From: Pseudobdellovibrionaceae bacterium
GTDB taxonomy: Bacteria; Bdellovibrionota; Bdellovibrionia; Bdellovibrionales; UBA1609
DNA: 63,712 nt
NCBI GenBank assembly: GCA_025354795.1
Contig: JANXMF010000224.1
Span: 1 to 63,712 of the forward strand
Direction of reading: 5' to 3'
The position numbers and the translations under genes were made by a program. Positions 1-63,712 of the stretch are shown piece by piece (the stretch's first letter is position 1; each line of letters starts with the position of its first letter). The notes beneath the pieces are model-generated. The model was given only the letters and a program-made list of their open reading frames with translations. It was not told the DNA's origin and made no database searches.

Positions 1-64
1 GGTGATGGTGATGGTGATGACCATGGTCATGGTCATGAGAATGACTGTACGGCTTTTTGGACAT
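1..64 (-). CDS. 5' end of a gene running off the left edge; histidine-rich N-terminus (MSKKPYSHSHDHDHGHHHHHH...), possibly a metal-binding or cation-efflux protein
   Basis: Reverse complement of 1-64 starts with ATG (62-64) and reads a run of His/Asp codons. Only about 21 codons are visible. Confidence 0.35.
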   Translation of the reverse strand, partial: MSKKPYSHSHDHDHGHHHHHH

Positions 65-169
65 GGCCTAAGTATCAGGGATACAACTGTCAATTAGCCA
101 CAGATGACGCGCTGTCATGTCAATTAACTCCAGTTTTCAAACCGCCGGCGCGAGAGTACAAAATCTGCT

Positions 170-607
170 ATGTCGCTCCCACACATTATGAAAAACGCAG
201 CGGTGGATCTCACCTCCACCATCAACGGCCGCTTCGCGCCCGCGGATTGGCAGCAGATCCTTGAGCGTGCCGAGCAGAAATTCCAATACAATTTGCAAGC
301 CGCGCCCGAGGCGGGCGACGTGGCCGCATGGCAAGAGGTTGTGCGCGATTTTTACCTCGACCATTACTGGGGCTTTAAGCCTGGATATAGGGCTCCGAAA
401 ATCGCAAAGCCGCGCAATTTGGGCGTGCAATTTATTTGGATGGCATTCAACGCTCTGTGCAGCATCAAAGTAGTGGTGCTGTGGTTTGGGCAGATTTACT
501 CGCGCAGCGATGAGCCCTTCGATAAATGGATTTTTCTAGGTTTGATTTTCCTGGTGGTCAGTAATTTTGTGTTTTTTCTTTGGCGTAATCACGCACATCC
601 GGACTGA
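170..607 (+). CDS. hypothetical membrane protein
   Basis: 145-aa ORF. The C-terminal half has two hydrophobic segments (FIWMAFNALCSIKVVVLWF, IFLGLIFLVVSNFVFFLW). No recognisable family. Confidence 0.4.
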   Translation: MSLPHIMKNAAVDLTSTINGRFAPADWQQILERAEQKFQYNLQAAPEAGDVAAWQEVVRDFYLDHYWGFKPGYRAPKIAKPRNLGVQFIWMAFNALCSIKVVVLWFGQIYSRSDEPFDKWIFLGLIFLVVSNFVFFLWRNHAHPD

Positions 608-1081
608 CGTTCGAAGCTATAAACAGTAATAGTTTACTGCGGCGATTTACTCATGTCATTGTTGCTGCCGTCCTTGGCCGGAGCCAAAGTCGTGGTGCGA
701 GCGGAAACTCAAACATCCTATGATTTTGCTACGGTGATGAAGTTTATTTCGCCTTCCATTGAGTTGAAGTTTGACTTGTTCGTTTTCGTTAACACCGGAA
801 CAGTCAGCCATGACTGCCGGACTTTGATCTTTGGCAGACTCTTCCCAGTGAAGCGGCTCAACTCGGCGAGGGCCGCACACGCCCGGGCTACAAAATATTA
901 ATGATATTTTTCGACGGGATCGCGGGTTAGCGAAGACCGATTGGACTTGTGCTGCATGGGGCAAATCCATTGCGTCAGGACTTTGCCAGTGCTACTTTGC
1001 CGCAGAATAAAAATGATTTTCTAACAGAGTAGGTCCGCAAATGCAGCTTTTGCCCTATTGGTTGAATTGGACCGTCTTTTG

Positions 1082-3619
1082 ATGACGGAGCCCAATTTCT
1101 TTGCGCCGGTGGACGGAGTGGTCATGCCGCTGGCCAATGTACCTGATCCGGTCTTCGCGCAAAAAATGTTGGGTGACGGCGTGGCTATCGAACCCACGTC
1201 ATCACTCTTGCTCGCGCCCAGCGATGGCAAGGTGACGCAGCTCCATCCCAGCCATCATGCGGTCACGATTTTAACACCCTCGGGATTGCAAATTCTCCTG
1301 CACATTGGAATTGATACCGTCAAATTGAAGGGCAAGGGTTTTTCGCCGCTCATTCAGCTGGGTGATTCCGTTCGAAAAGGCCAGGGTCTGATTCGCTTTG
1401 ATAGCGATTTTGTGGCGCAAAAGGCCAAGAGCCTGCTGACGGTGATGGTGGTGTGCGAGGGGCCGGCCCACGCCTTGAAAGACCTCCGGGCGGGCCAGAC
1501 GGTTCGCGCCGGCATAGATAAAGTATTTGCGGCGCGAATGATGGGTGCGACAACCGAGGCGCCGACGGTTCAAAGTGCGTCGGCGCAGGAATCAAAGATT
1601 TTGACGATGAACTTGCCCAACGGCTTACATGCGCGGCCCGCCGCACGCCTCACGGCCTTAGCCAAAGGTTTTGCGCAGACGACGCTGAGTTTGCGCAAGA
1701 ATGGCAGGACTGCCAACGCCAAAAGCGTGGTCGATCTTCTGGGGCTCGAACTTTTGCATGCGGATAAATTTCAAATCGTTGCAGTGGGGGGAGACTGCGC
1801 GCGGGCATTGGCGGCGGTCGTGGAATTTCTGCTGAATCTCGAAGAAACTGCGGAGCCGCACTTGGCGAAATCGATTTCTCCAGCGGGTGGCGGCATTGGC
1901 ATTTCGCCGGGGTTGGCGCTCGGGCGCGTTTGGCACATGGGAAAGGCCCAGTTTGAGATCGCGCGCAAAGCCGACCTTACGAAAGTTTTAGAGCTTGAGC
2001 TGTTGCAGGCGGCGCTCAATCAGGCGCGTGACGAAATTGCACAGCTGCGCCGTGCGAGCGGCGGGCTTCAATCCGAGATCTTTGCGGCTCACGAGGAAAT
2101 GTTGCAAGATCCCGCAATCCTAGACCCAGTCGTTGCGCGCATTGAGCGAGGGGAAAGCGCGGCGTTTGCCTGGCATGAAACGGTGACTGAGCTCGCGCAC
2201 AAATTGCAAAAGTTAAACAATGAATTGTTGCGCAATCGAGCGGCCGATTTGCACGACGTGGATCAGCGGGTGCTTAAAGCTATGGGAATTGAGTCGAGCC
2301 AAGCTAAGCCTACGGTGGCAGGACCGATGATTTTGATCGCAGAAAATCTAACGCCCTCGGAGGCCGCACAATTTGGGACTTTGAACATCGCAGGCTTTTG
2401 CACCGTCGAAGGCGGCGCAACCTCGCACGTCGCGATCTTGGCGCGCTCGATGGGAATTCCTGCGATTGCCGGTATTGATCGCACCGTCTTAGCGCTTCCC
2501 GTTGGCGCTGAAATCATTATCGATGGCGAGTCGGGGCTCATCCAGACTTCGCCCACGCCGGCGCAGAAACGCCAGGTTGAAGAGTGGCAGACCAATCAAA
2601 AAAAGCAAAAGACCGCGAACTTAAAGCATGCGTTTGAAATCGCGCAAACGATCGATGGTCGCGCGATTCACGTGCATGCGAATATCGGCAATCTGGCCGA
2701 TCTTGAGACCGCGCTAAAAATGGGAGCCGACGGGGTAGGTCTGTTGCGCACTGAATTTATGTTCTTAGAGCGCGAGCAAGCGCCGAGTGAAGAGGAGCAA
2801 TTGGGTCTGCTGCAACAGATGGCGAGTTTTTTGGGTGAGCGGACCTTCACTATTCGAACGCTCGATGTCGGCGGGGATAAACCGCTGAGCTATTTGCCGT
2901 TGCCGCGCGAAGAAAATCCGTTTCTAGGCGTACGCGGATTGCGCATCGGCCTGCGCCAACCTGAAATCCTGCGCCAGCAATTGCGCGCGATCTTGCGCAT
3001 CAAGAGCCGCGCTACGATCAATGTGATGTTCCCGATGGTCGCGAGTCTTGAGGAATTTGTCGCGGCCAAAGCCATCGTTGAGGAAGAACGCCGCAAGTTG
3101 AAGGTAGAGCCAGTCGCCGTGGGAATCATGGTTGAGGTTCCCTCCGCGGCTCTGACTGCGCAAGTTTTCGCGCCGGCGGTGGACTTTTTCTCGATTGGAA
3201 CCAACGATTTGACTCAATATACGTTGGCGATGGATCGCGGCCATAAAGAATTGGCGCGCTCGGCAGATGGTCTTCATCCTAGTGTGCTAAGTTTGATTGA
3301 AATGACCACGCGCGCGGCGCAATTGCACGGCAAATGGGTCGGAGTCTGTGGCGGTCTCGCGGGCGACACCGAGGCGACGGAATTGCTGCTTGGTTTTGGG
3401 ATTGATGAGCTGAGCGTGAGCCCCCCCTGCGCACCGTTGATTAACGCTCGGGTGCGCGGCTTAACTTTAGCGCGCGCGCAAGTGTTGGCGCGGCAAGCCC
3501 TGAAAATGGATTCGGCCGTGAGTGTGCGTAAAATGTGTGAGAAAAAACCAACGTCCGAGCGAGGTGCAGCCCATGGTGATACTGAAGACGTCTTATTCGT
3601 TCCTTCAAAGAATAGGTAA
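1082..3619 (+). CDS. PTS multiphosphoryl transfer protein, EIIA(Glc)-HPr-Enzyme I fusion (NagF-like architecture)
   Basis: EIIA-Glc motifs [18 protein letters not shown] and [12 protein letters not shown]. HPr site [13 protein letters not shown]. Enzyme I motifs [34 protein letters not shown]. Start moved to the ATG at 1082 ([12 protein letters not shown]). Confidence 0.9.
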
Positions 3620-5228
3620 AGCACTGATGTTGCCGGTAGCGGTCCTTCCTGCGGCGGGATTGCTGCTGGGGATCGGTAGCGCCAAATTCGCTCTGCTGCC
3701 CACTGCGGTGTCTGATATTATGGCTGTCAGTGGCGGCGCGGTGTTTGGCAATCTGCCGTTGATTTTTGCGCTCGGCACCGCTTTAGGTCTTGCGGCCAAC
3801 GATGGGGTCGCGGCCTTAGCGGCGAGCGTGGGTTATGTGGTTTTGCTCGCTACGATGGGTAGCATGGCCAAGCTTCTCGGGGCCGAGGGAAAAATGGTGA
3901 TGGGAATTGAATCCATCGACACCGGAGTGTTCGGCGGTATCGCAATTGGGATAGCGGCGGCGCTGATCTTTAATCGTTATTATCGTTTGCAGTTGCCTTC
4001 TTACTTGGGATTTTTCTCCGGCAAGCGGTCGGTGCCGATTTTGACGGCCGCGGCAGCACTGGCTTTGGGTGTGGTATTGAGCGTGGTATGGCCGCCTATA
4101 GGCCGCGCGATTCATAGTTTCTCGCTGTGGTCGGCCGCGGGCAACCCGGTGCTTGCGTTTAGTATTTATGGTTTCGTCGAGCGTCTCTTGATTCCCTTTG
4201 GGCTGCACCATATTTGGAATGTGCCGTTCTTTTTTGAGGTGGGCCAGTTTCTCGATCCCACAAGTGGAAAGCTGATTAGCGGTGAAGTGGCTCGCTATAT
4301 CGCGGGCGATCCCACCGCAGGAAATTTGGCTGGGGGCTATTTGTTCAAGATGTGGGGCCTCCCAGCCGCCGCGTTGGCGATTTGGAAAACAGCGCGGCCT
4401 GAAAATCGGGCGATGGTCGGCGGGATTATGATTTCGGCGGCATTGACCTCGTTTTTAACCGGCATCACCGAGCCCATAGAGTTTTCGTTTATGTTCGTGG
4501 CGCCCCTTCTCTATGCCGGGCACGCACTAGCTTGTGCCGCCGCCTACGCGGTATGCATTTTGTTAGGTATTAAGCATGGCATGACATTTTCGCACGGGTT
4601 GATCGACTTTCTGATTCTTTTTCCGCAGTCGTCGAATGCGTTGTGGTTTTTTGTACTGGGCCCCATTTGGGCCGCCGGTTATTTTGTGATTTTCTCGGTG
4701 GCCATTCGCCATTTCAAATTGGCCACACCTGGCCGTGAAGTCGAATCGGTGGCGGTCGAATCCAGCGCGACCGATTCAGGAAAGGCAGAGGCCTTGGTCG
4801 CAGCCTTTGGCGGGCGGGCCAATATTCGCAATCTAGATGCCTGCATCACGCGCTTGCGGGTTGTGGTGGCCGATGCGGCGAGGGTCGATGCACCTAGGTT
4901 AAAAGCACTCGGAGCAACGGCGGTGGTGAGTGTGGCGGACGGTGTGCAGGCGATATTCGGCACCGCTTCCGAAAATTTAAAGACCGATATGGAAAAATAT
5001 TTGGCGGGCTCAAGATTGGCGGTGGTTAGCGATGCAGGTCCCATCGTCCATTTGCACGGCGCACTCGGCGGTGAAGGGAATATCGTTTCGGCGCAGGCAT
5101 TGAGTCCCAACCGTTTGCGGGTGGAATTAAAATCAGGCGACGGTTTACGATTGGAGGATTTGCGCGCTTTGGGAATCGCGGCCTATCAGAAGATTCAGCC
5201 CAACCTTTATCATCTGATTCGGGGATAA
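3573..5228 (+). CDS. PTS EIICB component, glucose/N-acetylglucosamine family (NagE-like), with an extra degenerate EIIB-like C-terminal repeat
   Basis: N-terminus [31 protein letters not shown] motif [22 protein letters not shown] phospho-Cys motif [11 protein letters not shown] (Cys codon 4842-4844). Start at the ATG at 3573 overlaps the upstream gene by 47 nt. Confidence 0.88.
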
Positions 5229-5472
5229 GACATGTTTCTTGACATCGTGTTAAGCACGATTGACCCTTGACCGACCTTATGGTGGGGAGAGGGTTTCATT
5301 TTAGTCTGGCCTTTTTCCGATTCGACTTATCACGGGCGGGTGAGTTGGGCAATGCAAGAAGATCTCTTGCTGTTTGGATTTTAGCGCCAGCTTGCATTTC
5401 AAAAAATGCAACCGCCCAGTTGACTTGCTGCCGCGCCCCTGCAAACCTAGATTTTTAAAAGGAGATTTATAT

Positions 5473-5937
5473 ATGACAGTTTTAGTTTATTTAGCCGGCG
5501 CACTTTTCGTGGTCCAAGCCTTTGCCTCGCATAAGTTCGTGCCCGATCCCGCCAACAAATTGACCGCCAAAAACGTGATGACCATGACCGTCCCTTGGAT
5601 CAAAGACAAGGGCAAAAAATACGATCTCAACCTGACAGTGCATGCGGAGTCCGGCGACAAAGGCATGATTATTTTCTTGGGCGACCTGGGTTGCCAACGC
5701 GGCGAGGCGGTTGGAAAGTTAAAGCATACTTTTTTCAATACCGGCGAACGCACCATTGATTTTCGCCCGAATCAAACTAAGGATTTCAATTTAGTTTGCA
5801 CCATCGGTTCTGAGACCCGCGGCGATTTCAAGATCACGATTGCTAAAATTTATGATAATCCCAGTCTGGACGGCAAAACCATCGGCAAAGTGATCGCCAA
5901 AGACTTATCTTGGTCGCAGTCGGACCGCAGCGAGTAA
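5473..5937 (+). CDS. exported hypothetical protein
   Basis: GGAG at 5461 precedes the ATG at 5473. Signal-peptide-like MTVLVYLAGALFVVQAFA. No family recognised. Confidence 0.55.
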   Translation: MTVLVYLAGALFVVQAFASHKFVPDPANKLTAKNVMTMTVPWIKDKGKKYDLNLTVHAESGDKGMIIFLGDLGCQRGEAVGKLKHTFFNTGERTIDFRPNQTKDFNLVCTIGSETRGDFKITIAKIYDNPSLDGKTIGKVIAKDLSWSQSDRSE

Positions 5938-5976
5938 TTACTTCAGAGTGATATAGACGCCGGAGTGCAAGTCGCA

Positions 5977-6621
5977 TCAAGTCTGCGAATCTAGGCAAAT
6001 CTGACGAGTCAGGGCTTCAAAGTGGAAGCCTGCCCGAGTGGCCCCGCTAAGAAAATGATCAAGAGTTGCTAGAAATTGCGGAGCATTGCGCCGCCGCTGG
6101 CGATCGTGGAGCAAAATCACTTCGCCTTCCCGCAGACGCTGGACGCTGTGATCGGCTGAAGACATCCTCCATTTCCACACAGAGTCGTAGTGGCGAACGG
6201 ACCAAAGAACCGTGGGAAGCCCGAGCTCCTGCAAGGCCCGTCGAAGCTTCGGCGTACGCACTCCGGCCGGCGGCCGAAAGCCGACCGTGGGGGCGCCGCA
6301 AAGACCGTGTAAAAGGCTTTCGGACTCCCGAATCCAGCGCGCGAGCCTAGGAACTTTTGAAAAATAATAACCGTAACTATGATCCAGTGAGTGGTTGCCG
6401 ATGGCATGGCCGCCATTTTGAATATTCACCAGGAGTTCGCGCTGCATGGCTGCTTTTTTGGCGATCAGAAAAAACGTCGCGCGGGCTTGGTGCTTGGCGA
6501 GGACCTGCAAAACCGCGGGTGTGCAAATGGGGTCGGGGCCGTCATCAAACGTCAGATAGACTGCCCGATTCGGATTGCGCACCGAGCGCACACACGGTCC
6601 AAGCCATTCCATCAGCGCCAC
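5977..6621 (-). CDS. polysaccharide deacetylase (NodB homology domain)
   Basis: Motifs YLTFDDGPDP, GHAIGNHSLDH and LLHD. Overlaps the upstream gene stop by 10 nt. Confidence 0.8.
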   Translation of the reverse strand: MALMEWLGPCVRSVRNPNRAVYLTFDDGPDPICTPAVLQVLAKHQARATFFLIAKKAAMQRELLVNIQNGGHAIGNHSLDHSYGYYFSKVPRLARWIRESESLLHGLCGAPTVGFRPPAGVRTPKLRRALQELGLPTVLWSVRHYDSVWKWRMSSADHSVQRLREGEVILLHDRQRRRNAPQFLATLDHFLSGATRAGFHFEALTRQICLDSQT

Positions 6622-7349
6622 GTGAGCAGGGAATGACTGCCATCCGGTTTGTATAAACTAATATTATTTAGTACTTCGTCATCCGCGAGCGCGCGCACGA
6701 ACAACTCGACGCCATTGGATTCATAGTGTCCGGGCGAATCCGTAAGAGCATGAGTTGGCGCATTCACGCAATTCACCGCGATAAGTTCACAGCGCGGGGT
6801 GCGGCCCACCCGCTCGAGACCCGTGCTACTTGCAAGCAGCACTGCGCCCGCGCCCTCCCCGGTGTAACGGCTGCGGATCTTAGTTTCGTTCAGGCCTTCC
6901 ACCATTTCCGCGACGCGGGCATCGACGGCGGTGATTAAACAAAAGTTACAGAGCCCGTGGCGCACCAACAGATGTCCGGTGGCCAGCGCGTCTTCGCCGG
7001 TAAAATGCAAGCGGCTCACCGTCAGCAGAGGTCCCGTGATCCGCCAGGTCATTGCTAGAAATCCAGTGGTCGAATTGTGCAGGCTGTTTTGAAAAAGAAT
7101 CGGGCGCGCCACACCCGTTTGCGACAGTGTCCTAAGGAAATCGATCGTGACTTCCAGCTCGCCATGACAAGAACCGAGCACCAAGCCGCAGTCCTCCCGC
7201 ACCGCCTCGCGGTCAAAGCCCAACATGGTTTGCTCAATCGAGCTGTTGGCCAGAATCATACCGCGGGTGGCTTTGCGGTAGCGCGGCTCTTTTGTTACGG
7301 CCTCGGGATCGCTGGCCAGGCCTGTGCTTACAACATAAACTGAATTCAT
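6612..7349 (-). CDS. beta-ketoacyl synthase-like partner protein (chain-length-factor-like, no active-site Cys motif seen)
   Basis: Start taken at MNSVYVVSTG, where the ATG overlaps the upstream KS stop as ATGA at 7346-7349. Thiolase-fold-like segments PILFQNSLHNSTTGFLAMTWRITGP and YTGEGAGAVLL. The longer ORF-track N-terminus lies inside the KS gene. Confidence 0.65.
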   Translation of the reverse strand: MNSVYVVSTGLASDPEAVTKEPRYRKATRGMILANSSIEQTMLGFDREAVREDCGLVLGSCHGELEVTIDFLRTLSQTGVARPILFQNSLHNSTTGFLAMTWRITGPLLTVSRLHFTGEDALATGHLLVRHGLCNFCLITAVDARVAEMVEGLNETKIRSRYTGEGAGAVLLASSTGLERVGRTPRCELIAVNCVNAPTHALTDSPGHYESNGVELFVRALADDEVLNNISLYKPDGSHSLLTWR

Positions 7350-8512
7350 ATGGCACTCCACACTAAGGCGGCGTTGGTGCCGCCAAAGCCCAGCGTGTTT
7401 TTCAAGATATGCTGAATCTTGGTCGGGACGTTCGTGGGCGGGTGGCGTAAGTGCAGAGCGGGGTCGGGTTGCTCCAGACCGTGAGTTTTCAAAACGATTT
7501 GATGGCGCAGGGCCTCGATGCATAAAATCGACTCGATCACGCCCGAGGCGCCTAAAGCGTGGCCATGCACCCATTTGCTCGAGCTGACCCACGGGGGATC
7601 ATTGCTAAACAGTGACCGTATAGCTGCGGCTTCGGCGCTGTCGTTGTGAGTCGAGCCTGTTCCGTGCGCATGAATCCAATCGATGTCGGCGCATGCCAAA
7701 GCAGCACTCGCTAGCGCCGCGGCCATGGCTTTTCGACAGCCATGGCCTTCAGGCTGAGGGGCGGTCATATGGTAGCCGTCCGAACTTAAACCAAAACCGC
7801 TGAGGCACGCCAGGCTTCGGTCAGACGGCTCACTTTCCAAACATAAAAAGCCCGCACCTTCGGAGAGGTTGATTCCCGAGCGGTGGAGGTCAAACGGTTG
7901 ACTCGCCTTACGTGACAATAGCTGCAGCGACGAGAAGCCTTGAATGGTCAGATCACACAAAACCTCGGCGCCGCCCACGATGCAGCGGTCGACCAAGCCC
8001 TGCTCGAGCCACATGGCCGCGATCGCCAAAGCCTGGGTGGAGGCAGCACACGCGGAGGTCACCAACAATTGTCGGCCGCTGAAGCCAATGCGTGAGCAGA
8101 CCGAATCCAATAGGTCGCCGAGCGGCTGATGCTGAACGGCCTCGACAAATTCGAGCTTCGCCAATGTACCCAGCAAGTAGGAAGTTAAAGCTTTGTCCCA
8201 CTGCGGAATTTGTCCGGTGGTGGTCGCTAAAATAAAGCCATCGGTGGGTCTGAGTTCCGTCCATCCTGCGCGGCGCACGGCTTGCTCCAAGGTTAAGAGC
8301 GCCAATTCCTTCGCGCGATTGGGAGGGAGCGTGACTTTAGCAAAGAGGGGATTGTCGGCAAGCTGCGCCCGGCCCTCAATAAATGCCTGGTCGGGAATGT
8401 ATCCCAGGCCATCCTTGAGCCCGGAAGTGCCATGGCGCGCGGCCTGCCACAGAGCATCAATTGAGCTTCCCGAACAGGTGATCGCGCCTTGACCGGTTAC
8501 CCACACGGCCAT
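7346..8512 (-). CDS. beta-ketoacyl-ACP synthase (FabF/FabB-like)
   Basis: Active-site TSACAAS, HAHGTGSTHND, HGHALGASG. Start at MAVWVTGQG lies 1 nt after the ACP stop. Confidence 0.9.
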   Translation of the reverse strand: MAVWVTGQGAITCSGSSIDALWQAARHGTSGLKDGLGYIPDQAFIEGRAQLADNPLFAKVTLPPNRAKELALLTLEQAVRRAGWTELRPTDGFILATTTGQIPQWDKALTSYLLGTLAKLEFVEAVQHQPLGDLLDSVCSRIGFSGRQLLVTSACAASTQALAIAAMWLEQGLVDRCIVGGAEVLCDLTIQGFSSLQLLSRKASQPFDLHRSGINLSEGAGFLCLESEPSDRSLACLSGFGLSSDGYHMTAPQPEGHGCRKAMAAALASAALACADIDWIHAHGTGSTHNDSAEAAAIRSLFSNDPPWVSSSKWVHGHALGASGVIESILCIEALRHQIVLKTHGLEQPDPALHLRHPPTNVPTKIQHILKNTLGFGGTNAALVWSAI

Positions 8513-8513
8513 T

Positions 8514-8810
8514 TTAAACCCGGTTTTGTAAGATGAAGTCGGCGATATTGCCAATCGTGCCGAAGTGTTGACGTCCGACTTCGGCGTCTTTCACCTTTAA
8601 CTGATAGCGCTGCTCTACGGCCACCACCACCTCAAGGACGTCGACTGAGTCCAAATTGAGACCATCGGGGCCAAAGGCGGTGTCGGAGCGGATCTCCTCG
8701 GGTGCCAAATGATGCAGATTGACAGCGTGGATGATGAGCGCCTTGAGCTCTTGCACCAATTGATCGCGATCGGCAGGCAAAGGACTAAGATTCATTTCGA
8801 GTTTGTTCAT
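8514..8810 (-). CDS. acyl carrier protein
   Basis: 98 aa with the phosphopantetheine-site context GLNLDSVDVLEVVVAVE. Confidence 0.85.
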   Translation of the reverse strand: MNKLEMNLSPLPADRDQLVQELKALIIHAVNLHHLAPEEIRSDTAFGPDGLNLDSVDVLEVVVAVEQRYQLKVKDAEVGRQHFGTIGNIADFILQNRV

Positions 8811-8842
8811 AACGTATCCATTTGTTAAATCTGGGCCCTAAT

Positions 8843-9433
8843 ATGCGAATGTTGACCCGTGTTATCAATCAATATTTTCTGCTTTTGTTGCTCGTATCCC
8901 AGGCGCCGCTGGCGGAGCCGGTGAGCGAAGCGCAGCTGGGCCAGGAGCTTAAAGCGTACCGCGACCTCAAAGAGCTTGCGGTCACCTTCCATCAGACTAA
9001 GCATTTGGCGGAGATGAACCTAGATCTGCGTTCGGAGGGGCGTATGGCGCTCAAGCGCCCAGATGAGGTGGTGTGGGAAATCCAAAAGCCCAGTCGGGTG
9101 ACGGTTCAGATCAATCGCAAGGAAATTTCCATCACCAGTGCCGGCGAGCGCCAGGTTCTAAAAATAAGCGAATTGTCCCATGACAATGCAGCGCGGGGAT
9201 TCGGTTTGCTCATGCCGTGGCTCACGCTCGATACCGCGGCGTTGGTCGCGCAGTACGAAATCACTTCAGGTGCCGATCACACCTTTCAATTTGTACCGAA
9301 GCAGGGAAACTCAACGGTGGTGAAAATGCGCGCCCACCTCACCCCGGCGGGTCACCTTGATAAACTGCAATTATTTGAAAAATCGGGCGATACACTTGAG
9401 ATCCTATTCGCCACTCCGCGGATCAAACGGTGA
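8843..9433 (+). CDS. LolA-like outer-membrane lipoprotein carrier family protein
   Basis: Signal peptide MRMLTRVINQYFLLLLLVSQAPLA. Size and beta-rich pattern are typical of the LolA-like proteins of APE clusters, and it sits next to an MMPL exporter. Confidence 0.65.
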   Translation: MRMLTRVINQYFLLLLLVSQAPLAEPVSEAQLGQELKAYRDLKELAVTFHQTKHLAEMNLDLRSEGRMALKRPDEVVWEIQKPSRVTVQINRKEISITSAGERQVLKISELSHDNAARGFGLLMPWLTLDTAALVAQYEITSGADHTFQFVPKQGNSTVVKMRAHLTPAGHLDKLQLFEKSGDTLEILFATPRIKR

Positions 9434-11589
9434 CGCGTTTTTTAGTGAGTCTGGCTTTGTGCTGTTCGTACGCCCAGGCTTTGCCGAATTGGGTGGACAG
9501 TTCACACACGATTTTACTTCCCTCCGAAGTGAGTGAGCCGCTCTCTGCGACTCATGAATTCCCGTTGTTTTGGTGGAACTTCGTGGTGTTGCACCTGGAA
9601 GGCTCGGCTTGGGAGCAAGTCGACGATTTCTGTAAACGCTTCAACCGCGACACCAAGGCTTGGGTGCGGAAATCGGCATGCGGTCAAGATCTGTCGCAGT
9701 TTGAAGAGCTGCTGCGGGCGTGGGCCGCCGATCAGGATCGCCGTGAACCCGCGCCAACGAAGCGTGAACTCAAAGCGGCCCTGACCGCGACTCTGGCCAA
9801 GGCGTCTTTGCCCGGGGCCGCTGCCTTGCTTCCCGTACTGCGCTCCGATCCGCTTGGGTCTTATCGCAAGTTGCAGGACCTGCTGCTCGCGCGGCTGCAA
9901 CTCAAACTCGAAACGCAGCATGGCTATTTGTTTGATCCCGTGACTCAGCGGATCGCCATTCCCATTCAGCTTGATTTTCCGCCCAATGAAACCGCTAAGA
10001 CCAAGGCCTTTCAAGCGGCCATGGAACAGGCACTGGCGGAATTCAAAGGCCTGCATTTGGCGGGAATGATCGGCCCGCAGGCGGCGACTCTGAGCAACGA
10101 ACGGCAAATTTACCAAGACGTGCATATGATCAGTTGGGCCGGCGTATTCTTGCTGTTGGCTCAGATCGTGGTGGCGGTGGCCATTCGCCGCTGGCGGCTG
10201 CTTCTGCTCGCGCCACCCGTGATCCTTTCGACCCTTCTCGCGGGAGTGGCCACCTATTTTATTTTCGGGCGTATCCACGGACTGACGCTGTCGTTTGGTC
10301 CGGGAATCATCGGGCTTTGTTTGGACCACGGCCTCCACAGCTGCCTCAATCCGGATTGGAAGGGCGCCTGGAAAGCCAATTGGTACGGGCTGTTGACCAC
10401 GGTGGTGGCGCTCGTAGCAATGTTGTTTAGTGCGATTCCATTCCTGCGCCAGCTAATGGTGTTTTCGATTTTGGGTCTGTTCTTTGGTTTCGCGATTTAC
10501 TGGTTTCTTCACCGCTGTTTCAAACGCTATTTTAGCGTCGAGCCGCTAATGATCGAACCTAAGCCCAACCGTTTAAAGCTGGCTTTCACCCTCTCTGCGC
10601 TCGCGGCCTTGGTAGTGGGTGGCTTCTTGCTGCGGCCGAGTTTTGGTATGCAGCAAATGAATTACCAAACCGCGGCCGACCAAGAATTGATGCAGTGGTT
10701 TTTTGCCCATCTGCCGAGTGAGTCGCCGCTGTTGCAAGTGTATGGTGGTTCAGGTGGTGCTCTCGCGCCGTCGCTCGCACAGAAAAGGTTCGCCCAGGAA
10801 CATAAAATCGAGCTCGATACGGCGAGCCGCTACTTGCCTTCCGTAAGCGAGCAAGAGGACCATTTAAAGGCTTGGCGCGGGCTTTGTGCTGAACCGCGGA
10901 GTGCGGAGGAGACGCTGTTTTTTGCACCCTTTTGGAACTCCATCTGTACACCGGGGCGAGGGGCCGAGACCCTCGACCGTGGCACACCTCCGGCCTACCT
11001 GCGGGACTTTTACTTTCACCAGCGCTGGGTCTCGCTGTGGCACACCCAAAATCCGCACCAAGCGGATCTGGTGCGGACAGTTTATCCCGGCTTGAAATCG
11101 TTGGTTGAAATCGTCAATCTGTTTCAAACTCTACTCGAACGCGAGACCAGGTGGTCGATTCCGCTTTCCATTTTCCTAGCCACACTGCTGCTCTGGCACT
11201 ATTACCGAGATTTTTATTTAGTGGCATTATCATTGGTTCCGTTTTTGGTTGGAATGGGAGTCTTCGCCGCAGCGGCAATGGCGTTTCATTTTGCCATCAG
11301 TTTTATCAGTTTGATTGCTATGGTTATGCTCTTCGGCCTGAGTTTAGACTACGGAATTTTCGCCACCAATCTCTACACCGGGCGGGCAGGCCCAACGGGT
11401 CCCGGAGTGTGGACCTCGGTGGTGTTTGCCGCGGTCGTTACTTTTCTTGGTTTCTTGCCACTGATATTCTGCCATCACCCGGTGTTGGTGCATTTGGGTG
11501 AAGCCCTGGTGTGCGGCACCGCCGGCACGATTTTGGGCTCGGTGTGGGGAATCCCTTGCCTGCATTGGATTATCCGTGAAACCCGTTAA
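9430..11589 (+). CDS. MMPL/RND-superfamily predicted lipid exporter
   Basis: 719 aa with two blocks of multiple TM helices separated by soluble loops. ATGA-type overlap with the LolA-like gene. This is the canonical APE-cluster position. Confidence 0.65.
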   Translation: MTRFLVSLALCCSYAQALPNWVDSSHTILLPSEVSEPLSATHEFPLFWWNFVVLHLEGSAWEQVDDFCKRFNRDTKAWVRKSACGQDLSQFEELLRAWAADQDRREPAPTKRELKAALTATLAKASLPGAAALLPVLRSDPLGSYRKLQDLLLARLQLKLETQHGYLFDPVTQRIAIPIQLDFPPNETAKTKAFQAAMEQALAEFKGLHLAGMIGPQAATLSNERQIYQDVHMISWAGVFLLLAQIVVAVAIRRWRLLLLAPPVILSTLLAGVATYFIFGRIHGLTLSFGPGIIGLCLDHGLHSCLNPDWKGAWKANWYGLLTTVVALVAMLFSAIPFLRQLMVFSILGLFFGFAIYWFLHRCFKRYFSVEPLMIEPKPNRLKLAFTLSALAALVVGGFLLRPSFGMQQMNYQTAADQELMQWFFAHLPSESPLLQVYGGSGGALAPSLAQKRFAQEHKIELDTASRYLPSVSEQEDHLKAWRGLCAEPRSAEETLFFAPFWNSICTPGRGAETLDRGTPPAYLRDFYFHQRWVSLWHTQNPHQADLVRTVYPGLKSLVEIVNLFQTLLERETRWSIPLSIFLATLLLWHYYRDFYLVALSLVPFLVGMGVFAAAAMAFHFAISFISLIAMVMLFGLSLDYGIFATNLYTGRAGPTGPGVWTSVVFAAVVTFLGFLPLIFCHHPVLVHLGEALVCGTAGTILGSVWGIPCLHWIIRETR

Positions 11590-13153
11590 GTGGTTGGCGC
11601 TCATACTGCTGCTCATGTGGACGTGGGCGATTCGGGTTTACCACATCGGTGTTTTGGTTCCACCGCTTCCTCAAGTCACCCATGCCACCGCCCAATGGAT
11701 CAGTAAGAGTGAAATCGGCATCAATCAATTGCTGCTCACGGGCGACGCTTATGGCCGAGGCCTGCGCGCGGGAGAACTCACCCGCCACTTGCTCCGCCTG
11801 CAAGAGCAAGAACTCAGCGCTCAGCTTTTTTCCATGATTCCCGAATGGCTCTTTAAAATTTTGGAAGTCCCGCTGATCCGCTACTTCTGGGGAATTGAAA
11901 AACATCTCGACCCGTGGATGCTTGACGAAATGTATGGCATCGCCCAATCGGCGCCCAAAGAATTTGAGCGGCTCATCGACAGCTACACTCGGCAGCTCGC
12001 CTATCATGGCCTGCATGAGGTGGGACAGATGATGGTGGATCAAGGTGGCGAAGATATGGGTTGCACCGTGGTAGCGGCGCCTGTCGCTGGCCACGATTGG
12101 GTGCTGGGACGCAACTTTGATTTTGAGGGCAGTCGCACCCTCGACCGTGAGAAAATCATGAAGTGGGTGTTTCCCGATTCCGGCCTCGCTTATGTTTCGG
12201 TGATTTGGGCGGGAATGGTGGGCGGCGTGACAGGAGTGAATGAGCGGGGGCTTTATCTCTCGCTTAACGCCGCAGGTAGCGAGGATCATCGCCGCATGGG
12301 TATGCCGACCTCCTTGTTGATGGTCAAAGTATTGATGTTCGCGCACAACGCTGCGGAGGCCATCCACCTGCTGGAAAGCGAGAACACTTTCATCACCGAT
12401 ATTTTTGTACTGCTCGATTCTCAGTCCGGAGAGCTCTACCGCATTGAGAAATCCCCTCGCGCGACCGAAGTCATGCGTTTGCGTCAAGCCAGCGCGGTCA
12501 CTAATCACCTACAATCGCCGCGCTTTGCGCACGACAAAGTAAACCAAATGCGCAAAGTTCAGTTGACCACGGAGGCGCGCAGCCAGCGTGCGCAAGAGCG
12601 GCTGCGGGCACCCGAGATTTACAACGCCAAAACCGCCCGTGAACTCGAGCTTCCAGTGCTAAAAATCTTACGCGATAAGGGTCCGCAGCTTGGCAACCGG
12701 CGCGCGATTGATCCGTTGATTGCCACCCATTCCGTGGTTTTCAATTCGGCGGAGCGGATCTTATTTGTAGGTCAAGGTCCAGCGCTGACGGGCGCCTTTC
12801 TTGGCTTCGATCTTAGCGCTTCGTTTGCGCGGCGAAAACCGGTCTTGGTGCGCGCCCTACCTCGTGACCAAGTCAGTGAAGAAACCTTTGCGCAGCTTCA
12901 TGCTTCGCGAAAACTCGTCACCCTCGCCGAGCACCAGCTTAAACCCGGCCACTGCACGCATGCGCGCGAACTGATCGCGCAAATCACTTGGCGAGAGTCG
13001 GTGGCTTACTATCAGTTGCTCGGTGATGTGGCCGCAACCTGTGATCAGGACGTCACACTTGCGGTCAAACACTGGCAACAGGCGCTGGCCATGGTTCCGG
13101 CTTACCGCAAAGAGGAAGAGGCTCTGCGCGTGCGCCTCGAAGGAAAACTATGA
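11576..13153 (+). CDS. membrane-anchored Ntn-hydrolase superfamily protein (peptidase C45 / acyl-CoA:6-APA acyltransferase-like) with TPR-like tail
   Basis: Gly-Cys nucleophile context GEDMGCTVVAAPVAGHDWVLGRNFDFEG. N-terminal TM segment WLALILLLMWTWAI. A GTG at 11576 is preferred over the ORF-track ATG at 11498, which overlaps the upstream gene by 92 nt. Confidence 0.55.
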   Translation: MKPVKWLALILLLMWTWAIRVYHIGVLVPPLPQVTHATAQWISKSEIGINQLLLTGDAYGRGLRAGELTRHLLRLQEQELSAQLFSMIPEWLFKILEVPLIRYFWGIEKHLDPWMLDEMYGIAQSAPKEFERLIDSYTRQLAYHGLHEVGQMMVDQGGEDMGCTVVAAPVAGHDWVLGRNFDFEGSRTLDREKIMKWVFPDSGLAYVSVIWAGMVGGVTGVNERGLYLSLNAAGSEDHRRMGMPTSLLMVKVLMFAHNAAEAIHLLESENTFITDIFVLLDSQSGELYRIEKSPRATEVMRLRQASAVTNHLQSPRFAHDKVNQMRKVQLTTEARSQRAQERLRAPEIYNAKTARELELPVLKILRDKGPQLGNRRAIDPLIATHSVVFNSAERILFVGQGPALTGAFLGFDLSASFARRKPVLVRALPRDQVSEETFAQLHASRKLVTLAEHQLKPGHCTHARELIAQITWRESVAYYQLLGDVAATCDQDVTLAVKHWQQALAMVPAYRKEEEALRVRLEGKL

Positions 13154-13662
13154 AATTCATCCTGCAAAGCAGCTTAATATTGCTCACGCTCTCGGCGTGT
13201 GTGACGCCAACCAAATTGCCAGTCGCGCCGCAACCCGAGCCCAGCACCCTGATTTTCCCCTTTGGCCGCTATCGCCACCAAGTGGAACTACAAATCACGC
13301 CAGAGCCTGCGCATTTTTCGTTTGCCAGCGTGGTGCAGACCAGCGCCACAGTCATCCATTTGGTCGCGCTGTCGCCGTTCGGAACCACGCTCCTAAAGAT
13401 TCACGAAGATCGGGTCAAGAACGAAGTGACCTTTGATGTTTACGAACCCCAGCTCAACCGGGCCCGCGACAAATTCAAGCCGTATTATGCGTTGCTGAGA
13501 AAGCTTCTTTTGATGCCCCGAGGAGCGCCGGCGGAGATCGTGCACGAGGGCCATACGGCCAAGCTTACTTTTAGCCAGTGGGAAAAGAATATTCCCCGTC
13601 ATATTTTAGTTGAGGAGCCCACCTTTAGCTTAAATATTCAGGTGGAGCCACTCGATGATTAA
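13150..13662 (+). CDS. lipoprotein, DUF3261-like (APE-cluster associated)
   Basis: Lipobox LTLSAC near the N-terminus. ATGA overlap with the upstream gene. Size and position match the DUF3261 lipoproteins of APE clusters. Confidence 0.6.
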   Translation: MKFILQSSLILLTLSACVTPTKLPVAPQPEPSTLIFPFGRYRHQVELQITPEPAHFSFASVVQTSATVIHLVALSPFGTTLLKIHEDRVKNEVTFDVYEPQLNRARDKFKPYYALLRKLLLMPRGAPAEIVHEGHTAKLTFSQWEKNIPRHILVEEPTFSLNIQVEPLDD

Positions 13663-13855
13663 ATGGCTTTACGTCTCTCTACTCACCTATTTTACAGGCG
13701 AAATTATTCTGCGCCGGGAGCTGTGGGGCCAGGTACCGACTCAGATACCCGCGCTGGTGGTGTTTGCCACTCTGGCCATAAATAGTTTTGTTCTCTGGCG
13801 GCTTTTAGTCCGGGCGGTGCCTGCGGTGGGCTCGAGAACACCGGAAAAAAGGTAA
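13655..13855 (+). CDS. possible small two-TM membrane protein
   Basis: Overlaps the upstream stop by 8 nt. Two hydrophobic segments. It also overlaps by about 150 nt the convergent Pro-rich tail of the 13704-15641 gene, so one of the two readings may be spurious. Confidence 0.3.
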   Translation: MIKWLYVSLLTYFTGEIILRRELWGQVPTQIPALVVFATLAINSFVLWRLLVRAVPAVGSRTPEKR

Positions 13856-15641
13856 ACCATTGCTCGGGGTAAAGACTCAGGACTCGCTCCAGGGCCTGTG
13901 CATATTGCTGGGCCCACGCGCGTAGCTGTAAGGAGCGAGGCTGATCGTCGCGATATGCAACCGCAAAGGCGGGCTGGGCATAGAGATCATACGCTTGGTG
14001 CTTGCTCTTGAACCCAAAAGTAAAAAGCAAGGAGCTGCCGCACGAGGCGGCCACGCGAAAGGGCCGGGTGTCGATCGGGATCAATTTGCCGAAAAAACTG
14101 ACCAGTTCCATGTTGCTGCACATCGGGCGATCGGCCATTAGGCCGACCGGGTCACCCTGTTGCAGCAAAGTTCTGATCCGCAACACCGGATCCTCGTTTG
14201 TTAGGAGCGCATTGTCGCGCACGGAACTGGAATTTCTTGAACGTTGTGGGGGCTGATACTGCACCATGTGGAAGCGCCCTGATAAATTAGCTTTGTTTAT
14301 GTAGCTGGTGGCTAAATCCCAGCCGCCGACGTGGCTGCTGAGCAAAATTAAAGGTTGCCGAGTGCGCATGGCATTGTGGATATGTTCGAGGCCATTGGTA
14401 TTGGTACTAAACAAGGAATTTCCCGCAGTTTCCTGCATGCCGCGGTCGAGCAGCACCTGGGCGAACCGAAACAGCTGCCAGAGCACCAAAAGTTGACGAG
14501 CAAACAAACCGCAATGAGGTCTGAGCGCGCGCCAGTATTCATCCGCCGCCCGCCGCGCGCGCGGCGCGAACAGGTAAAAATAAGGGATTATAAAAACTAG
14601 AAGGACATAAGCGGCACGAAGGCCGAGAAAGCGTAGAACCAGACGCAAAAAACCATTGCCCAAACGTCCACCACGCGCGCGTCCGTTCCAATTGCTTGTC
14701 GCGCCTCCGCGCCCACGTTGTGCTAAAAACCACACCACGGATCCCGCCGCCAGTGCGACGGCCGCGCGCAGCCCACCAGGCAGAGCCAAAATCCGCGAGC
14801 CGCTCCAACCCACCAGTAAAAACACCAAGTTAAGGCGCAACGCTAAGGTAAGCGCTGCGGCCGCAATGAAACCCAACCCCGCCCATGGCGCCAAGAAAAA
14901 TCCAGTAGCTAAAGCCATGCCCATGCCCAACGGGCCAGTAAACATCAGCGAAATCACCACCAGTGCCGTGTTGAGAAGCGAAATACGAAAATTGTCCCAC
15001 AGTTTATGAAAATGACTGACGCGCTCCTCGGGGCGCGGATAATGCACGTCGATCTCGATTTCAGTGACCTTTACTCCGGCCCACAGCAGGCGAATCAGAA
15101 CCTCGATTTCAAAATCAAAACGGCGGCTCCAAAAGCGCCGCGACTGCAGGTGGAAAAGTGGATAGATGCGGTAACCGCTCTGCGAGTCCTGAATGGTGGC
15201 GCGCGTTTGGTAGGTGACCCAAAAATTGGAAAAGCGGCGGCCAAGTTTGGAAATGTCAGGCACATGGGCCTGCTGATCAAAGCGGCGCCGACCAATGATC
15301 AAATTCCATGGATTTTGGGCGGCGGCGGCGAGCAAAGAACCAGCCTCGCTGAGCAAATGTTGGCCGTCACCATCTAGGCTCAGCACATGGGTAAAGCCGC
15401 GCGCAGTGGCCCACTCAAATGCGTGTTGAAGGGCTACGCCTTTGCCGCGATTGCGTTCAAAGCGCAAAATTTCAAGGCGGCCTGGACCTTCGCCTTTGAG
15501 CAGGGTACTCACGGAAAAATCCGACCCGTCGTCAATCACCAACACGGAGTGCGGTGTTTGCGCAAGCGCCGCGTGCGTGACCTGCGCGATGGTCTCGCGG
15601 TTGTTGTAGGTCGGAATACAAATCAACACGCGCAAAATCAC
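13704..15641 (-). CDS. fusion protein: GT2 glycosyltransferase - TM region - LpxL/HtrB-type lipid acyltransferase
   Basis: N-terminus VLICIPTYNNRETI, VIDDGSD and LDGDGQH (GT2). Central TM helices. C-terminus LLSSHVGGWDLA (H-x4-D type) and YPEQWFTFFPVF (LpxL-like end). Confidence 0.75.
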   Translation of the reverse strand: MILRVLICIPTYNNRETIAQVTHAALAQTPHSVLVIDDGSDFSVSTLLKGEGPGRLEILRFERNRGKGVALQHAFEWATARGFTHVLSLDGDGQHLLSEAGSLLAAAAQNPWNLIIGRRRFDQQAHVPDISKLGRRFSNFWVTYQTRATIQDSQSGYRIYPLFHLQSRRFWSRRFDFEIEVLIRLLWAGVKVTEIEIDVHYPRPEERVSHFHKLWDNFRISLLNTALVVISLMFTGPLGMGMALATGFFLAPWAGLGFIAAAALTLALRLNLVFLLVGWSGSRILALPGGLRAAVALAAGSVVWFLAQRGRGGATSNWNGRARGGRLGNGFLRLVLRFLGLRAAYVLLVFIIPYFYLFAPRARRAADEYWRALRPHCGLFARQLLVLWQLFRFAQVLLDRGMQETAGNSLFSTNTNGLEHIHNAMRTRQPLILLSSHVGGWDLATSYINKANLSGRFHMVQYQPPQRSRNSSSVRDNALLTNEDPVLRIRTLLQQGDPVGLMADRPMCSNMELVSFFGKLIPIDTRPFRVAASCGSSLLFTFGFKSKHQAYDLYAQPAFAVAYRDDQPRSLQLRAWAQQYAQALERVLSLYPEQWFTFFPVFSSPPQAPPGLKAAREQNYLWPEWQTPPARVSESVPGPTAPGAE

Positions 15642-16411
15642 GCGAGCGCCTTATCTATAAGGCGGCGCACTTCAAGACTCAAGTCTTCAGCCGAGGCAAA
15701 TATCAAGGGGTCAACCGCCGGTAAAGCGCGCACCCGTACCTTATGGCCCGCATGCAAACCAAACCAGCCGCGTGGCCAAATGCGGTCCGTGCCTTCAATC
15801 ACGATGGGTAGGATCGGCACTCCGGCTTCGCGCGCCGCTAAAAATGGCGCGGTCATAAAGGCATTGGTTCCACGCATACCCAGCGCACAGCGGGTCATCT
15901 CCGGAAACACATGCACCACTTCGCCGGCCTTGAGTCTTTTCTGCGCGATCTTCATAGCGTTCCAAAAAGAATCCAAATGACCGCGGCGGATAGGAATCTG
16001 GCCGGTGACTTTCATCATGACATTTAAAAAGGGAATGTAAAACAGCGAGCTTTTGGCTAAAATATGAATCCCTCGCACTCGCGCCAACAATAAAAAAACA
16101 TCGAGGTGGGAGCGGTGATTCGACGCCAACAAAACCCCGCCCTGGGGGATCGCTAGGTCGCTGTCAAACTCGAGCCAAGGTTGCACCCTCATCAGCCAGC
16201 CAATTCCCCACACTAAGATACCATCCGCAGGCTTTTGTGCTGCAGGATAGAGAAACGACAAAAAATAGAGTGGAATATAAATTCCGACACTCAAAGGCAC
16301 TCCGATGAGGGCAATGGTGAGCAGAAAATACCCCATCCAAAGCCGCCCCAGTACTTCCTTGAAGCGCAGCGCTAAAAGCGGTGCTATCTGTACTTTGACA
16401 TCCTGACTCAT
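15638..16411 (-). CDS. 1-acyl-sn-glycerol-3-phosphate acyltransferase-like (PlsC/LPLAT family)
   Basis: Motifs NHRSHLD (H-x4-D) and FPEMTR. N-terminal TM helices. 4-nt overlap with the downstream gene. Confidence 0.8.
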   Translation of the reverse strand: MSQDVKVQIAPLLALRFKEVLGRLWMGYFLLTIALIGVPLSVGIYIPLYFLSFLYPAAQKPADGILVWGIGWLMRVQPWLEFDSDLAIPQGGVLLASNHRSHLDVFLLLARVRGIHILAKSSLFYIPFLNVMMKVTGQIPIRRGHLDSFWNAMKIAQKRLKAGEVVHVFPEMTRCALGMRGTNAFMTAPFLAAREAGVPILPIVIEGTDRIWPRGWFGLHAGHKVRVRALPAVDPLIFASAEDLSLEVRRLIDKALA

Positions 16412-16462
16412 TGGCGATTAATACAGTGGACGCTCACTGATTTCAACAATGTGGAGCATTTA

Positions 16463-17209
16463 ATGGCGAATAACACCCAGGTCGCTTTGGTGACCGGCGC
16501 CTCCAAGGGTATTGGACGAGCTATTGCTATACGCTTGGCGCGCGAAGGCTATCGAATTTTGGTGCATTTCCATCGCGACGCTGCGGGCGCGGAAGGCACT
16601 CTAGAGTCGATTCGGGCCGGGGGCGGGATGGGCGATCTCATAGGCTTTGATGTGGGTGATGGAAAAGCCGCTGAGGACGAGTTGAATCGCTACTTTTGCA
16701 AACATCCCGAACTTCGCATTGAAATTTTAGTCAACAACGCCGGCACTCATAAAGATGGCCTTCTGGGCCTTATGTCTGACCATGACTTTGAGTCGGTAAT
16801 GCGCACCAACGCTTTTGGCGCTTTTAATTTATTGCGCTGGAGCGTGCGCAAAATGATTCGTCAGCGCGCCGGCTGCATTGTCAATATCACCTCGCTTGCG
16901 GGCCAGATGGGCAACGCCGGTCAGGTCAACTATGCCGCAAGCAAGGCCGCGCTGATTGCCATGACTAAGTCTTTGAGCATGGAAGTCGGCTCGCGTGGGA
17001 TTCGCGTCAACGCCGTGGCGCCGGGGTTTATTGAAACCGAAATGATCAGTCAAATCCCCGACCTCGAGGGGCATAAGAGGCGCATTCCTCTCGGTCGTTT
17101 CGGCACAGTCGATGAAGTCGCGGGTAGTGTGGCATTTTTATGTTCTAAAGACGCAAGTTACATCACGGGCTGCACCTTAAGTGTGAACGGCGGTCTTGTT
17201 CCGCTATGA
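16463..17209 (+). CDS. 3-oxoacyl-ACP reductase (FabG-like SDR)
   Basis: TGASKGIGRAIA, NNAG and the YAASKAA catalytic motif. Confidence 0.9.
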   Translation: MANNTQVALVTGASKGIGRAIAIRLAREGYRILVHFHRDAAGAEGTLESIRAGGGMGDLIGFDVGDGKAAEDELNRYFCKHPELRIEILVNNAGTHKDGLLGLMSDHDFESVMRTNAFGAFNLLRWSVRKMIRQRAGCIVNITSLAGQMGNAGQVNYAASKAALIAMTKSLSMEVGSRGIRVNAVAPGFIETEMISQIPDLEGHKRRIPLGRFGTVDEVAGSVAFLCSKDASYITGCTLSVNGGLVPL

Positions 17210-18711
17210 AAAAGCGCGACGCGATTATCATTGGCTCAGGGATTTCAGCGCTCACTTGCGCGCTACTCCTGGCCAAGCGTGGAAAATCAGTGACCGTGCT
17301 CGAACAATACAAAAAGCCGGGCGGGTACCTCCATTGCTTCAGTCGTTTCGGCGAACGCTTTGATACCGGCGCCCACTATGTTGGCGCCATGGATCCGGGC
17401 CATCCGTTTCACACGCTGCTGAGTTATCTTGGCGTGTATGGTGAAGAGGAATTCGTGGCGCTCGATCCGAGCGGCTTTGATGAATTTCATTTCCCCGAAT
17501 TTACGGTTCAGATGCCGAAGGGATATCCCGAGGCGGTGGCAAGGCTTAGCGAATTGTTTCCCCACGAGCACGCGGCCATCGCTGAGTTTTTCACGTTGGT
17601 GCGTCAGGCGGTTCAGTTCTTTCCGACCTATGAATTCAACGATTCCATGCAAGAGCTGCCGATGCAGCACATATTTGAAACCTCGCTCGCAACCGTGGTG
17701 AGGCGCTTGACCAGCAATCCGCGACTACAGTGCACTTTGTTTGCCTACTGTGGTTTGCATGGCGTGCAGCCCGACGACGTGGCGTTTGGTTTTCATGCGC
17801 TGGTGGTGGATTCCTTGGTGCGCAGTCCCTATGGATTGAAGAATGGTGGCGATGCCTTAACTCAGAAATTCGTGAGGCAACTGGAGGCTTTGGGCGGCGA
17901 GGTCTTGCTCGGGCACAAAGTCGTGCAACTGGAGATTCGCGACCAACATATCAAGCGCGTGGTGACTGAAGCTGGGGCGGAGTTCGAGTCTGAGTGGGTG
18001 ATTTCGGCGATTCATCCGAAGGCGACGTTTGCCTTGTGTGACGATGTGAAGGTGTTCTCGCCTCTATTCGCGCGGCGGTTGGAGGCTCTCAAAGAGAGCG
18101 TGGGACTGTTTGGAATTTCCGCGCTCACCACGGACACGAGCTTAAATCCCTTACGCAATTATTATTTTTTTGAGTCCTCAGATCCGCAACGTTTCTTGTT
18201 GGCCGGTGAGGCCGATGCCACTCCGGGAGTGGTATTTTTGTCCTCCGCCCGCCGCGTTCCTTCGGAGAATAGGATTCAACCGATCAATCTGCATTCTCCG
18301 GCGCCGCACACGTGGTTTTCTCAGTGGCGGGAATCGGCTTATGCCAAACGCAGCGAAGAATATAAAAGCCTCAAACTGAGCTTGGCCGAAAATGTCTTTG
18401 CTCGCGTCGAGCAGTACCGCCCGGGTTTTCGCGAGCAGGTCACGCGTTTTGCCACCTCCACGCCGCTAACCAATTTGCATTTCAATGGGTCGGCTGAAGG
18501 TTCAGCCTACGGACTCTATCACTCAATACAAAACACCGGGCCGCGCGCCATCGGGCCGCGCACCAAGGTGCTCAATTTACTTTTGACCGGGCAAAATTGT
18601 CTATTCCCGGGACTCCTCGGCGCGGCCATCGCCGGACTGCGCACCAGTGGTCATATTGTCGGCATCAAACCCGTGCTTGGTGAGCTCAAAGAACTGGGAG
18701 CCAATGCATGA
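17206..18711 (+). CDS. NAD(P)/FAD-dependent oxidoreductase, phytoene-desaturase (CrtI)-like
   Basis: Dinucleotide fold DAIIIGSGISALTCALLLAKRGKSVTVLEQ. About 500 aa. ATGA overlap on both sides. Confidence 0.7.
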   Translation: MKKRDAIIIGSGISALTCALLLAKRGKSVTVLEQYKKPGGYLHCFSRFGERFDTGAHYVGAMDPGHPFHTLLSYLGVYGEEEFVALDPSGFDEFHFPEFTVQMPKGYPEAVARLSELFPHEHAAIAEFFTLVRQAVQFFPTYEFNDSMQELPMQHIFETSLATVVRRLTSNPRLQCTLFAYCGLHGVQPDDVAFGFHALVVDSLVRSPYGLKNGGDALTQKFVRQLEALGGEVLLGHKVVQLEIRDQHIKRVVTEAGAEFESEWVISAIHPKATFALCDDVKVFSPLFARRLEALKESVGLFGISALTTDTSLNPLRNYYFFESSDPQRFLLAGEADATPGVVFLSSARRVPSENRIQPINLHSPAPHTWFSQWRESAYAKRSEEYKSLKLSLAENVFARVEQYRPGFREQVTRFATSTPLTNLHFNGSAEGSAYGLYHSIQNTGPRAIGPRTKVLNLLLTGQNCLFPGLLGAAIAGLRTSGHIVGIKPVLGELKELGANA

Positions 18712-19940
18712 AGAAAGTCTTTATCAGCGGCATGGGAGCCCTGACTTCACTCGGCTGTGATGTGGCCTCGACGTTTAACGGCCTGGTGGAAAATCGCTCG
18801 GGCATAAAGCGGTTTGCCGAATGGGAACAGTACAACGGCTTACACAGCCACGTCGGTGCGCCGGTTCCGGCTTACGACATAATGAAAGTTCCGCGCTCGG
18901 CGCGGCGAACGATGTCACGCATGTCGGAGATGGCCACTTTGGCCACCATGCAGGCGTTGGGTCAGGCGGATCTGCGGCTGGAAAATTGCGACGGCGAGCG
19001 CACGTTGATAATTATGGGTTCGACTTCGGGCAGCCCGGTGACGCTCGAACTTTATTTCAAACAGCTCTTCGAGCGCGGCGGTCCACAAGGACAAATGTCC
19101 ACCTCGTTTTTTAAAGTGATGAATCATTCGGTGCCGGCGAATGTGGCTTCGGCTCTTGGCTATCATGGCGCTTTGCTTTCGCCGTCTTCCGCCTGCTCCA
19201 CCTCTTCACAGGCACTGGTGTTGGGCTGGGAATTACTGCAGAGCGGATTTTACGATTGTGTGATCGCCGGTGGTGCGGACGAATTGCACTATATGACCGC
19301 GGCGATATTCGACATCGTGCTCGCGGCTTCGCGCCGATACAATTATGAGCCGGAGCGCGCCTCGCGGCCCTTTGATCGCGACCGCGATGGCTTAGTGGTG
19401 TCAGAAGGTGCGGGCGTGGTCATTCTCGAGACCGAAGAGCGCTTGCGCCGGCGTGGTGGTCTGGCGCTGGCTGAATTCCGGGGGGGTGCCTACGTATGCG
19501 ACGGCTTGCATATGAGCCAATCCAGCGGGGATGCGATGCGACAAACGATGGGACAGGCTATTCGCCGCGCACAGCTTGTGCCTGCAGACATTGGCTACAT
19601 CAATGCTCACGCCACTGCGACTTTGCAGGGTGATATTGAGGAGGCGCAAACTATTGCAAAGATGTTTGGCGAGCAGACTCCGGTCAGTAGTTTGAAAGGA
19701 AACCTGGGCCATTCTTTGGCGGCGTGCGGAGCGGTTGAAGTCATTGCGTCAGTGCTCATGATGCAAAATAATGTTCTGCTTCCCACACGAAATCTTGATA
19801 ATCCTGACGCTATGTGTTTGGGTGTGAACCTTATTCGTGAAAACTGCTCGAGCGCGGTTCAGCACGTTCTAAGCAACAACTTTGCTTTTGGTGGCATGAA
19901 CACCAGTTTAGTGATCTCAGCCGTAGGGAGTGGTCAATGA
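18708..19940 (+). CDS. beta-ketoacyl-ACP synthase (FabF-like)
   Basis: SSACSTSSQA, NAHATATLQGD, GHSLAACG. Confidence 0.9.
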   Translation: MKKVFISGMGALTSLGCDVASTFNGLVENRSGIKRFAEWEQYNGLHSHVGAPVPAYDIMKVPRSARRTMSRMSEMATLATMQALGQADLRLENCDGERTLIIMGSTSGSPVTLELYFKQLFERGGPQGQMSTSFFKVMNHSVPANVASALGYHGALLSPSSACSTSSQALVLGWELLQSGFYDCVIAGGADELHYMTAAIFDIVLAASRRYNYEPERASRPFDRDRDGLVVSEGAGVVILETEERLRRRGGLALAEFRGGAYVCDGLHMSQSSGDAMRQTMGQAIRRAQLVPADIGYINAHATATLQGDIEEAQTIAKMFGEQTPVSSLKGNLGHSLAACGAVEVIASVLMMQNNVLLPTRNLDNPDAMCLGVNLIRENCSSAVQHVLSNNFAFGGMNTSLVISAVGSGQ

Positions 19941-20188
19941 TGGAACAAGAAATTGTGAGCAAAGTGAATGCGCTAATGGCCCGCGGATTTGAACTCTCCG
20001 AAAAAGACCTAGTGCCCACGGCCCGCCTCAAAGAGGATTTGGGTTTGGACAGTCTGGATGCGGTCGATATGTTGGTTCATCTCGAAGAGAGTCTCGGTAG
20101 TCGAATCGAAGGCGAACGCCTTATGCAAGTCAAAACCCTGAGCGATGTCTACGGTTTGGTAAAAGAAGCCGCTGCATCGAAGTCATGA
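19937..20188 (+). CDS. acyl carrier protein
   Basis: 83 aa with LGLDSLDAVDMLV. Confidence 0.85.
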   Translation: MMEQEIVSKVNALMARGFELSEKDLVPTARLKEDLGLDSLDAVDMLVHLEESLGSRIEGERLMQVKTLSDVYGLVKEAAASKS

Positions 20189-21288
20189 TCGGAGTGGTCG
20201 CCTACGGGGCTTCGACGGCGGCAGGCGAGGGCGTGGAAGCTCTCTGGTCCGGCGTGCACAGTGGACGCGATTTTTCCCGCGCGCTGGATTGTTCAGATTG
20301 GCCGGTAAAGCCCGATTTTGCGGCGCGCGCGTGTTTACTCCCATCCTCCCGCGAATTTGAAAATCAGGAAGAGCGACTGTTCACTCACCTCCATCGAGCT
20401 TGGCGGGAAGCCAGTGCCGATCTCGATCGCGGTCAACTCGGCCGTGTCGGCGTGATTTTAGCCTCCACCAAGGGTTTTGTAGAAGACCGCATTTGGAATT
20501 CCAATAGTGATTTGCGCCAAGATTTCTTAGCACCGCTGCTCACTCGATTTTGCAGACTGGCGGAAGTGACCGCGGTGACTCAAGTCGTGGTCAGCAATGC
20601 CTGTGCCTCTTCCCACTCGGCCCTTTGGCTTGCCACCCAATGGTTCCAAGCCGACCGCGTGGACACGGTGATCGTGCTCGCGGTTGATGGCGTGGGTCCA
20701 TTCGTATTGCAGGGTTTTCATTCGCTGCAAGCATTGTCGGTGTCGTCGGCGCGCCCGTTCGCCCCGGATCGTGATGGTATGCGCCTGGGAGAAGCCGCGG
20801 TAGTCGTGGTGCTGGCGTCTAAACCTTGTGCGATCGGTCTTACTGGAGTGGGTTTGGATGCGGAAGGCTTTGCGGCCGTTCGTCCTTCGCCTTCAGGTCA
20901 AAGTTTGCGCCGGGCTTTGCGCGCGCTCGCAAGCGTTCCTGATATGATCATCGCTCACGCGACGGCCACGGTATTAAATGATGTGGTCGAAGATCAGGTT
21001 TTTCATACCCATTTCGGTCTCGCGCCGGTGGTGACTGGCAGCAAATGGAGCATCGGTCACACCCTCGCGGCCTGTGGTGCGGTGGATTTGGTTTTGGCGT
21101 GCGAGTCCATTATCCGTCGCACCGGGTTTCGTTTGGGCAACACGCCTGAGGTGGATCCGTCATTTCGTTGTCGCTACCTCACCCAAAACGCGGCTCTCGA
21201 CGTTGAACCGGAGCGGGTGCTATTTTCCGCACTGGGATTTGGCGGGATTCATGCGGTGGCGCAAGTCGAGCGCTGGCTGGACGCATGA
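20185..21288 (+). CDS. beta-ketoacyl-ACP synthase
   Basis: SNACASSHSA, AHATATVLND, GHTLAACG. Confidence 0.85.
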   Translation: MIGVVAYGASTAAGEGVEALWSGVHSGRDFSRALDCSDWPVKPDFAARACLLPSSREFENQEERLFTHLHRAWREASADLDRGQLGRVGVILASTKGFVEDRIWNSNSDLRQDFLAPLLTRFCRLAEVTAVTQVVVSNACASSHSALWLATQWFQADRVDTVIVLAVDGVGPFVLQGFHSLQALSVSSARPFAPDRDGMRLGEAAVVVVLASKPCAIGLTGVGLDAEGFAAVRPSPSGQSLRRALRALASVPDMIIAHATATVLNDVVEDQVFHTHFGLAPVVTGSKWSIGHTLAACGAVDLVLACESIIRRTGFRLGNTPEVDPSFRCRYLTQNAALDVEPERVLFSALGFGGIHAVAQVERWLDA

Positions 21289-21881
21289 GACAGATTCGCT
21301 GTGCCTTTGTTTTTCATAAATCTATTTTTCCGCTCAAGGGCGAGCCGTCCTGGCATGCGCGGGTAGATCGCTGGTATCAACTCGATGCCCCGGCGTTTGG
21401 ATTATGTGAACTTTGGAGCCAAGCGCCGACGGTCGAAAAACCCGCGCTCATAGTTTTGGCGAGCCCTGGTGGCTGCAATGGCTCGGATGCCTTGTTTGCT
21501 CTGCAGGGCGCATCCAGCCCCGCGCGCTTTGTGCACACCTTGCCGAGCCTGCGCGCTTCCGCTCTGCTGCAATTAATGAATTGGCACGGGCCGTTAATCT
21601 GTTTGCAAAATGATCCCCATAGCTTAAGTCGCGCGCTGAGCGAAGGCGCCGAATGGGTCTCACTGAACCAGCAAGTGTGCTGGGTCCTCGGCTGCGATGC
21701 GGATTATGTGGCCTATCGTTTTTGTTTAGGTGGTGAGGGAAATATGCGGCTCGAGCGTGGGGGTGCGGCGGCGGCGCTGCCTTTGGATTCCGAAATCAAT
21801 GTTTGGTTGGGGAAATCCAACGGAGAACCCACGGCGGCGCTGGGTGGCGGTTGGCAAATCACGCGGGCGGCGGGAGCATGA
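21285..21881 (+). CDS. KS-like partner / chain-length-factor-like protein (truncated thiolase-fold)
   Basis: 198 aa. The segment ARFVHTLPSLRASALLQLMNWHGPLICLQ parallels PILFQNSLHNSTTGFLAMTWRITGP of 6612-7349. Coupled (ATGA) to the KS upstream and the lyase downstream. Confidence 0.5.
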   Translation: MRQIRCAFVFHKSIFPLKGEPSWHARVDRWYQLDAPAFGLCELWSQAPTVEKPALIVLASPGGCNGSDALFALQGASSPARFVHTLPSLRASALLQLMNWHGPLICLQNDPHSLSRALSEGAEWVSLNQQVCWVLGCDADYVAYRFCLGGEGNMRLERGGAAAALPLDSEINVWLGKSNGEPTAALGGGWQITRAAGA

Positions 21882-23467
21882 GCCGCGAGACGCTGGCCTT
21901 GGGGGTCGAAAATCTGGCGTTGCGCCAGTTGAAACGATTTGTTTATAAACGTAATGAGTTTAGCAAAGTGATGGTCGCGGACGAATGTCTGGAGCGCGCC
22001 GCGATCTCCTGTCGCCGGCTCAATGAGCTAATGGAGCGTCGGCTCCCGATTTATGGCGTGACCACCGGGTTTGGCGACAGCTGCTTTCGTTTTGTCGATC
22101 CCCAGCACGGTGAAATGCTGCAAGCCAATCTGGTGTCTTATCTTTTGTGCGGAAGCGGACCATTGCTGCCGGTCGATGCGTGCCGGGCGATGTTTTTGAT
22201 ACGGCTCAAATCGCTGAGTCGTGGCTTTTCCGGCGTGAGCGTAGAGTTGCTCGAACGCATGCGCCTTTTTCTGGCCAACGATTGGATTCCCGCGGTGCCG
22301 TGCGAGGGTTCATTGGGTGCGAGCGGCGACTTGATTCCGCTGGCCTATTTGGCGCAATGCCTGCAGGGCGAAGGCCAGATGTTCGTGGACGGAAAATTGC
22401 AAGAAACGGCGGATGTGCTCGCGCGCGCCGGCGTGGCAAAATACCGCTTGAAGCCCAAAGAAGGCTTGGCGTTGGTGAATGGCACTTCAGCGATGGCGGG
22501 TCTTTATTTAAGCAATTTGGTGGCGGCGCAAGCGCTGCTGCAGTTGTCCTCGGTCGCGACCGCATGGCTCTGCTTGGTCTTGCGCGGCCGCACTGAACCA
22601 TTTGATATTTTGATCAATGAAAAGGCCAATCTCCATACTGGGCAACGCCAAGTGGCGGCGACGGTGTTGGCGTTGATTCGGGCCGAGGGTTACGCGTGCA
22701 AACCCTTAAGTGAAATGATCTTGGAGAGCTCGCTAACCTCGGAAGCCGTGCAGGATCGCTATTCCCTCCGCTGCGCACCGCAGATTTTAGGTCCGGTGAC
22801 GGACACGGTGCAGTTGCTCGGCACCTGGCTTGAAGAGGAAATCAACGGCTCCTCCGACAACCCCTTGCTTGAAGCCGACGGCAATTTGGGCATGGGCGGA
22901 AATTTCTACGGCGGTTACTTGAGTCAAGGCATGGACTATTTGAAAATCAGCTTGGCCCATATCGCCGACATGGTAGATCGTCAATTGGCGATGCTTATTG
23001 ACGAAAAGTCGAATCGTGGCCTGCCAGCGAACTTGGCCAATTGGCCGGGATTGGCGCGTGAACATCGGCATCTCCATCATGGCTTAAAGGGACTGCATCA
23101 GTCGGTGTCGGCCATCACTTCGGAGATCATGGCTAAGGCGATGCCCAATGGGATTTTTTCGCGCTCGGCGGAGAGTCACAATCAGGACAAGGTGAGCCTC
23201 GGCATGAGTGCTGCGGTTCAGTGCCAACAGCTGACTGGACAATTGTATACGGTTTTCGGTCACTACTTAATATGTTTAGCCCAGGCGGTGGATTTGCGTT
23301 CGATCACCTTGCGCGGGGAGGTATCGCAGGATCTTTACGCTCTAGTTCGTCGCGCGGTTCCATTTGTGGCGGGCGATCGACCGCTCGATCGCGGCGTGCA
23401 GACTTTGCGTGAGAGTCTTATGGACCGGGCGGAACGCCAAGCAGGAGAGACTTATGAAAAGGTATGA
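21878..23467 (+). CDS. MIO-dependent aromatic amino acid ammonia-lyase (HAL/PAL/TAL family; likely tyrosine/phenylalanine type)
   Basis: GSLGASGDLIPLAYLA with the Ala-Ser-Gly MIO triad at 22319-22327, plus LALVNGT. Start at MSRETLALG, where the ATG at 21878 forms an ATGA overlap. Confidence 0.85.
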   Translation: MSRETLALGVENLALRQLKRFVYKRNEFSKVMVADECLERAAISCRRLNELMERRLPIYGVTTGFGDSCFRFVDPQHGEMLQANLVSYLLCGSGPLLPVDACRAMFLIRLKSLSRGFSGVSVELLERMRLFLANDWIPAVPCEGSLGASGDLIPLAYLAQCLQGEGQMFVDGKLQETADVLARAGVAKYRLKPKEGLALVNGTSAMAGLYLSNLVAAQALLQLSSVATAWLCLVLRGRTEPFDILINEKANLHTGQRQVAATVLALIRAEGYACKPLSEMILESSLTSEAVQDRYSLRCAPQILGPVTDTVQLLGTWLEEEINGSSDNPLLEADGNLGMGGNFYGGYLSQGMDYLKISLAHIADMVDRQLAMLIDEKSNRGLPANLANWPGLAREHRHLHHGLKGLHQSVSAITSEIMAKAMPNGIFSRSAESHNQDKVSLGMSAAVQCQQLTGQLYTVFGHYLICLAQAVDLRSITLRGEVSQDLYALVRRAVPFVAGDRPLDRGVQTLRESLMDRAERQAGETYEKV

Positions 23468-24638
23468 CGTTATCATCGTCGGCGGCGGACCGGGCGGCAG
23501 CACGGCGGGGGCTTTTCTCGCAAAAAACGGCCTGGATTGCATTCTGCTTGAGCGTGAAGTGTATCCGCGCTTTCATATCGGCGAGTCCTTGCTGCCCGCG
23601 TCCATGCCGATTTTTAAAGAGACGGGGTTTTATGAAACCCTTGCCGCTGGTAATTACATAGAAAAATACGGCGCGCGATTTGTCGATTATAAAACGGATG
23701 ACGAAGTCTACTTTGGTTTCGACAACGGTTTAAATCGTGATATCCCCATGGCGTTTGAAGTCGAGCGCAGCCAGTTTGATCAAGATATTCTCGCTCACGC
23801 CCGCAAACTGGGCGTGGATGTTCGCCAGCCCGAGCGAGTCAAAGACGTTGAGTTTCATGATGACCACGTTTCGGTGGTGACCACCAAGGGCAGCTACACG
23901 GCGCGGTTCTTACTCGATTGCACCGGCCGCGATTCCTACCTCGGAAAGCGTTTGAAAATGCGGCACAGTCATAAAGATCTTAATAATTTTGCGGTGTTTG
24001 CACACTATACCGGGGTTAAACGCTATGAAGGCCGTAGCGAAGGCGACATCACGGTGGGTTTGCTACCGGATCGTTCGTGGTCATGGATCATTCCGTTCAA
24101 GGGCGAGCGCACTTCGGTGGGCGTGGTCGCGTCGTCGGCGTTGAAATCGCCCGGCGTGACTTTGGAAGACTACCTCATCGAGTGTCTGCACTCAAGTCCG
24201 CGCCTGCGCGAAATTTTGCGCGAGAGCGAAAGAGTTTCGGAAATCATCACCATCGCCAATTATTCCCACGGCAATGAATATATGGTGGGCGACCGCTGGA
24301 TTTGCGCGGGCGATGCCGCGGCCTTTTTAGATCCGATTTTTTCTTCGGGTGTGCATATGGCCACGGTTTCGGGCAAGCTCGCGGCACTGACAATTGTCGA
24401 AGCTTTGCGTATGGGCGAAACTCTGCGCCAAGGCGGACGCGATCGCCGCTATGAGGAGACTGTGCGCCAAGGCATTCAGCGCTTCCACAATTTGATCTCG
24501 CTTTTTTATCAAGGCAGTTTTGTCGAACAAATGAAGAAAACCCTGCACCGTGAAAATATGCGCGCCGGGTTTACCTCGGCCGTCGCCGGCGATATGTGGA
24601 ACGAAGACAATTTTCTGTTTTCAAAGGGCGTGCTTTAA
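23454..24638 (+). CDS. flavin-dependent halogenase
   Basis: YDVIIVGGGPGGSTAG (GxGxxG), WSWIIP (WxWxIP, 24078-24095), FLDPIFSSGV. GGAGAG RBS before the ATG at 23454. Confidence 0.75.
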   Translation: MKRYDVIIVGGGPGGSTAGAFLAKNGLDCILLEREVYPRFHIGESLLPASMPIFKETGFYETLAAGNYIEKYGARFVDYKTDDEVYFGFDNGLNRDIPMAFEVERSQFDQDILAHARKLGVDVRQPERVKDVEFHDDHVSVVTTKGSYTARFLLDCTGRDSYLGKRLKMRHSHKDLNNFAVFAHYTGVKRYEGRSEGDITVGLLPDRSWSWIIPFKGERTSVGVVASSALKSPGVTLEDYLIECLHSSPRLREILRESERVSEIITIANYSHGNEYMVGDRWICAGDAAAFLDPIFSSGVHMATVSGKLAALTIVEALRMGETLRQGGRDRRYEETVRQGIQRFHNLISLFYQGSFVEQMKKTLHRENMRAGFTSAVAGDMWNEDNFLFSKGVL

Positions 24639-24639
24639 A

Positions 24640-25857
24640 GTGCGAAAAGTGCATTTGTGGAAGGGTTACCATGGCGTTAAGATCCGCGACCTGATCGCGC
24701 GGGTGTGGTCGCGTGACGATGAACTTCTGATTCTTTGCCCGCCGCAGATTGATCCAACACCGTTCTTGCATTTCCTTCCACCGACTGAGCGCCTATGGCA
24801 TGGCGAGCTTCAACCCGGGTTGGTCTCCGAGCCGCTAGCGCCCGTGGTTTATCCCTCAGTGCCCGTATTAGGATTGTTTACCAGCGGCACCACCTCGGGA
24901 AAGCCCGAGTTAGTGCTTTACAGCAAGGCGAATATCCGCAGCTCGTTGGCGGCGATCCTTAAGATTTTAAATGTGCAGGGGATTGATTCGGTGTTTTGCT
25001 ATCCCCAGCCGTTTCACACTTTCGGTCTGCTGTTGGGATACATCTTAGCACTTGAAGAAGGTTGGCCACTCCTCACGGGTGAAGGCCGTTACAGTGGGGC
25101 GCATCATGAGCAGCGTCGGCGCGCCACTCAACCGGGATTGATGACGTTAGGTACGCCCACGCATTTTGAGGATCTCAAATGTTACGTGCAAATGAACGGT
25201 GAGGAATTGGCGCCGAGTCTGACTTGCATTGTGGGCGGTGCTAAAGTTACGGTCTCGTTGTGGGAGCGTTTGCGGGAGCAACTGAAGATTGCCCTGCCGA
25301 GCATCGGTTATGGCGCGACGCAAGCGTCTCCCGGAGTGGCTCATCTCCCGGCCGGCCATGCGCCAGTGGAGGATGGTGAAATCGGATTTCCACTTCCGGG
25401 TTTGGTCATAAATCTTATTCCCGGTCGTGGTTATGAATTGCGCGGACCTTCGGTCTGTCTGGCGGTAATCACGGCGAGCGGCATCGAGTTCCCCCAAAAA
25501 ATATTGATTTCGGACGAATTGAGCCGGCGCGCCGATGGCGTGTTGATCTTTAATGGGCGCAGCGATTTTGTGTTGAACCGCGGCGGCGAAAAGTTTTCGC
25601 TTGAGGCGATCGAAGCGGTGCTTTTGCAGCACGGAATTGTGGCTCTGGCGTTTTCCTTGTCCGATCCGCGCTTGGGTCAGGACTTGGCGCTGTTGGTGGA
25701 AGAAGGTCCTTCACCAGAAACTATCTTACAGGTGCTGCAACAGAAGTTTTTAACTCGATTCAGCTCGTCTTTAATCCGCTTCAATCCGCGTCTTCCGGTC
25801 AATAGCAACTGCAAGCTCGACCGCCAAGCCGGACAAGCACTGCTGGGATGTATATAA
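24640..25857 (+). CDS. AMP-dependent synthetase/ligase (aryl/acyl-CoA or -ACP ligase)
   Basis: FTSGTTSGKPE AMP-binding motif and GGEKFSLEAIE near the C-terminus. GTG start at 24640 lies directly after the halogenase stop; there is no in-frame ATG nearby. Confidence 0.75.
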   Translation: MRKVHLWKGYHGVKIRDLIARVWSRDDELLILCPPQIDPTPFLHFLPPTERLWHGELQPGLVSEPLAPVVYPSVPVLGLFTSGTTSGKPELVLYSKANIRSSLAAILKILNVQGIDSVFCYPQPFHTFGLLLGYILALEEGWPLLTGEGRYSGAHHEQRRRATQPGLMTLGTPTHFEDLKCYVQMNGEELAPSLTCIVGGAKVTVSLWERLREQLKIALPSIGYGATQASPGVAHLPAGHAPVEDGEIGFPLPGLVINLIPGRGYELRGPSVCLAVITASGIEFPQKILISDELSRRADGVLIFNGRSDFVLNRGGEKFSLEAIEAVLLQHGIVALAFSLSDPRLGQDLALLVEEGPSPETILQVLQQKFLTRFSSSLIRFNPRLPVNSNCKLDRQAGQALLGCI

Positions 25858-25978
25858 TGAGATTAGTAATTTTAGTGGCGCGAGTTTTTTCAACAGCTTC
25901 CTAGTCTATCGTCGAGTCTTTTAAGCCCGTGGTGTTTCGCACTAGTCCTCCCATGCCGAAAATCATAAAATCTCTCAC

Positions 25979-26725
25979 ATGCGTATCCATACGGCTTTGT
26001 CTCTCATAGTGGTTGTTGTTTTTGGCTATTCCGCATTTGGTGCCGATGCGGACAAGGCTGGAGACGAAGTTACCTTCCCGCGTTGCAAAGCTAAAATCGA
26101 TGCACTGATAAAGGAATGGAAAGCCAACGGTGATTGGCAGCTCTTAATCGAAGGGGTTAAAGATCACAGGCGTGCGATTTCAAGTAGTCAAAAAGTAGGG
26201 ACATGGATTTATTTGGAGTATGGCGACGCCTCTGACCCGATTACGGTTGCGCGCCAATCGCAGTTCCAGGCCGACATTCACAAACTGAGTGAGGAATGTA
26301 CCGATGCGGTCAAAACGGAGCACAATGAGCCACCAAAAAATACCGGGGTCGCGACGGATAGCGATCTTCTCGCGCTGATCGCAGCACATAGCGAAGTGTT
26401 AATTTATGTTTGGTCGCCTGAGATGTCCTATTCAATTCCAAGCTTGCGCGAAATCAAGGTACTGGTGGCTGAATTAAAAATTCCATTCAAGGCCTTTCTG
26501 GCATCATCGGCAAAACCAGGTGTTGCAGCCGCCCAAATTCAGCAGGTCGGGTTGCCCGAAGATTTTCTGGTTCCACTCGACTCGTTTGAGTTGCGCATGC
26601 GAGGTGCGCGGCGGCAAATGCCGATTCTTTATCATGTGAAGAATGGTCACTTCGTGGACAATGGTCTGCCCGGCTATCGAAGAGTCAGCGAGTATCGGCA
26701 AATTTTAGCCGGGCGGACCAAATGA
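25979..26725 (+). CDS. exported hypothetical protein (C-terminal half weakly thioredoxin-fold-like, no CxxC)
   Basis: Signal peptide MRIHTALSLIVVVVFGYSAFGA. The segment VLIYVWSPEMSYS sits where W-C-x-x-C would be expected. Confidence 0.5.
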   Translation: MRIHTALSLIVVVVFGYSAFGADADKAGDEVTFPRCKAKIDALIKEWKANGDWQLLIEGVKDHRRAISSSQKVGTWIYLEYGDASDPITVARQSQFQADIHKLSEECTDAVKTEHNEPPKNTGVATDSDLLALIAAHSEVLIYVWSPEMSYSIPSLREIKVLVAELKIPFKAFLASSAKPGVAAAQIQQVGLPEDFLVPLDSFELRMRGARRQMPILYHVKNGHFVDNGLPGYRRVSEYRQILAGRTK

Positions 26726-27849
26726 CTCGAGACGTGCGCTTCGGCCTGAGCGGTTTGATTTTTGTTTTGCTCGCCGATTGCGCAGTTGCGGTTGCGGATG
26801 GCTGTCCTAAGCTTAAACTGCTTCATGAGTATTCGCACAATGCTTTTCATACTCTGTTTGCGCGAAGCGCGGAGTGCAGTCAGCCTTGGGTGTTTTCCAA
26901 TGTACTAGAGAAGAATGGCGTGGCCTATCCAGTGCGCATTAATGTTGCCAACGGCGACACCGTGCGCACCCCAGTTTCTGACCGCCTGGCGGTCACCGAG
27001 GGCGAAACTCCAGATGGGTTGAACAAACATCCAATCACATTCGTGCAAGGTGTAGATTCTGTCCCTGCGCCTGATTGCAGCCGGATTTACACTCACGTGT
27101 TTGATGGAAAGAGAACGCCATCATTGCGTATGACTCCCGTCGACAAGTCGGGCGTCTATGCAAAAAGCGGAGATGTGCGGGGGAGTGGATGGAACGCTTA
27201 CGACTATCCCTCGCCGATACAGCGCGACGGGAAGAATCTTGTACTTTACCGAACCGAACGGGGGCTTTATGCCAAGGAAATAAAAACCAGTGCTGACGGT
27301 GTGAGTGCTGACGGTGCCAAACAAATTTGTGAAACGGTTGTAGGCCTGCCCTCGGGGGTGATCGATGGCGTCGCCAGTTTGCCCTTTAGCTCGGGCGATG
27401 GCGGCCTGATTGGCGCCGAGATCAACGGACGAATGCGCATATTACGCGTACAATGGGACCGTGAAGCTAAAGGCAAAGTTCCCTGCGAATTGGTTTCGAC
27501 CTTGCCTGCAACGGCGGGAAAAGTATCATTCAGCCCGGACAACACACGGGTCGTCTTTCACGCGGATTCAATGGCGCCTTTAGGCAAAAGCCTGACGGGT
27601 GGAACGAGTTACAATTCCTACTTGATGAACGTTGCTAGCAGCAACGTCGTTCAGCTTACCACCCTGAATGGGGACCAGAGCTCCGAGTTTCCTTCGTTTA
27701 TGGGCAATGATCGCATTGTCACAAGGGTCAGTAGCTGGAATGACAATAAGACGACGTTTCAAGTGGTTTCGGCGCCTTCGTCGAGTGCGATCGATGGCTG
27801 TTTCGGCTCCAGTTCCCAAGGTATGTCGCCGGCGACGATCATTCATTAA
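26722..27849 (+). CDS. exported hypothetical protein, probable beta-propeller (TolB-like repeats)
   Basis: ATGA-coupled to the upstream gene. Signal peptide. The motif GKVSFSPDNTRVVFHAD resembles TolB/WD40-like repeats. Confidence 0.5.
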   Translation: MTRDVRFGLSGLIFVLLADCAVAVADGCPKLKLLHEYSHNAFHTLFARSAECSQPWVFSNVLEKNGVAYPVRINVANGDTVRTPVSDRLAVTEGETPDGLNKHPITFVQGVDSVPAPDCSRIYTHVFDGKRTPSLRMTPVDKSGVYAKSGDVRGSGWNAYDYPSPIQRDGKNLVLYRTERGLYAKEIKTSADGVSADGAKQICETVVGLPSGVIDGVASLPFSSGDGGLIGAEINGRMRILRVQWDREAKGKVPCELVSTLPATAGKVSFSPDNTRVVFHADSMAPLGKSLTGGTSYNSYLMNVASSNVVQLTTLNGDQSSEFPSFMGNDRIVTRVSSWNDNKTTFQVVSAPSSSAIDGCFGSSSQGMSPATIIH

Positions 27850-27860
27850 GCTGGCCCTCG

Positions 27861-28052
27861 TTACTGGCTTCCCTTGCTCGTAAACGCGGACAGCTTGTGA
27901 TCATGGATCTCAAACTCAAGCACGATAGGCTGACAGCAGACTTCGCAATCTTCAATGTATTGATGGCGTCCGTTTTCGCTCAGGTCCAACAACATGGAAA
28001 TTTGCTCGCGACAGTAGGGACATTTGAAGCGTTTCTCGAATTCGAATTCCAT
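27861..28052 (-). CDS. CPXCG motif-containing cysteine-rich protein
   Basis: FKCPYCREQISMLLDLSENGRHQYIEDCEVCCQPIVLEF matches the CPXCG zinc-ribbon family pattern. Confidence 0.8.
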   Translation of the reverse strand: MEFEFEKRFKCPYCREQISMLLDLSENGRHQYIEDCEVCCQPIVLEFEIHDHKLSAFTSKGSQ

Positions 28053-28084
28053 GGACTCAAACTAAACCAAATATCGATTTTGCG

Positions 28085-28118
28085 CAAAAACAATGACCGG
28101 CGGGATAGCGGTCATTGT
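28085..28118 (-). terminator. rho-independent terminator of the small stress-protein operon
   Basis: 10-bp perfect stem (28090-28099 pairs with 28109-28118), followed on the minus strand by TTTTTGCGCA. Confidence 0.65.
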
Positions 28119-28253
28119 CAGTAGGGACGGTTAATGGTTTTTTAGCGGCGTTGGTAAAATTGAAGGCATTGCGTCTATCGATAATGATTGGGACTTAAAA
28201 GTCCCTGGATTGTCGAATCATCCCCTGGACCCGGGTTAAAACCGGGCGAAGGC

Positions 28254-28478
28254 CTAGCGGAACGTGACATAAACATCGCTCGAGAGTCCGAGGCTACTTG
28301 TCGCCAGTGCCGATGCCTTCAAGGTCACCGCTTGCAGCGGTTGAAGTTGGTTGGCCACGTTTACCGGAGTCATCGCCGCCAAGCCTGACGTCACTACCGG
28401 CTGACTCAACCCGAGAAAGAAGCGCACCCCAGGGTTGGGTGCATCGAGGTGCGCTCTGCAAATTTGTAAATCGGCCAT
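28254..28478 (-). CDS. possible small protein (74 aa), last gene before the terminator
   Basis: The ATG lies 3 nt after the upstream stop. No family and only a weak RBS. Confidence 0.25.
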   Translation of the reverse strand: MADLQICRAHLDAPNPGVRFFLGLSQPVVTSGLAAMTPVNVANQLQPLQAVTLKASALATSSLGLSSDVYVTFR

Positions 28479-28481
28479 TTG

Positions 28482-28706
28482 TTATTCGGCCTTATCGTTA
28501 ACTTTATCAACACCTTCTTCGACCCGATGTTTGCCTTTTTTAGCGAGGCAAACCGCGTCGCCCTCAGTGCACACGGCCTCACTCACTCGATGCACCGTTT
28601 TCTTGGCGGCCCGCTTGGCATCCTTAGCGGACTCACGGGGAGTGAGGTCGGCGGCAAAGGCGCTGCAGAAAGCGCAGGCGGTCAAAAGCAAGCTCAACTT
28701 AGACAT
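28482..28706 (-). CDS. small exported Lys/Cys-containing protein
   Basis: Start at MSKLSLLLTACAFCSAFA (signal peptide), overlapping the CsbD-like stop by 8 nt. Confidence 0.5.
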   Translation of the reverse strand: MSKLSLLLTACAFCSAFAADLTPRESAKDAKRAAKKTVHRVSEAVCTEGDAVCLAKKGKHRVEEGVDKVNDKAE

Positions 28707-28965
28707 TGTGGGTGTCCGAATCGCGCAAGCTAGTTTTGACCTGTTCAGTTTTGTTGGCCACCTTGTGTTCAACGCGGTGGATGACGTCGCTGATCTTTTG
28801 TTTTACGTCGTCCTTTGAGTCGCCATAGTGTTGTTGCACAAGGCCGCCGATGGCGTCGACATTGCCTTTGGTGCGGTCCAAATCGTCATGGGTGAGCTTG
28901 CCCCAAAGGTTTTGGATTTCACCCTTTATTTCATGCCATTTACCCTGAAATGTATCGCTATTCAT
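28699..28965 (-). CDS. CsbD-family general stress protein
   Basis: FQGKWHEIKGEIQNLWGKLTHDDLDRTKGNVDAIGGLVQQHYG is the CsbD pattern. Confidence 0.85.
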   Translation of the reverse strand: MNSDTFQGKWHEIKGEIQNLWGKLTHDDLDRTKGNVDAIGGLVQQHYGDSKDDVKQKISDVIHRVEHKVANKTEQVKTSLRDSDTHNV

Positions 28966-28977
28966 AATGTGACTCCT

Positions 28978-29160
28978 TTATAGAATTTGTCTTGGGCCGC
29001 GGCCCGTGACAAGATTGGCAACAAAACTAATAACTGCGAGAACTAGGAATACGAACAACAATGTCCGTCCGATTTCAGCGGACATACCCGCAAAGCCCGA
29101 CGCTCCTAAGAACATCGCGACTAAAGCTAAAACAAAAAATGCAATGGCTGCTCTCAACAT
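28978..29160 (-). CDS. DUF1328 (UPF0391) small membrane protein
   Basis: MLRAAIAFFVLALVAMFLGASGFAGMSAEIGRTLLFVFLVLAVISFV is the typical family pattern. Confidence 0.8.
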   Translation of the reverse strand: MLRAAIAFFVLALVAMFLGASGFAGMSAEIGRTLLFVFLVLAVISFVANLVTGRGPRQIL

Positions 29161-29408
29161 TATGCTTTCCTCCATTTAGAGTTGCTGAACCTGTAAAAAG
29201 TAAAAAGCAAGGGGCGTGCCCTAATCGAATCGATTCCATTGCAGTTCGCCAAGGGGTTCGGGGCAAAAGTTCTATAGTATGTCCCAGATTTGGAGGTGGT
29301 CCTTTTAATGAACGGTAGCGAATTTTGGGACATTAGCGACCCACACGTCACCATCCGCCTGTGCCGGCGCCATTTGGCCTGGCACCGGCCTTGCTCCATT
29401 ATCACCCC

Positions 29409-30257
29409 ATGGAAAGCCGGTTTCAGTTTAAAAATATATTCTCACTCGCACGTAACCAGCGATTTCTCGCCGCGGTCGACAAGCATGAGATTCTTTTATT
29501 GGCGGCCGCGATAGCCTATACCACGGCCTTGGCGCTCGCACCGTTTTTGATTATCCTGCTTTCCATTCTTACCTTGCTCGGGGAGCAATGGCAGCAGTCG
29601 GTCATCCAACAAATGACCGTGCTGGTCGGAGCTCAGGGAGGCGAGGCACTACAGGCCATTATCGTCAGCGCCAAGGGGCACACCACCTTTCGCGGTTTTT
29701 CGGGCGTCGTTAGCTTTCTCATTCTCGCGGTCTCCGCATCCACGATCTTCAATCAACTGCGCCTGGCGTTTGATAAGATCAATGAGTACGCACCGACGCG
29801 AAAAAAGGCGTCGGGATTGTGGTTTTTCATGCGCGAAAAGCTGCTGTCGATCGGTTTGGTCTTTGGCTTTATCTTTATGTTGATCATTTCATTGGTGGTG
29901 ACCACTGCGATCGCGGCGGTTTTTAGCGGCCGCGAAGGATTTTTCTGGGAGGCCGTGGCGATGGTGGTGAGCTTTTTGGTTTTCACCGGACTTTTTGCGG
30001 CGATGTTTCGTTTTGTGCCTTCGAGCCAAGAACCAGGGCGAAAATGTTTTCAGTCCGCAGTGGTGGCCACGGTCTTCTTTCTTCTGGGTAAAATGTTGAT
30101 CACTTTATATCTAGCCAAGTCGGCGGTGGGTTCGGCTTATGGCGCGGCGGGTTCGCTGGTGGTTCTGTTGGTCTGGCTCTACTACACCGCGGTGACTCTA
30201 TTGTTGAGTGATGAGTACACGAACAATGTTTTATTAGTACAAAGGAGAAGCGAATGA
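29409..30257 (+). CDS. YihY/BrkB-family inner membrane protein
   Basis: LLLAAAIAYTTALALAPFLIILLSIL and a multi-TM profile typical of the YihY family. Confidence 0.75.
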   Translation: MESRFQFKNIFSLARNQRFLAAVDKHEILLLAAAIAYTTALALAPFLIILLSILTLLGEQWQQSVIQQMTVLVGAQGGEALQAIIVSAKGHTTFRGFSGVVSFLILAVSASTIFNQLRLAFDKINEYAPTRKKASGLWFFMREKLLSIGLVFGFIFMLIISLVVTTAIAAVFSGREGFFWEAVAMVVSFLVFTGLFAAMFRFVPSSQEPGRKCFQSAVVATVFFLLGKMLITLYLAKSAVGSAYGAAGSLVVLLVWLYYTAVTLLLSDEYTNNVLLVQRRSE

Positions 30258-30421
30258 CCGACCCAACAGAATTGTCCCCATCCAAAGATTTTGCAACTCT
30301 CGATGAAAAACGCCGGCGAGACTTTGCCAACAACCCTGGCCAAACGAATTCCGGCACGGACGAAATCGCTCCGGAGCTGGAAGCGGAAGAAGAGTCTGGC
30401 ACGGACAGTGAAGAAGACTAA
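30254..30421 (+). CDS. small acidic protein (55 aa), not in the ORF track
   Basis: The ATG at 30254 overlaps the YihY stop (ATGA). Reads MTDPTELSPSKDFATLDEKRRRDFANNPGQTNSGTDEIAPELEAEEESGTDSEED and stops at 30419-30421. Confidence 0.35.
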   Translation: MTDPTELSPSKDFATLDEKRRRDFANNPGQTNSGTDEIAPELEAEEESGTDSEED

Positions 30422-30780
30422 GCTAATATAAGGAGGGCAAGCGTAACCGCGGCCGGAAGCGCCTGCATAATCAGAATCTTGATGCTCACGCTATAAGCGC
30501 CGTAGAGCCCCGCGACCACCACGCAGCCGAGGAAAAACATTTTCAACTGGGTGGCAACATCGGGCGCGGGATGCAAAAGCGCCCAGACCAGTCCCGCCGC
30601 CAAAAAGCCATTGTAAAGGCCCTGATTGGCCGCGAGCACCGCCGATATTTGCGCTTGCTCCGCGGTTTGCCTAAATATTTTCAAGCCAATGGGCTGGGTG
30701 AACAAAAACATTTCCAAAACTAGAAAGCCGACATGTTGAATCGCGACAAATCCGACCAGACAATTTATTAATAAGCTCAT
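30418..30780 (-). CDS. DUF1304 membrane protein
   Basis: AIQHVGFLVLEMFLF and ANQGLYNGFLAAGL are family signatures. Start at MSLLINCL. Confidence 0.7.
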   Translation of the reverse strand: MSLLINCLVGFVAIQHVGFLVLEMFLFTQPIGLKIFRQTAEQAQISAVLAANQGLYNGFLAAGLVWALLHPAPDVATQLKMFFLGCVVVAGLYGAYSVSIKILIMQALPAAVTLALLILA

Positions 30781-30984
30781 GGAAGCACGATAAGTGACGA
30801 GCCCTACCACTGTCCAGTAACAAATAGACGAATTCGGCACAAGCGATAAACAGCCAAATACTCAAGTCAAATCAACGGTTAGAAAAATAGGCTAGGCCGC
30901 GAAGATAATATGTATTTCACAAGAGTGTCACCGTAAACTGACTTCGTGGCCATAACCAAACCAAAACAGTAGAAAAAACACAAT

Positions 30985-33360
30985 ATGAAAAATCAATTCA
31001 AAAGAATTTTGTTGGTGGGTACCCTTGTCTGCGGAGTGATCGCCGTGGGCTGCAAGAGTATGAAGGCAAGAGAAGGTGGCGGTCGCACCGTGGCCAGTGA
31101 CATAAACGAAGATCGGAAGTCGGTGTTTGGCAATCCAGAATTCGACGCCAGCTTTAAGCCGAAGGATAAACACGAAGAGAATATTAGGAATTTCCTCAAA
31201 GGCACTGACAAGAGTAAAACGGTGAATGTGGAATTTCCGCCGGGATTGACGTCACACGAGGTTTCCCAGCTTTGGCATTTGAGCGAGGGCAGTGACGTAC
31301 TCCCCCTACGCTGGTTCATGCATGTTAAGAGCCAAACGAGTGCACTTAAGAACACGCCGCTTTACGACCAATTGGGCAAGAAATTTGGCGTCATTGAAGA
31401 GGATGGCCTTGACACTTCCAACTACGGCTTGCGCACCGGCTTGCAGCATAACTTCCCGTTCAAAGTGGTGGGAATTACTGCCGCATGGAGTGACGCGGAC
31501 CCGATGGATTCCGACGCCACCCTGCAGTCGCCCGACGAGAAAATTATCGGCAGCCGAATCTATGGCACCCAAGTCAAGAACGGCAAAGTATCGATCGCCA
31601 TGGTCGGCACCAACTGCGCGCTCTGCCACACCGGCCAGGTGCAAGTCGGTGACACCTCGAAGCTCTACGACGGCGCCCCCAATATGATGTACATCCGCGG
31701 ATTCTTTCAAGACATGGCGGGTTCGGTGCTAAAAACTATGATGGAACCTGAGCTGATGGAGAAGTTCCTGATCGAAACCGGAACCCCGACAAGGGAGGCT
31801 AAGAAAATCGGCGAAGAATTTCCCGCGCGCCTAAGACTCGAGTTGCTCGGTCCAATTTTGGGCTCAGGACCTGCGACTGAAGTCATTGAATTTTTAGTGG
31901 CGGATCACGGTTTGCCGCGCAGCCGACTCAAGGCGACCGAAAAAGTGAAAGCGACTGTTCAGCAGGCACTTTTTGAAAAACGCCCGGTGGTCCAAAAATA
32001 TTTACTTGAATTTCTGGCTCTAACCTATCACGTGAAAGTCACCGACCTCAGCCCCACCTTAGGGCTTCGTATGAAGTGGCTCGCCACTTTACTTGGGGCG
32101 GATCCTAAAATTAAAGTCACTAACGAAGGTTATGCGCGTACCGACGCGTTTGGACGGATTTCCAACTGGGTGGCACGGGGCGATAACCCTATTGATCTGG
32201 TCGCGACCGCTTCGGTTCCACCGATGTGGGCGATTAAATATAAGGCGGCCTTTCATTACAACAACAACACCAACTCAGTTCTCATGAGAAATGTGGGTCA
32301 AGCCTTTGGTCTAGGTGCAATCCTTACCGGCAAAGATGGATGCGATACAACCAAGGAGGGCAGTTGCGTCTCTACCGTCAATCTCTATAACCTCAATCGT
32401 TTAGAGTCTCTATTATATAAGTTGAAAACCCCGAACTGGGAGGAAAGCTTTCCGAACTCGCCGGTTGAAATGGCACTCGCGATTCAGGGCTGTAGTAAGT
32501 TTCAACAGGCCTGTGCGGGCTGCCATGAATCTGCAAAGCGGGTAGGCCCTGCAAAAATGCTGATTCAACCCAACATGTTTTCACCAGTTGCGACTGGAAC
32601 AGATTCGGTTTATGCGCAAATGCAGGGAACTCCCGTCAAAGTCGCTAACGGCGAAATCCCCTTTCGTGTAGCGTTGTTTTCGTTTACCAAGGGCGTACGC
32701 GACGACTACTTTCGCCTGAATGGCATTGGCGAAGATCAAATTCCAGTTTGGCAGCGTGCGGCGATTCGTGGCCCCGAGGTTTTTCGCGACACCTATTTGG
32801 GCACACCTCCTTATGATAAAGCGCTAGACTACATGAGTGAGATCAATACTCCTGGGATTGCCTATGTCGCAAAGAACTTGGCGGGCGTGTGGGCAACAGC
32901 GCCTTATTTGCATAATGGTTCCATTCAAAATTTGGAAGCCTTATTGACTCCGGCCAAGCGTCCGCGCTTTTTCTTCCTCGGAACTAAAAAGTACGACGCG
33001 GAAAGACTCGGATTCATGGACGACCCAGTGGCCACTTCAGAGGTTGACGGTTTGGATATAGAGACCTATGGCAAATGGTCTCAGCTCAAGAGCCCGCTCC
33101 AGCTGCATAATCAAATCCGTTGTGTTAAGTATCCCGCCGCTTGCTTCGACGCCAATGATATGGGTAACAGCAATAAGGGACACAACTTTCCTGAGTTCAA
33201 AAAACTGACTGCCGCCGACAAGCGCAATATTATCGAATTTATGAAAATCCTGCGACCCGACCCCGAGTATTCTTGGACTACGCTGCCCCGTTATATAGTT
33301 GAGGGACAAACATGTAAGCAAGTTGACCCGAGCCAGTTTTCAAAGAACAATTATTTATAA
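30985..33360 (+). CDS. large exported dihaem c-type cytochrome lipoprotein, MauG / cytochrome c peroxidase / RoxA-like
   Basis: Lipobox signal MKNQFKRILLVGTLVCGVIAVGC. CXXCH at 31615-31629 (CALCH) and 32512-32526 (CAGCH). WATAPYLHNGSIQNLEALL resembles the CCP/MauG distal motif. Confidence 0.7.
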   Translation: MKNQFKRILLVGTLVCGVIAVGCKSMKAREGGGRTVASDINEDRKSVFGNPEFDASFKPKDKHEENIRNFLKGTDKSKTVNVEFPPGLTSHEVSQLWHLSEGSDVLPLRWFMHVKSQTSALKNTPLYDQLGKKFGVIEEDGLDTSNYGLRTGLQHNFPFKVVGITAAWSDADPMDSDATLQSPDEKIIGSRIYGTQVKNGKVSIAMVGTNCALCHTGQVQVGDTSKLYDGAPNMMYIRGFFQDMAGSVLKTMMEPELMEKFLIETGTPTREAKKIGEEFPARLRLELLGPILGSGPATEVIEFLVADHGLPRSRLKATEKVKATVQQALFEKRPVVQKYLLEFLALTYHVKVTDLSPTLGLRMKWLATLLGADPKIKVTNEGYARTDAFGRISNWVARGDNPIDLVATASVPPMWAIKYKAAFHYNNNTNSVLMRNVGQAFGLGAILTGKDGCDTTKEGSCVSTVNLYNLNRLESLLYKLKTPNWEESFPNSPVEMALAIQGCSKFQQACAGCHESAKRVGPAKMLIQPNMFSPVATGTDSVYAQMQGTPVKVANGEIPFRVALFSFTKGVRDDYFRLNGIGEDQIPVWQRAAIRGPEVFRDTYLGTPPYDKALDYMSEINTPGIAYVAKNLAGVWATAPYLHNGSIQNLEALLTPAKRPRFFFLGTKKYDAERLGFMDDPVATSEVDGLDIETYGKWSQLKSPLQLHNQIRCVKYPAACFDANDMGNSNKGHNFPEFKKLTAADKRNIIEFMKILRPDPEYSWTTLPRYIVEGQTCKQVDPSQFSKNNYL

Positions 33361-33387
33361 ATCAATTTACGAGAGGATCTTTTCTCT

Positions 33388-35649
33388 ATGATCTGTAGAA
33401 AGCGCATGCGAAGGGGCCTGTGGGTCCATATGACAATTGTGTTATTAAGTCTGGTCGCTTGCGTAACAACAGGTGATAAGAATCGTTATCCCGCAAACGC
33501 CCCCGAAGAAGTTCGCAACTATCCGCCCGGCGGTCGATTCCTGATTTGGAATATCGCCAATCCGGTTGCGATCAAAGCATTGCAAGAAAAAGCCGAGGCT
33601 GAACCACCTGATGCGGGTGCCAAAGAACTTCTCACGAAAATAAAGACGATTCAGGCGACCATGGTGGTGGCTTTCGAGAAGATTGATAAGCCGACAGGGA
33701 TCACTAAGTTTGAAGATTACACTGTTCCACAGGCTCGCTTTCGCGCCATGCTGATAGTTTCCAGACAGTCAGGCAACGATTTCTTTGCGGAACTGCGCAA
33801 AGCTGAACCTGTCTTTTGCCTTCCCGGTGATGACAAGGAACGGGCCACTTGCATAGTCGCCCGCTACGATGAAGTGCACAGATCTTTTGGCGAAGTCAGC
33901 CGCTTAAAGCCCCCGCCGGATCTGAATGTGATTTACACGCCCGTGATGGAGCCGACCTTGGGCGGCAACGAGTTTATGCTTTCGCGCGATGGCCGTGAAG
34001 GGCACAGCTTGGCCAACGAAGAGAAATTTCCGCTGATGCACGATTTCGTCAACAATAGCAATAAGGGCAACGGGTCCAAAGACGCGAGCATGAAACGCGT
34101 GCGCCATATTGTAAAACGATTAACTTTAGAGGCGCTTCGTGATCATGCCGATGACGTCACCAAAACCTTGGATGTCGGCGCGTACATCAGCCGCAATATT
34201 TCTATGGGTCTGGTTAGCGATTACTTCGGCTTTTATCCGCCCGACTTTTACACTCAGGTGCAATGGTCGCAAAACACCCAGCAAAGTTTTTTCCATAATC
34301 CATTGAATTTCGAGCCGCTCAATAAATTGGCCTTAGCCGCAGGTCAGGAAATGCAGGCCTACATCACTAAGATGCTGATGCCTGAGCTCAAACGTGAGAT
34401 GGAGTTTAGTCGCCCCGCCTATGACACCGTCACCCAAATGATTCAAGGTCATGCCCAATTCGAAAAGGGTGGCGTGGATCCGATGGCGCGGGTAATGGCC
34501 AATACAATCGGTTTATTGGTCGGTGCGGGGGAGACAACCAACCTCGCGGTTACCCGTTCGTTGTATAATCTGCTGACTCGTCCAGATATTCTTCCTCAGG
34601 CCATTGCCGCAGCAAAAAAAGCCAACTCTCGTACGGCTACGGCTGTAGACAATCAACTTTTTGATCACTACGTTTGGGAGGCTTTGCGCTTCCAACCCAT
34701 CAATCCTTGGGTTGAGCGTCGCGCTTTTCATGATTACAGCGTAACTCCGGTTAAAGAGGTTGTGAACGGTACTGATGTGCCGGGGACACCAGTGCCGATC
34801 GCTGAGGGCACGCGCGTCCTAGTGGCTATGCAATCCGGCATGATGGATTCCAAGAAATATAAGGATCCGACCAAGTTTGATATCACCCGTCCGCTTGGCG
34901 ACTACATGCATGTCAGCATCGACTATCACCGCTGCCTGGGTGACGATGTGGCGCTGGTTATGGTGCCTGAGATTATTAAACAGGTTTTGATTAATTTGCC
35001 TGGCTTGAGACTGCAAATGGCGCCGGACAAAGAAGGCAAGATGGTCGCGGTGCCGCCCAACGATCCGAAGGGCAGCCCCTTCCCAGAAACTTGGAAACTG
35101 GAATTCGACAGCAAAAGCGCCGAGATTAAAGGCCCATCTTCGCATATGGAAGAAGCGCGCGCTTATCTCTTTGGCGAATTGGCGTCTTTAGCCGATGCGG
35201 CCGAACAAGTGAGTGTCATTCGCAACTATGTCACTCATCATGACGATTTTAATCGCGTGAGAAATCCCCTAGCCCGTCTTGACTTTCCTCAGACGCTTGC
35301 GAATAGCGCGGCGATTGACGAACTGGAAAAGAAAATGGTTGCTAAGGTAAGCCGGTTAGGGGCTCCAGAATTTTGTGTCAATGCCACGGCAGTGGAAACC
35401 TTTAGGTCCGCAAAAGACCTGCAGGCTTTCTGCTCATTGCCCTTTGATTTCAGAGCCTGTTACTTCCTGCAACGCACGGCAGCGCTGAAATCACCACAGC
35501 ACGCTTTTGACCATTGCGCCTTCCGCGCCGAAGCCAAGGATGCCGCCCCCGGTGTATTCGCGAAGCTCAAGACGCTCGCCGATAGCAATCCTACGTTTGC
35601 GTTCTTGAAATATTATGATTTTTCCGCGACAAAACGTCATCGCGAGTAA
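33388..35649 (+). CDS. cytochrome P450-like haem-thiolate protein with twin-arginine/lipobox signal and about 190-aa Cys-containing C-terminal extension
   Basis: I-helix LLVGAGETTN, K-helix EALRF, DPTKFDITRP, and Cys-ligand loop YHRCLGDDVA (Cys codon 34933-34935). N-terminus MICRKRMRRGLWVHMTIVLLSLVAC. Confidence 0.7.
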   Translation: MICRKRMRRGLWVHMTIVLLSLVACVTTGDKNRYPANAPEEVRNYPPGGRFLIWNIANPVAIKALQEKAEAEPPDAGAKELLTKIKTIQATMVVAFEKIDKPTGITKFEDYTVPQARFRAMLIVSRQSGNDFFAELRKAEPVFCLPGDDKERATCIVARYDEVHRSFGEVSRLKPPPDLNVIYTPVMEPTLGGNEFMLSRDGREGHSLANEEKFPLMHDFVNNSNKGNGSKDASMKRVRHIVKRLTLEALRDHADDVTKTLDVGAYISRNISMGLVSDYFGFYPPDFYTQVQWSQNTQQSFFHNPLNFEPLNKLALAAGQEMQAYITKMLMPELKREMEFSRPAYDTVTQMIQGHAQFEKGGVDPMARVMANTIGLLVGAGETTNLAVTRSLYNLLTRPDILPQAIAAAKKANSRTATAVDNQLFDHYVWEALRFQPINPWVERRAFHDYSVTPVKEVVNGTDVPGTPVPIAEGTRVLVAMQSGMMDSKKYKDPTKFDITRPLGDYMHVSIDYHRCLGDDVALVMVPEIIKQVLINLPGLRLQMAPDKEGKMVAVPPNDPKGSPFPETWKLEFDSKSAEIKGPSSHMEEARAYLFGELASLADAAEQVSVIRNYVTHHDDFNRVRNPLARLDFPQTLANSAAIDELEKKMVAKVSRLGAPEFCVNATAVETFRSAKDLQAFCSLPFDFRACYFLQRTAALKSPQHAFDHCAFRAEAKDAAPGVFAKLKTLADSNPTFAFLKYYDFSATKRHRE

Positions 35650-35661
35650 ACAATTAAATTT

Positions 35662-35687
35662 AAGCCCACGTCGTCCGGCGTGGGCTT
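35662..35687 (+). terminator. stem-loop after the P450-like gene (weak T-tract)
   Basis: AAGCCCACG (35662-35670) pairs with CGTGGGCTT (35679-35687) around an 8-nt loop. Followed by TCCTC, so it may act as an attenuating or partial terminator. Confidence 0.45.
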
Positions 35688-35846
35688 TCCTCAGCTGACT
35701 TAACCTCACTGTTCTCCCGCGTAAACTATACCACTTTAGACACTCCTGCAGAACGCCCCCCGCCACAGACCCATTTCTCTTGTGGATCCCCCACTCACGT
35801 GCTGAGATTTCTAATGAGTAATTTTCATCCAGGAAGGGGCGAAAAC

Positions 35847-36656
35847 ATGATTCGACTACTGCTCTGTTTTATCCTTACAAATGGTCCTTGTGTCTTTGCG
35901 TTGACGACGGAAACCGGTGTGAGCTTTAAAACGTCTGACGGTCTGACTTTGAACGGCAAAATGAGTTATCCCAAAGATAACCAATCGGGCAAACGCATCG
36001 GAGTCTTGTTAATCCACGGCGCTGGTCCCATGGACATGAACCTCTGGATACCAGGCTCGGTCTCAGCCAACGGTCAACCGCACAAGGCGTTTGAGTCCAT
36101 TGCCCACGTGCTCGGCGACAAGGGCATCATTACCTATCGCTACAATAAACGCGGCATCACGGATGAGCCCAATGGCGCACCCCTGGTGGATAATGCCATC
36201 TATGGCGCGATCACGCTGGATCAGTTGATTGACGATGCGAGCCTGGCCCTTAAGGTTCTCCAGGCCGATCCCAATGTCGATCCGGGGAAGATAATAGTTC
36301 TCGGAATCAGCCAGGGCACACTCATCACCCCGCGTGTGGTGAAAAAGGTGGGCGGCGTGGCCGGTATGATTCTAATGAGCTCGATTGGCAGTTATGACAA
36401 CAACGACAGCCTGATCGCCTCGCTCAAGCTGACGACTTTACTTATGCATGGTGAGATCGACGCGATGACCCCGATTCGGGAATTCAATTTGATCGTGAAT
36501 GCGCTTAAAGCTGTGGGCGCCAAGAATTACACCACCATGGTGTATCCGGGTCTTGGTCATGGCTTCTCGCCGAACGTGAATGCCAAGCCGACCCTTGGCC
36601 CGATTGAACCCGCGGTTTTGTCGGATTTGCCAGTTTGGGTGAATAAAAGTTTTTAA
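35847..36656 (+). CDS. secreted alpha/beta-hydrolase
   Basis: GGAAGGGG RBS. Signal peptide MIRLLLCFILTNGPCVFA. Nucleophile elbow GISQG. LLIHGAG and a C-terminal GLGHGF (catalytic His region). Confidence 0.7.
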   Translation: MIRLLLCFILTNGPCVFALTTETGVSFKTSDGLTLNGKMSYPKDNQSGKRIGVLLIHGAGPMDMNLWIPGSVSANGQPHKAFESIAHVLGDKGIITYRYNKRGITDEPNGAPLVDNAIYGAITLDQLIDDASLALKVLQADPNVDPGKIIVLGISQGTLITPRVVKKVGGVAGMILMSSIGSYDNNDSLIASLKLTTLLMHGEIDAMTPIREFNLIVNALKAVGAKNYTTMVYPGLGHGFSPNVNAKPTLGPIEPAVLSDLPVWVNKSF

Positions 36657-36943
36657 CTCTCCCGGGGCCGTCGATTTGATTTCGGTGGCCTGACACCCGC
36701 CTGCGTGCGAGCCCTGAGAATCATTTACAATCTTAGGCCCAGAATTTATAACGAAAATTGCAACCTGAGGCCTAAGAACGGCCCTTCTATTGTGTTTAAA
36801 TCGCATTGGTTCTCCTATGGTCCTTAATTTCCCGGGCATAGATTGTGCTCTAATCGACTCGAACTGTGAATTTCAAAACCTTAGGTCCACGTGAAGTAGG
36901 GTTTGGAAATATGCAACAATCCAAAGAATAATGAGGAGTCTAT

Positions 36944-37447
36944 ATGAAGAACGTATTGATCTTATTGGCGTTACTGACGTCGCCCTTAGCATTTGCAGAC
37001 AAGGTTGCAGATGTTCAGGCTGAGTTGATTCGCAATGGTGATTACGTCGGTACCTACGACGCCGGATATGGTGCTAATCCAATTGGTATCAGATTTTACG
37101 ACAATGCGGGAACTTTGGGTTATGTTTTCAATCGTCAGCCGGTGGCTAAGCCCTTTGAGAGCGACGACAAATCTTGCAGGGTAGATGAGCGTGGACAGGC
37201 TGCATTTCTTCCCCGCCAAATCGTAGATCTTCGTGATACAACAACCGGCCTTATGGGTGGCCTCTTACTCCGGAAATGTGACGCCGAAAAAATAAGTCCG
37301 CCCAAGACGGAGAAGCCGGCTATGTCGCAAGTTTCTGAATTGACTCTTGTGGGTGACCAGTTGCGTTTTAAAGCCATCGATTATGTAGACCCATCTAATG
37401 GACAGGAGTTGATTGGCTCCTACGTTCTGAGGCCCCTTCGTCCCTAA
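36944..37447 (+). CDS. exported hypothetical protein
   Basis: AGGAG RBS. Signal peptide MKNVLILLALLTSPLAFA. Confidence 0.55.
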   Translation: MKNVLILLALLTSPLAFADKVADVQAELIRNGDYVGTYDAGYGANPIGIRFYDNAGTLGYVFNRQPVAKPFESDDKSCRVDERGQAAFLPRQIVDLRDTTTGLMGGLLLRKCDAEKISPPKTEKPAMSQVSELTLVGDQLRFKAIDYVDPSNGQELIGSYVLRPLRP

Positions 37448-37471
37448 GCAATCCCAATTTAAAGTTTTGCT

Positions 37472-37504
37472 AAAAACCCACGTCCAAAAGATGTGGGTTT
37501 TTTT
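37472..37504. terminator. bidirectional rho-independent terminator between convergent genes
   Basis: A-run, then a 10-bp stem (37475-37484 pairs with 37490-37499, one G-U pair), then a T-run. Confidence 0.75.
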
Positions 37505-39614
37505 ATCCCGAATACTCCGCCAGAGTCTTCAGCAAAGTCTCCCGCTCTATCGGCTTCGTCAGATGATCATTAAAACCACTTTCCAAACAACGCAGCCGCT
37601 GCTCCTTCATCGCATGCGCGGTGAGCGCTAATATTGGCTTTTGATAACCGCGACTTCTTAGCGCCCGAGTTGCCTCATAACCATCCATCTCGGGCATTTG
37701 CAGATCCATCAAAATAACGTTGAACTCGTCCTTGAGCGCTTTTTGCAAACCTTCACGGCCATTGTCCGCGGTCTCCACCTCAGCTCCGGCCAAGTTTAAA
37801 TAGCGTTTGATCAGCGCCTGATTGTCGAGACTGTCGTCGACCACCAACACCCGCAGCCGTGTCAGGTCCACCCGATTTTGCGGCAAGCGAGCCGGCAGAG
37901 GCATAATGAAATCTTGCGTGGGCATTCCCGGGTCGATGGTGATCACAAAGGTACTGCCCACGCCTAAAAAGCTTTCGCTTAAAATCACGTCGCCCCCGAG
38001 CGCATTGGCCAAGCGCTTGGAGAGAATGAGCCCGAGGCCGGTTCCGCCAAAGCGCCGGGTGGTGGATGCGTCGGCCTGGGTGAAGGGAGCAAAGAGTTTG
38101 ATCGCTTGGTCGGGGGCGATACCTTCGCCGGTGTCTTTGATCACGAACGCCAGTTTGGGCGCGGCATCGGCGGTGGACCAGGTTTTAACCGTGACCGTGA
38201 CCGAACCGCGCTTGGTAAATTTAATGGCATTGCCGATAATGTTCATCAAGATCTGGCGCAGCCTCAGCGGGTCGGTGTTGATGAGCGTGGGAAGTGTGCC
38301 TTCAGATTTGAATTTTAGCTGAACGCCTTTTTCCACGGCGTTCAGATTGAGCAAGGATTCTATTTCTGGCAACACGCTATTGAAGGGAAGATCAATCCGG
38401 TCGACCTCGAGTTTTCCGGCCTCGACTTTGGAGATGTCGAGAATGTCATTGATGATTTTTGAGAGCAAGCGGCCATTGCGTTTGATCACTTCGAGCGCGT
38501 TGAGTTTATCGGCGGGGGCTTCTTGGCTCGCCAGCAATTCGGAAAAGCCTAGAATCGCGCCGACGGGAGTGCGGATCTCATGGCTCATGTTGGCCAAGAA
38601 CGCACTTTTAGTTTCGCTCGCGACGTCCGCGGCGAGCTTGGCTTTGGTAAGCTCGGTTTCAATCTCCTTATATTTTGCCACGTCATTGGCCACCAAAATA
38701 AATCCGACGGTGGACCCAGCCGGATCGAACTCGGGAAGGAGCGTGATGTTGAGAAAGGCTTTGCGCTGCGTGCTGCTGGAATGACGTTCGTAGCTGACCG
38801 TTCGCCCTGCCAGTACCGCTTGGATAAAAGGTTCGTTGGCATGATAGCGGTCTTCGCCGAGCACTTCGCGAAAAGTTGCGCCCACCATTTGCTCTTTGGT
38901 GCGCCCGAACCACTTCGCTAGCGCCTCGTTCACAAAAAGAAATTTCTCGTCGCGGTCCAATTGCCCGACAAGAACCGGGAGCGCATTGGTGATCAGGGTC
39001 AGCTGGCTTTCACGCCGCGCCAACTCGCGCGTGCGGTCGGCTACCCGGCGCTCGAGTTCCTCATTGAGCCTTTGCAAGCGAAGTGCGGAGTCACGCAGGG
39101 AGGTTATGTCGCGCGTGACCTTCGAAAATCCCGTGATGCGGCCCGCGTTGTCAAAGAGTGGAGTCAAAACAATATTGGCCCAGAACGTCGAGCCATCCCG
39201 GCGCACGCGAATAGCTTCACCTTCAAAGTGTCCCGTGGTCGTAGCCTCGCGCAGCTCTTCGCTCGCGGTTTGGCGGTCAAGGTCTTCCTTGGTGTAGAAT
39301 ATCGAAACATGCTGACCAATGATTTCGCGGGCGCTGTAGCCGGTGATGCGTTCGGCGCCGCGATTCCAGGTGGTAATGCGACCATTGAGATCCAGCATGA
39401 AAATCGCATAATCTTTAACGGCATCGACCAGCGCGCGGAATTTTTCTTCGCTGCGATTGAGCGAATCTTCAGCGCGTTTCTGGCGTTGCGCCCAAAGTCG
39501 TTGCCCAACCGAGCCCGCCAGTGCTAGACCGAGAATCGAAAGTGTGGTGGTGATCACCGCCACTAGGGATAAATTGTATTGAGTCGACATGAGAAGATTC
39601 GGTTCCTGAGGCAT
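37503..39614 (-). CDS. hybrid sensor histidine kinase (TM - PAS x2 - HisKA - HATPase - receiver)
   Basis: PAS-like RITTWNRGAERITGYSAREIIG. H-box FLANMSHEIRTPV. G-box GGTGLGLILSKRLA. Receiver VLVVDDSLDNQ...DLQMPEMDG. Confidence 0.9.
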   Translation of the reverse strand: MPQEPNLLMSTQYNLSLVAVITTTLSILGLALAGSVGQRLWAQRQKRAEDSLNRSEEKFRALVDAVKDYAIFMLDLNGRITTWNRGAERITGYSAREIIGQHVSIFYTKEDLDRQTASEELREATTTGHFEGEAIRVRRDGSTFWANIVLTPLFDNAGRITGFSKVTRDITSLRDSALRLQRLNEELERRVADRTRELARRESQLTLITNALPVLVGQLDRDEKFLFVNEALAKWFGRTKEQMVGATFREVLGEDRYHANEPFIQAVLAGRTVSYERHSSSTQRKAFLNITLLPEFDPAGSTVGFILVANDVAKYKEIETELTKAKLAADVASETKSAFLANMSHEIRTPVGAILGFSELLASQEAPADKLNALEVIKRNGRLLSKIINDILDISKVEAGKLEVDRIDLPFNSVLPEIESLLNLNAVEKGVQLKFKSEGTLPTLINTDPLRLRQILMNIIGNAIKFTKRGSVTVTVKTWSTADAAPKLAFVIKDTGEGIAPDQAIKLFAPFTQADASTTRRFGGTGLGLILSKRLANALGGDVILSESFLGVGSTFVITIDPGMPTQDFIMPLPARLPQNRVDLTRLRVLVVDDSLDNQALIKRYLNLAGAEVETADNGREGLQKALKDEFNVILMDLQMPEMDGYEATRALRSRGYQKPILALTAHAMKEQRLRCLESGFNDHLTKPIERETLLKTLAEYSG

Positions 39615-39645
39615 TGAGGCACTCTAACGAATAGAAGGCAAAGCC

Positions 39646-40794
39646 TCAACCCTTTTTGGCCAAATCGGCCTTATCGCTCATGAGTGTCGCGAGCCACTCC
39701 AACCAAAAAAAACTAGAGTGTTCAAAAGCGATTTTGATCAGCGAGGTCAGTGGAATCGCCAGGATCAGGCCAAGGCCTCCCCACAGCTCACCCCAGGCCA
39801 CCAAGGCAATCGTAGACGTGGTGGCATTGATATTGAGCTGCGAACCCAAAAGTTTTGGCGTGATAAAATCGGCCACGATAAAATGAATGGCGACGCAACA
39901 GCCGTAGAGTCCAAGGGCTGCGCCGATGGATTGATTTTGCGCATAGAGCGTGACCGCCGGTAAAAATCCCGACAACACCGAACCTGCAAACGGGATCAGA
40001 TTGAAAAATGTAGCGAGCGCCGCGGTCGGAAAAGTGGAGGGTAACTTAAACAGCCAGAACAGCAAAATAAAAACGGGAAAGGTGATCATCGCCAAAATAA
40101 GGTTGCCCACAAAAAAGGCACGCACGGATTTAACCATCGCCTTCCAAGTTTTAGCTCCCTCACCTTCCTTGCGATAGGCGTGGCCAAGGGTGCGCGCGAG
40201 GGAATCCCGTTCCACCAAAATAAAAAGCGTCAGAATCGGGACCAACAATGAAAACGTAAGCACCGTAAAAGCGCTGCCCAACCCATGCAAAATCGTGCCG
40301 CCCATTTCGCCGTTGATCGGATTGCCATGTACCACTTCGACTTTAGAAACATCGCCGCCGCCGTTAGTCGCGGCCCCCGAAAGAAAGCTCGAGAGCTTTG
40401 CCCCCCAAGCGCTCCAAGTCGCATTGAGCGTGGTCCACGTCTGCATAAACAAGCGTTTCGATTGCTCGAGCTCGGCGATCATGCCCGAAAAAAGAATACC
40501 GAACACATAAATTAGCGCCATCGAAATAATGGTCGCGCTCACAACCAGGAGAATCGCCGCCCACGTCGTGCGCCAGCGTTTGGCTTTTAGATATTCGGCA
40601 ATGGGATCGAGCAACGCGAAAAGAAAAAATGCGCAAACGATCCATAAAAAGATGGTAGCCGCCTCATTCATCACCACGCCGAGAAAATAAATCGCCACGA
40701 TCCACAGCGGTAAAACTAAAAGGCGAAGAGTGGATTCTGAACCGGAGCGTTCATTCATGGTAACCATTAGAAACCAGCGCCACGCGGGAGGCAA
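39646..40794 (-). CDS. AI-2E family transporter (PerM/UPF0118)
   Basis: Multi-TM protein with C-terminal WGGLGLILAIPLTSLIKIAF, typical of the family. Start uncertain (M1, or MNERSG 12 codons in). Confidence 0.75.
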   Translation of the reverse strand: MPPAWRWFLMVTMNERSGSESTLRLLVLPLWIVAIYFLGVVMNEAATIFLWIVCAFFLFALLDPIAEYLKAKRWRTTWAAILLVVSATIISMALIYVFGILFSGMIAELEQSKRLFMQTWTTLNATWSAWGAKLSSFLSGAATNGGGDVSKVEVVHGNPINGEMGGTILHGLGSAFTVLTFSLLVPILTLFILVERDSLARTLGHAYRKEGEGAKTWKAMVKSVRAFFVGNLILAMITFPVFILLFWLFKLPSTFPTAALATFFNLIPFAGSVLSGFLPAVTLYAQNQSIGAALGLYGCCVAIHFIVADFITPKLLGSQLNINATTSTIALVAWGELWGGLGLILAIPLTSLIKIAFEHSSFFWLEWLATLMSDKADLAKKG

Positions 40795-40935
40795 CGCAAT
40801 TTAGCATGGGGCAGTTTTTCTGAGTCGGCGTTCCCTTTCTCAAAATTCCTGCGGCGGTGGGCGCAAGCTTCGCAGCTCTCGTCAGTGGCACTCAATATGC
40901 AGTCTCGCCGTACGAGCCCTATAGTCCCTCCCCAA

Positions 40936-41232
40936 TTAATGGGTGTCGGAGGCTTGGCCTGAGTCTGCGCTGGGTTCGGGGCGCTCGGATGAAATGGCTT
41001 TCGCTGTTTCGGGAAGATCATCGATGGTGCGATTTCTGTTTTCTCGGCGCAGCGCTTGTGCGTGTTCTTCCGCCGGCCGGTTTTTTGGTTCGGGCGTGAA
41101 GTTTACGCCCATGGAGAGTTCGGCCGCGGTGTCTTCTTCGGAATCATCTGGGCTATCGTTTGAGGGCGCGGTGGAGTTGGGCGGCAATTGCTGTCCGAAT
41201 TCCTGCGGTGAAATTGTGTCGTGGTTTTTCAC
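40936..41232 (-). CDS. acidic, low-complexity hypothetical protein
   Basis: GTG start preceded by GAGGAAAA. Follows the 41252-41578 gene. Composition suggests disorder. Confidence 0.35.
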   Translation of the reverse strand: MKNHDTISPQEFGQQLPPNSTAPSNDSPDDSEEDTAAELSMGVNFTPEPKNRPAEEHAQALRRENRNRTIDDLPETAKAISSERPEPSADSGQASDTH

Positions 41233-41251
41233 GGAGTTTTCCTCGCTTTGG

Positions 41252-41578
41252 TTAGTGGGCTTGGGCCGAAAATGTGCGTGATAACCATTTGGTCATCTCA
41301 GGCACAAAAAGAATGGCGGCAGAGTCAAAAACTTTGCGTCCGGGCTTGGTGGCGAAAAGCATCCACGCGGCGGCTTGGATTGCGACGCCAACCAACGCGG
41401 CCTCAGCGGGTTTTTCATTCACGTAGGTCTTGGTCTCGTCAAAAATGCGAGTGATGGTGGCAATCCCGCGGTCGATGGATTGCTGTGTACCTTGCGTTAA
41501 ATTCTCCGCGATCATTGAGCCGATGGATTGCTTTTGTGTGGAATTGCTACGACCGGACTGTTTTGCTGACGTGTTCAT
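41252..41578 (-). CDS. small C-terminally membrane-anchored protein, possibly ElaB/YqjD (DUF883)-like
   Basis: AAAGGAG RBS 6 nt before the ATG at 41578. Hydrophilic N-terminus followed by KPAEAALVGVAIQAAAWMLF. Confidence 0.4.
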   Translation of the reverse strand: MNTSAKQSGRSNSTQKQSIGSMIAENLTQGTQQSIDRGIATITRIFDETKTYVNEKPAEAALVGVAIQAAAWMLFATKPGRKVFDSAAILFVPEMTKWLSRTFSAQAH

Positions 41579-41682
41579 TGCTGACTCCTTTGGGTTACTG
41601 TCAGCTGAGTTCAGCAAGAAGCGTTCCAGTGGCATAGATCGCGGCGGCGAGGAATCGCCGCACGCGTGGGGCAAAAGTGGAC

Positions 41683-42531
41683 TTAGTGGAACAATTGGCA
41701 GCCCGGCGTGTTGATGTCGATTGAATTGCTGCTGTCTAAGCAGCTGTATATCCAATATGTTTCCTGAGCATAACTGTAACCGAGGTGCGCGCTTACATTG
41801 CCACTGCCGTCGATCTCACATGGATTATTTATGGTGCAACGTCCGCCATCTTCGTTGCCAGTGTTGTTTACGCCAATCACGGTGCGGGTGCCGGTGAGAA
41901 GGATCGGCGAACCCGAGGTGCCGCCGATGACCTCGCAGCCGGGCCGGGTGTAGCGGATGGAATCCATGGATTCCCATCCGTCCTCCTGCAATTTGTTAAC
42001 GAAGGCTTCGATTGCACAACTATAACCGCGCTGCCAATAGCCAGAAATCACTTCGATCGGTTGGCCCACGGCCGGATGATGCGATGAAAGGGCGAGCGGA
42101 TGAATTTTATAGCGCGAAAGAATATCGGCATAGGTCATATTTAGTTTATATACCGTCATGTCGGTTTTGGTCATGGTGGCGTAGAGCACCTGTGTCGCGG
42201 ACACGCTACCGACGGCATTGGCGCCGGCGTCGAGTAAAGTAAAACGGCGCGAAGACGGGCGGTTGGTGATAAACGTACCTGGTTTAGGCATTCCGCCTTC
42301 GTAACAATGGCCATTGGTTAAAATCAAGCCAAAGTCGCTGTCCTTCGCATTCTCCAGGCGAATCAAACTTCCCGAACAATTGGAAAGTTCGACGGTGCCT
42401 TCGAAGTTGTAAGCGGTGGTGAAAGTGTTGGGCAGTAATACGGACGCACGCGGGCCAGTGGGCAGGGGCAAGGCGTTGGCACTGAGACTGCTGAAGATAG
42501 CAATGGACAATAGGCCGATGAGAATTTTCAT
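41683..42531 (-). CDS. secreted trypsin-like (S1 family) serine protease
   Basis: GGGAGG RBS. Signal peptide MKILIGLLSIAIFSSLSANA. His motif LTNGHC. Ser motif GGTSGSPIL. Confidence 0.8.
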   Translation of the reverse strand: MKILIGLLSIAIFSSLSANALPLPTGPRASVLLPNTFTTAYNFEGTVELSNCSGSLIRLENAKDSDFGLILTNGHCYEGGMPKPGTFITNRPSSRRFTLLDAGANAVGSVSATQVLYATMTKTDMTVYKLNMTYADILSRYKIHPLALSSHHPAVGQPIEVISGYWQRGYSCAIEAFVNKLQEDGWESMDSIRYTRPGCEVIGGTSGSPILLTGTRTVIGVNNTGNEDGGRCTINNPCEIDGSGNVSAHLGYSYAQETYWIYSCLDSSNSIDINTPGCQLFH

Positions 42532-42599
42532 GGATCCTCCCTTTTCGATCACGATAGTAGGGATTTAGGTCCAGGGCTAAATGAGAATTTGGATCTGGA

Positions 42600-45239
42600 C
42601 TAACGTCGGGAACGGATGGTCACAGTGAGTGGCCAGTGCGAAAGCGCGGCTTGCCTCAATCGCCAACCTGAAGCGCGCGGCTCGAGCATGAGCTCGATAT
42701 CGACTTCGGGCCGTTCGCGCAAATGCAGGTGCACCACGCGTTCCTTGTTCTCTCGCGTCATCAGCGAATCCCGTATCAGCGTGAAATCATTTTCGCCACT
42801 GCGAAAGTGCCACTGCGTTTCGCGCGCGCCCTCGGTGATCAAGGCGCACAACGACTCAGACGGTGCCGGTGCGAGGGGAAATTCCTCGTAGGTCATGGAT
42901 GAGCCTTGGTTGGTGAGGTACCTGTCGGTCCATTGCCGCCGTTGTTTTTTCTCAGAGTCGTAGAGGCTGGTGTAAACGTTGGAGTGATTGGCCTCCACGA
43001 TTCGCGTCTGCTCAACCAAAGCCACGCACGAGTTTTTCTGCCAATCAATGGCGAAGGTAAAACCAAACGTCAGCCAGCGGCGGAGCCATGGAGCGAGCAG
43101 CAAGTGGATGCGACTTTGGTGGGGGGCCATTTGCGTTTGTAGCTGCGCAAGGTTTAGCGAAAGGAGCGAAACATTCCACGTCTGGGTGGCGGTAGTCATT
43201 TCCTCCGACCGATGCAGGAATTCGGCGCGTTCCGCGCGGCGCGGGAGAGCGATGAAACGCTGTGTATAGCCCCGGGGAATCAGATCTTGCGTGCGTAAGG
43301 CCGCTTCGAGCTCGGGGGCCATATCCTCTGCGGCAAGCGTCACCTCGACTGTGGTGAGTCGGCCCCAGGATTCGCGTTTGCGGTAACTGAATATTTCTGT
43401 GACAGAATCCCACGTCGTTGCGGCCACCAGATGATCTTGCACATCGTGCAGTAGATGCGGCGGATTGACCGTACTTGGCCACAGCAGAAACATCCAACCT
43501 ATAACGATGCTGACAATAGCCGCGGCCCAAACCCAAGTGGCGCGAATTTCCACTGGCTCGGTCCATAAACCTGCCTGAGTTGGCTCATTTTTTTTAAAGC
43601 GTTGAGCGAGGCGGGCGATGACAATCATTAGGCACGGCCACATGAGTTGCAAAGTCAGGCGATATTCCATGCCGAAGCCTTCTAACGAGTAAACAGGAAT
43701 TAAATAGAGCGGCCACAGCAAGAGTAACATCCAGGCCGCGCCACCGCTGAGAGCGCACATAATGGCCATGGTCAAAATAATAGCGTCGGTGGATTGCCCG
43801 CCGTGAAATAAAAGTTCCTTAAAGCCGGCCCATAAAGCGCGCGCGAAAAGTTCAGGATTCTTCTTAAATTTTTCTTTAGCGAAAGCGCTGTCGTAGATGG
43901 CAGTGATACCGTCGCCCGAGAGTCCCGGAGCCGGGTGCGCCCGGTGCCAGACTTCCAGTTCCTTATTCACCGGGGCGCGGCTGCTGCGATAGTCGGGAAA
44001 ATGTCCGTCAAGAACCATCATGGTGCCATAGGTGCCACGGGCGAGCACGTGGGCTGGCATCGACGAAAAGGTAAAGACTCCGTGCCGCAGACGATTGGAG
44101 GTGGCAAGTATGAACACCGGAAGCAGAAAAAACAGTGCGCAAGAGCGCAACGCCGCGAGTGCGAAAGCCTTTTGCCGCCAAGACAGCAGCGCCATCACGC
44201 CCGCCGCGGTGATGGCGAAATAAAAAATGGTCGGGCGCAGGGAAAATGCCAACAGGAGCATCAACCAAAAAATCTTAAGCTGGGAGCGATCTCGCGCGGT
44301 CCAGAGGTCGTAAAGCCGAATCAGGGCCGCGGTCATCAGTAAATCATGCAACGGATCGGTGAGCACAAAACTGTACCACTCCAGGCGGAATCCCGAAAAA
44401 TAAACTACGAGCGGGACAAGGAAGATCGCACGGGTCCAAGGGTGCGCGCAAAGCCTGATTGCGAATCCAGTGACAAGATGGGCGGTGGCAAGTAAACATA
44501 ATATATTTGATATTATAAATACGTAGACGTTGGGCGCGCTCAGCATAAATAAAAAGCGTGTGATCAGCGGATAACCGGGCAGGCGGTGCATGGTCGCGAG
44601 CATGGCACTGAGATTCTGCCCGAGATGAATGTACTGCACGCCATCATCGCCAATCTTAGGCATCCAGTCGTCTTCGCTATACTGCCACCACCAGCCACTG
44701 AAATCGCCGCGCACGCCGAGAATCTGGACGCAGAGGTAAAAGCCCCACGCGCTCAAAAACAAAACGTAGAGAGCGTCTGCAAGTTGAAAACTTTTACGAC
44801 TGCGCAGGCTACATACGGACCACCAAGTCCAAACACCGGCCACCACCGCGGTGCCGCCCAGGATGGGCAGGAAATCGCCGCGTACAATGAGCGCTACGCT
44901 CGGAATCAAAAATAGACCAGCCAGCAGTGAGTTCCATGCTCCAGTCCAGTGTCGGCCTGCAAGCTTCCAGCACGGCGCGAGCAACAAGGCCATTGCTGCA
45001 AAGCGTGCCAGCACCGAAACCGCCGAGTCCGGCACAAGCAGTCGTGCCAATGCCAAGTGAACATGGATGGCCCACGCCAGCGCCACCCAAAATTCGGGAT
45101 GACGAGTGATTTTATTTAAATTCAAGCCGGCTGGTCCATTCTGACCAGAGTTTTTTAACAAAGCGAATACCGGTGGGAAGTGAAGGCGCGCCCGTCTCGC
45201 CGGCCACGCGCTCACCCTCATGGGTGGGGAATTCCGCAA
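42600..45239 (-). CDS. large polytopic membrane protein with soluble C-terminal domain; tentative GT-C-type (ArnT/PMT-like) glycosyltransferase
   Basis: About 12 or more hydrophobic helices over the first ~560 aa. Acidic loop WWQYSEDDWMPKIGDDG. Immediately downstream of a polyprenyl-phosphate-type GT2. Start uncertain: an in-frame TTG at 45125 would give only a 14-nt overlap with the GT2 gene. Confidence 0.45.
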   Translation of the reverse strand: MRNSPPMRVSAWPARRARLHFPPVFALLKNSGQNGPAGLNLNKITRHPEFWVALAWAIHVHLALARLLVPDSAVSVLARFAAMALLLAPCWKLAGRHWTGAWNSLLAGLFLIPSVALIVRGDFLPILGGTAVVAGVWTWWSVCSLRSRKSFQLADALYVLFLSAWGFYLCVQILGVRGDFSGWWWQYSEDDWMPKIGDDGVQYIHLGQNLSAMLATMHRLPGYPLITRFLFMLSAPNVYVFIISNILCLLATAHLVTGFAIRLCAHPWTRAIFLVPLVVYFSGFRLEWYSFVLTDPLHDLLMTAALIRLYDLWTARDRSQLKIFWLMLLLAFSLRPTIFYFAITAAGVMALLSWRQKAFALAALRSCALFFLLPVFILATSNRLRHGVFTFSSMPAHVLARGTYGTMMVLDGHFPDYRSSRAPVNKELEVWHRAHPAPGLSGDGITAIYDSAFAKEKFKKNPELFARALWAGFKELLFHGGQSTDAIILTMAIMCALSGGAAWMLLLLWPLYLIPVYSLEGFGMEYRLTLQLMWPCLMIVIARLAQRFKKNEPTQAGLWTEPVEIRATWVWAAAIVSIVIGWMFLLWPSTVNPPHLLHDVQDHLVAATTWDSVTEIFSYRKRESWGRLTTVEVTLAAEDMAPELEAALRTQDLIPRGYTQRFIALPRRAERAEFLHRSEEMTTATQTWNVSLLSLNLAQLQTQMAPHQSRIHLLLAPWLRRWLTFGFTFAIDWQKNSCVALVEQTRIVEANHSNVYTSLYDSEKKQRRQWTDRYLTNQGSSMTYEEFPLAPAPSESLCALITEGARETQWHFRSGENDFTLIRDSLMTRENKERVVHLHLRERPEVDIELMLEPRASGWRLRQAALSHWPLTVTIRSRR

Positions 45240-45819
45240 TCGCCAACCGTGCCCGCAAAGCGCGAATGGTCATTTGATATTCGATGGTGTAGTCAAGCGA
45301 ATCGAGTTGCAGCTTTTGTGCCGCGGTCCGAGTGATCGCGCGATAGCCATTTATGGCGTCAGTGACGTAAGCCATGCGTTTTCCAAACATTCGATTGGCA
45401 AGCCAATTGAACGCGTTATTGGCCCATTTGCGCCATTTAAACCACTCGCTGTCTTCTTCGTTCCACGCGCCCTTCATCATACGTGAGGCGATCACCAAAT
45501 CATGGCCGGCCTCGAGGTGCGCGCGGAATTTTGGCAGGTCTTTGGGATCCTCGTTGCCGTCGGGTGAAAAGAAAATGTAGGCGTCGCAATCCACCTTGCT
45601 GAACGCTTGCAAAAATGCGTCGCCTCGTCCGCGCCGGCTCTGGCCCACCACGGGTACACCCTGGGCTTGCAAAAACTCCACCGTGCCATCGGTCGAACCG
45701 CCGTCGATACCCACCCACTCGTCAAAGCCGGCTTGCGGCCCCGGCTTCGGTAGCTGTGGGAAAATAATTTTCAAGCACTCGAGTTCGTTGCGAGTCAGAA
45801 TGCAAAGGGCGATTTTCAC
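45112..45819 (-). CDS. GT2 glycosyltransferase, polyprenyl-phosphate sugar synthase type (DPM1/ArnC/GtrB-like)
   Basis: [35 protein letters not shown], and [13 protein letters not shown] (PxxxxxRxxGxS-like end). GTG start overlaps the gmd stop (GTGA). Confidence 0.7.
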
Positions 45820-46829
45820 CGCTCTAAACCTTGGTAATGGGACTCAACGCCAAAAAGTTTCAAGTCTTCTTTGACCATGATTTGCACCAACTCCTTGAAG
45901 TGGGTGCGCGCGGTCCATCCGAGTTTGGCTTTGGCTTTGCTCGCATCACCCAAAAGCACATCGACCTCGGCGGGGCGGATGTAGCGAGCATCGATCTCCA
46001 CATAGTCCTGCCACTTGAGTCCGGCGCAAGCAAAAGCCAAGTCCAAGAACTCGCGTACTGAATGGTCTTCGCCAGTGGCGATCACGTAATCGTCGGGCTT
46101 TGCTTGTTGCAGCATCAACCACATGGCCTCGACGTAATCTTTGGCATAACCCCAGTCGCGGCGGGCGTCTAGGTTGCCGAGGTAGAGTTTTTTATCTTTG
46201 CCGGCTAAAATACGCGCCAGTCCGCGCGTGATCTTGCGCGTGACAAAAGTTTCGCCCCGGCGTGGACTCTCGTGATTGAACAAAATCCCATTGGAAACAT
46301 GCATGCCGTAGGCCTCGCGGTAATTCACCGATTGAAAAAACGCGAAAACTTTGGCGCAAGCATAGGGACTGCGCGGGTAAAACGGCGTGGTCTCACGTTG
46401 TGGAGTTTCGCGCACCAAACCATACATCTCGGAACTCGACGCTTGATACACTCGGGTCTCTAACGCTTGCCCGGTGTTCTTTACGGCTTCGAGTAGCCGC
46501 AAGGCGCCGATGCCGACAATATCGGAGGTGTAAAGCGGTTCATCGAAACTCACGCGCACATGGGATTGCGCCCCGAGATTGTAAATTTCCTGAGGCTCGA
46601 TCTTATCAATTAATTTTTCTAGGCAGCTGGCGTCGGCGAGGTCGCCATAGTGGAGCAGCAGCCGTGGCTGGTGCTCATGGACGTCTTGGTAAAGATGCAT
46701 AATACGCTGGGTGTTGAACGAGGAGGAGCGCCGGATAATCCCATGCACTTCGTAGCCCTTTTCGAGTAGTAGTTCCGCGAGATACGAGCCATCTTGTCCG
46801 GTGATTCCTGTTATCAAGGCTTTTTTCAT
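45816..46829 (-). CDS. gmd: GDP-mannose 4,6-dehydratase
   Basis: [43 protein letters not shown] and YACAKVFA are textbook Gmd. The ATG at 46829 overlaps the upstream stop (ATGA). Confidence 0.92.
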
Positions 46830-48037
46830 TGCGGTCCACTTTTGAAGAAAGCCGTGACTGTTTCCGCCACATGTTCGAGATCGGCCGCGACCATGCTGGG
46901 ATGGCAGCCCCAAAACAAACCGTGATCCATCACTTGATCGGCATTTTTTAGGTCACCGACGATGCGGTGAGCGACAAGATGGAACGCCGGCTGGCGCGCC
47001 ATATTGCCACAAATAATCGGCCGGGTTTCCACTCCCGATTTTTCCAAATGCTCGCGCAAGCGATTGCGCAACTCTTGCGTGCGTAAAATTATCGGATAGC
47101 CGAACCAAGTGGGTTCGGTGCCGGAGGTCGCGTTCATCACCTGAAAGTGGCCGGCGGCGATGAGCGGTGCGAGCGCTTGGTTCCAAAAGCCCACAATCTC
47201 GCGCCGCTTGTTATTAAACCGTTCTAGTTTAGGTAGCTGATTGACGCCAAACGCGGCGTTGATTTCCGTCGGGCGCAGATTAAAGCCGGTATTAACAAAC
47301 AAGAAACGCGGGTCGATCTCGGGATGCTTTTGTTCCCATTGCGTGCGCGCGTGCATCTGCCGGGTCCAACCATGGGCGCGCAGACAGCGCATCAGATCCG
47401 CCAGTTCATCGTCTTCAGTGACCACCATGCCGCCCTCGATGGTGGTGATGTGATGGGAAAAATAAAAACTGTAGGTGCCAATATCGGAAAAGGTACCGGT
47501 AAAACGGCCGTCTTGGCGCGTGCCGAGCGACTCGCAAGTGTCTTCGATCACCCATAAACTGTGTTCACGCGCGAGGTCCATCAACGCTTTCATGGGCACG
47601 GCGTTGCCGAGCACATGCACCGGGCAAATGGCCACGGTGCGTTCCGTGATCGCGGCCTTTACTTGCCCCAAATCCATTTGCAAGGTGTGTAGGTCGCAGT
47701 CAACCAACACGGGCGTCGCGCCGGCCTGCACCAGCGGCCAGATCGTAGTGGACCAAGTCACTGCCGGCACAATCACTTCGCAGCCGGGAGTGAGGCGGCG
47801 CTTTCCGTTCTTCAATTCGAGCAGGGGATTGGCGAGAGCAAACGCAGCGAGCAGATTGGCGCTGGAGCCGGAATTGACAAAAAGAGCGTGGCGCACGCCA
47901 AGATGCTTGGCAAAATCCGCTTCAAAGCGGCTACAGAGTGCGCCCATGGTAATCATTCCTGAGCGCAGCACCGCTATGGCCGCATTGATCTCATCGTCAT
48001 CAAAGGTACAACTGTTGAGCGGAATCTTGCGATGCAC
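46826..48037 (-). CDS. colD: DegT/AHBA-synthase-family PLP/PMP enzyme with His in place of the Schiff-base Lys: GDP-4-keto-6-deoxy-D-mannose 3-dehydratase (ColD)-like
   Basis: [36 protein letters not shown] (His codons 47450-47455), [21 protein letters not shown]. Confidence 0.65.
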
Positions 48038-48067
48038 AAAAAGCTCCTGAGCGCGCGACCTGACCTT

Positions 48068-48098
48068 TAATACTCATCTTTATGTTAGATGAGTATTA
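48068..48098. promoter_or_regulatory. perfect 12-bp inverted repeat (TAATACTCATCT-n7-AGATGAGTATTA) 31-61 nt upstream of the colD-like start; candidate operator or leader hairpin
   Basis: Read directly: 48068-48079 is the exact reverse complement of 48087-48098. Confidence 0.5.
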
Positions 48099-48281
48099 TA
48101 AAGTCAATCCGCGGTCCCAAGCGTGGTTGCTGCGGAGCGGAAAGGCGTTTTATTTGCTGTGCAAAATCTCACGCACGCAAATCACCGCGGCTTTTTGATC
48201 GGCGGCCGTATTGATGTACTGGATCACTTCGGGAGCCCGCTCCACATAGACCGGTCGAGGTGAGCTTCGCCAGGCGCAGCC

Positions 48282-48698
48282 CTAGTGTTGGTCAACCCAA
48301 TCCCAAATCATTTGCACGGCCTGAGCTTGGGTGAGCTTGCCACTGTTGAGGCCATCAAAAGTGCGCTGTTCCACCACGTCCTTATCTTTGGCTTCGCTGA
48401 GTGGCTGCGGCCACAGGTTTGCCACACTGCTGTCGCCGCCGGAATTGAGCGGAATCAGATGATCGAACTCATACTTGGGCCATTCGGATTCGGGAAGTCC
48501 GCCATAGAGCTGAGCGACTTGCGCTTTCTTATCATGTGAAACATTACGCTTACAGTAGGCGAGATGGGCGGCATAGCGGTAGCCCGTAAAGTCGGGATTG
48601 GCGGGAGTGCAAAGCTCTCCCGGAGTGAGCTTGGCATTGGGTTTGACGGCAAAGGCCTGGCAGGTCACAACGGTAAGGAGCAAAATCAGAATTTTCAT
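48282..48698 (-). CDS. secreted HNH-family nuclease
   Basis: Signal peptide MKILILLLTVVTCQAFA. HNH core YEFDHLIPLNSGGDSSVANLWPQP. Confidence 0.7.
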   Translation of the reverse strand: MKILILLLTVVTCQAFAVKPNAKLTPGELCTPANPDFTGYRYAAHLAYCKRNVSHDKKAQVAQLYGGLPESEWPKYEFDHLIPLNSGGDSSVANLWPQPLSEAKDKDVVEQRTFDGLNSGKLTQAQAVQMIWDWVDQH

Positions 48699-48699
48699 A

Positions 48700-49521
48700 T
48701 CAGCGCCAAATCCCTTCGATAGTGGTTGCGTTTTGGTCGCCAAGGCCAAAGTTCCCCAGCGCCCAGTTATCCTCGACCAAGCGAAGTAAACTATAATTAT
48801 TTAGTGATGCGTTTGAAACGGCGCCCGGCTGCACACTGTCGCCGAGCATAAGGGTCAAAATCGCATTGCCGCCCAAAATCTCGCTTTCGTCAAACGTCAG
48901 CACAAACAGCGTGCCAGTCATGAATCGCGGATCGTTGAGGAGGGGGCCAAACTTCTCGCTTAGCCAGCGAGTGGCAAACTGAACGTCGGTGTCATGGCCA
49001 TCGTTGTTCATATCCGGAATGTACAGCGCGTATTCGGGCAGTGAGCCACTGGCGATATCGCTTTCAAGCGTGGCCGGAGCGGTGATATTTGCACAGCGTG
49101 CCGAATTGTTCGTGACATTGACGTAACTCAGAAACGGCACATGCTTGCGCACATATCGTCCTTGAACTTCTCCCACAAAACAATTTCCGGGATAACCTTC
49201 GGCGTAGACTCTCCATTTTAAGTTCTTGTTCTCAAGCAAATCGCCAACGTGCGAGACGTCGAGATTGACCTTGCCGTCGCTCAGGACTCCGTGCGTACTT
49301 CCGGAGGTCATAGCGATGTAATTGGGTTGGGAAGGATGAGCTTCGCCGCGAAATTTTTGCAACAGGGCACCGCGCTCGATCAGAGCTTTAATAAAAGGTT
49401 GTTGCACGGCCTCGCTATAATTTGCATTTTCCAAAATGATGGTAAAAATGCGTTGAAACCTGGGATCCCCGTGGCTGTTGATGGATACGAATACTAAGAA
49501 AATCGCCAGTCCGTATTTCAT
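48700..49521 (-). CDS. secreted phosphoesterase-family protein (acid phosphatase / phospholipase C-like)
   Basis: Signal peptide MKYGLAIFLVFVSINSHG. Motifs IILENANYSEA and AHPSQPNYIAMTSG. Confidence 0.6.
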   Translation of the reverse strand: MKYGLAIFLVFVSINSHGDPRFQRIFTIILENANYSEAVQQPFIKALIERGALLQKFRGEAHPSQPNYIAMTSGSTHGVLSDGKVNLDVSHVGDLLENKNLKWRVYAEGYPGNCFVGEVQGRYVRKHVPFLSYVNVTNNSARCANITAPATLESDIASGSLPEYALYIPDMNNDGHDTDVQFATRWLSEKFGPLLNDPRFMTGTLFVLTFDESEILGGNAILTLMLGDSVQPGAVSNASLNNYSLLRLVEDNWALGNFGLGDQNATTIEGIWR

Positions 49522-49670
49522 GCTATCCCCCTTTGGTTGCGAAGATCGTTGCGCAAGAGATTTGGATTGTCGAATGGAGTTGAGCTAGGGACTCTGCGAA
49601 ACTAGACTGAAGTCTAGGTTGTGGAGTGCCTGGCGTTGGGAATTGTATAGTTAGTTGCACAGGGAATGGG

Positions 49671-50078
49671 TCACAGAATGAATTCTACGAAGCTAGTTAT
49701 TCTAAACAGGCGCATCAGGAGCTGGAAAAGCGACTCTCGTAGAAGCGCTTGGACAGATTTGGCGCCGGGAACTTGTTGCTGTTGATAAACGCCGTTAGGC
49801 AGACCAACGAAAATCTTGACCCGGCCGCCCAGAGAATGCGGCGAATAGTTAAATTCGGTGGCGGCGATAACTGAAGAACCTCCCGGGCCCGGCGAGAATC
49901 TATAGCACTGTTCGATGCCGACCTTGCCGGGATCGGTGTCGGCGCGCGAGGCTCCCACACAAACGATATCGTCAGGTGGAGAGTGGTCGTCCTCGGCGGC
50001 AGCCGCGAGCGCAGCACGGTTCATTTGCAGCGGCGCCGTTTCGGCCGCAGACGATTGGGTGAGGGCGCTTAAACTCAA
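49671..50078 (-). CDS. hypothetical, probably exported protein; start unresolved
   Basis: The ORF track uses a TTG at 50078. The in-frame upstream codons (to 50108) read IKYIAYCALL, which would complete a signal peptide but has no canonical start codon. Confidence 0.3.
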   Translation of the reverse strand: MSLSALTQSSAAETAPLQMNRAALAAAAEDDHSPPDDIVCVGASRADTDPGKVGIEQCYRFSPGPGGSSVIAATEFNYSPHSLGGRVKIFVGLPNGVYQQQQVPGAKSVQALLRESLFQLLMRLFRITSFVEFIL

Positions 50079-50271
50079 GAGCGCACAATAAGCGATGTAT
50101 TTTATTAGACCCTTATTATACTATGCGCCATCGTCTGTCATCTACGTAAGCATGAAATTAACAATCACATATAACCATTTATAATCACTATGTATTTTAG
50201 ATCTCTCTAAGTTTGAGCGCCGACCTTGACCTGGCGATAAGCGAGTAAGTAGTTTGCGGGAGGAGCCGTAC

Positions 50272-50572
50272 ATGGCCAAAAGCCAGCGTTTTGCAGCCCT
50301 TGGTGTGAGCACATTGCTTTCCTCGCCTTTCAAAATTGTGCCGCGCCCAATAATATCCCCGCAACCGAAGCGAGCAGTGGTGCGGCCCCCCGCTGTTGGC
50401 ACTGAACGCTGGCGCCTGGTCGACCGTGAGTGCCGAAGGTTATGTGACTTTGGGCCAAGGAACCCATGTCTTTTATGTCATGGTCGACAATGGCACAGTG
50501 GGCACTCTGCAAATGGCCGATGCGATCAGCGATGGCTTCAATTATTGTGTGGTCACCGCTTGGCCGTTATAA
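50272..50572 (+). pseudogene. small gene interrupted by a frameshift at a C6 tract (50386-50391)
   Basis: GGGAGGAG RBS before the ATG at 50272. Frame 1 reads MAKSQRFAALGVSTLLSS...RPP. The +1 frame continues LLALNAGAWSTVSAEGYVTLGQGTHVFYVMVDNGTVGTLQMADAISDGFNYCVVTAWPL and stops at 50570-50572. Confidence 0.45.
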
Positions 50573-50674
50573 ACAATTAGTATTTATATGTAAAAATGCA
50601 TCAAGTCATACGATGGCAAGCATAAGCAAAAACCTCAACAAAACTAAAATTCGCCCTGTAATTGCTTCAGAATT

Positions 50675-50696
50675 GCGGTTTTTTTAAAAAAACCGC
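50675..50696. terminator. 22-nt perfect palindrome GCGGTTTTTTTAAAAAAACCGC (bidirectional terminator-like)
   Basis: Read directly. Lies between the frameshifted gene and 50751-51554. Confidence 0.5.
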
Positions 50697-50750
50697 GACC
50701 CTCTCGGGCGGAGTGAGTAGCAATGACTTCATTCTCGGGGGGGGATTCCA

Positions 50751-51554
50751 ATGCGCAATAGATCCAGTTTCGCTATTTTACCGCAAACTATTTTAATAAT
50801 GCTAATGCTCGTGGTTACCAGCGAGGCGGGTGCAAGAGATGCTTGCGCCGAATTCTTGGGGGCCGGGCCAGCTCCTTCCGTTGAGTCCGCGTTTGAGTTA
50901 AGCAATATTCGCGGTTTGATGCTGGCAATAGCTGGGGTGGCCGAAGCCAAGACCAAGCATGAACGCAACGAGGCGGCGCGTGAGACCATCGCTTATGCCA
51001 ATCTGATATTCGATGAAATTTGCAATTTGGCCTACGTGCTCGATAAGGCCGGCCGCACGAGGGATGTTGAACCCGCAGGTTTGCGCGTCGAAATTTTCCA
51101 AACTCGCTCTTTGTTACAGGGTATGTTCGGGCTCAGGGCGAGCGACCTCAAGCGGGCCATCGCACTTCGGGTCGACGGCATTCGTGCCCTCGATCATCCC
51201 ACCGATCCGATAGGCTATGTTTGGCCTAAGGCTGGAGATCCGAGTCAACAAGGAGTGGAGTCGCGAATGAACGCCATGGTTCATATTGGTCGACCCGCGA
51301 CGGAGCCGACGTCCGACCTTGCCTATGGCCGTGAGCATTTGGCCGAGGAATTGACCCCGACTGAGGATATCGTGATTCTACCCGTCGGTCTTGATCGCGT
51401 GCCGAACCGTCCACAGGCGGCTTTAGGACCAGAGACTCATGTCGCACTCGGCTTTGCGAGAGTGAAGCCAGCCTTTGTGGACGACACCTTTGATCTGGCC
51501 ATATACCTTGATGTCGGGGCTGGGGTCTTTGGAGTAATGCCGTTTCCTAAATGA
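50751..51554 (+). CDS. exported hypothetical protein
   Basis: N-terminal signal-like MRNRSSFAILPQTILIMLMLVVTSEAGA. No family recognised. Confidence 0.5.
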   Translation: MRNRSSFAILPQTILIMLMLVVTSEAGARDACAEFLGAGPAPSVESAFELSNIRGLMLAIAGVAEAKTKHERNEAARETIAYANLIFDEICNLAYVLDKAGRTRDVEPAGLRVEIFQTRSLLQGMFGLRASDLKRAIALRVDGIRALDHPTDPIGYVWPKAGDPSQQGVESRMNAMVHIGRPATEPTSDLAYGREHLAEELTPTEDIVILPVGLDRVPNRPQAALGPETHVALGFARVKPAFVDDTFDLAIYLDVGAGVFGVMPFPK

Positions 51555-51699
51555 GTGTGTGCGAACGACTCAAACTGAGATGTGAATTGAATCAACATCA
51601 GCCTAGCATTCTCATTGGACAAAATCAGAGTTCAACGCAATGATCATAGAGCGCCAGTGTTTAAAACATTCGCGTTTAACCTTTCCATGGGAGAAGAGA

Positions 51700-52041
51700 A
51701 TGGCCAAAGCCAAGAAGAAAGCGACTAAAAAAGCGACCAAAAAAGCCACCGCTAAAAAAGCACCGGCCAAAAAAGCGAAAACCAGCAAACGCAAGCCCAA
51801 TGCGGCCTTCATGCGCAAGCTCTCGATTAGCGATGCTCTAGCCGCAGTGATCGGCGCCGGCGACCGCGCGCGTACGGAAGTGGTGAGTGCGCTGTGGAAA
51901 TACATCAAAAAACACGACCTGCAAGACCCCAAGAATCGTCGAAACATCCTCGCCGACGACAAACTGAAAGCGGTTTTCGGTGGCAAAGGCGTAGTCAATA
52001 TGTTCGAAATGACTAAGCACGTCAGCAAACATCTGAAATAA
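51700..52041 (+). CDS. SWIB/MDM2-domain protein with lysine/alanine-rich histone-H1-like N-terminal tail
   Basis: GGGAGAAGAGA RBS. Tail MAKAKKKATKKATKKATAKKAPAKKAKTSKRK. SWIB core LSDALAAVIG...RTEVVSALWKYIKKHDLQDPKNRRNILADDKLKAVFG. Confidence 0.8.
   Translation: MAKAKKKATKKATKKATAKKAPAKKAKTSKRKPNAAFMRKLSISDALAAVIGAGDRARTEVVSALWKYIKKHDLQDPKNRRNILADDKLKAVFGGKGVVNMFEMTKHVSKHLK
51712..51780 (+). repeat. imperfect 12-nt tandem coding repeat (AAAAAAGCNACY, KKAT units)
   Basis: Read directly within the SWIB gene tail. Confidence 0.6.
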
Positions 52042-52053
52042 ATAGACTCGACG

Positions 52054-52087
52054 CGCGAGCCGTCTTTGGCGGTCTCGCGTGATTTTT
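52054..52087 (+). terminator. rho-independent terminator after the SWIB gene
   Basis: A 9-bp stem with one bulge (52054-52062 pairs with 52070-52079), followed by TGATTTTTA. Confidence 0.6.
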
Positions 52088-54392
52088 AGAGTACGTCGTC
52101 CGCTTCCACTTTAGCGCACGTACGCAGGGCGGTTGGTCCCTCGAGGCCCCGAACTTTGTAGGTGGGCGGAGTCGTCCACGAATATTCCGGCTCCGGTCTA
52201 AGGATTTTCAGAAACTCAATGAGTTCGCTCTTTTCTCCGGCGCTGAGTTTGGTGCCAAATTCATGGCCTCGGTTGCGATTGCCCACGTCTGCGGTGTCCA
52301 TGCAGTTAGCGGGATGCAAAATACAGCGCACGAGATTGTCCTTCACTGCACGTGGTGTGGTGAGCGGATTAAAGGTGCCAAGTGCATAGGTATACCTTTG
52401 TCCTTCCGTGATCGGTTCGTTCGCCACCGGATCACTATCGAATCCCAGGCGCCGAGCGTCGTAGGTGTGAGTGCCTAAAAAGAAAAAGCGCGGGCGGTTC
52501 GTGCTGAGTAAACTCTCCAAGTTTTGCACCGATCCATTGTGTAAATAAGGCGCCGTGGCCCATACTCCCGCCAAGTTGCGTGCGGAGTAGGCTTCACCCG
52601 CGTGGCCGACATTGTCGAAATAAACGACCTCAGTATTTTCCGGAAATAATTTTTCGCCCAAATAGGTGTCGCGGAACACTTCGCCGCCGCGTATTTCGGC
52701 GCGCTGCCAAACCGCGACTTCACTCATGGGAATTTGATACTGTCTAAAATAGTGATCGCGCACATTTTTAGTGAAAGTGAAGAGGGCTTCGCGAAACGGC
52801 AGGGGATGACCGGCCTTGAGAACAGGTGTGCCTTGCAATTTGGCATAATTCTCGTCGGTACCGATCACCTGCGGACTAAAAATTTGCGCGCCAATTAGGC
52901 GCTGTGCGGGACCCAGGCGTTCACCTGCGGAATCATGGCAGCCAGCGCAGTTGCGTTGAAAGGTGGTGCAGCCGGCAATGGCCTTATCGATCGCGACGGG
53001 GCTTTCGGGAAAGGCCTCCTGCCAATTGGGAATTTTAATTTTATAGAGCAACGATTCCAACTGATTGAGATTGTGGAGATTGGCGGTGGCCGAGCAATTA
53101 TTGGTGTCGCAAGTACCATCCCCAGTCAAAATCGCGCCGAGGCCGAAGGCTTGCCCGATATTGCGCATGATCACCGAATTGGTATTGCTGTTGTAGTGAA
53201 ACGCGGTTTTATATTTGATGGCCCACATGGGCGGCACTGAAACCGTGGCGGTCAAAGCAATCGGATTGTCGCCGCGCGCGACCCAGTTGGAAATGCGCCC
53301 AAACGCATCGGTGCGGGCAAAGCCTTCGTTGGTGGTCTGAATCTCCGGATTGGCACCGAGTAGAAACGACAGCCATTTCATGCGCAATTTTAAGGTGGAG
53401 CTGATTTCAGCTTCTGGAATGCTATAAGTCAGAGCCAGCAATTTGACCAGGTACTCCTGCACCAATTCGCGCTTTTCAAACAGATCTTGTTTAAGCATGC
53501 GAATCTTAGTTTCACCCAAGAGCCGGGTCGTTATAAAGCGCGGGCGGTCTCCGCCCGAGGCATGTCCATCTGATAAAAAAGACTGCAGCTCACCTAAGGT
53601 ATAGAGCCCGCGGCCGAGAAGCTTTAATCTAAATGTCGACGAAAGATCTTTGGCGATGTTACTCGCATAGTCTCTAACATCGGGTGAACCGGTATCTTGC
53701 AGCAAGGTCGTCAAAAGTTTTTCATCGAGCAGGGTTTTCACCGTCGAGCCCGCGAGATCCTGAAAAAATCCGCGGATGTACAGCATATTAGGAGCGCCTT
53801 CAAACAGGCGAGATTTGCCGCCCACGGAAATCTGTCCCGAATGGCAGAATGCGCAATTGGTGCCGACCATGGCGATCGACTTCTGGCCATTGGAGAGCGT
53901 GCGCGCATTGTAAACTTCGCTGCTTTGAAGCGGCTCATCTTCGCGCGCCAAGAGCGCATCGGATTCGGTGGGAGGCGCATCGCTCCAGGCCGCGGTGAGG
54001 CCAACGTACTTTATAGGATAGCGATGATGAGTGCCGCGATCCACGAGCACGCCGAATTTCTGATCCAAGTCCTGGGCAAGTGGAGTGTTCGGCATGGGAC
54101 TGGCCTGACTCTGAATATGGAGAAACCAGCGCAGCGGGAAAACATCGCTGCCCTCACTCAAGTGCCAGAGGAGGGAGCTTTCTTCAGCGTTTAGTCCTGG
54201 AGGAAATTCCACTCGCGCCCGCGACAGTGGCGGCTGCTGCTTTTCAAGAAACGTCTGAAAGCGTGATTCAGCCTCGGTGTGCGCCCGGAATGACTGATTG
54301 AATTGGTCGGTCCCGTACTGCGAGGCGGGGTCGATTTGTGCGTTGGCGCACGGGAGTACACTTAAGAGAGCGATGCAAAAATATTTTTTCAT
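52086..54392 (-). CDS. exported dihaem c-type cytochrome, paralogue of 30985-33360
   Basis: Signal peptide MKKYFCIALLSVLPCANA. CXXCH at 53841-53855 (CAFCH) and 52935-52949 (CAGCH). WATAPYLHNGSVQNLESLL. Long colinear similarity to the first copy. Confidence 0.7.
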   Translation of the reverse strand: MKKYFCIALLSVLPCANAQIDPASQYGTDQFNQSFRAHTEAESRFQTFLEKQQPPLSRARVEFPPGLNAEESSLLWHLSEGSDVFPLRWFLHIQSQASPMPNTPLAQDLDQKFGVLVDRGTHHRYPIKYVGLTAAWSDAPPTESDALLAREDEPLQSSEVYNARTLSNGQKSIAMVGTNCAFCHSGQISVGGKSRLFEGAPNMLYIRGFFQDLAGSTVKTLLDEKLLTTLLQDTGSPDVRDYASNIAKDLSSTFRLKLLGRGLYTLGELQSFLSDGHASGGDRPRFITTRLLGETKIRMLKQDLFEKRELVQEYLVKLLALTYSIPEAEISSTLKLRMKWLSFLLGANPEIQTTNEGFARTDAFGRISNWVARGDNPIALTATVSVPPMWAIKYKTAFHYNSNTNSVIMRNIGQAFGLGAILTGDGTCDTNNCSATANLHNLNQLESLLYKIKIPNWQEAFPESPVAIDKAIAGCTTFQRNCAGCHDSAGERLGPAQRLIGAQIFSPQVIGTDENYAKLQGTPVLKAGHPLPFREALFTFTKNVRDHYFRQYQIPMSEVAVWQRAEIRGGEVFRDTYLGEKLFPENTEVVYFDNVGHAGEAYSARNLAGVWATAPYLHNGSVQNLESLLSTNRPRFFFLGTHTYDARRLGFDSDPVANEPITEGQRYTYALGTFNPLTTPRAVKDNLVRCILHPANCMDTADVGNRNRGHEFGTKLSAGEKSELIEFLKILRPEPEYSWTTPPTYKVRGLEGPTALRTCAKVEADDVL

Positions 54393-54678
54393 ACTGGTGC
54401 GGGAGGGTAGGCGATTTTGATTTGATAAACAAAAAGAATATTTACACGGTGGGCAGTTCAACCGAACCGAAATTTTGCGTCACCCGCCACTCGCGAGCGC
54501 CAATTTCCGGCGTCATAATCCCCAGCTTGAAGTGGTGGAGATTGACTGGGATGCGGTGGAGGCATTGGTTTCGTTAAACTTGGCCGGGGAGTCGCCTCAC
54601 GAAAGCGCAAAATGGACGACAGGCATGAATTCTGCAACGCCTAAGAGAAATTGACTAAACTGCTTTAACTGAGGACCG

Positions 54679-55148
54679 ATGCGTAATCCTTTCATAATTT
54701 TGCTTCTTTCGGTGGGTCTCTGGTCGTGCCGGTGGAGCGAATAGGTGCCGGGCTCCATTTGGCTCGAGTTCGCCTCTATGCGGAAAATGTACCGGCAATT
54801 ATTTCCGTTGAATCCTTCGTGCCCTGCGATCTCAATGAATATTTGGAAGCCCAAGCCAAACTCGTGTCGCAACGGCTTGAGTCAAGCTCTCAATATGGCT
54901 TTGTGCGAGTGCCGAGTCTACTAACCAAGCTCAACAGTGTAGGCGCTTTGGGCGGGCCAGAAATGTTGGTGGATCGACTCCCATCCGAGGTAATGGTGCA
55001 AATGAAGAATGATTCTGTTTTTGCAGAGGGCACGTTTTTTAGAACCGAAGGGTCATTAGTTGGTCAAATTCTGCCGAACTATATGCTCTTCTACAAGACA
55101 GGTGGGATTGTTTATTTTGTGGGCCATTATAAACATGCGAAACGCTGA
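54679..55148 (+). pseudogene. lipoprotein-like gene with signal peptide out of frame with the body (frameshift near 54727-54744)
   Basis: The ATG at 54679 (after GAGGA) encodes MRNPFIILLLSVGLWSCRWSE and stops at 54742. The 140-aa ORF body (54726-55148) lies in the -1 frame and has no signal of its own. Confidence 0.45.
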
Positions 55149-55187
55149 ATCGGCAATTTTGAAAGAGTCTTCGCTGACCTAAACCAA

Positions 55188-55544
55188 TTACTCGTAGTTC
55201 TTAATTTTATCCCAGGCCACCTTATGGCATTTAAAATACTCGACGGGAATCTCGGTGCCGACGGGAATCGAGTCATGCCCGCCCCCAGCGCTGAGATTAA
55301 ATGTAGTGGCGCCGACGTTGAAACCCTTGGCCGCAACATCGTTGCGGAGGTCTTCTAAAATCGTGGTGCGCGAGGCGTTTTTGGACTGCTCGGGAGTTTT
55401 GAATACGCCTTTTCCCCAAGGATAGCAGCGGGCGGCGTCGATCTGGTCGCGCTTGGCAATCTTGACCTCGCGAGCTTCGGGGGTCAGCGTGGAGCTGGCG
55501 CAGCCAGAGAGCGCGAGTAAGGCCATCAAACATAGTCTTTTCAT
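55188..55544 (-). CDS. lipoprotein, hypothetical
   Basis: MKRLCLMALLALSGC is a lipobox signal. Confidence 0.6.
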   Translation of the reverse strand: MKRLCLMALLALSGCASSTLTPEAREVKIAKRDQIDAARCYPWGKGVFKTPEQSKNASRTTILEDLRNDVAAKGFNVGATTFNLSAGGGHDSIPVGTEIPVEYFKCHKVAWDKIKNYE

Positions 55545-55611
55545 TTAGTCACCCTTTTGAAAAAAGGGACTATAAGCGAGGCTCATCCTTTAGCCAAGCC
55601 TAAACGCAGAC

Positions 55612-58161
55612 CTATTTTAAAACCTTGGCGTTTTCCACCACCCAACGGCCGATTTCCTTCGGCAGCTTGGCGACATTCAGTTTGTCCAAGCTGGCGCCGA
55701 CGGCGCTGGTCAGGATCTGAGTGAGATCGTCCTTTAACGCGGCCCTCTCGGCCGAAGCCCAAGCCAGGTCTTCACTGCGGGCGTCCGCAAGAAGGCCTCG
55801 GGCCAAGATACGCTCTTCGGTTGAGTAGGCAAACTTCGGCAATTGCACGTTCTTGATCACGGTCTTCGGTGCGCCGGCCGAAGTGTCAGGGTTAGGAATT
55901 TCTACGTCGCCGATGATCACGTCTTTGCCGATCGTCAATACCACTTCGCGCGCCCTAGTCGTCAGATAGGTAACTAGATCGTCTGCAGTGGGGCTTGCGA
56001 CAAATTTAAGATCTTTGAGCGATTCACCCGCAAGAGCCTTTAGTTCTTGTTTGCGATACTCGGTCGCAAACCGCTCAAGAAAAGTACGGGCGTTGGCTGT
56101 GATCACTTTCACTTCATCGTCATTCAGCGTGAATACCTTTTCGCTGCTGCCGACGCCATTGCGATACACCGTCTGCGCGAGCAGCTCTAGTGTGGTGATG
56201 GTCTGTTCCACAAAGTCATCCGCGAGGGGCGCGAATATCTTTTGATATCCGCCCAAGCGTTTGACTTCGTCACTAAGGTATTTGAGTTGCGCCGCAAGCA
56301 CCGGTTCCGTGTTGAACTCAGAAACGACCGGGCTTTGCCGCTGAATCGCCAAAATGGCGCCGGACGCGGTGAGCTGGCGGAGATAAGTGGTGCGCCATTT
56401 CAGCATTTTTGCAGCCATGACAGTGGGACTGGGCAGGGCCACCTCTTCCACGGGCCTAATCTCTTCGCCCGCCATGGGAGTCTTAGCTACGATGTAAGTT
56501 TCAAGCAGTCTTGAGGCCAGGGTTCGTAAGCTTTCAGCTGCTAGGTAACTGTCGGACTCTAAAGGCGAAGCTCCGACATCAAAGGATGCGCAATCGTAAT
56601 AGCGAAAGATTTTTGCATCGGTGCAGAAGAGCGGCCATTGCTCACGGGGTATTTTCGCATCCTTGTATAGGTAGGCGATGGACTTTTGATCGTAACTAAG
56701 AACGGTTCCGGATTTTAGCTGATCGCCGAGCATAAAATCTTCTTCGGCGAGCAGATAGTCCATGACCGTGCTTGAAATCGCTAAGCTGGCAGGGGCGGCC
56801 TTGGTGGTGAAATAGGCCGCCACTAAGCTATTGCGATCATTCACAGAATAGTTTCCAACCAATGAGCCCGCGAAGTTGTGCCGCAGCCCAAGCGTGTGGC
56901 CGACTTCGTGTGCCGTCACCGATCGAATGTAGTCTTGTGCCGCCTTGAGTACCGTGGCGTCGTCTATGTCGGACGAAAGGAGCGATTCAATGGACGTCGC
57001 AGATTGTTGGTTCGACAAGTGATCACAAAGCGACTCTTGTTCAAAGCCGGCCAAGCGCACCGCGGACCTTTTGAGCGTGCGTACGGAACGCAATTTGCGC
57101 GCCATCATGCGGGCGCTGGCTTTGCCAATAAAAGCGAACGCACTGGTTAAGAACACTTGCGCATGCATGAGTTCGCCTGTGCGTGGGTCGGCCTGAATAT
57201 CCGCGTAGGCAAAGCCCGCGGTGTCAAACGGCACCCACTGTACGATATTGTAATCGGGATGGGGCGCCGAGACTCCCTTGGGCGCATCCACTACAGTGAT
57301 TAAGTCACTTCCCGCTACTTTATTCCAATAAAGAATCCCTTCACGAACCGCATCGCGAAATTCGGGCGGAGTGTTTGAGGAGATTGCATAAACGATAGGG
57401 CCCTTGGGATTCCAGCGCGTGGTAAAAATATCGTTGGTACCGGCGGTGTTTTGCATGGGCGTTGTTTCGAAAAATCCGAAGCGCTCAAGATTTCCCGTGG
57501 AACGCAGAGCTGGATAAGCGGAGTCGGGCGCATACGGCGATAGATAGTACCGCACTTCTAGCGGCATTATACCGTCATCCACTCTCTGCTGCGCGATCTG
57601 ACGAATAAAAACGCGATTGTTATTATCGACGCCGGCGCTTTCCAAATAGCTTTTTTGTAGGTCTAGGGCACGGAAATTTTCCTCCGGATCGTAGTTTCTG
57701 CCTTGGAGGTCGGGGGCGTTCAGATCGCGGGCCATGAACAGATGGGACATGCCTTCGTTGAAATCAAAGGTTATGGATTTCTTGTCACTGCTCACTACTG
57801 GAAATTCCGCGAGCAGAATGGTCGAGGGCAAATCGGTCGTGACGACGTGGCCCGTGGAGGTTTCGAGTAAATAAAGGCGGGCCCCGCGTTCGCGAAACGC
57901 CACAATGCGGCTTTTCAAGTTGGAACTCATCGCCGCCGTGGTTTGGCCGATGATCTCGCCTTGCAACAGAAATTCTTTTTCCAGCGCCTTGCGCTCGAGG
58001 ATGAGGTGAAAGGAAGCATCTGAGCTTAGCGTCCTGGTCGGGACCACACTAAAGGATTCGCGAACGTTCGGCGCAGCTTGTACGTTGTTGTTTTTGGCTT
58101 TCATGCCATTTTGACAGGCGACGGTGCAAAGCAATAGGGCTGCGCTTAAATAATATTTCAT
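55612..58161 (-). CDS. zinc metalloprotease lipoprotein (met-zincin, HEXXH)
   Basis: GGGAGGGG RBS. Signal and lipobox MKYYLSAALLLCTVAC. Active site VTAHEVGHTLGLRHNF. Confidence 0.8.
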   Translation of the reverse strand: MKYYLSAALLLCTVACQNGMKAKNNNVQAAPNVRESFSVVPTRTLSSDASFHLILERKALEKEFLLQGEIIGQTTAAMSSNLKSRIVAFRERGARLYLLETSTGHVVTTDLPSTILLAEFPVVSSDKKSITFDFNEGMSHLFMARDLNAPDLQGRNYDPEENFRALDLQKSYLESAGVDNNNRVFIRQIAQQRVDDGIMPLEVRYYLSPYAPDSAYPALRSTGNLERFGFFETTPMQNTAGTNDIFTTRWNPKGPIVYAISSNTPPEFRDAVREGILYWNKVAGSDLITVVDAPKGVSAPHPDYNIVQWVPFDTAGFAYADIQADPRTGELMHAQVFLTSAFAFIGKASARMMARKLRSVRTLKRSAVRLAGFEQESLCDHLSNQQSATSIESLLSSDIDDATVLKAAQDYIRSVTAHEVGHTLGLRHNFAGSLVGNYSVNDRNSLVAAYFTTKAAPASLAISSTVMDYLLAEEDFMLGDQLKSGTVLSYDQKSIAYLYKDAKIPREQWPLFCTDAKIFRYYDCASFDVGASPLESDSYLAAESLRTLASRLLETYIVAKTPMAGEEIRPVEEVALPSPTVMAAKMLKWRTTYLRQLTASGAILAIQRQSPVVSEFNTEPVLAAQLKYLSDEVKRLGGYQKIFAPLADDFVEQTITTLELLAQTVYRNGVGSSEKVFTLNDDEVKVITANARTFLERFATEYRKQELKALAGESLKDLKFVASPTADDLVTYLTTRAREVVLTIGKDVIIGDVEIPNPDTSAGAPKTVIKNVQLPKFAYSTEERILARGLLADARSEDLAWASAERAALKDDLTQILTSAVGASLDKLNVAKLPKEIGRWVVENAKVLK

Positions 58162-58559
58162 TTCCACCCCTCCCAGAGCACGCGCAGTTAAATCATCGGA
58201 TGTTGTCTTTGTCATGCATTTCCGACAACTCGAAGTAGTATGCATTTTTTGTAATAAAAATCGTGAATGTGAGCCATTAGGATCTTCATTTCTGCGCCCG
58301 GACTAAACTACCTTTATCTTAAAAATCGCGGCTGGATGTAGTTCGGAAACTGATAGTCTTAGCTTTACTTTGACGGCCACTCCCGTTCATACGTTGGGGG
58401 CAAGTGGTGTACGAGTACTAGTCTTTTAAACCAGGCCCGCGAACTGGAGTATTAGGCGCTGCAGTCTGAGCCAACGCATCAAATAGCACGAGTTTTATTT
58501 CTATTGACCCTGTAGAAGTCATGGTCTTCCATATTCCAGTGTACTCCGGGGGGAAGCTC

Positions 58560-59525
58560 ATGAAAAAACACATCTATGGTTGGTGCTTGATTTCTCTGTC
58601 CGTGCTTGGCTGTCAAAGGCCGAGCGATTTTCTTTACGATTCCCACCCGGCGAAACATGTTGATTACAAGCACAGACTGAAGGAAATGACTAGCAACGCC
58701 GATCTCGACATCCTCTGGGTCATCGACAACAGCGGCAGTATGTCCGCTCATCAACGAACCGTTATTGCCAACATCGATCAATTTATCGATGGCTTGGTGC
58801 AAGGAACGGCGCTCCGCTGGCGCACGGCAATGATTTCGACCACACGCTTTCAGGCCCCTTTTATCGGCTTAAAGCCTGGCGATGAGGCGGATTACACGAT
58901 GGTCAGTGTCAACGACCGCTTTAAAAGGGCCGTCCAACGGTTGGGACTGGCCGGCGACGGAACTGAAAAAATGTTTGACCCAGTGATTGACGCGTTAACC
59001 ACCTATCCGAAGTTTGTCCGGCCCAATGCCTGGCTAGCAATTATTGTGGTGAGCGATGCGCCCGAACAGAGCCCGATGAGCACGGATTTGTTTGTGCAAA
59101 ATCTGATCAAGATCAAGAACGGCAAGAAAGATAAAATTTTGTTTTACGGTTTTCTCAATCCCAGTGATTGGTGTCCGGTCACCGATTCAGCCTTCGTCTG
59201 GATGGCAAGCAAGTTTGAAATGTTGCTCAGACAAATCGCTGGTGGTGCTTACAAACTTTGCGATCCGGTCTTTGGCAAAAACCTTGCGAACTTGGGCGCC
59301 AATCTGGCCAGCGTGGTGGTCACACCGCGGATGGTGCTCAAGGACCAACCTATTCCCGCGAGCATTCGCGTTTATTACAAAGATCGAGAGCTTCGAGGCG
59401 GCAAGGGTGGCGACTGGGAATATAGCTCCAATTGGAATGCGATTTTGTTTACCGATCTCACATTTGCTCCGGGTAATGATGAATCGGTTCGCATCGTCTA
59501 TGATGTTGAAGACGGAATTCATTAG
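58560..59525 (+). CDS. von Willebrand factor A-domain lipoprotein
   Basis: Signal and lipobox MKKHIYGWCLISLSVLGC. MIDAS motif DILWVIDNSGSMS. Confidence 0.75.
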   Translation: MKKHIYGWCLISLSVLGCQRPSDFLYDSHPAKHVDYKHRLKEMTSNADLDILWVIDNSGSMSAHQRTVIANIDQFIDGLVQGTALRWRTAMISTTRFQAPFIGLKPGDEADYTMVSVNDRFKRAVQRLGLAGDGTEKMFDPVIDALTTYPKFVRPNAWLAIIVVSDAPEQSPMSTDLFVQNLIKIKNGKKDKILFYGFLNPSDWCPVTDSAFVWMASKFEMLLRQIAGGAYKLCDPVFGKNLANLGANLASVVVTPRMVLKDQPIPASIRVYYKDRELRGGKGGDWEYSSNWNAILFTDLTFAPGNDESVRIVYDVEDGIH

Positions 59526-60099
59526 CAGGCTGCGAGGGCGTATCCATAAGTGTCCGTGCGCAGAGATGGTAAACTGGGAACGCCAACGGGTGAAATTCTA
59601 CGTGCAACCTTTCGTGCGCAAAACTCTATCGGCGTGTGCCGAAAGCGTGCCACCTTCCCTGCTGCAAAGCGAGGTGCTGGCGTTGGCGGGCAGGCCTTGG
59701 GCTATTACTAAATCTGTTTATCAAGTTTTGGCGCAAGAGAGCAAATACGCGGCGTGGGTGGCGGCCTTTGGTTTTCGTCCGAATCATTTTACCGTGAGTG
59801 TAAACGCCCTTAGAAATTTTGCCGACTTGAGGCAAGTCAACGCTTTGCTCGAAGCCAACGGTCATGTGGTCAATAGCTCCGGCGGAAAGATAAAAGGCTC
59901 TGCCGCGGTTTACCTTGAGCAGAGTTCCACTATGGCCGAGGAAATTTCAGTCGAATTTGAAGACGGTAGATTGCGCATCCCGGGTTGTTACTATGAGTTT
60001 CCGAAAAGATACAAATTGGCGAATGGCAATATCTATCACGGCTTTGTGACGGCTTCGGCCAATAGGATTTTCGCAAGCACCTTTAGCAGAGCCGCATAA
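59500..60099 (+). CDS. short protein resembling the C-terminal part of DUF1338 (HglS/YdcJ-type) enzymes; start uncertain (ATG at 59500, 59503 or 59566)
   Basis: FGFRPNHFTVSVN, LEQSSTMAEE, CYYEFPKRY, GFVTASANRIFAST. The upstream part of the 311-aa ORF lies inside the vWA gene and is rejected. Confidence 0.35.
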   Translation: MMLKTEFISRLRGRIHKCPCAEMVNWERQRVKFYVQPFVRKTLSACAESVPPSLLQSEVLALAGRPWAITKSVYQVLAQESKYAAWVAAFGFRPNHFTVSVNALRNFADLRQVNALLEANGHVVNSSGGKIKGSAAVYLEQSSTMAEEISVEFEDGRLRIPGCYYEFPKRYKLANGNIYHGFVTASANRIFASTFSRAA

Positions 60100-60214
60100 T
60101 CCGGGCTATAGGTCGTGGCTGCGCGGGCGATTTTACTGGATGTTAGGCTAGACTGACCTTGTACGACTTACAAAGATGCCTCTCAATCCCTCAGTATAGA
60201 GGGAAGAGGTGAAT

Positions 60215-60664
60215 ATGAGGTCACAAGAGTCTCCCCGCCGCAAGCGATTGGTGATTGATCCACATTTTCAAGCCGTGTTTGCGCTCTATGCGGTGATTAC
60301 CACGGTGGTTATGGTTCCGGTTTTTCTCGCCGCGAACTCCTACTTTTTTAGTCTTTTTGCGAGTAAGGCGGAGGCCATGGGTTTGCCCCAGGATGCGGAG
60401 TTACTTAATTTTGTCCAGCGCCAGCAAACATTGATGATCGTGGTATTTATTTGCGCCACCATATTGGCGATTGTCATCAACGTCATTGCCTCCTACATTT
60501 TTTCCAATCGGATCGCAGGCTCGATGTTCCGTCTCAAAGCGGCATTGAGTCAAGCGAAGGATTTCGAATCTGCGAAGAAAATCAATCCACGCAAATTCGA
60601 TTTTTTCCAGGACGTGACGGAGGCTTACAATCAGCTGCTCGATCGCTCAGGTGCTCCACGCTAG
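60215..60664 (+). CDS. two-TM membrane protein with HAMP-like C-terminal helix
   Basis: RBS GGGAAGAGG. TM segments FALYAVITTVVMVPVFLAA and LMIVVFICATILAIVINVIASYIF, followed by an amphipathic helix. Confidence 0.5.
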   Translation: MRSQESPRRKRLVIDPHFQAVFALYAVITTVVMVPVFLAANSYFFSLFASKAEAMGLPQDAELLNFVQRQQTLMIVVFICATILAIVINVIASYIFSNRIAGSMFRLKAALSQAKDFESAKKINPRKFDFFQDVTEAYNQLLDRSGAPR

Positions 60665-60693
60665 GCTCAGCATGATCGCTGGCAGTTAAACAA

Positions 60694-60993
60694 CTATTGG
60701 CGCGAACGATTTGAAGATTCGTTTCTTTCACTACGTGCGCGGCCGCCTTCGGCTCCAATTTCGGCCATATGCTCACGATCTTGGCTGACGGCTTCGCCGC
60801 CTTTTCTGCCGGCCTCAGCAGCTTCCTGGGAATTAAATTCATGCGCGACGCCTTGCTCATGAGCGGCTTTTCCGCCCTTGCTGGCAATTTCGCGCTGTTT
60901 TTCTTGGTCCATTGAAGCAAAACCGCGATTGCTGGTATTGCTTCGACCCGATTGGCCCGATGAATTTGACTGGTCAGATGTCTGATTAGCCAT
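60694..60993 (-). CDS. KGG-repeat general stress protein (YciG/GsiB-like)
   Basis: GGAGGAAGT RBS. Repeats GFASMDQEKQREIASKGGKA and EAGRKGGEA. Confidence 0.8.
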   Translation of the reverse strand: MANQTSDQSNSSGQSGRSNTSNRGFASMDQEKQREIASKGGKAAHEQGVAHEFNSQEAAEAGRKGGEAVSQDREHMAEIGAEGGRARSERNESSNRSRQ

Positions 60994-61012
60994 ACTTCCT
61001 CCTGTTTAGTTG

Positions 61013-61171
61013 TTAATTGTTCTTATGACTCTGCTTACCGGCTTCACGATGCTGTTCGCTTGAACCGCCACGAGTGGCGCTACTAGATGAACCTTTACCG
61101 CCCGAAGACTTATTGCTTTCGCTCGACGTCTTCGACTGCTTGGAATTATTTCCGGACTGATTGTTAGCCAT
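61013..61171 (-). CDS. small Ser/Lys/Gly-rich hydrophilic protein (52 aa), not in the ORF track
   Basis: The RBS GAGGAGG is followed by TTAAC and then the ATG at 61171. Reads MANNQSGNNSKQSKTSSESNKSSGGKGSSSSATRGGSSEQHREAGKQSHKNN. Confidence 0.5.
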   Translation of the reverse strand: MANNQSGNNSKQSKTSSESNKSSGGKGSSSSATRGGSSEQHREAGKQSHKNN

Positions 61172-61701
61172 GTTAACCTCCTCAGGTTATTGAGTTACAG
61201 TACAGGAGTGCAAGGTTGCATATCATATGCCATGTGCTTAGTTATGTTTAGACGTGGATCAACTGATTTTGTTAACGATACGGCGGTATTCCTCGAGGAG
61301 GAAAGCATCGTGCACGGGCAGAAACGGAACTCTCCCAGCTCCTGAAGCTGCTGACCGCTCAGGAGTTTCCGATATGCCGCCACGGCTTCTGCACTTGCCG
61401 TCAGCGCGTAGGTTCGATGAAACCCATGCCTGATAAGCCTGGAAAAGTTTGCACCATCAGGTTGAAACTGATGTCCGAGCTGGTGACGACCGTACGACAC
61501 CTCTGAATGGTGTCGGAGTGATCGGTATTCAAGCCGACGTCCCTAAAACATTGTATTGAATAATCTCGGTCTCGCCTTAAGGCTTTAATTTCTCAAGGTA
61601 AAACAATTCGTTAGAGCAAAGCAAAAGTAAAAGCGCTGGCCATTCGGTAAGGCCTAGCCCGCTAATCGCCGCGTCTCCTTAGCAAATAACAACTATCAAG
61701 A

Positions 61702-61730
61702 AAAGCCCGAGTGGACCTCGGGCTTTTCCT
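61702..61730. terminator. strong stem-loop with flanking A- and T-runs (orphan terminator at island edge)
   Basis: GCCCGAG (61705-61711) pairs with CTCGGGC (61717-61723) around a 5-nt loop. The stem extends by A/T pairs and is followed by TTTTCCTTTTT. Confidence 0.6.
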
Positions 61731-61748
61731 TTTTAACGGGCGGATTTT

Positions 61749-62166
61749 ATGGAACCAGATAAAAAACGACGCACCGCATGCTATGCGCGCGTATCGACAA
61801 GGCAGGGGCCTGGATGCGCAGGTCAGGGCGCTTAGAATTTTTTGCGAACAAAATGGAATAGGAAATTGGGAGTTATACGTGGACGAGAACCAGTCGGGGA
61901 CAAAGGTTTCGCGCCCAGCGCTCGACCGAATGATGGCGGTGGTAGTGGCGGGCGAGATTGATACCGTTGTTGTTTTTGCGTTTTCAAGATACGCTCGTTC
62001 TGTCTCGCATATGCTTAAAGGCCTTGAGACTATGCGGGCGAATAAGTGTGGTTTTGTCTCGTTGACGGAGAAAATAGATCTGAATACGAGCCTTGGCCAT
62101 GTTGTAGGAGCATTGCGAAAGTGGCGGCTTGCTCTCATGGAAGTGAGTCGGCGCAAAAGAAGGTAA
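61749..62166 (+). pseudogene. serine recombinase (resolvase/invertase family), frameshifted
   Basis: The ATG at 61749 gives MEPDKKRRTACYARVSTRQG, which includes the catalytic Ser context, then a premature stop at 61833. The +1 frame continues GLDAQVRALRIFCEQNG...DENQSGTKVSRPALDRMM...VVVFAFSRYARS...FVSLTEKIDLNTSLG. The shift is at the G4 run 61805-61808. The C-terminal region is also out of frame. Confidence 0.7.
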
Positions 62167-62241
62167 TCCGACATTGGAGCCGTAGAGAGCGGCGGGGCGA
62201 GTATCAAAAGCGCGGTAATCTTCAAGGCCAAGGGACCAGTG

Positions 62242-62709
62242 ATGGCAAAGCAGTTGTTAAGACTTTATCTCGATACATCCGTTTACAGTGGAGTTTTTAA
62301 TCCTGGCTTTGCTAGCGACTCAAAGCGTTTGGTAGACGCGATTCACGCCAAAAAATGTGAGGTGCTCATCAGTGACATGGTGATCGCCGAAATTGATCGG
62401 GCACCCAAGCATATTCAAGACCTAGTGGCGGGAATTCCTCGCTCTCAAGTGATCCCATTATCGTTCAGTGCCGAAGTTGAGCGTCTTAGCCAAGAGTATT
62501 TGGCGCGCAAAATCCTAACCAGCCGCTCCGAAAACGATGCGGCCCACGTCGCGTTCGCCACTGTGTTTAGGGCGGACGCGATCGTTTCGTGGAATTTTAG
62601 AGATATTGTTCGCCTCGATAAAATGAAGAAATACAATCAGGTCAATTTTTCTCTTGGCTACGGAGTTCTCACAATTATTTCGCCAAAAGAGGTAGCTTTC
62701 GATGAATAA
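62242..62709 (+). CDS. PIN-domain protein (VapC-like toxin candidate)
   Basis: Acidic residues in the expected order: LYLDTSV, VIAEIDR, NDAAHVAFA, SWNFRDIV. Confidence 0.6.
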   Translation: MAKQLLRLYLDTSVYSGVFNPGFASDSKRLVDAIHAKKCEVLISDMVIAEIDRAPKHIQDLVAGIPRSQVIPLSFSAEVERLSQEYLARKILTSRSENDAAHVAFATVFRADAIVSWNFRDIVRLDKMKKYNQVNFSLGYGVLTIISPKEVAFDE

Positions 62710-62899
62710 AAAATTTAAAACGAAAATCGTCGATCCGGTGGAGATGAAGAGAGAAATTCAGAGTGAACTTTTTGAAGAAACGAAGGACATGACATCGGAT
62801 GAAAAGCGCGCTTTTTATAAAAAGCGCGCAGAGTCTGGTGCACTTGCGAAGTTCTGGAAAGAGGTTCAGCCGAAGCCTTCGAAAAAGGCCGTTGGGTGA
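62702..62899 (+). CDS. small charged protein coupled to the PIN gene (possible partner/antitoxin)
   Basis: 8-nt overlap with the PIN gene stop. 65 aa, Lys/Glu-rich. Confidence 0.4.
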   Translation: MNKKFKTKIVDPVEMKREIQSELFEETKDMTSDEKRAFYKKRAESGALAKFWKEVQPKPSKKAVG

Positions 62900-63132
62900 A
62901 TGTCCTTAATGTCCCAACCGACTCATTTAGCGGTCGGAGATTCGATAAGGACGTGAGGCCTTGGGGAGGGCGGGGAATCCGATTACATGACAAGCGCCAT
63001 ACGGCGGCAACCTTGATGATCGGGTCGAGATACAAAACCTCCTCAAGAAAAAATGGATCGCAGAAGCACAAGCGAAGGACGACGAAAGAACCCAGCCGGA
63101 GCTGCTTAGGGAACTGGAAAACTGAACCGTAG
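62896..63132 (+). pseudogene. tyrosine recombinase (phage integrase) C-terminal fragment
   Basis: Only the box II-like segment GIRLHDKRHTAATLMI is recognisable. There is no N-terminal or core-binding part, and the downstream reading is frame-broken. Confidence 0.5.
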
Positions 63133-63144
63133 TGCCGGATCAGC

Positions 63145-63411
63145 TCAGACTGTCTTGTTCTCGGCTACCTTATGCCGTGATTTTCCGACCATATAAAGAT
63201 GAAAGAAAAATGCAATAGCCCATTTGACCCAGATAGCCGTCGCCCCATGAGAGTATGCATAAATTCCTGTGGTGATCGCCGTAAACACACCAAGTTGGTG
63301 CAGGTGCACCCGATTCGGCATCACGATAGAAATCAAAAAAGCTGCGGTTGAAATCCAACCGATGGTCTCAACAAACAGAACCTGCCACTCAACCATATGT
63401 ATTTCTCCCAT
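63145..63411 (-). CDS. small three-TM membrane protein, hypothetical
   Basis: Hydrophobic segments TIGWISTAAFLISIV, LGVFTAITTGIYAY and AIWVKWAIAFFFHLYMV. Confidence 0.45.
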   Translation of the reverse strand: MGEIHMVEWQVLFVETIGWISTAAFLISIVMPNRVHLHQLGVFTAITTGIYAYSHGATAIWVKWAIAFFFHLYMVGKSRHKVAENKTV

Positions 63412-63712
63412 TTTGCCGCGGGCGATTTTTAAAAGTGCCTATGCCCCACTGCGACCAGGCCCTGCGCATGCAGAAACTTGCGACCCGCTTCGTTCATGGT
63501 TTGAAAGGAGATCGCTCAAAATTCGTATTCGTTTGATTATAAACGCACTAAAAACGCAGCCGTCAACCGATTGGAAGCGCCGGATTCAAAAGGGACCTTT
63601 TTCACCGGTTTACCGGTCCCATGCGGACCGTGACCTCCGGTTGAGAAGTGGACCTTTTGCCTTTGAATGTGGGACGGCCTCGGCCGTCGGCGATTTTCAC
63701 CGAGCCGATGCC

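Follow-up and report, generated by a model that had tools for sequence, protein, structure and literature searches.

Two adjacent genes in the window, the whole 63,712-nucleotide stretch of DNA analysed here, may together form a periplasmic oxylipin-type lipid-oxidation module that would need O2 but not NAD(P)H; on the analogies set out below, we give this reading a probability of roughly 45%. The product of gene 1, a dihaem lipoprotein, is proposed to act as a dioxygenase on an unsaturated lipid, and that of gene 2, a lipoprotein cytochrome P450, is proposed to convert hydroperoxides without a redox partner, both by analogy with described enzymes. The three co-directional open reading frames reported in the earlier note are all present at the positions it gave, with 27 nt between the stop codon of gene 1 and the start of gene 2.

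Gene 1 (30985–33360, + strand) encodes an enlarged dihaem c-type cytochrome of 791 residues with a lipobox, AVGC (31042–31053, + strand; Cys23), two CXXCH sites (C211 at nt 31615 and C510 at nt 32512) and a WATAPYLHNGS motif (residues 636–646), the same features that had been read from the sequence before. In profile searches it scored 243.9 bits against NF040606, where 150 is the cut-off for membership, and 60.8 bits against the RoxA-like family PF21419 (cut-off 26.7), and it possesses all features of NF040606 members, namely two CXXCH sites, the PYLHNGS His motif and a C-terminal His ligand. C211/C214/H215, C510/C513/H514, H643 and H733 are kept in all 31 aligned homologues. The AF2 model (pLDDT 85) has RoxA (4b2n) as its sole significant PDB match by Foldseek (E 2.4e-8), the likeness in fold being weak (TM about 0.3), and RoxA is also the sole solved structure matched by the sequence (E 5.8e-7). 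Profile and sequence comparisons thus assign gene 1 to family NF040606, separate from the rubber oxygenases.

Two other assignments were rejected. Equivalog models for RoxA, RoxB and RoxC gave 38.7–55.9 bits against cut-offs of 900–1000, with scores restricted to a 39-residue motif region. A classical dihaem peroxidase or MauG is likewise not indicated, with no CCP_MauG match in Pfam at E ≤ 1, MauG-like NCBIfam models at E 0.1–0.3, and neither the sequence nor the fold search of the PDB yielding a CCP or MauG chain. Of the lineage first suggested for gene 1, 'MauG/RoxA-like', the RoxA half therefore stands, as the sole structural relative, while the MauG half comes down to one motif; the observation that the protein is twice the classical size was correct, but this is ordinary for NF040606 members (660–900 aa). 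NCBI labels the family 'di-heme-cytochrome C peroxidase'. The window encodes a second dihaem paralogue, which had been missed earlier.

Gene 2 (33388–35649, + strand) encodes a 753-residue lipoprotein with a P450 core at about residues 90–570 and a Cys-rich C-terminal domain. It scored 52.1 bits against PF00067, the Pfam p450 family (cut-off 22.8), and the P450 signatures listed in the earlier note could all be located: the I-helix GLLVGAGETT, in which AGETT spans residues 380–384, the ExxR motif (E431/R434) and a Cys loop reading DYHRCLG, matching the superfamily pattern FxxGxxxCxG. Cys516 (34933–34935, + strand), the proposed haem thiolate ligand, aligns with the Cys ligand of solved P450s and is invariant in our alignments A1, A3 and A4, as are E431 and R434; H514, C516 and G518 are invariant both in 20 homologues and in 19 exported homologues. 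T383 is invariant in every alignment, and E382 never varies in A1 and A3 and reaches at least 90% conservation in A4. In the AF2 model of the core, most 10-residue blocks have a mean pLDDT of 75–98, dipping to 44–49 at residues 201–229. Foldseek returned 1510 PDB matches at E ≤ 0.001, the best 50 of which are all P450s, with target-normalised TM values against class I P450s of up to 0.79 among these 50. Model and sequence together identify gene 2 as a true P450 fold, upholding the original identification.

The closest relatives of gene 2 by profile are class I P450 monooxygenases (E 1.8e-32), and it has the Cys-loop, ExxR and AGxET motifs in common with CYP134A1 (CypX), P450BioI, CYP153A and PikC. 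Class I enzymes are cytoplasmic and ferredoxin-dependent, whereas gene 2 begins with a lipoprotein signal and ends in a domain with four Cys, and its family has haem-oxygenase partners and no ferredoxin neighbours. The I-helix acid–alcohol pair is lost in CYP74, CYP152, CYP8A/5A and the Ppo P450 domains, being replaced by Asn in CYP74 and Ppo and by Arg-Pro in CYP152, and the CYP74 Cys loop has an extra insertion. Gene 2, in contrast, keeps E382-T383 and has a Cys loop of normal spacing without an insertion, and sequence and profile searches of the PDB both return class I monooxygenases as its top matches, so we rejected membership of any of these families, and the CYP152/CYP74 analogy drawn in the earlier note does not hold at the level of motifs. 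Since it retains the pair and best matches class I enzymes, gene 2 lies outside the redox-partner-independent P450 families, though it may work similarly.

Both proteins are predicted to be exported, as first proposed, and both to be lipoproteins. Signal peptides were judged by rule and conservation only: the rule [LVI][ASTVI][GAS]C is matched by AVGC in gene 1 and by LVAC in gene 2 (33451–33462, + strand; Cys25), each preceded by a basic N-region and a hydrophobic H-region. Cys25 is invariant in 19 exported homologues of gene 2; for gene 1, the consensus of the homologue alignment has a Cys at the lipobox position, and the orthologues at loci L001, L026 and L032 also carry lipoboxes. The exported P450s are probably Sec substrates. 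Compared with the Tat motif (S/T)RRxFLK, the window P450 has MRRGLW, most exported homologues lack RR, and one distant homologue (L056) has MRRRTFLSS. Of 21 exported representatives, 16 have no Cys in the P450 core other than the ligand. Gene 2 ends in a domain (about residues 570–753; 35095–35646, + strand) with the pattern C-x~20-C-x8-C-x18-C; P0002, P0004, P0022–P0027, P0025 and P0038 show the same pattern, and all 12 cytoplasmic relatives examined lack the domain. Model confidence for this domain is low (pLDDT about 50), and its four Cys probably form two disulfides.

Neighbour-joining placed 29 of 30 exported P450 representatives in one clade of 37, corresponding to about 37 clusters at 50% identity, whose sources are Bdellovibrionales wherever an organism is named. 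Most relatives of gene 2 are cytoplasmic, a point missed in the earlier note, yet they stand beside an exported dihaem gene; at most loci a P450 without a signal peptide accompanies an exported partner. In our reading the window holds a relocated version of a widespread P450–dihaem pair: elsewhere the P450 clade is mostly cytoplasmic, with an exported NF040606 gene or the gene for a cytoplasmic COX-like dioxygenase beside it, and in one clade (Bdellovibrionales where named) a lipoprotein signal and a C-terminal domain of disulfide type were added to the P450.

Chance does not account for the pairing. Among 98 loci with a gene 2 relative, an NF040606 dihaem gene lies within 2.6 kb in 61, bearing out the co-occurrence that the earlier note had proposed to search for, and a gene for a COX-like haem dioxygenase with a YRWH motif is present in 17; one or other partner is adjacent in 76. 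Eight partner dihaem proteins were scanned, six of them from other loci alongside the second copy in the window and the L001 orthologue, and every one reached the NF040606 cut-off. The match between the COX-like partner and COX-2 extends over the whole protein (E 2.8e-56), with the Tyr/His motif YRWH retained. At lipoprotein-type P450 loci the dihaem gene is present in 9 of 11 and the COX-like gene in none, and L006 and L032, which the filter used for this count missed, carry the dihaem gene too; exported P450s pair only with an exported dihaem protein. That the adjacency is meaningless and the two genes act independently is extremely improbable: a few loci with long flanks (L049 and L051–L053) do have neither partner, and about half of the 22 partnerless loci are contigs too short to judge, but the adjacency spans sources labelled Pyrinomonadaceae, Actinomycetes and Bdellovibrionales, places the dihaem gene upstream, downstream or divergent, and persists at identities down to about 26%.

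Relatives of gene 2 also occur as P450–COX-like, DyP–P450 and GST-like–P450 fusions, patatin and OYE genes adjoin some of their loci, and no reductase domain was seen among 20 long representatives. No ferredoxin-like ORF was found within 3 kb at any of 96 loci. In the window, no plausible ORF has a ferredoxin-type Cys motif, and a Pfam scan of roughly 40 ORFs found no ferredoxin, flavodoxin or dedicated P450-reductase family, the sole FAD/NAD-binding matches being pigment-cluster enzymes; this agrees with the earlier note, which had recognised no such partner. Its suggestion of peroxide or hydroperoxide chemistry on lipids fits partners of these kinds (dihaem, COX-like, DyP, GST-like, patatin and OYE), which are not reductases.

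These partners also bear on whether the dihaem cytochrome c could instead be the redox partner of an extracytoplasmic monooxygenase, passing electrons drawn from the respiratory chain, or from a donor in the periplasm, to a P450 that activates O2 classically. The invariant acid–alcohol pair E382-T383, the fold and the closest sequence relatives, all those of class I monooxygenases, would suit such a system, as would the location of both proteins in one compartment at exported loci, always paired. We nevertheless consider it improbable, since the same dihaem family adjoins signal-less P450s, where direct electron transfer is impossible, and close relatives have a COX-like partner or a DyP or GST fusion, none of them an electron carrier. 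The potentials of haem c are, moreover, usually too high for reducing a P450. It is very improbable that the exported P450s represent the first such enzymes in nature to work outside the cytoplasm on electrons received directly from a c-type cytochrome; if they did, they would constitute a new redox-partner class, with which predatory Bdellovibrionota would hydroxylate lipids of the prey or envelope within the periplasm.

Among the closest described systems is one that the earlier note overlooked in saying that it knew of none of this composition, the oleate-diol synthase of P. aeruginosa. Its 10S-dioxygenase PA2077 and 7,10-diol synthase PA2078, of the 'FadCcp' subfamily, are periplasmic RoxA-related dihaem enzymes, a dioxygenase and a hydroperoxide isomerase, through which O2 oxygenates an unsaturated fatty acid and the hydroperoxide is then isomerised without NAD(P)H (PMC4496055). 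Compared by described features, gene 1 resembles both in being periplasmic and RoxA-related, with two CXXCH sites and a PY(L/F)HNGS motif, but the Pseudomonas proteins have type I signal peptides where the window proteins have lipoboxes, and their haem motifs are 235–245 residues apart, against 299 in gene 1 (PMC4496055). The second enzyme differs too, being another dihaem protein in Pseudomonas and a P450 in the window. RoxA and gene 1 are both exported dihaem c proteins in which the MauG-type His motif and a C-terminal GH(D/N)F His ligand are conserved, but RoxA, unlike gene 1, has no P450 partner. We found no published description of an exported P450–dihaem pair.

A dedicated P450 that takes a fatty-acid peroxide from a haem or iron dioxygenase is familiar from fungal Ppo/linoleate diol synthases (DOX–P450 fusions), animal COX with CYP8A1/CYP5A1 and plant LOX with CYP74, in all of which the P450 rearranges the peroxide without a redox partner. 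As in fungal Ppo, a COX-like domain with an identical YRWH motif accompanies relatives of gene 2, either fused to them or encoded alongside; the order in the bacterial fusions, P450 then DOX, differs from that of Ppo. What sets the window apart from these systems is a c-type dihaem partner and the extracytoplasmic location of both enzymes; gene 2 also keeps the Glu-Thr pair that the P450s of Ppo, CYP8A1/CYP5A1 and CYP74 lack.

Going by their sequence features, both window proteins are exported and lipid-anchored, probably by the Sec route and with haem b inserted outside the cytoplasm. The RoxA-related cytochrome would then use O2 to oxygenate an unsaturated fatty acid or other membrane lipid at a double bond, yielding a hydroperoxide or related peroxide, as suggested by RoxA and PA2077. 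This peroxide would be both substrate and oxidant of the P450, which would isomerise or cleave it to a diol, epoxy-alcohol, ketol or aldehyde, in the manner of PA2078, fungal Ppo/LDS P450 domains, CYP74 and CYP8A/5A. Several points weigh against this oxylipin-type reading. The invariant E382-T383 is typical of O2-activating, electron-requiring P450s, and in the model gene 1 has little structural likeness to RoxA (TM about 0.3), an enzyme that for its part cleaves polyisoprene without releasing hydroperoxides. Since at most loci the P450 is cytoplasmic and its dihaem partner exported, the intermediate would need to cross the membrane there, and the DyP and GST partners consume peroxide, which fits detoxification as well.

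Indeed, the pair might instead repair or detoxify lipid peroxides, with the dihaem protein as a peroxidase and the P450 removing lipid hydroperoxides so that the envelope is protected against oxidative damage and no products for signalling or degradation are made, a reading that we regard as unlikely. Classical CCPs act as peroxidases, the NCBI name of NF040606 points the same way, every partner type falls in a superfamily that consumes peroxide (CCP-like dihaem, animal haem peroxidase, DyP or GST-like), and enzymes on both sides of the membrane would suit removal of membrane peroxides. Yet gene 1 has no Pfam CCP_MauG match, the COX-like partner retains in YRWH the catalytic Tyr of fatty-acid dioxygenases, the patatin and OYE neighbours suggest a pathway of fatty-acid release and processing, and of the characterised proteins, those nearest to gene 1, RoxA and PA2077, are oxygenases, not peroxidases (PMC4496055).

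Around the pair, a DUF1304 small membrane protein is encoded divergently from gene 1 (30418–30840, − strand; PF06993, 127.9 bits); it is a recurrent neighbour of the exported module, previously missed, with homologues adjoining P450 or dihaem genes at L003, L005 and L026. Right after the gene 2 stop codon stands a GC-rich 9-bp hairpin (35662–35687), which, lacking a T-rich tail on the + strand, does not qualify as a classic intrinsic terminator; the two-gene unit probably ends here. Gene 3 (35847–36656, + strand; reading frame open from 35799) encodes a secreted alpha/beta-hydrolase with Hydrolase_4, DLH, Peptidase_S9 and partial EstD matches, and most likely starts at ATG 35847, downstream of a GGAAGGGG ribosome-binding site and 197 nt from the gene 2 stop, so that the hairpin and the spacings of 27 and about 200 nt were accurately described. 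No homologue of gene 3 was found in 97 related loci; the hydrolase, suggested in the earlier note as a possible contributor to the pathway, is a neighbour in the window only and does not belong to the conserved module.

About 3–25 kb upstream of the pair stands an aryl-polyene/flexirubin-type cluster. A substrate other than a fatty acid, such as a polyisoprenoid, carotenoid, quinone side chain or this pigment, could be cleaved in RoxA-like fashion and its fragments oxidised by the P450; the cluster itself, and the fact that the sole structural relative of gene 1 is a polyisoprene cleaver, lend this some appeal. It appears quite unlikely, because no pigment genes recur beside the pair at other loci, leaving the proposed link to the polyene cluster without a counterpart elsewhere, the recurrent neighbours are instead lipid-related (patatin, COX-like, OYE), and fragment oxidation by the P450 would again require extracytoplasmic electrons.

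In the accepted view, P450s are cytoplasmic or membrane-facing and receive electrons derived from NAD(P)H. If the oxylipin-type reading is true, the exported clade would contain the first natural extracytoplasmic bacterial P450s of which we found any trace, raising the questions of how haem b is inserted and where the oxidising equivalents come from. It would also point to functions for two uncharacterised families together, NF040606 and a P450 clade that is almost always coupled to an NF040606 dihaem protein, a COX-like dioxygenase, or DyP or GST domains. Bacterial oxylipin-type chemistry would then be far more widespread than the single Pseudomonas example, and in predatory Bdellovibrionota the module could act on prey membranes.

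The earlier note proposed an exported haem oxidation module encoded by three co-directional open reading frames, and all three are present in the sequence. The first, gene 1 (30985–33360, + strand), encodes a 791-residue dihaem lipoprotein whose N-terminus, MKNQFKRILLVGTLVCGVIAVGC, combines a basic N-region, a hydrophobic core and the lipobox AVGC, and which carries the haem motifs CALCH (C211) and CAGCH (C510) and the sequence WATAPYLHNGS at residues 636–646. It scores 243.9 bits against the NCBIfam family NF040606 ('di-heme-cytochrome C peroxidase'), above the curated cut-off of 150, and matches the Pfam family PF21419 (RoxA-like), while the RoxA/B/C equivalogs reach just 39–56 bits against cut-offs of 900–1000. 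A confident AlphaFold model (pLDDT 85, pTM 0.87) returned RoxA (4b2n) as its sole significant PDB match (E 2.4e-8), with a TM-score of only ~0.3. Of the 'MauG/RoxA-like' character first assigned to this protein, the RoxA half is thus borne out, while the Pfam search gave no match to a classical CCP_MauG domain. Together, these family matches, the low equivalog scores, the missing CCP_MauG domain and the weak fold match show that the gene 1 product is a dihaem cytochrome c related to RoxA but belonging to a distinct, uncharacterised family. An alignment of 31 homologues shows no variation in either CXXCH motif, in H643 or in H733, and H733 pairs in sequence alignment with RoxA H641, which is listed among the haem-binding residues (PMC4496055). 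The closest named homologues of gene 1 are from Bdellovibrionota. The window holds a second NF040606 dihaem cytochrome c gene (52086–54461, − strand, probable start 54392), whose product is 54% identical to that of gene 1 (protein P0172) and has a type I signal peptide instead of a lipobox; no P450 gene adjoins it, and its neighbour (55612–58245, − strand) encodes an 877-residue Met-zincin lipoprotein.

Gene 2 (33388–35649, + strand) follows after a gap of 27 nt and encodes a 753-residue P450 lipoprotein with the N-terminus MICRKRMRRGLWVHMTIVLLSLVAC and the lipobox LVAC. All P450 signatures claimed for it are present, namely AGETT (380–384), ExxR (E431/R434) and HRCLG, in which Cys516 is encoded at 34933–34935. 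The protein matches Pfam p450 with 52.1 bits, and its AlphaFold core (~residues 90–570; mean pLDDT 75–98 in most 10-residue blocks, with dips to 44–49 at 201–229) aligns structurally with bacterial P450s of class I, with TM-scores of up to 0.79 (P450BioI) among the matches listed and CYP153A and CYP116B as further fold matches; residues ~570–753 form an extra, poorly modelled domain. The top matches of the family profile are CYP134A1, MycG and PikC. Across alignments of 9, 19 and 20 homologues, C516, H514, G518, T383, E431 and R434 are invariant; E382 likewise never varies in the two smaller alignments and is conserved to at least 90% in the largest. The Glu-Thr acid-alcohol pair is the classical O2-activation device of P450s and is absent from CYP74, CYP152, CYP8A/5A and Ppo P450 domains. 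Since Glu382-Thr383 is retained, gene 2 lies outside all of these groups, and the proposal of a CYP152/CYP74-type enzyme was abandoned, the Cys loop being normal and the nearest PDB relatives class I as well.

Export of both proteins was judged from sequence conservation. In gene 2, the lipobox Cys25 does not vary across 19 homologues whose identity is otherwise 24–47%. When 142 family cores are placed on a neighbour-joining tree, 29 of the 30 representatives that carry export signals group in a single clade of 37, whose genome-derived members are MAGs labelled Bdellovibrionales, Bdellovibrionaceae or Pseudobdellovibrionaceae; with the closest named homologues of gene 1, this places the window probably in Bdellovibrionota. 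The haem-ligand Cys is the only Cys of the P450 core in 16 of 21 exported representatives, while the gene 2-type C-terminal domain has four, in the fixed pattern C-x~20-C-x8-C-x18-C; a Cys-poor core joined to a four-Cys domain is a signature of folding in an oxidising compartment. The twin arginine of the window protein is not conserved in homologues, which speaks against Tat export; in this clade export is therefore probably Sec-dependent, from which we infer that haem b is acquired outside the cytoplasm. A distant exported relative (locus L056, ~3000–4314) starts with MRRRTFLSSSLTLSSATLFQGC, combining a Tat-type twin-arginine motif with a lipobox, so some exported members may cross the membrane already folded and haem-loaded. 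At another locus, on a metagenomic contig (L003, 8527–11226), the exported P450 gene is truncated by a Transposase_mut insertion sequence, which replaces the Cys-rich C-terminal domain.

A word-indexed search returned 21 matches to gene 2, making the family look rare; searching exhaustively with a profile recovered 233 representative clusters (E ≤ 1e-30), and a metagenome scan 334 relatives. We counted neighbours by tblastn of reference proteins against 97 fetched loci and the window, 98 in all, within 2.6 kb of the P450 gene. An NF040606-type dihaem gene was found at 61/98 loci, so that the co-occurrence for which the earlier note proposed a search is recovered, and a cyclooxygenase-like (COX-like) animal-haem-peroxidase gene at 17/98, both being present at two of the 98. 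Neither was found at 22/98, about half of which are contigs too short to judge; at four others of the 22, of a cytoplasmic branch (L012–L014 and L043; P450 at 8001–9275 in L012), the stop of the P450 gene and the start of a gene for a 593-residue patatin-like phospholipase overlap, and a radical SAM gene follows. The dihaem gene mostly shares the strand of the P450 gene, being upstream of it in 55 cases and downstream in 13, and is encoded on the opposite strand in three, implying synteny that has been reshuffled yet kept. All eight partner dihaem proteins scanned (six from other loci, the second window copy and the L001 orthologue) score 150–584 bits against NF040606 and so reach its cut-off. 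Among 11 loci with a clear lipoprotein-type P450, nine have the dihaem gene and none a COX-like gene; L006 and L032, outside this lipoprotein-signal filter, have the dihaem gene too. That genes 1 and 2 are adjacent by coincidence is very unlikely. All-against-all clustering of flanking ORFs revealed no other widely recurrent neighbours beyond DUF1304 and generic ABC/Hsp70 genes. Directly after the dihaem–P450 pair, two loci encode a third lipoprotein (L001, 6463–8379; L006, ~6055–8088), a P450 paralogue lacking the Cys ligand and the I-helix motif while keeping ExxR and a Cys-containing C-terminal domain. This paralogue, a possible pseudo-enzyme or lipid-binding partner, is absent from the window.

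Most gene 2 relatives are ~420 residues long, start with M..YLEQYD and have no signal peptide, and the dihaem proteins adjoining them carry signal peptides, lipoboxes or N-terminal membrane anchors together with two CXXCH sites. Judged by these signals, the two proteins at such loci cannot be obligate physical redox partners, since one would stay in the cytoplasm while the other is exported or anchored, and a shared membrane-permeant substrate would be the simpler link. For this reason we consider it improbable that the dihaem cytochrome donates electrons to a gene 2 monooxygenase, although the invariant Glu382-Thr383, as the classical O2-activation device, keeps this explanation alive. At none of 96 loci is there a ferredoxin-like ORF less than 3 kb from the P450 gene, and Pfam and Cys-motif scans revealed no ferredoxin or reductase in the window, as first reported, and no reductase beside the relatives.

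Other members of the family are joined to further haem enzymes. The COX-like partner matches COX-2 over its full length (E 2.8e-56) and keeps an LLYRWHSL motif, whose Tyr and His we take to be the catalytic and proximal residues, respectively, known from COX and fungal dioxygenase domains. Fusions link the P450 to a C-terminal COX-like domain (P0040, P0046, P0072), an N-terminal DyP peroxidase (P0093, P0117, P0123, P0134, P0144, P0152) or an N-terminal GST-like domain (P0115, P0126, P0133, P0153), and none of 20 long representatives scanned has a fused reductase or ferredoxin domain. All partner families are also peroxide consumers, making detoxification of lipid peroxides a serious rival, albeit an unlikely one. 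At three loci with a cytoplasmic P450 relative and flanking transposases (L015 and L016, 2816–10866; L040, 5679–13841), the gene order is old yellow enzyme (OYE; Oxidored_FMN), dihaem, a 129-residue ORF, dihaem, P450 and COX-like, an arrangement that has the look of a full oxylipin pathway in bacteria. Patatin is a fatty-acid-releasing enzyme, COX-like dioxygenase domains produce fatty-acid peroxides and OYE enzymes are enone reductases, the part played by OPR in jasmonate synthesis; these predicted activities give the gene 2 family a consistent oxylipin flavour.

Two parts of the original proposal were dropped. Gene 3 (probable start ATG 35847, + strand), a secreted alpha/beta-hydrolase gene beyond a GC-rich hairpin just 3′ of gene 2 (35662–35687), had been taken as the third component of the module, and has no homologue in the 97 related loci. 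The aryl-polyene/flexirubin-like pigment cluster upstream (~5977–27849) had been suggested as a source of substrate, and its synteny with the P450 is not conserved elsewhere; neither its genes nor a 167-residue ORF recur at related loci. This cluster comprises two ketosynthase pairs, a KR/SDR, an aromatic amino-acid ammonia-lyase, a halogenase-like flavoprotein, an AMP-binding enzyme, acyltransferases, a GT2/lipid-A-acyltransferase fusion and a LolA-like protein. A gene for a small DUF1304 membrane protein adjoins the exported P450/dihaem module at four loci (window, 30418–30840, − strand; L003, 7904–8272; L005, 2519–2836; L026, 9083–9385), and its product might assist in anchoring to the membrane or in handling haem or lipid. 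A secreted PF04185 phosphoesterase (phospholipase C/acid phosphatase family; 48700–49521, − strand), ~13 kb from the module and with no synteny link to it, is another candidate lipid-active exoenzyme.

Going by published descriptions, the closest precedent for genes 1 and 2 comes from P. aeruginosa, whose periplasmic oleate-diol synthase is made up of two RoxA-related dihaem enzymes, the 10S-dioxygenase PA2077 (UniProt Q9I238) and the hydroperoxide isomerase PA2078 (UniProt Q9I237), and needs O2 and no reductant (PMC4496055). By analogy with PA2077, the gene 1 protein would oxygenate an unsaturated lipid to a peroxide, which the gene 2 P450, acting in the manner of PA2078, would then convert, using it as both substrate and oxidant and needing no reductant. 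Such a peroxide-fed P450 would explain how the enzyme works outside the cytoplasm, and why haem dioxygenases and peroxidases, not reductases, are the partners of its relatives. What the sequences show is the identity of both proteins, their export signals and the conserved pairing, while the class of substrate, the pathway's direction and its independence from reductant are inferred. RoxA-like cleavage of an alkene other than a fatty acid finds no support in synteny and is quite unlikely.

Within the full-text literature, with subscription journals mostly outside its scope and earlier in-silico mentions possible, we found no exported or periplasmic bacterial P450s, dihaem–P450 pairs, DyP–P450 fusions, bacterial COX-like plus P450 systems or Bdellovibrio P450s; nothing relevant turned up apart from the work on PA2077/PA2078. 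Fungi, animals and plants are known to pair a dioxygenase with a P450 without requiring a reductase, and Pseudomonas is known to have a dihaem oxylipin pathway in the periplasm (PMC4496055). What is new here, with no description found in that literature, is the combination of a P450 with a c-type dihaem enzyme, a P450 relocated to the cell envelope as a lipoprotein that bears an additional domain of disulfide type, and the coupling, across the family, of a single P450 clade to NF040606, COX-like, DyP and GST partners.
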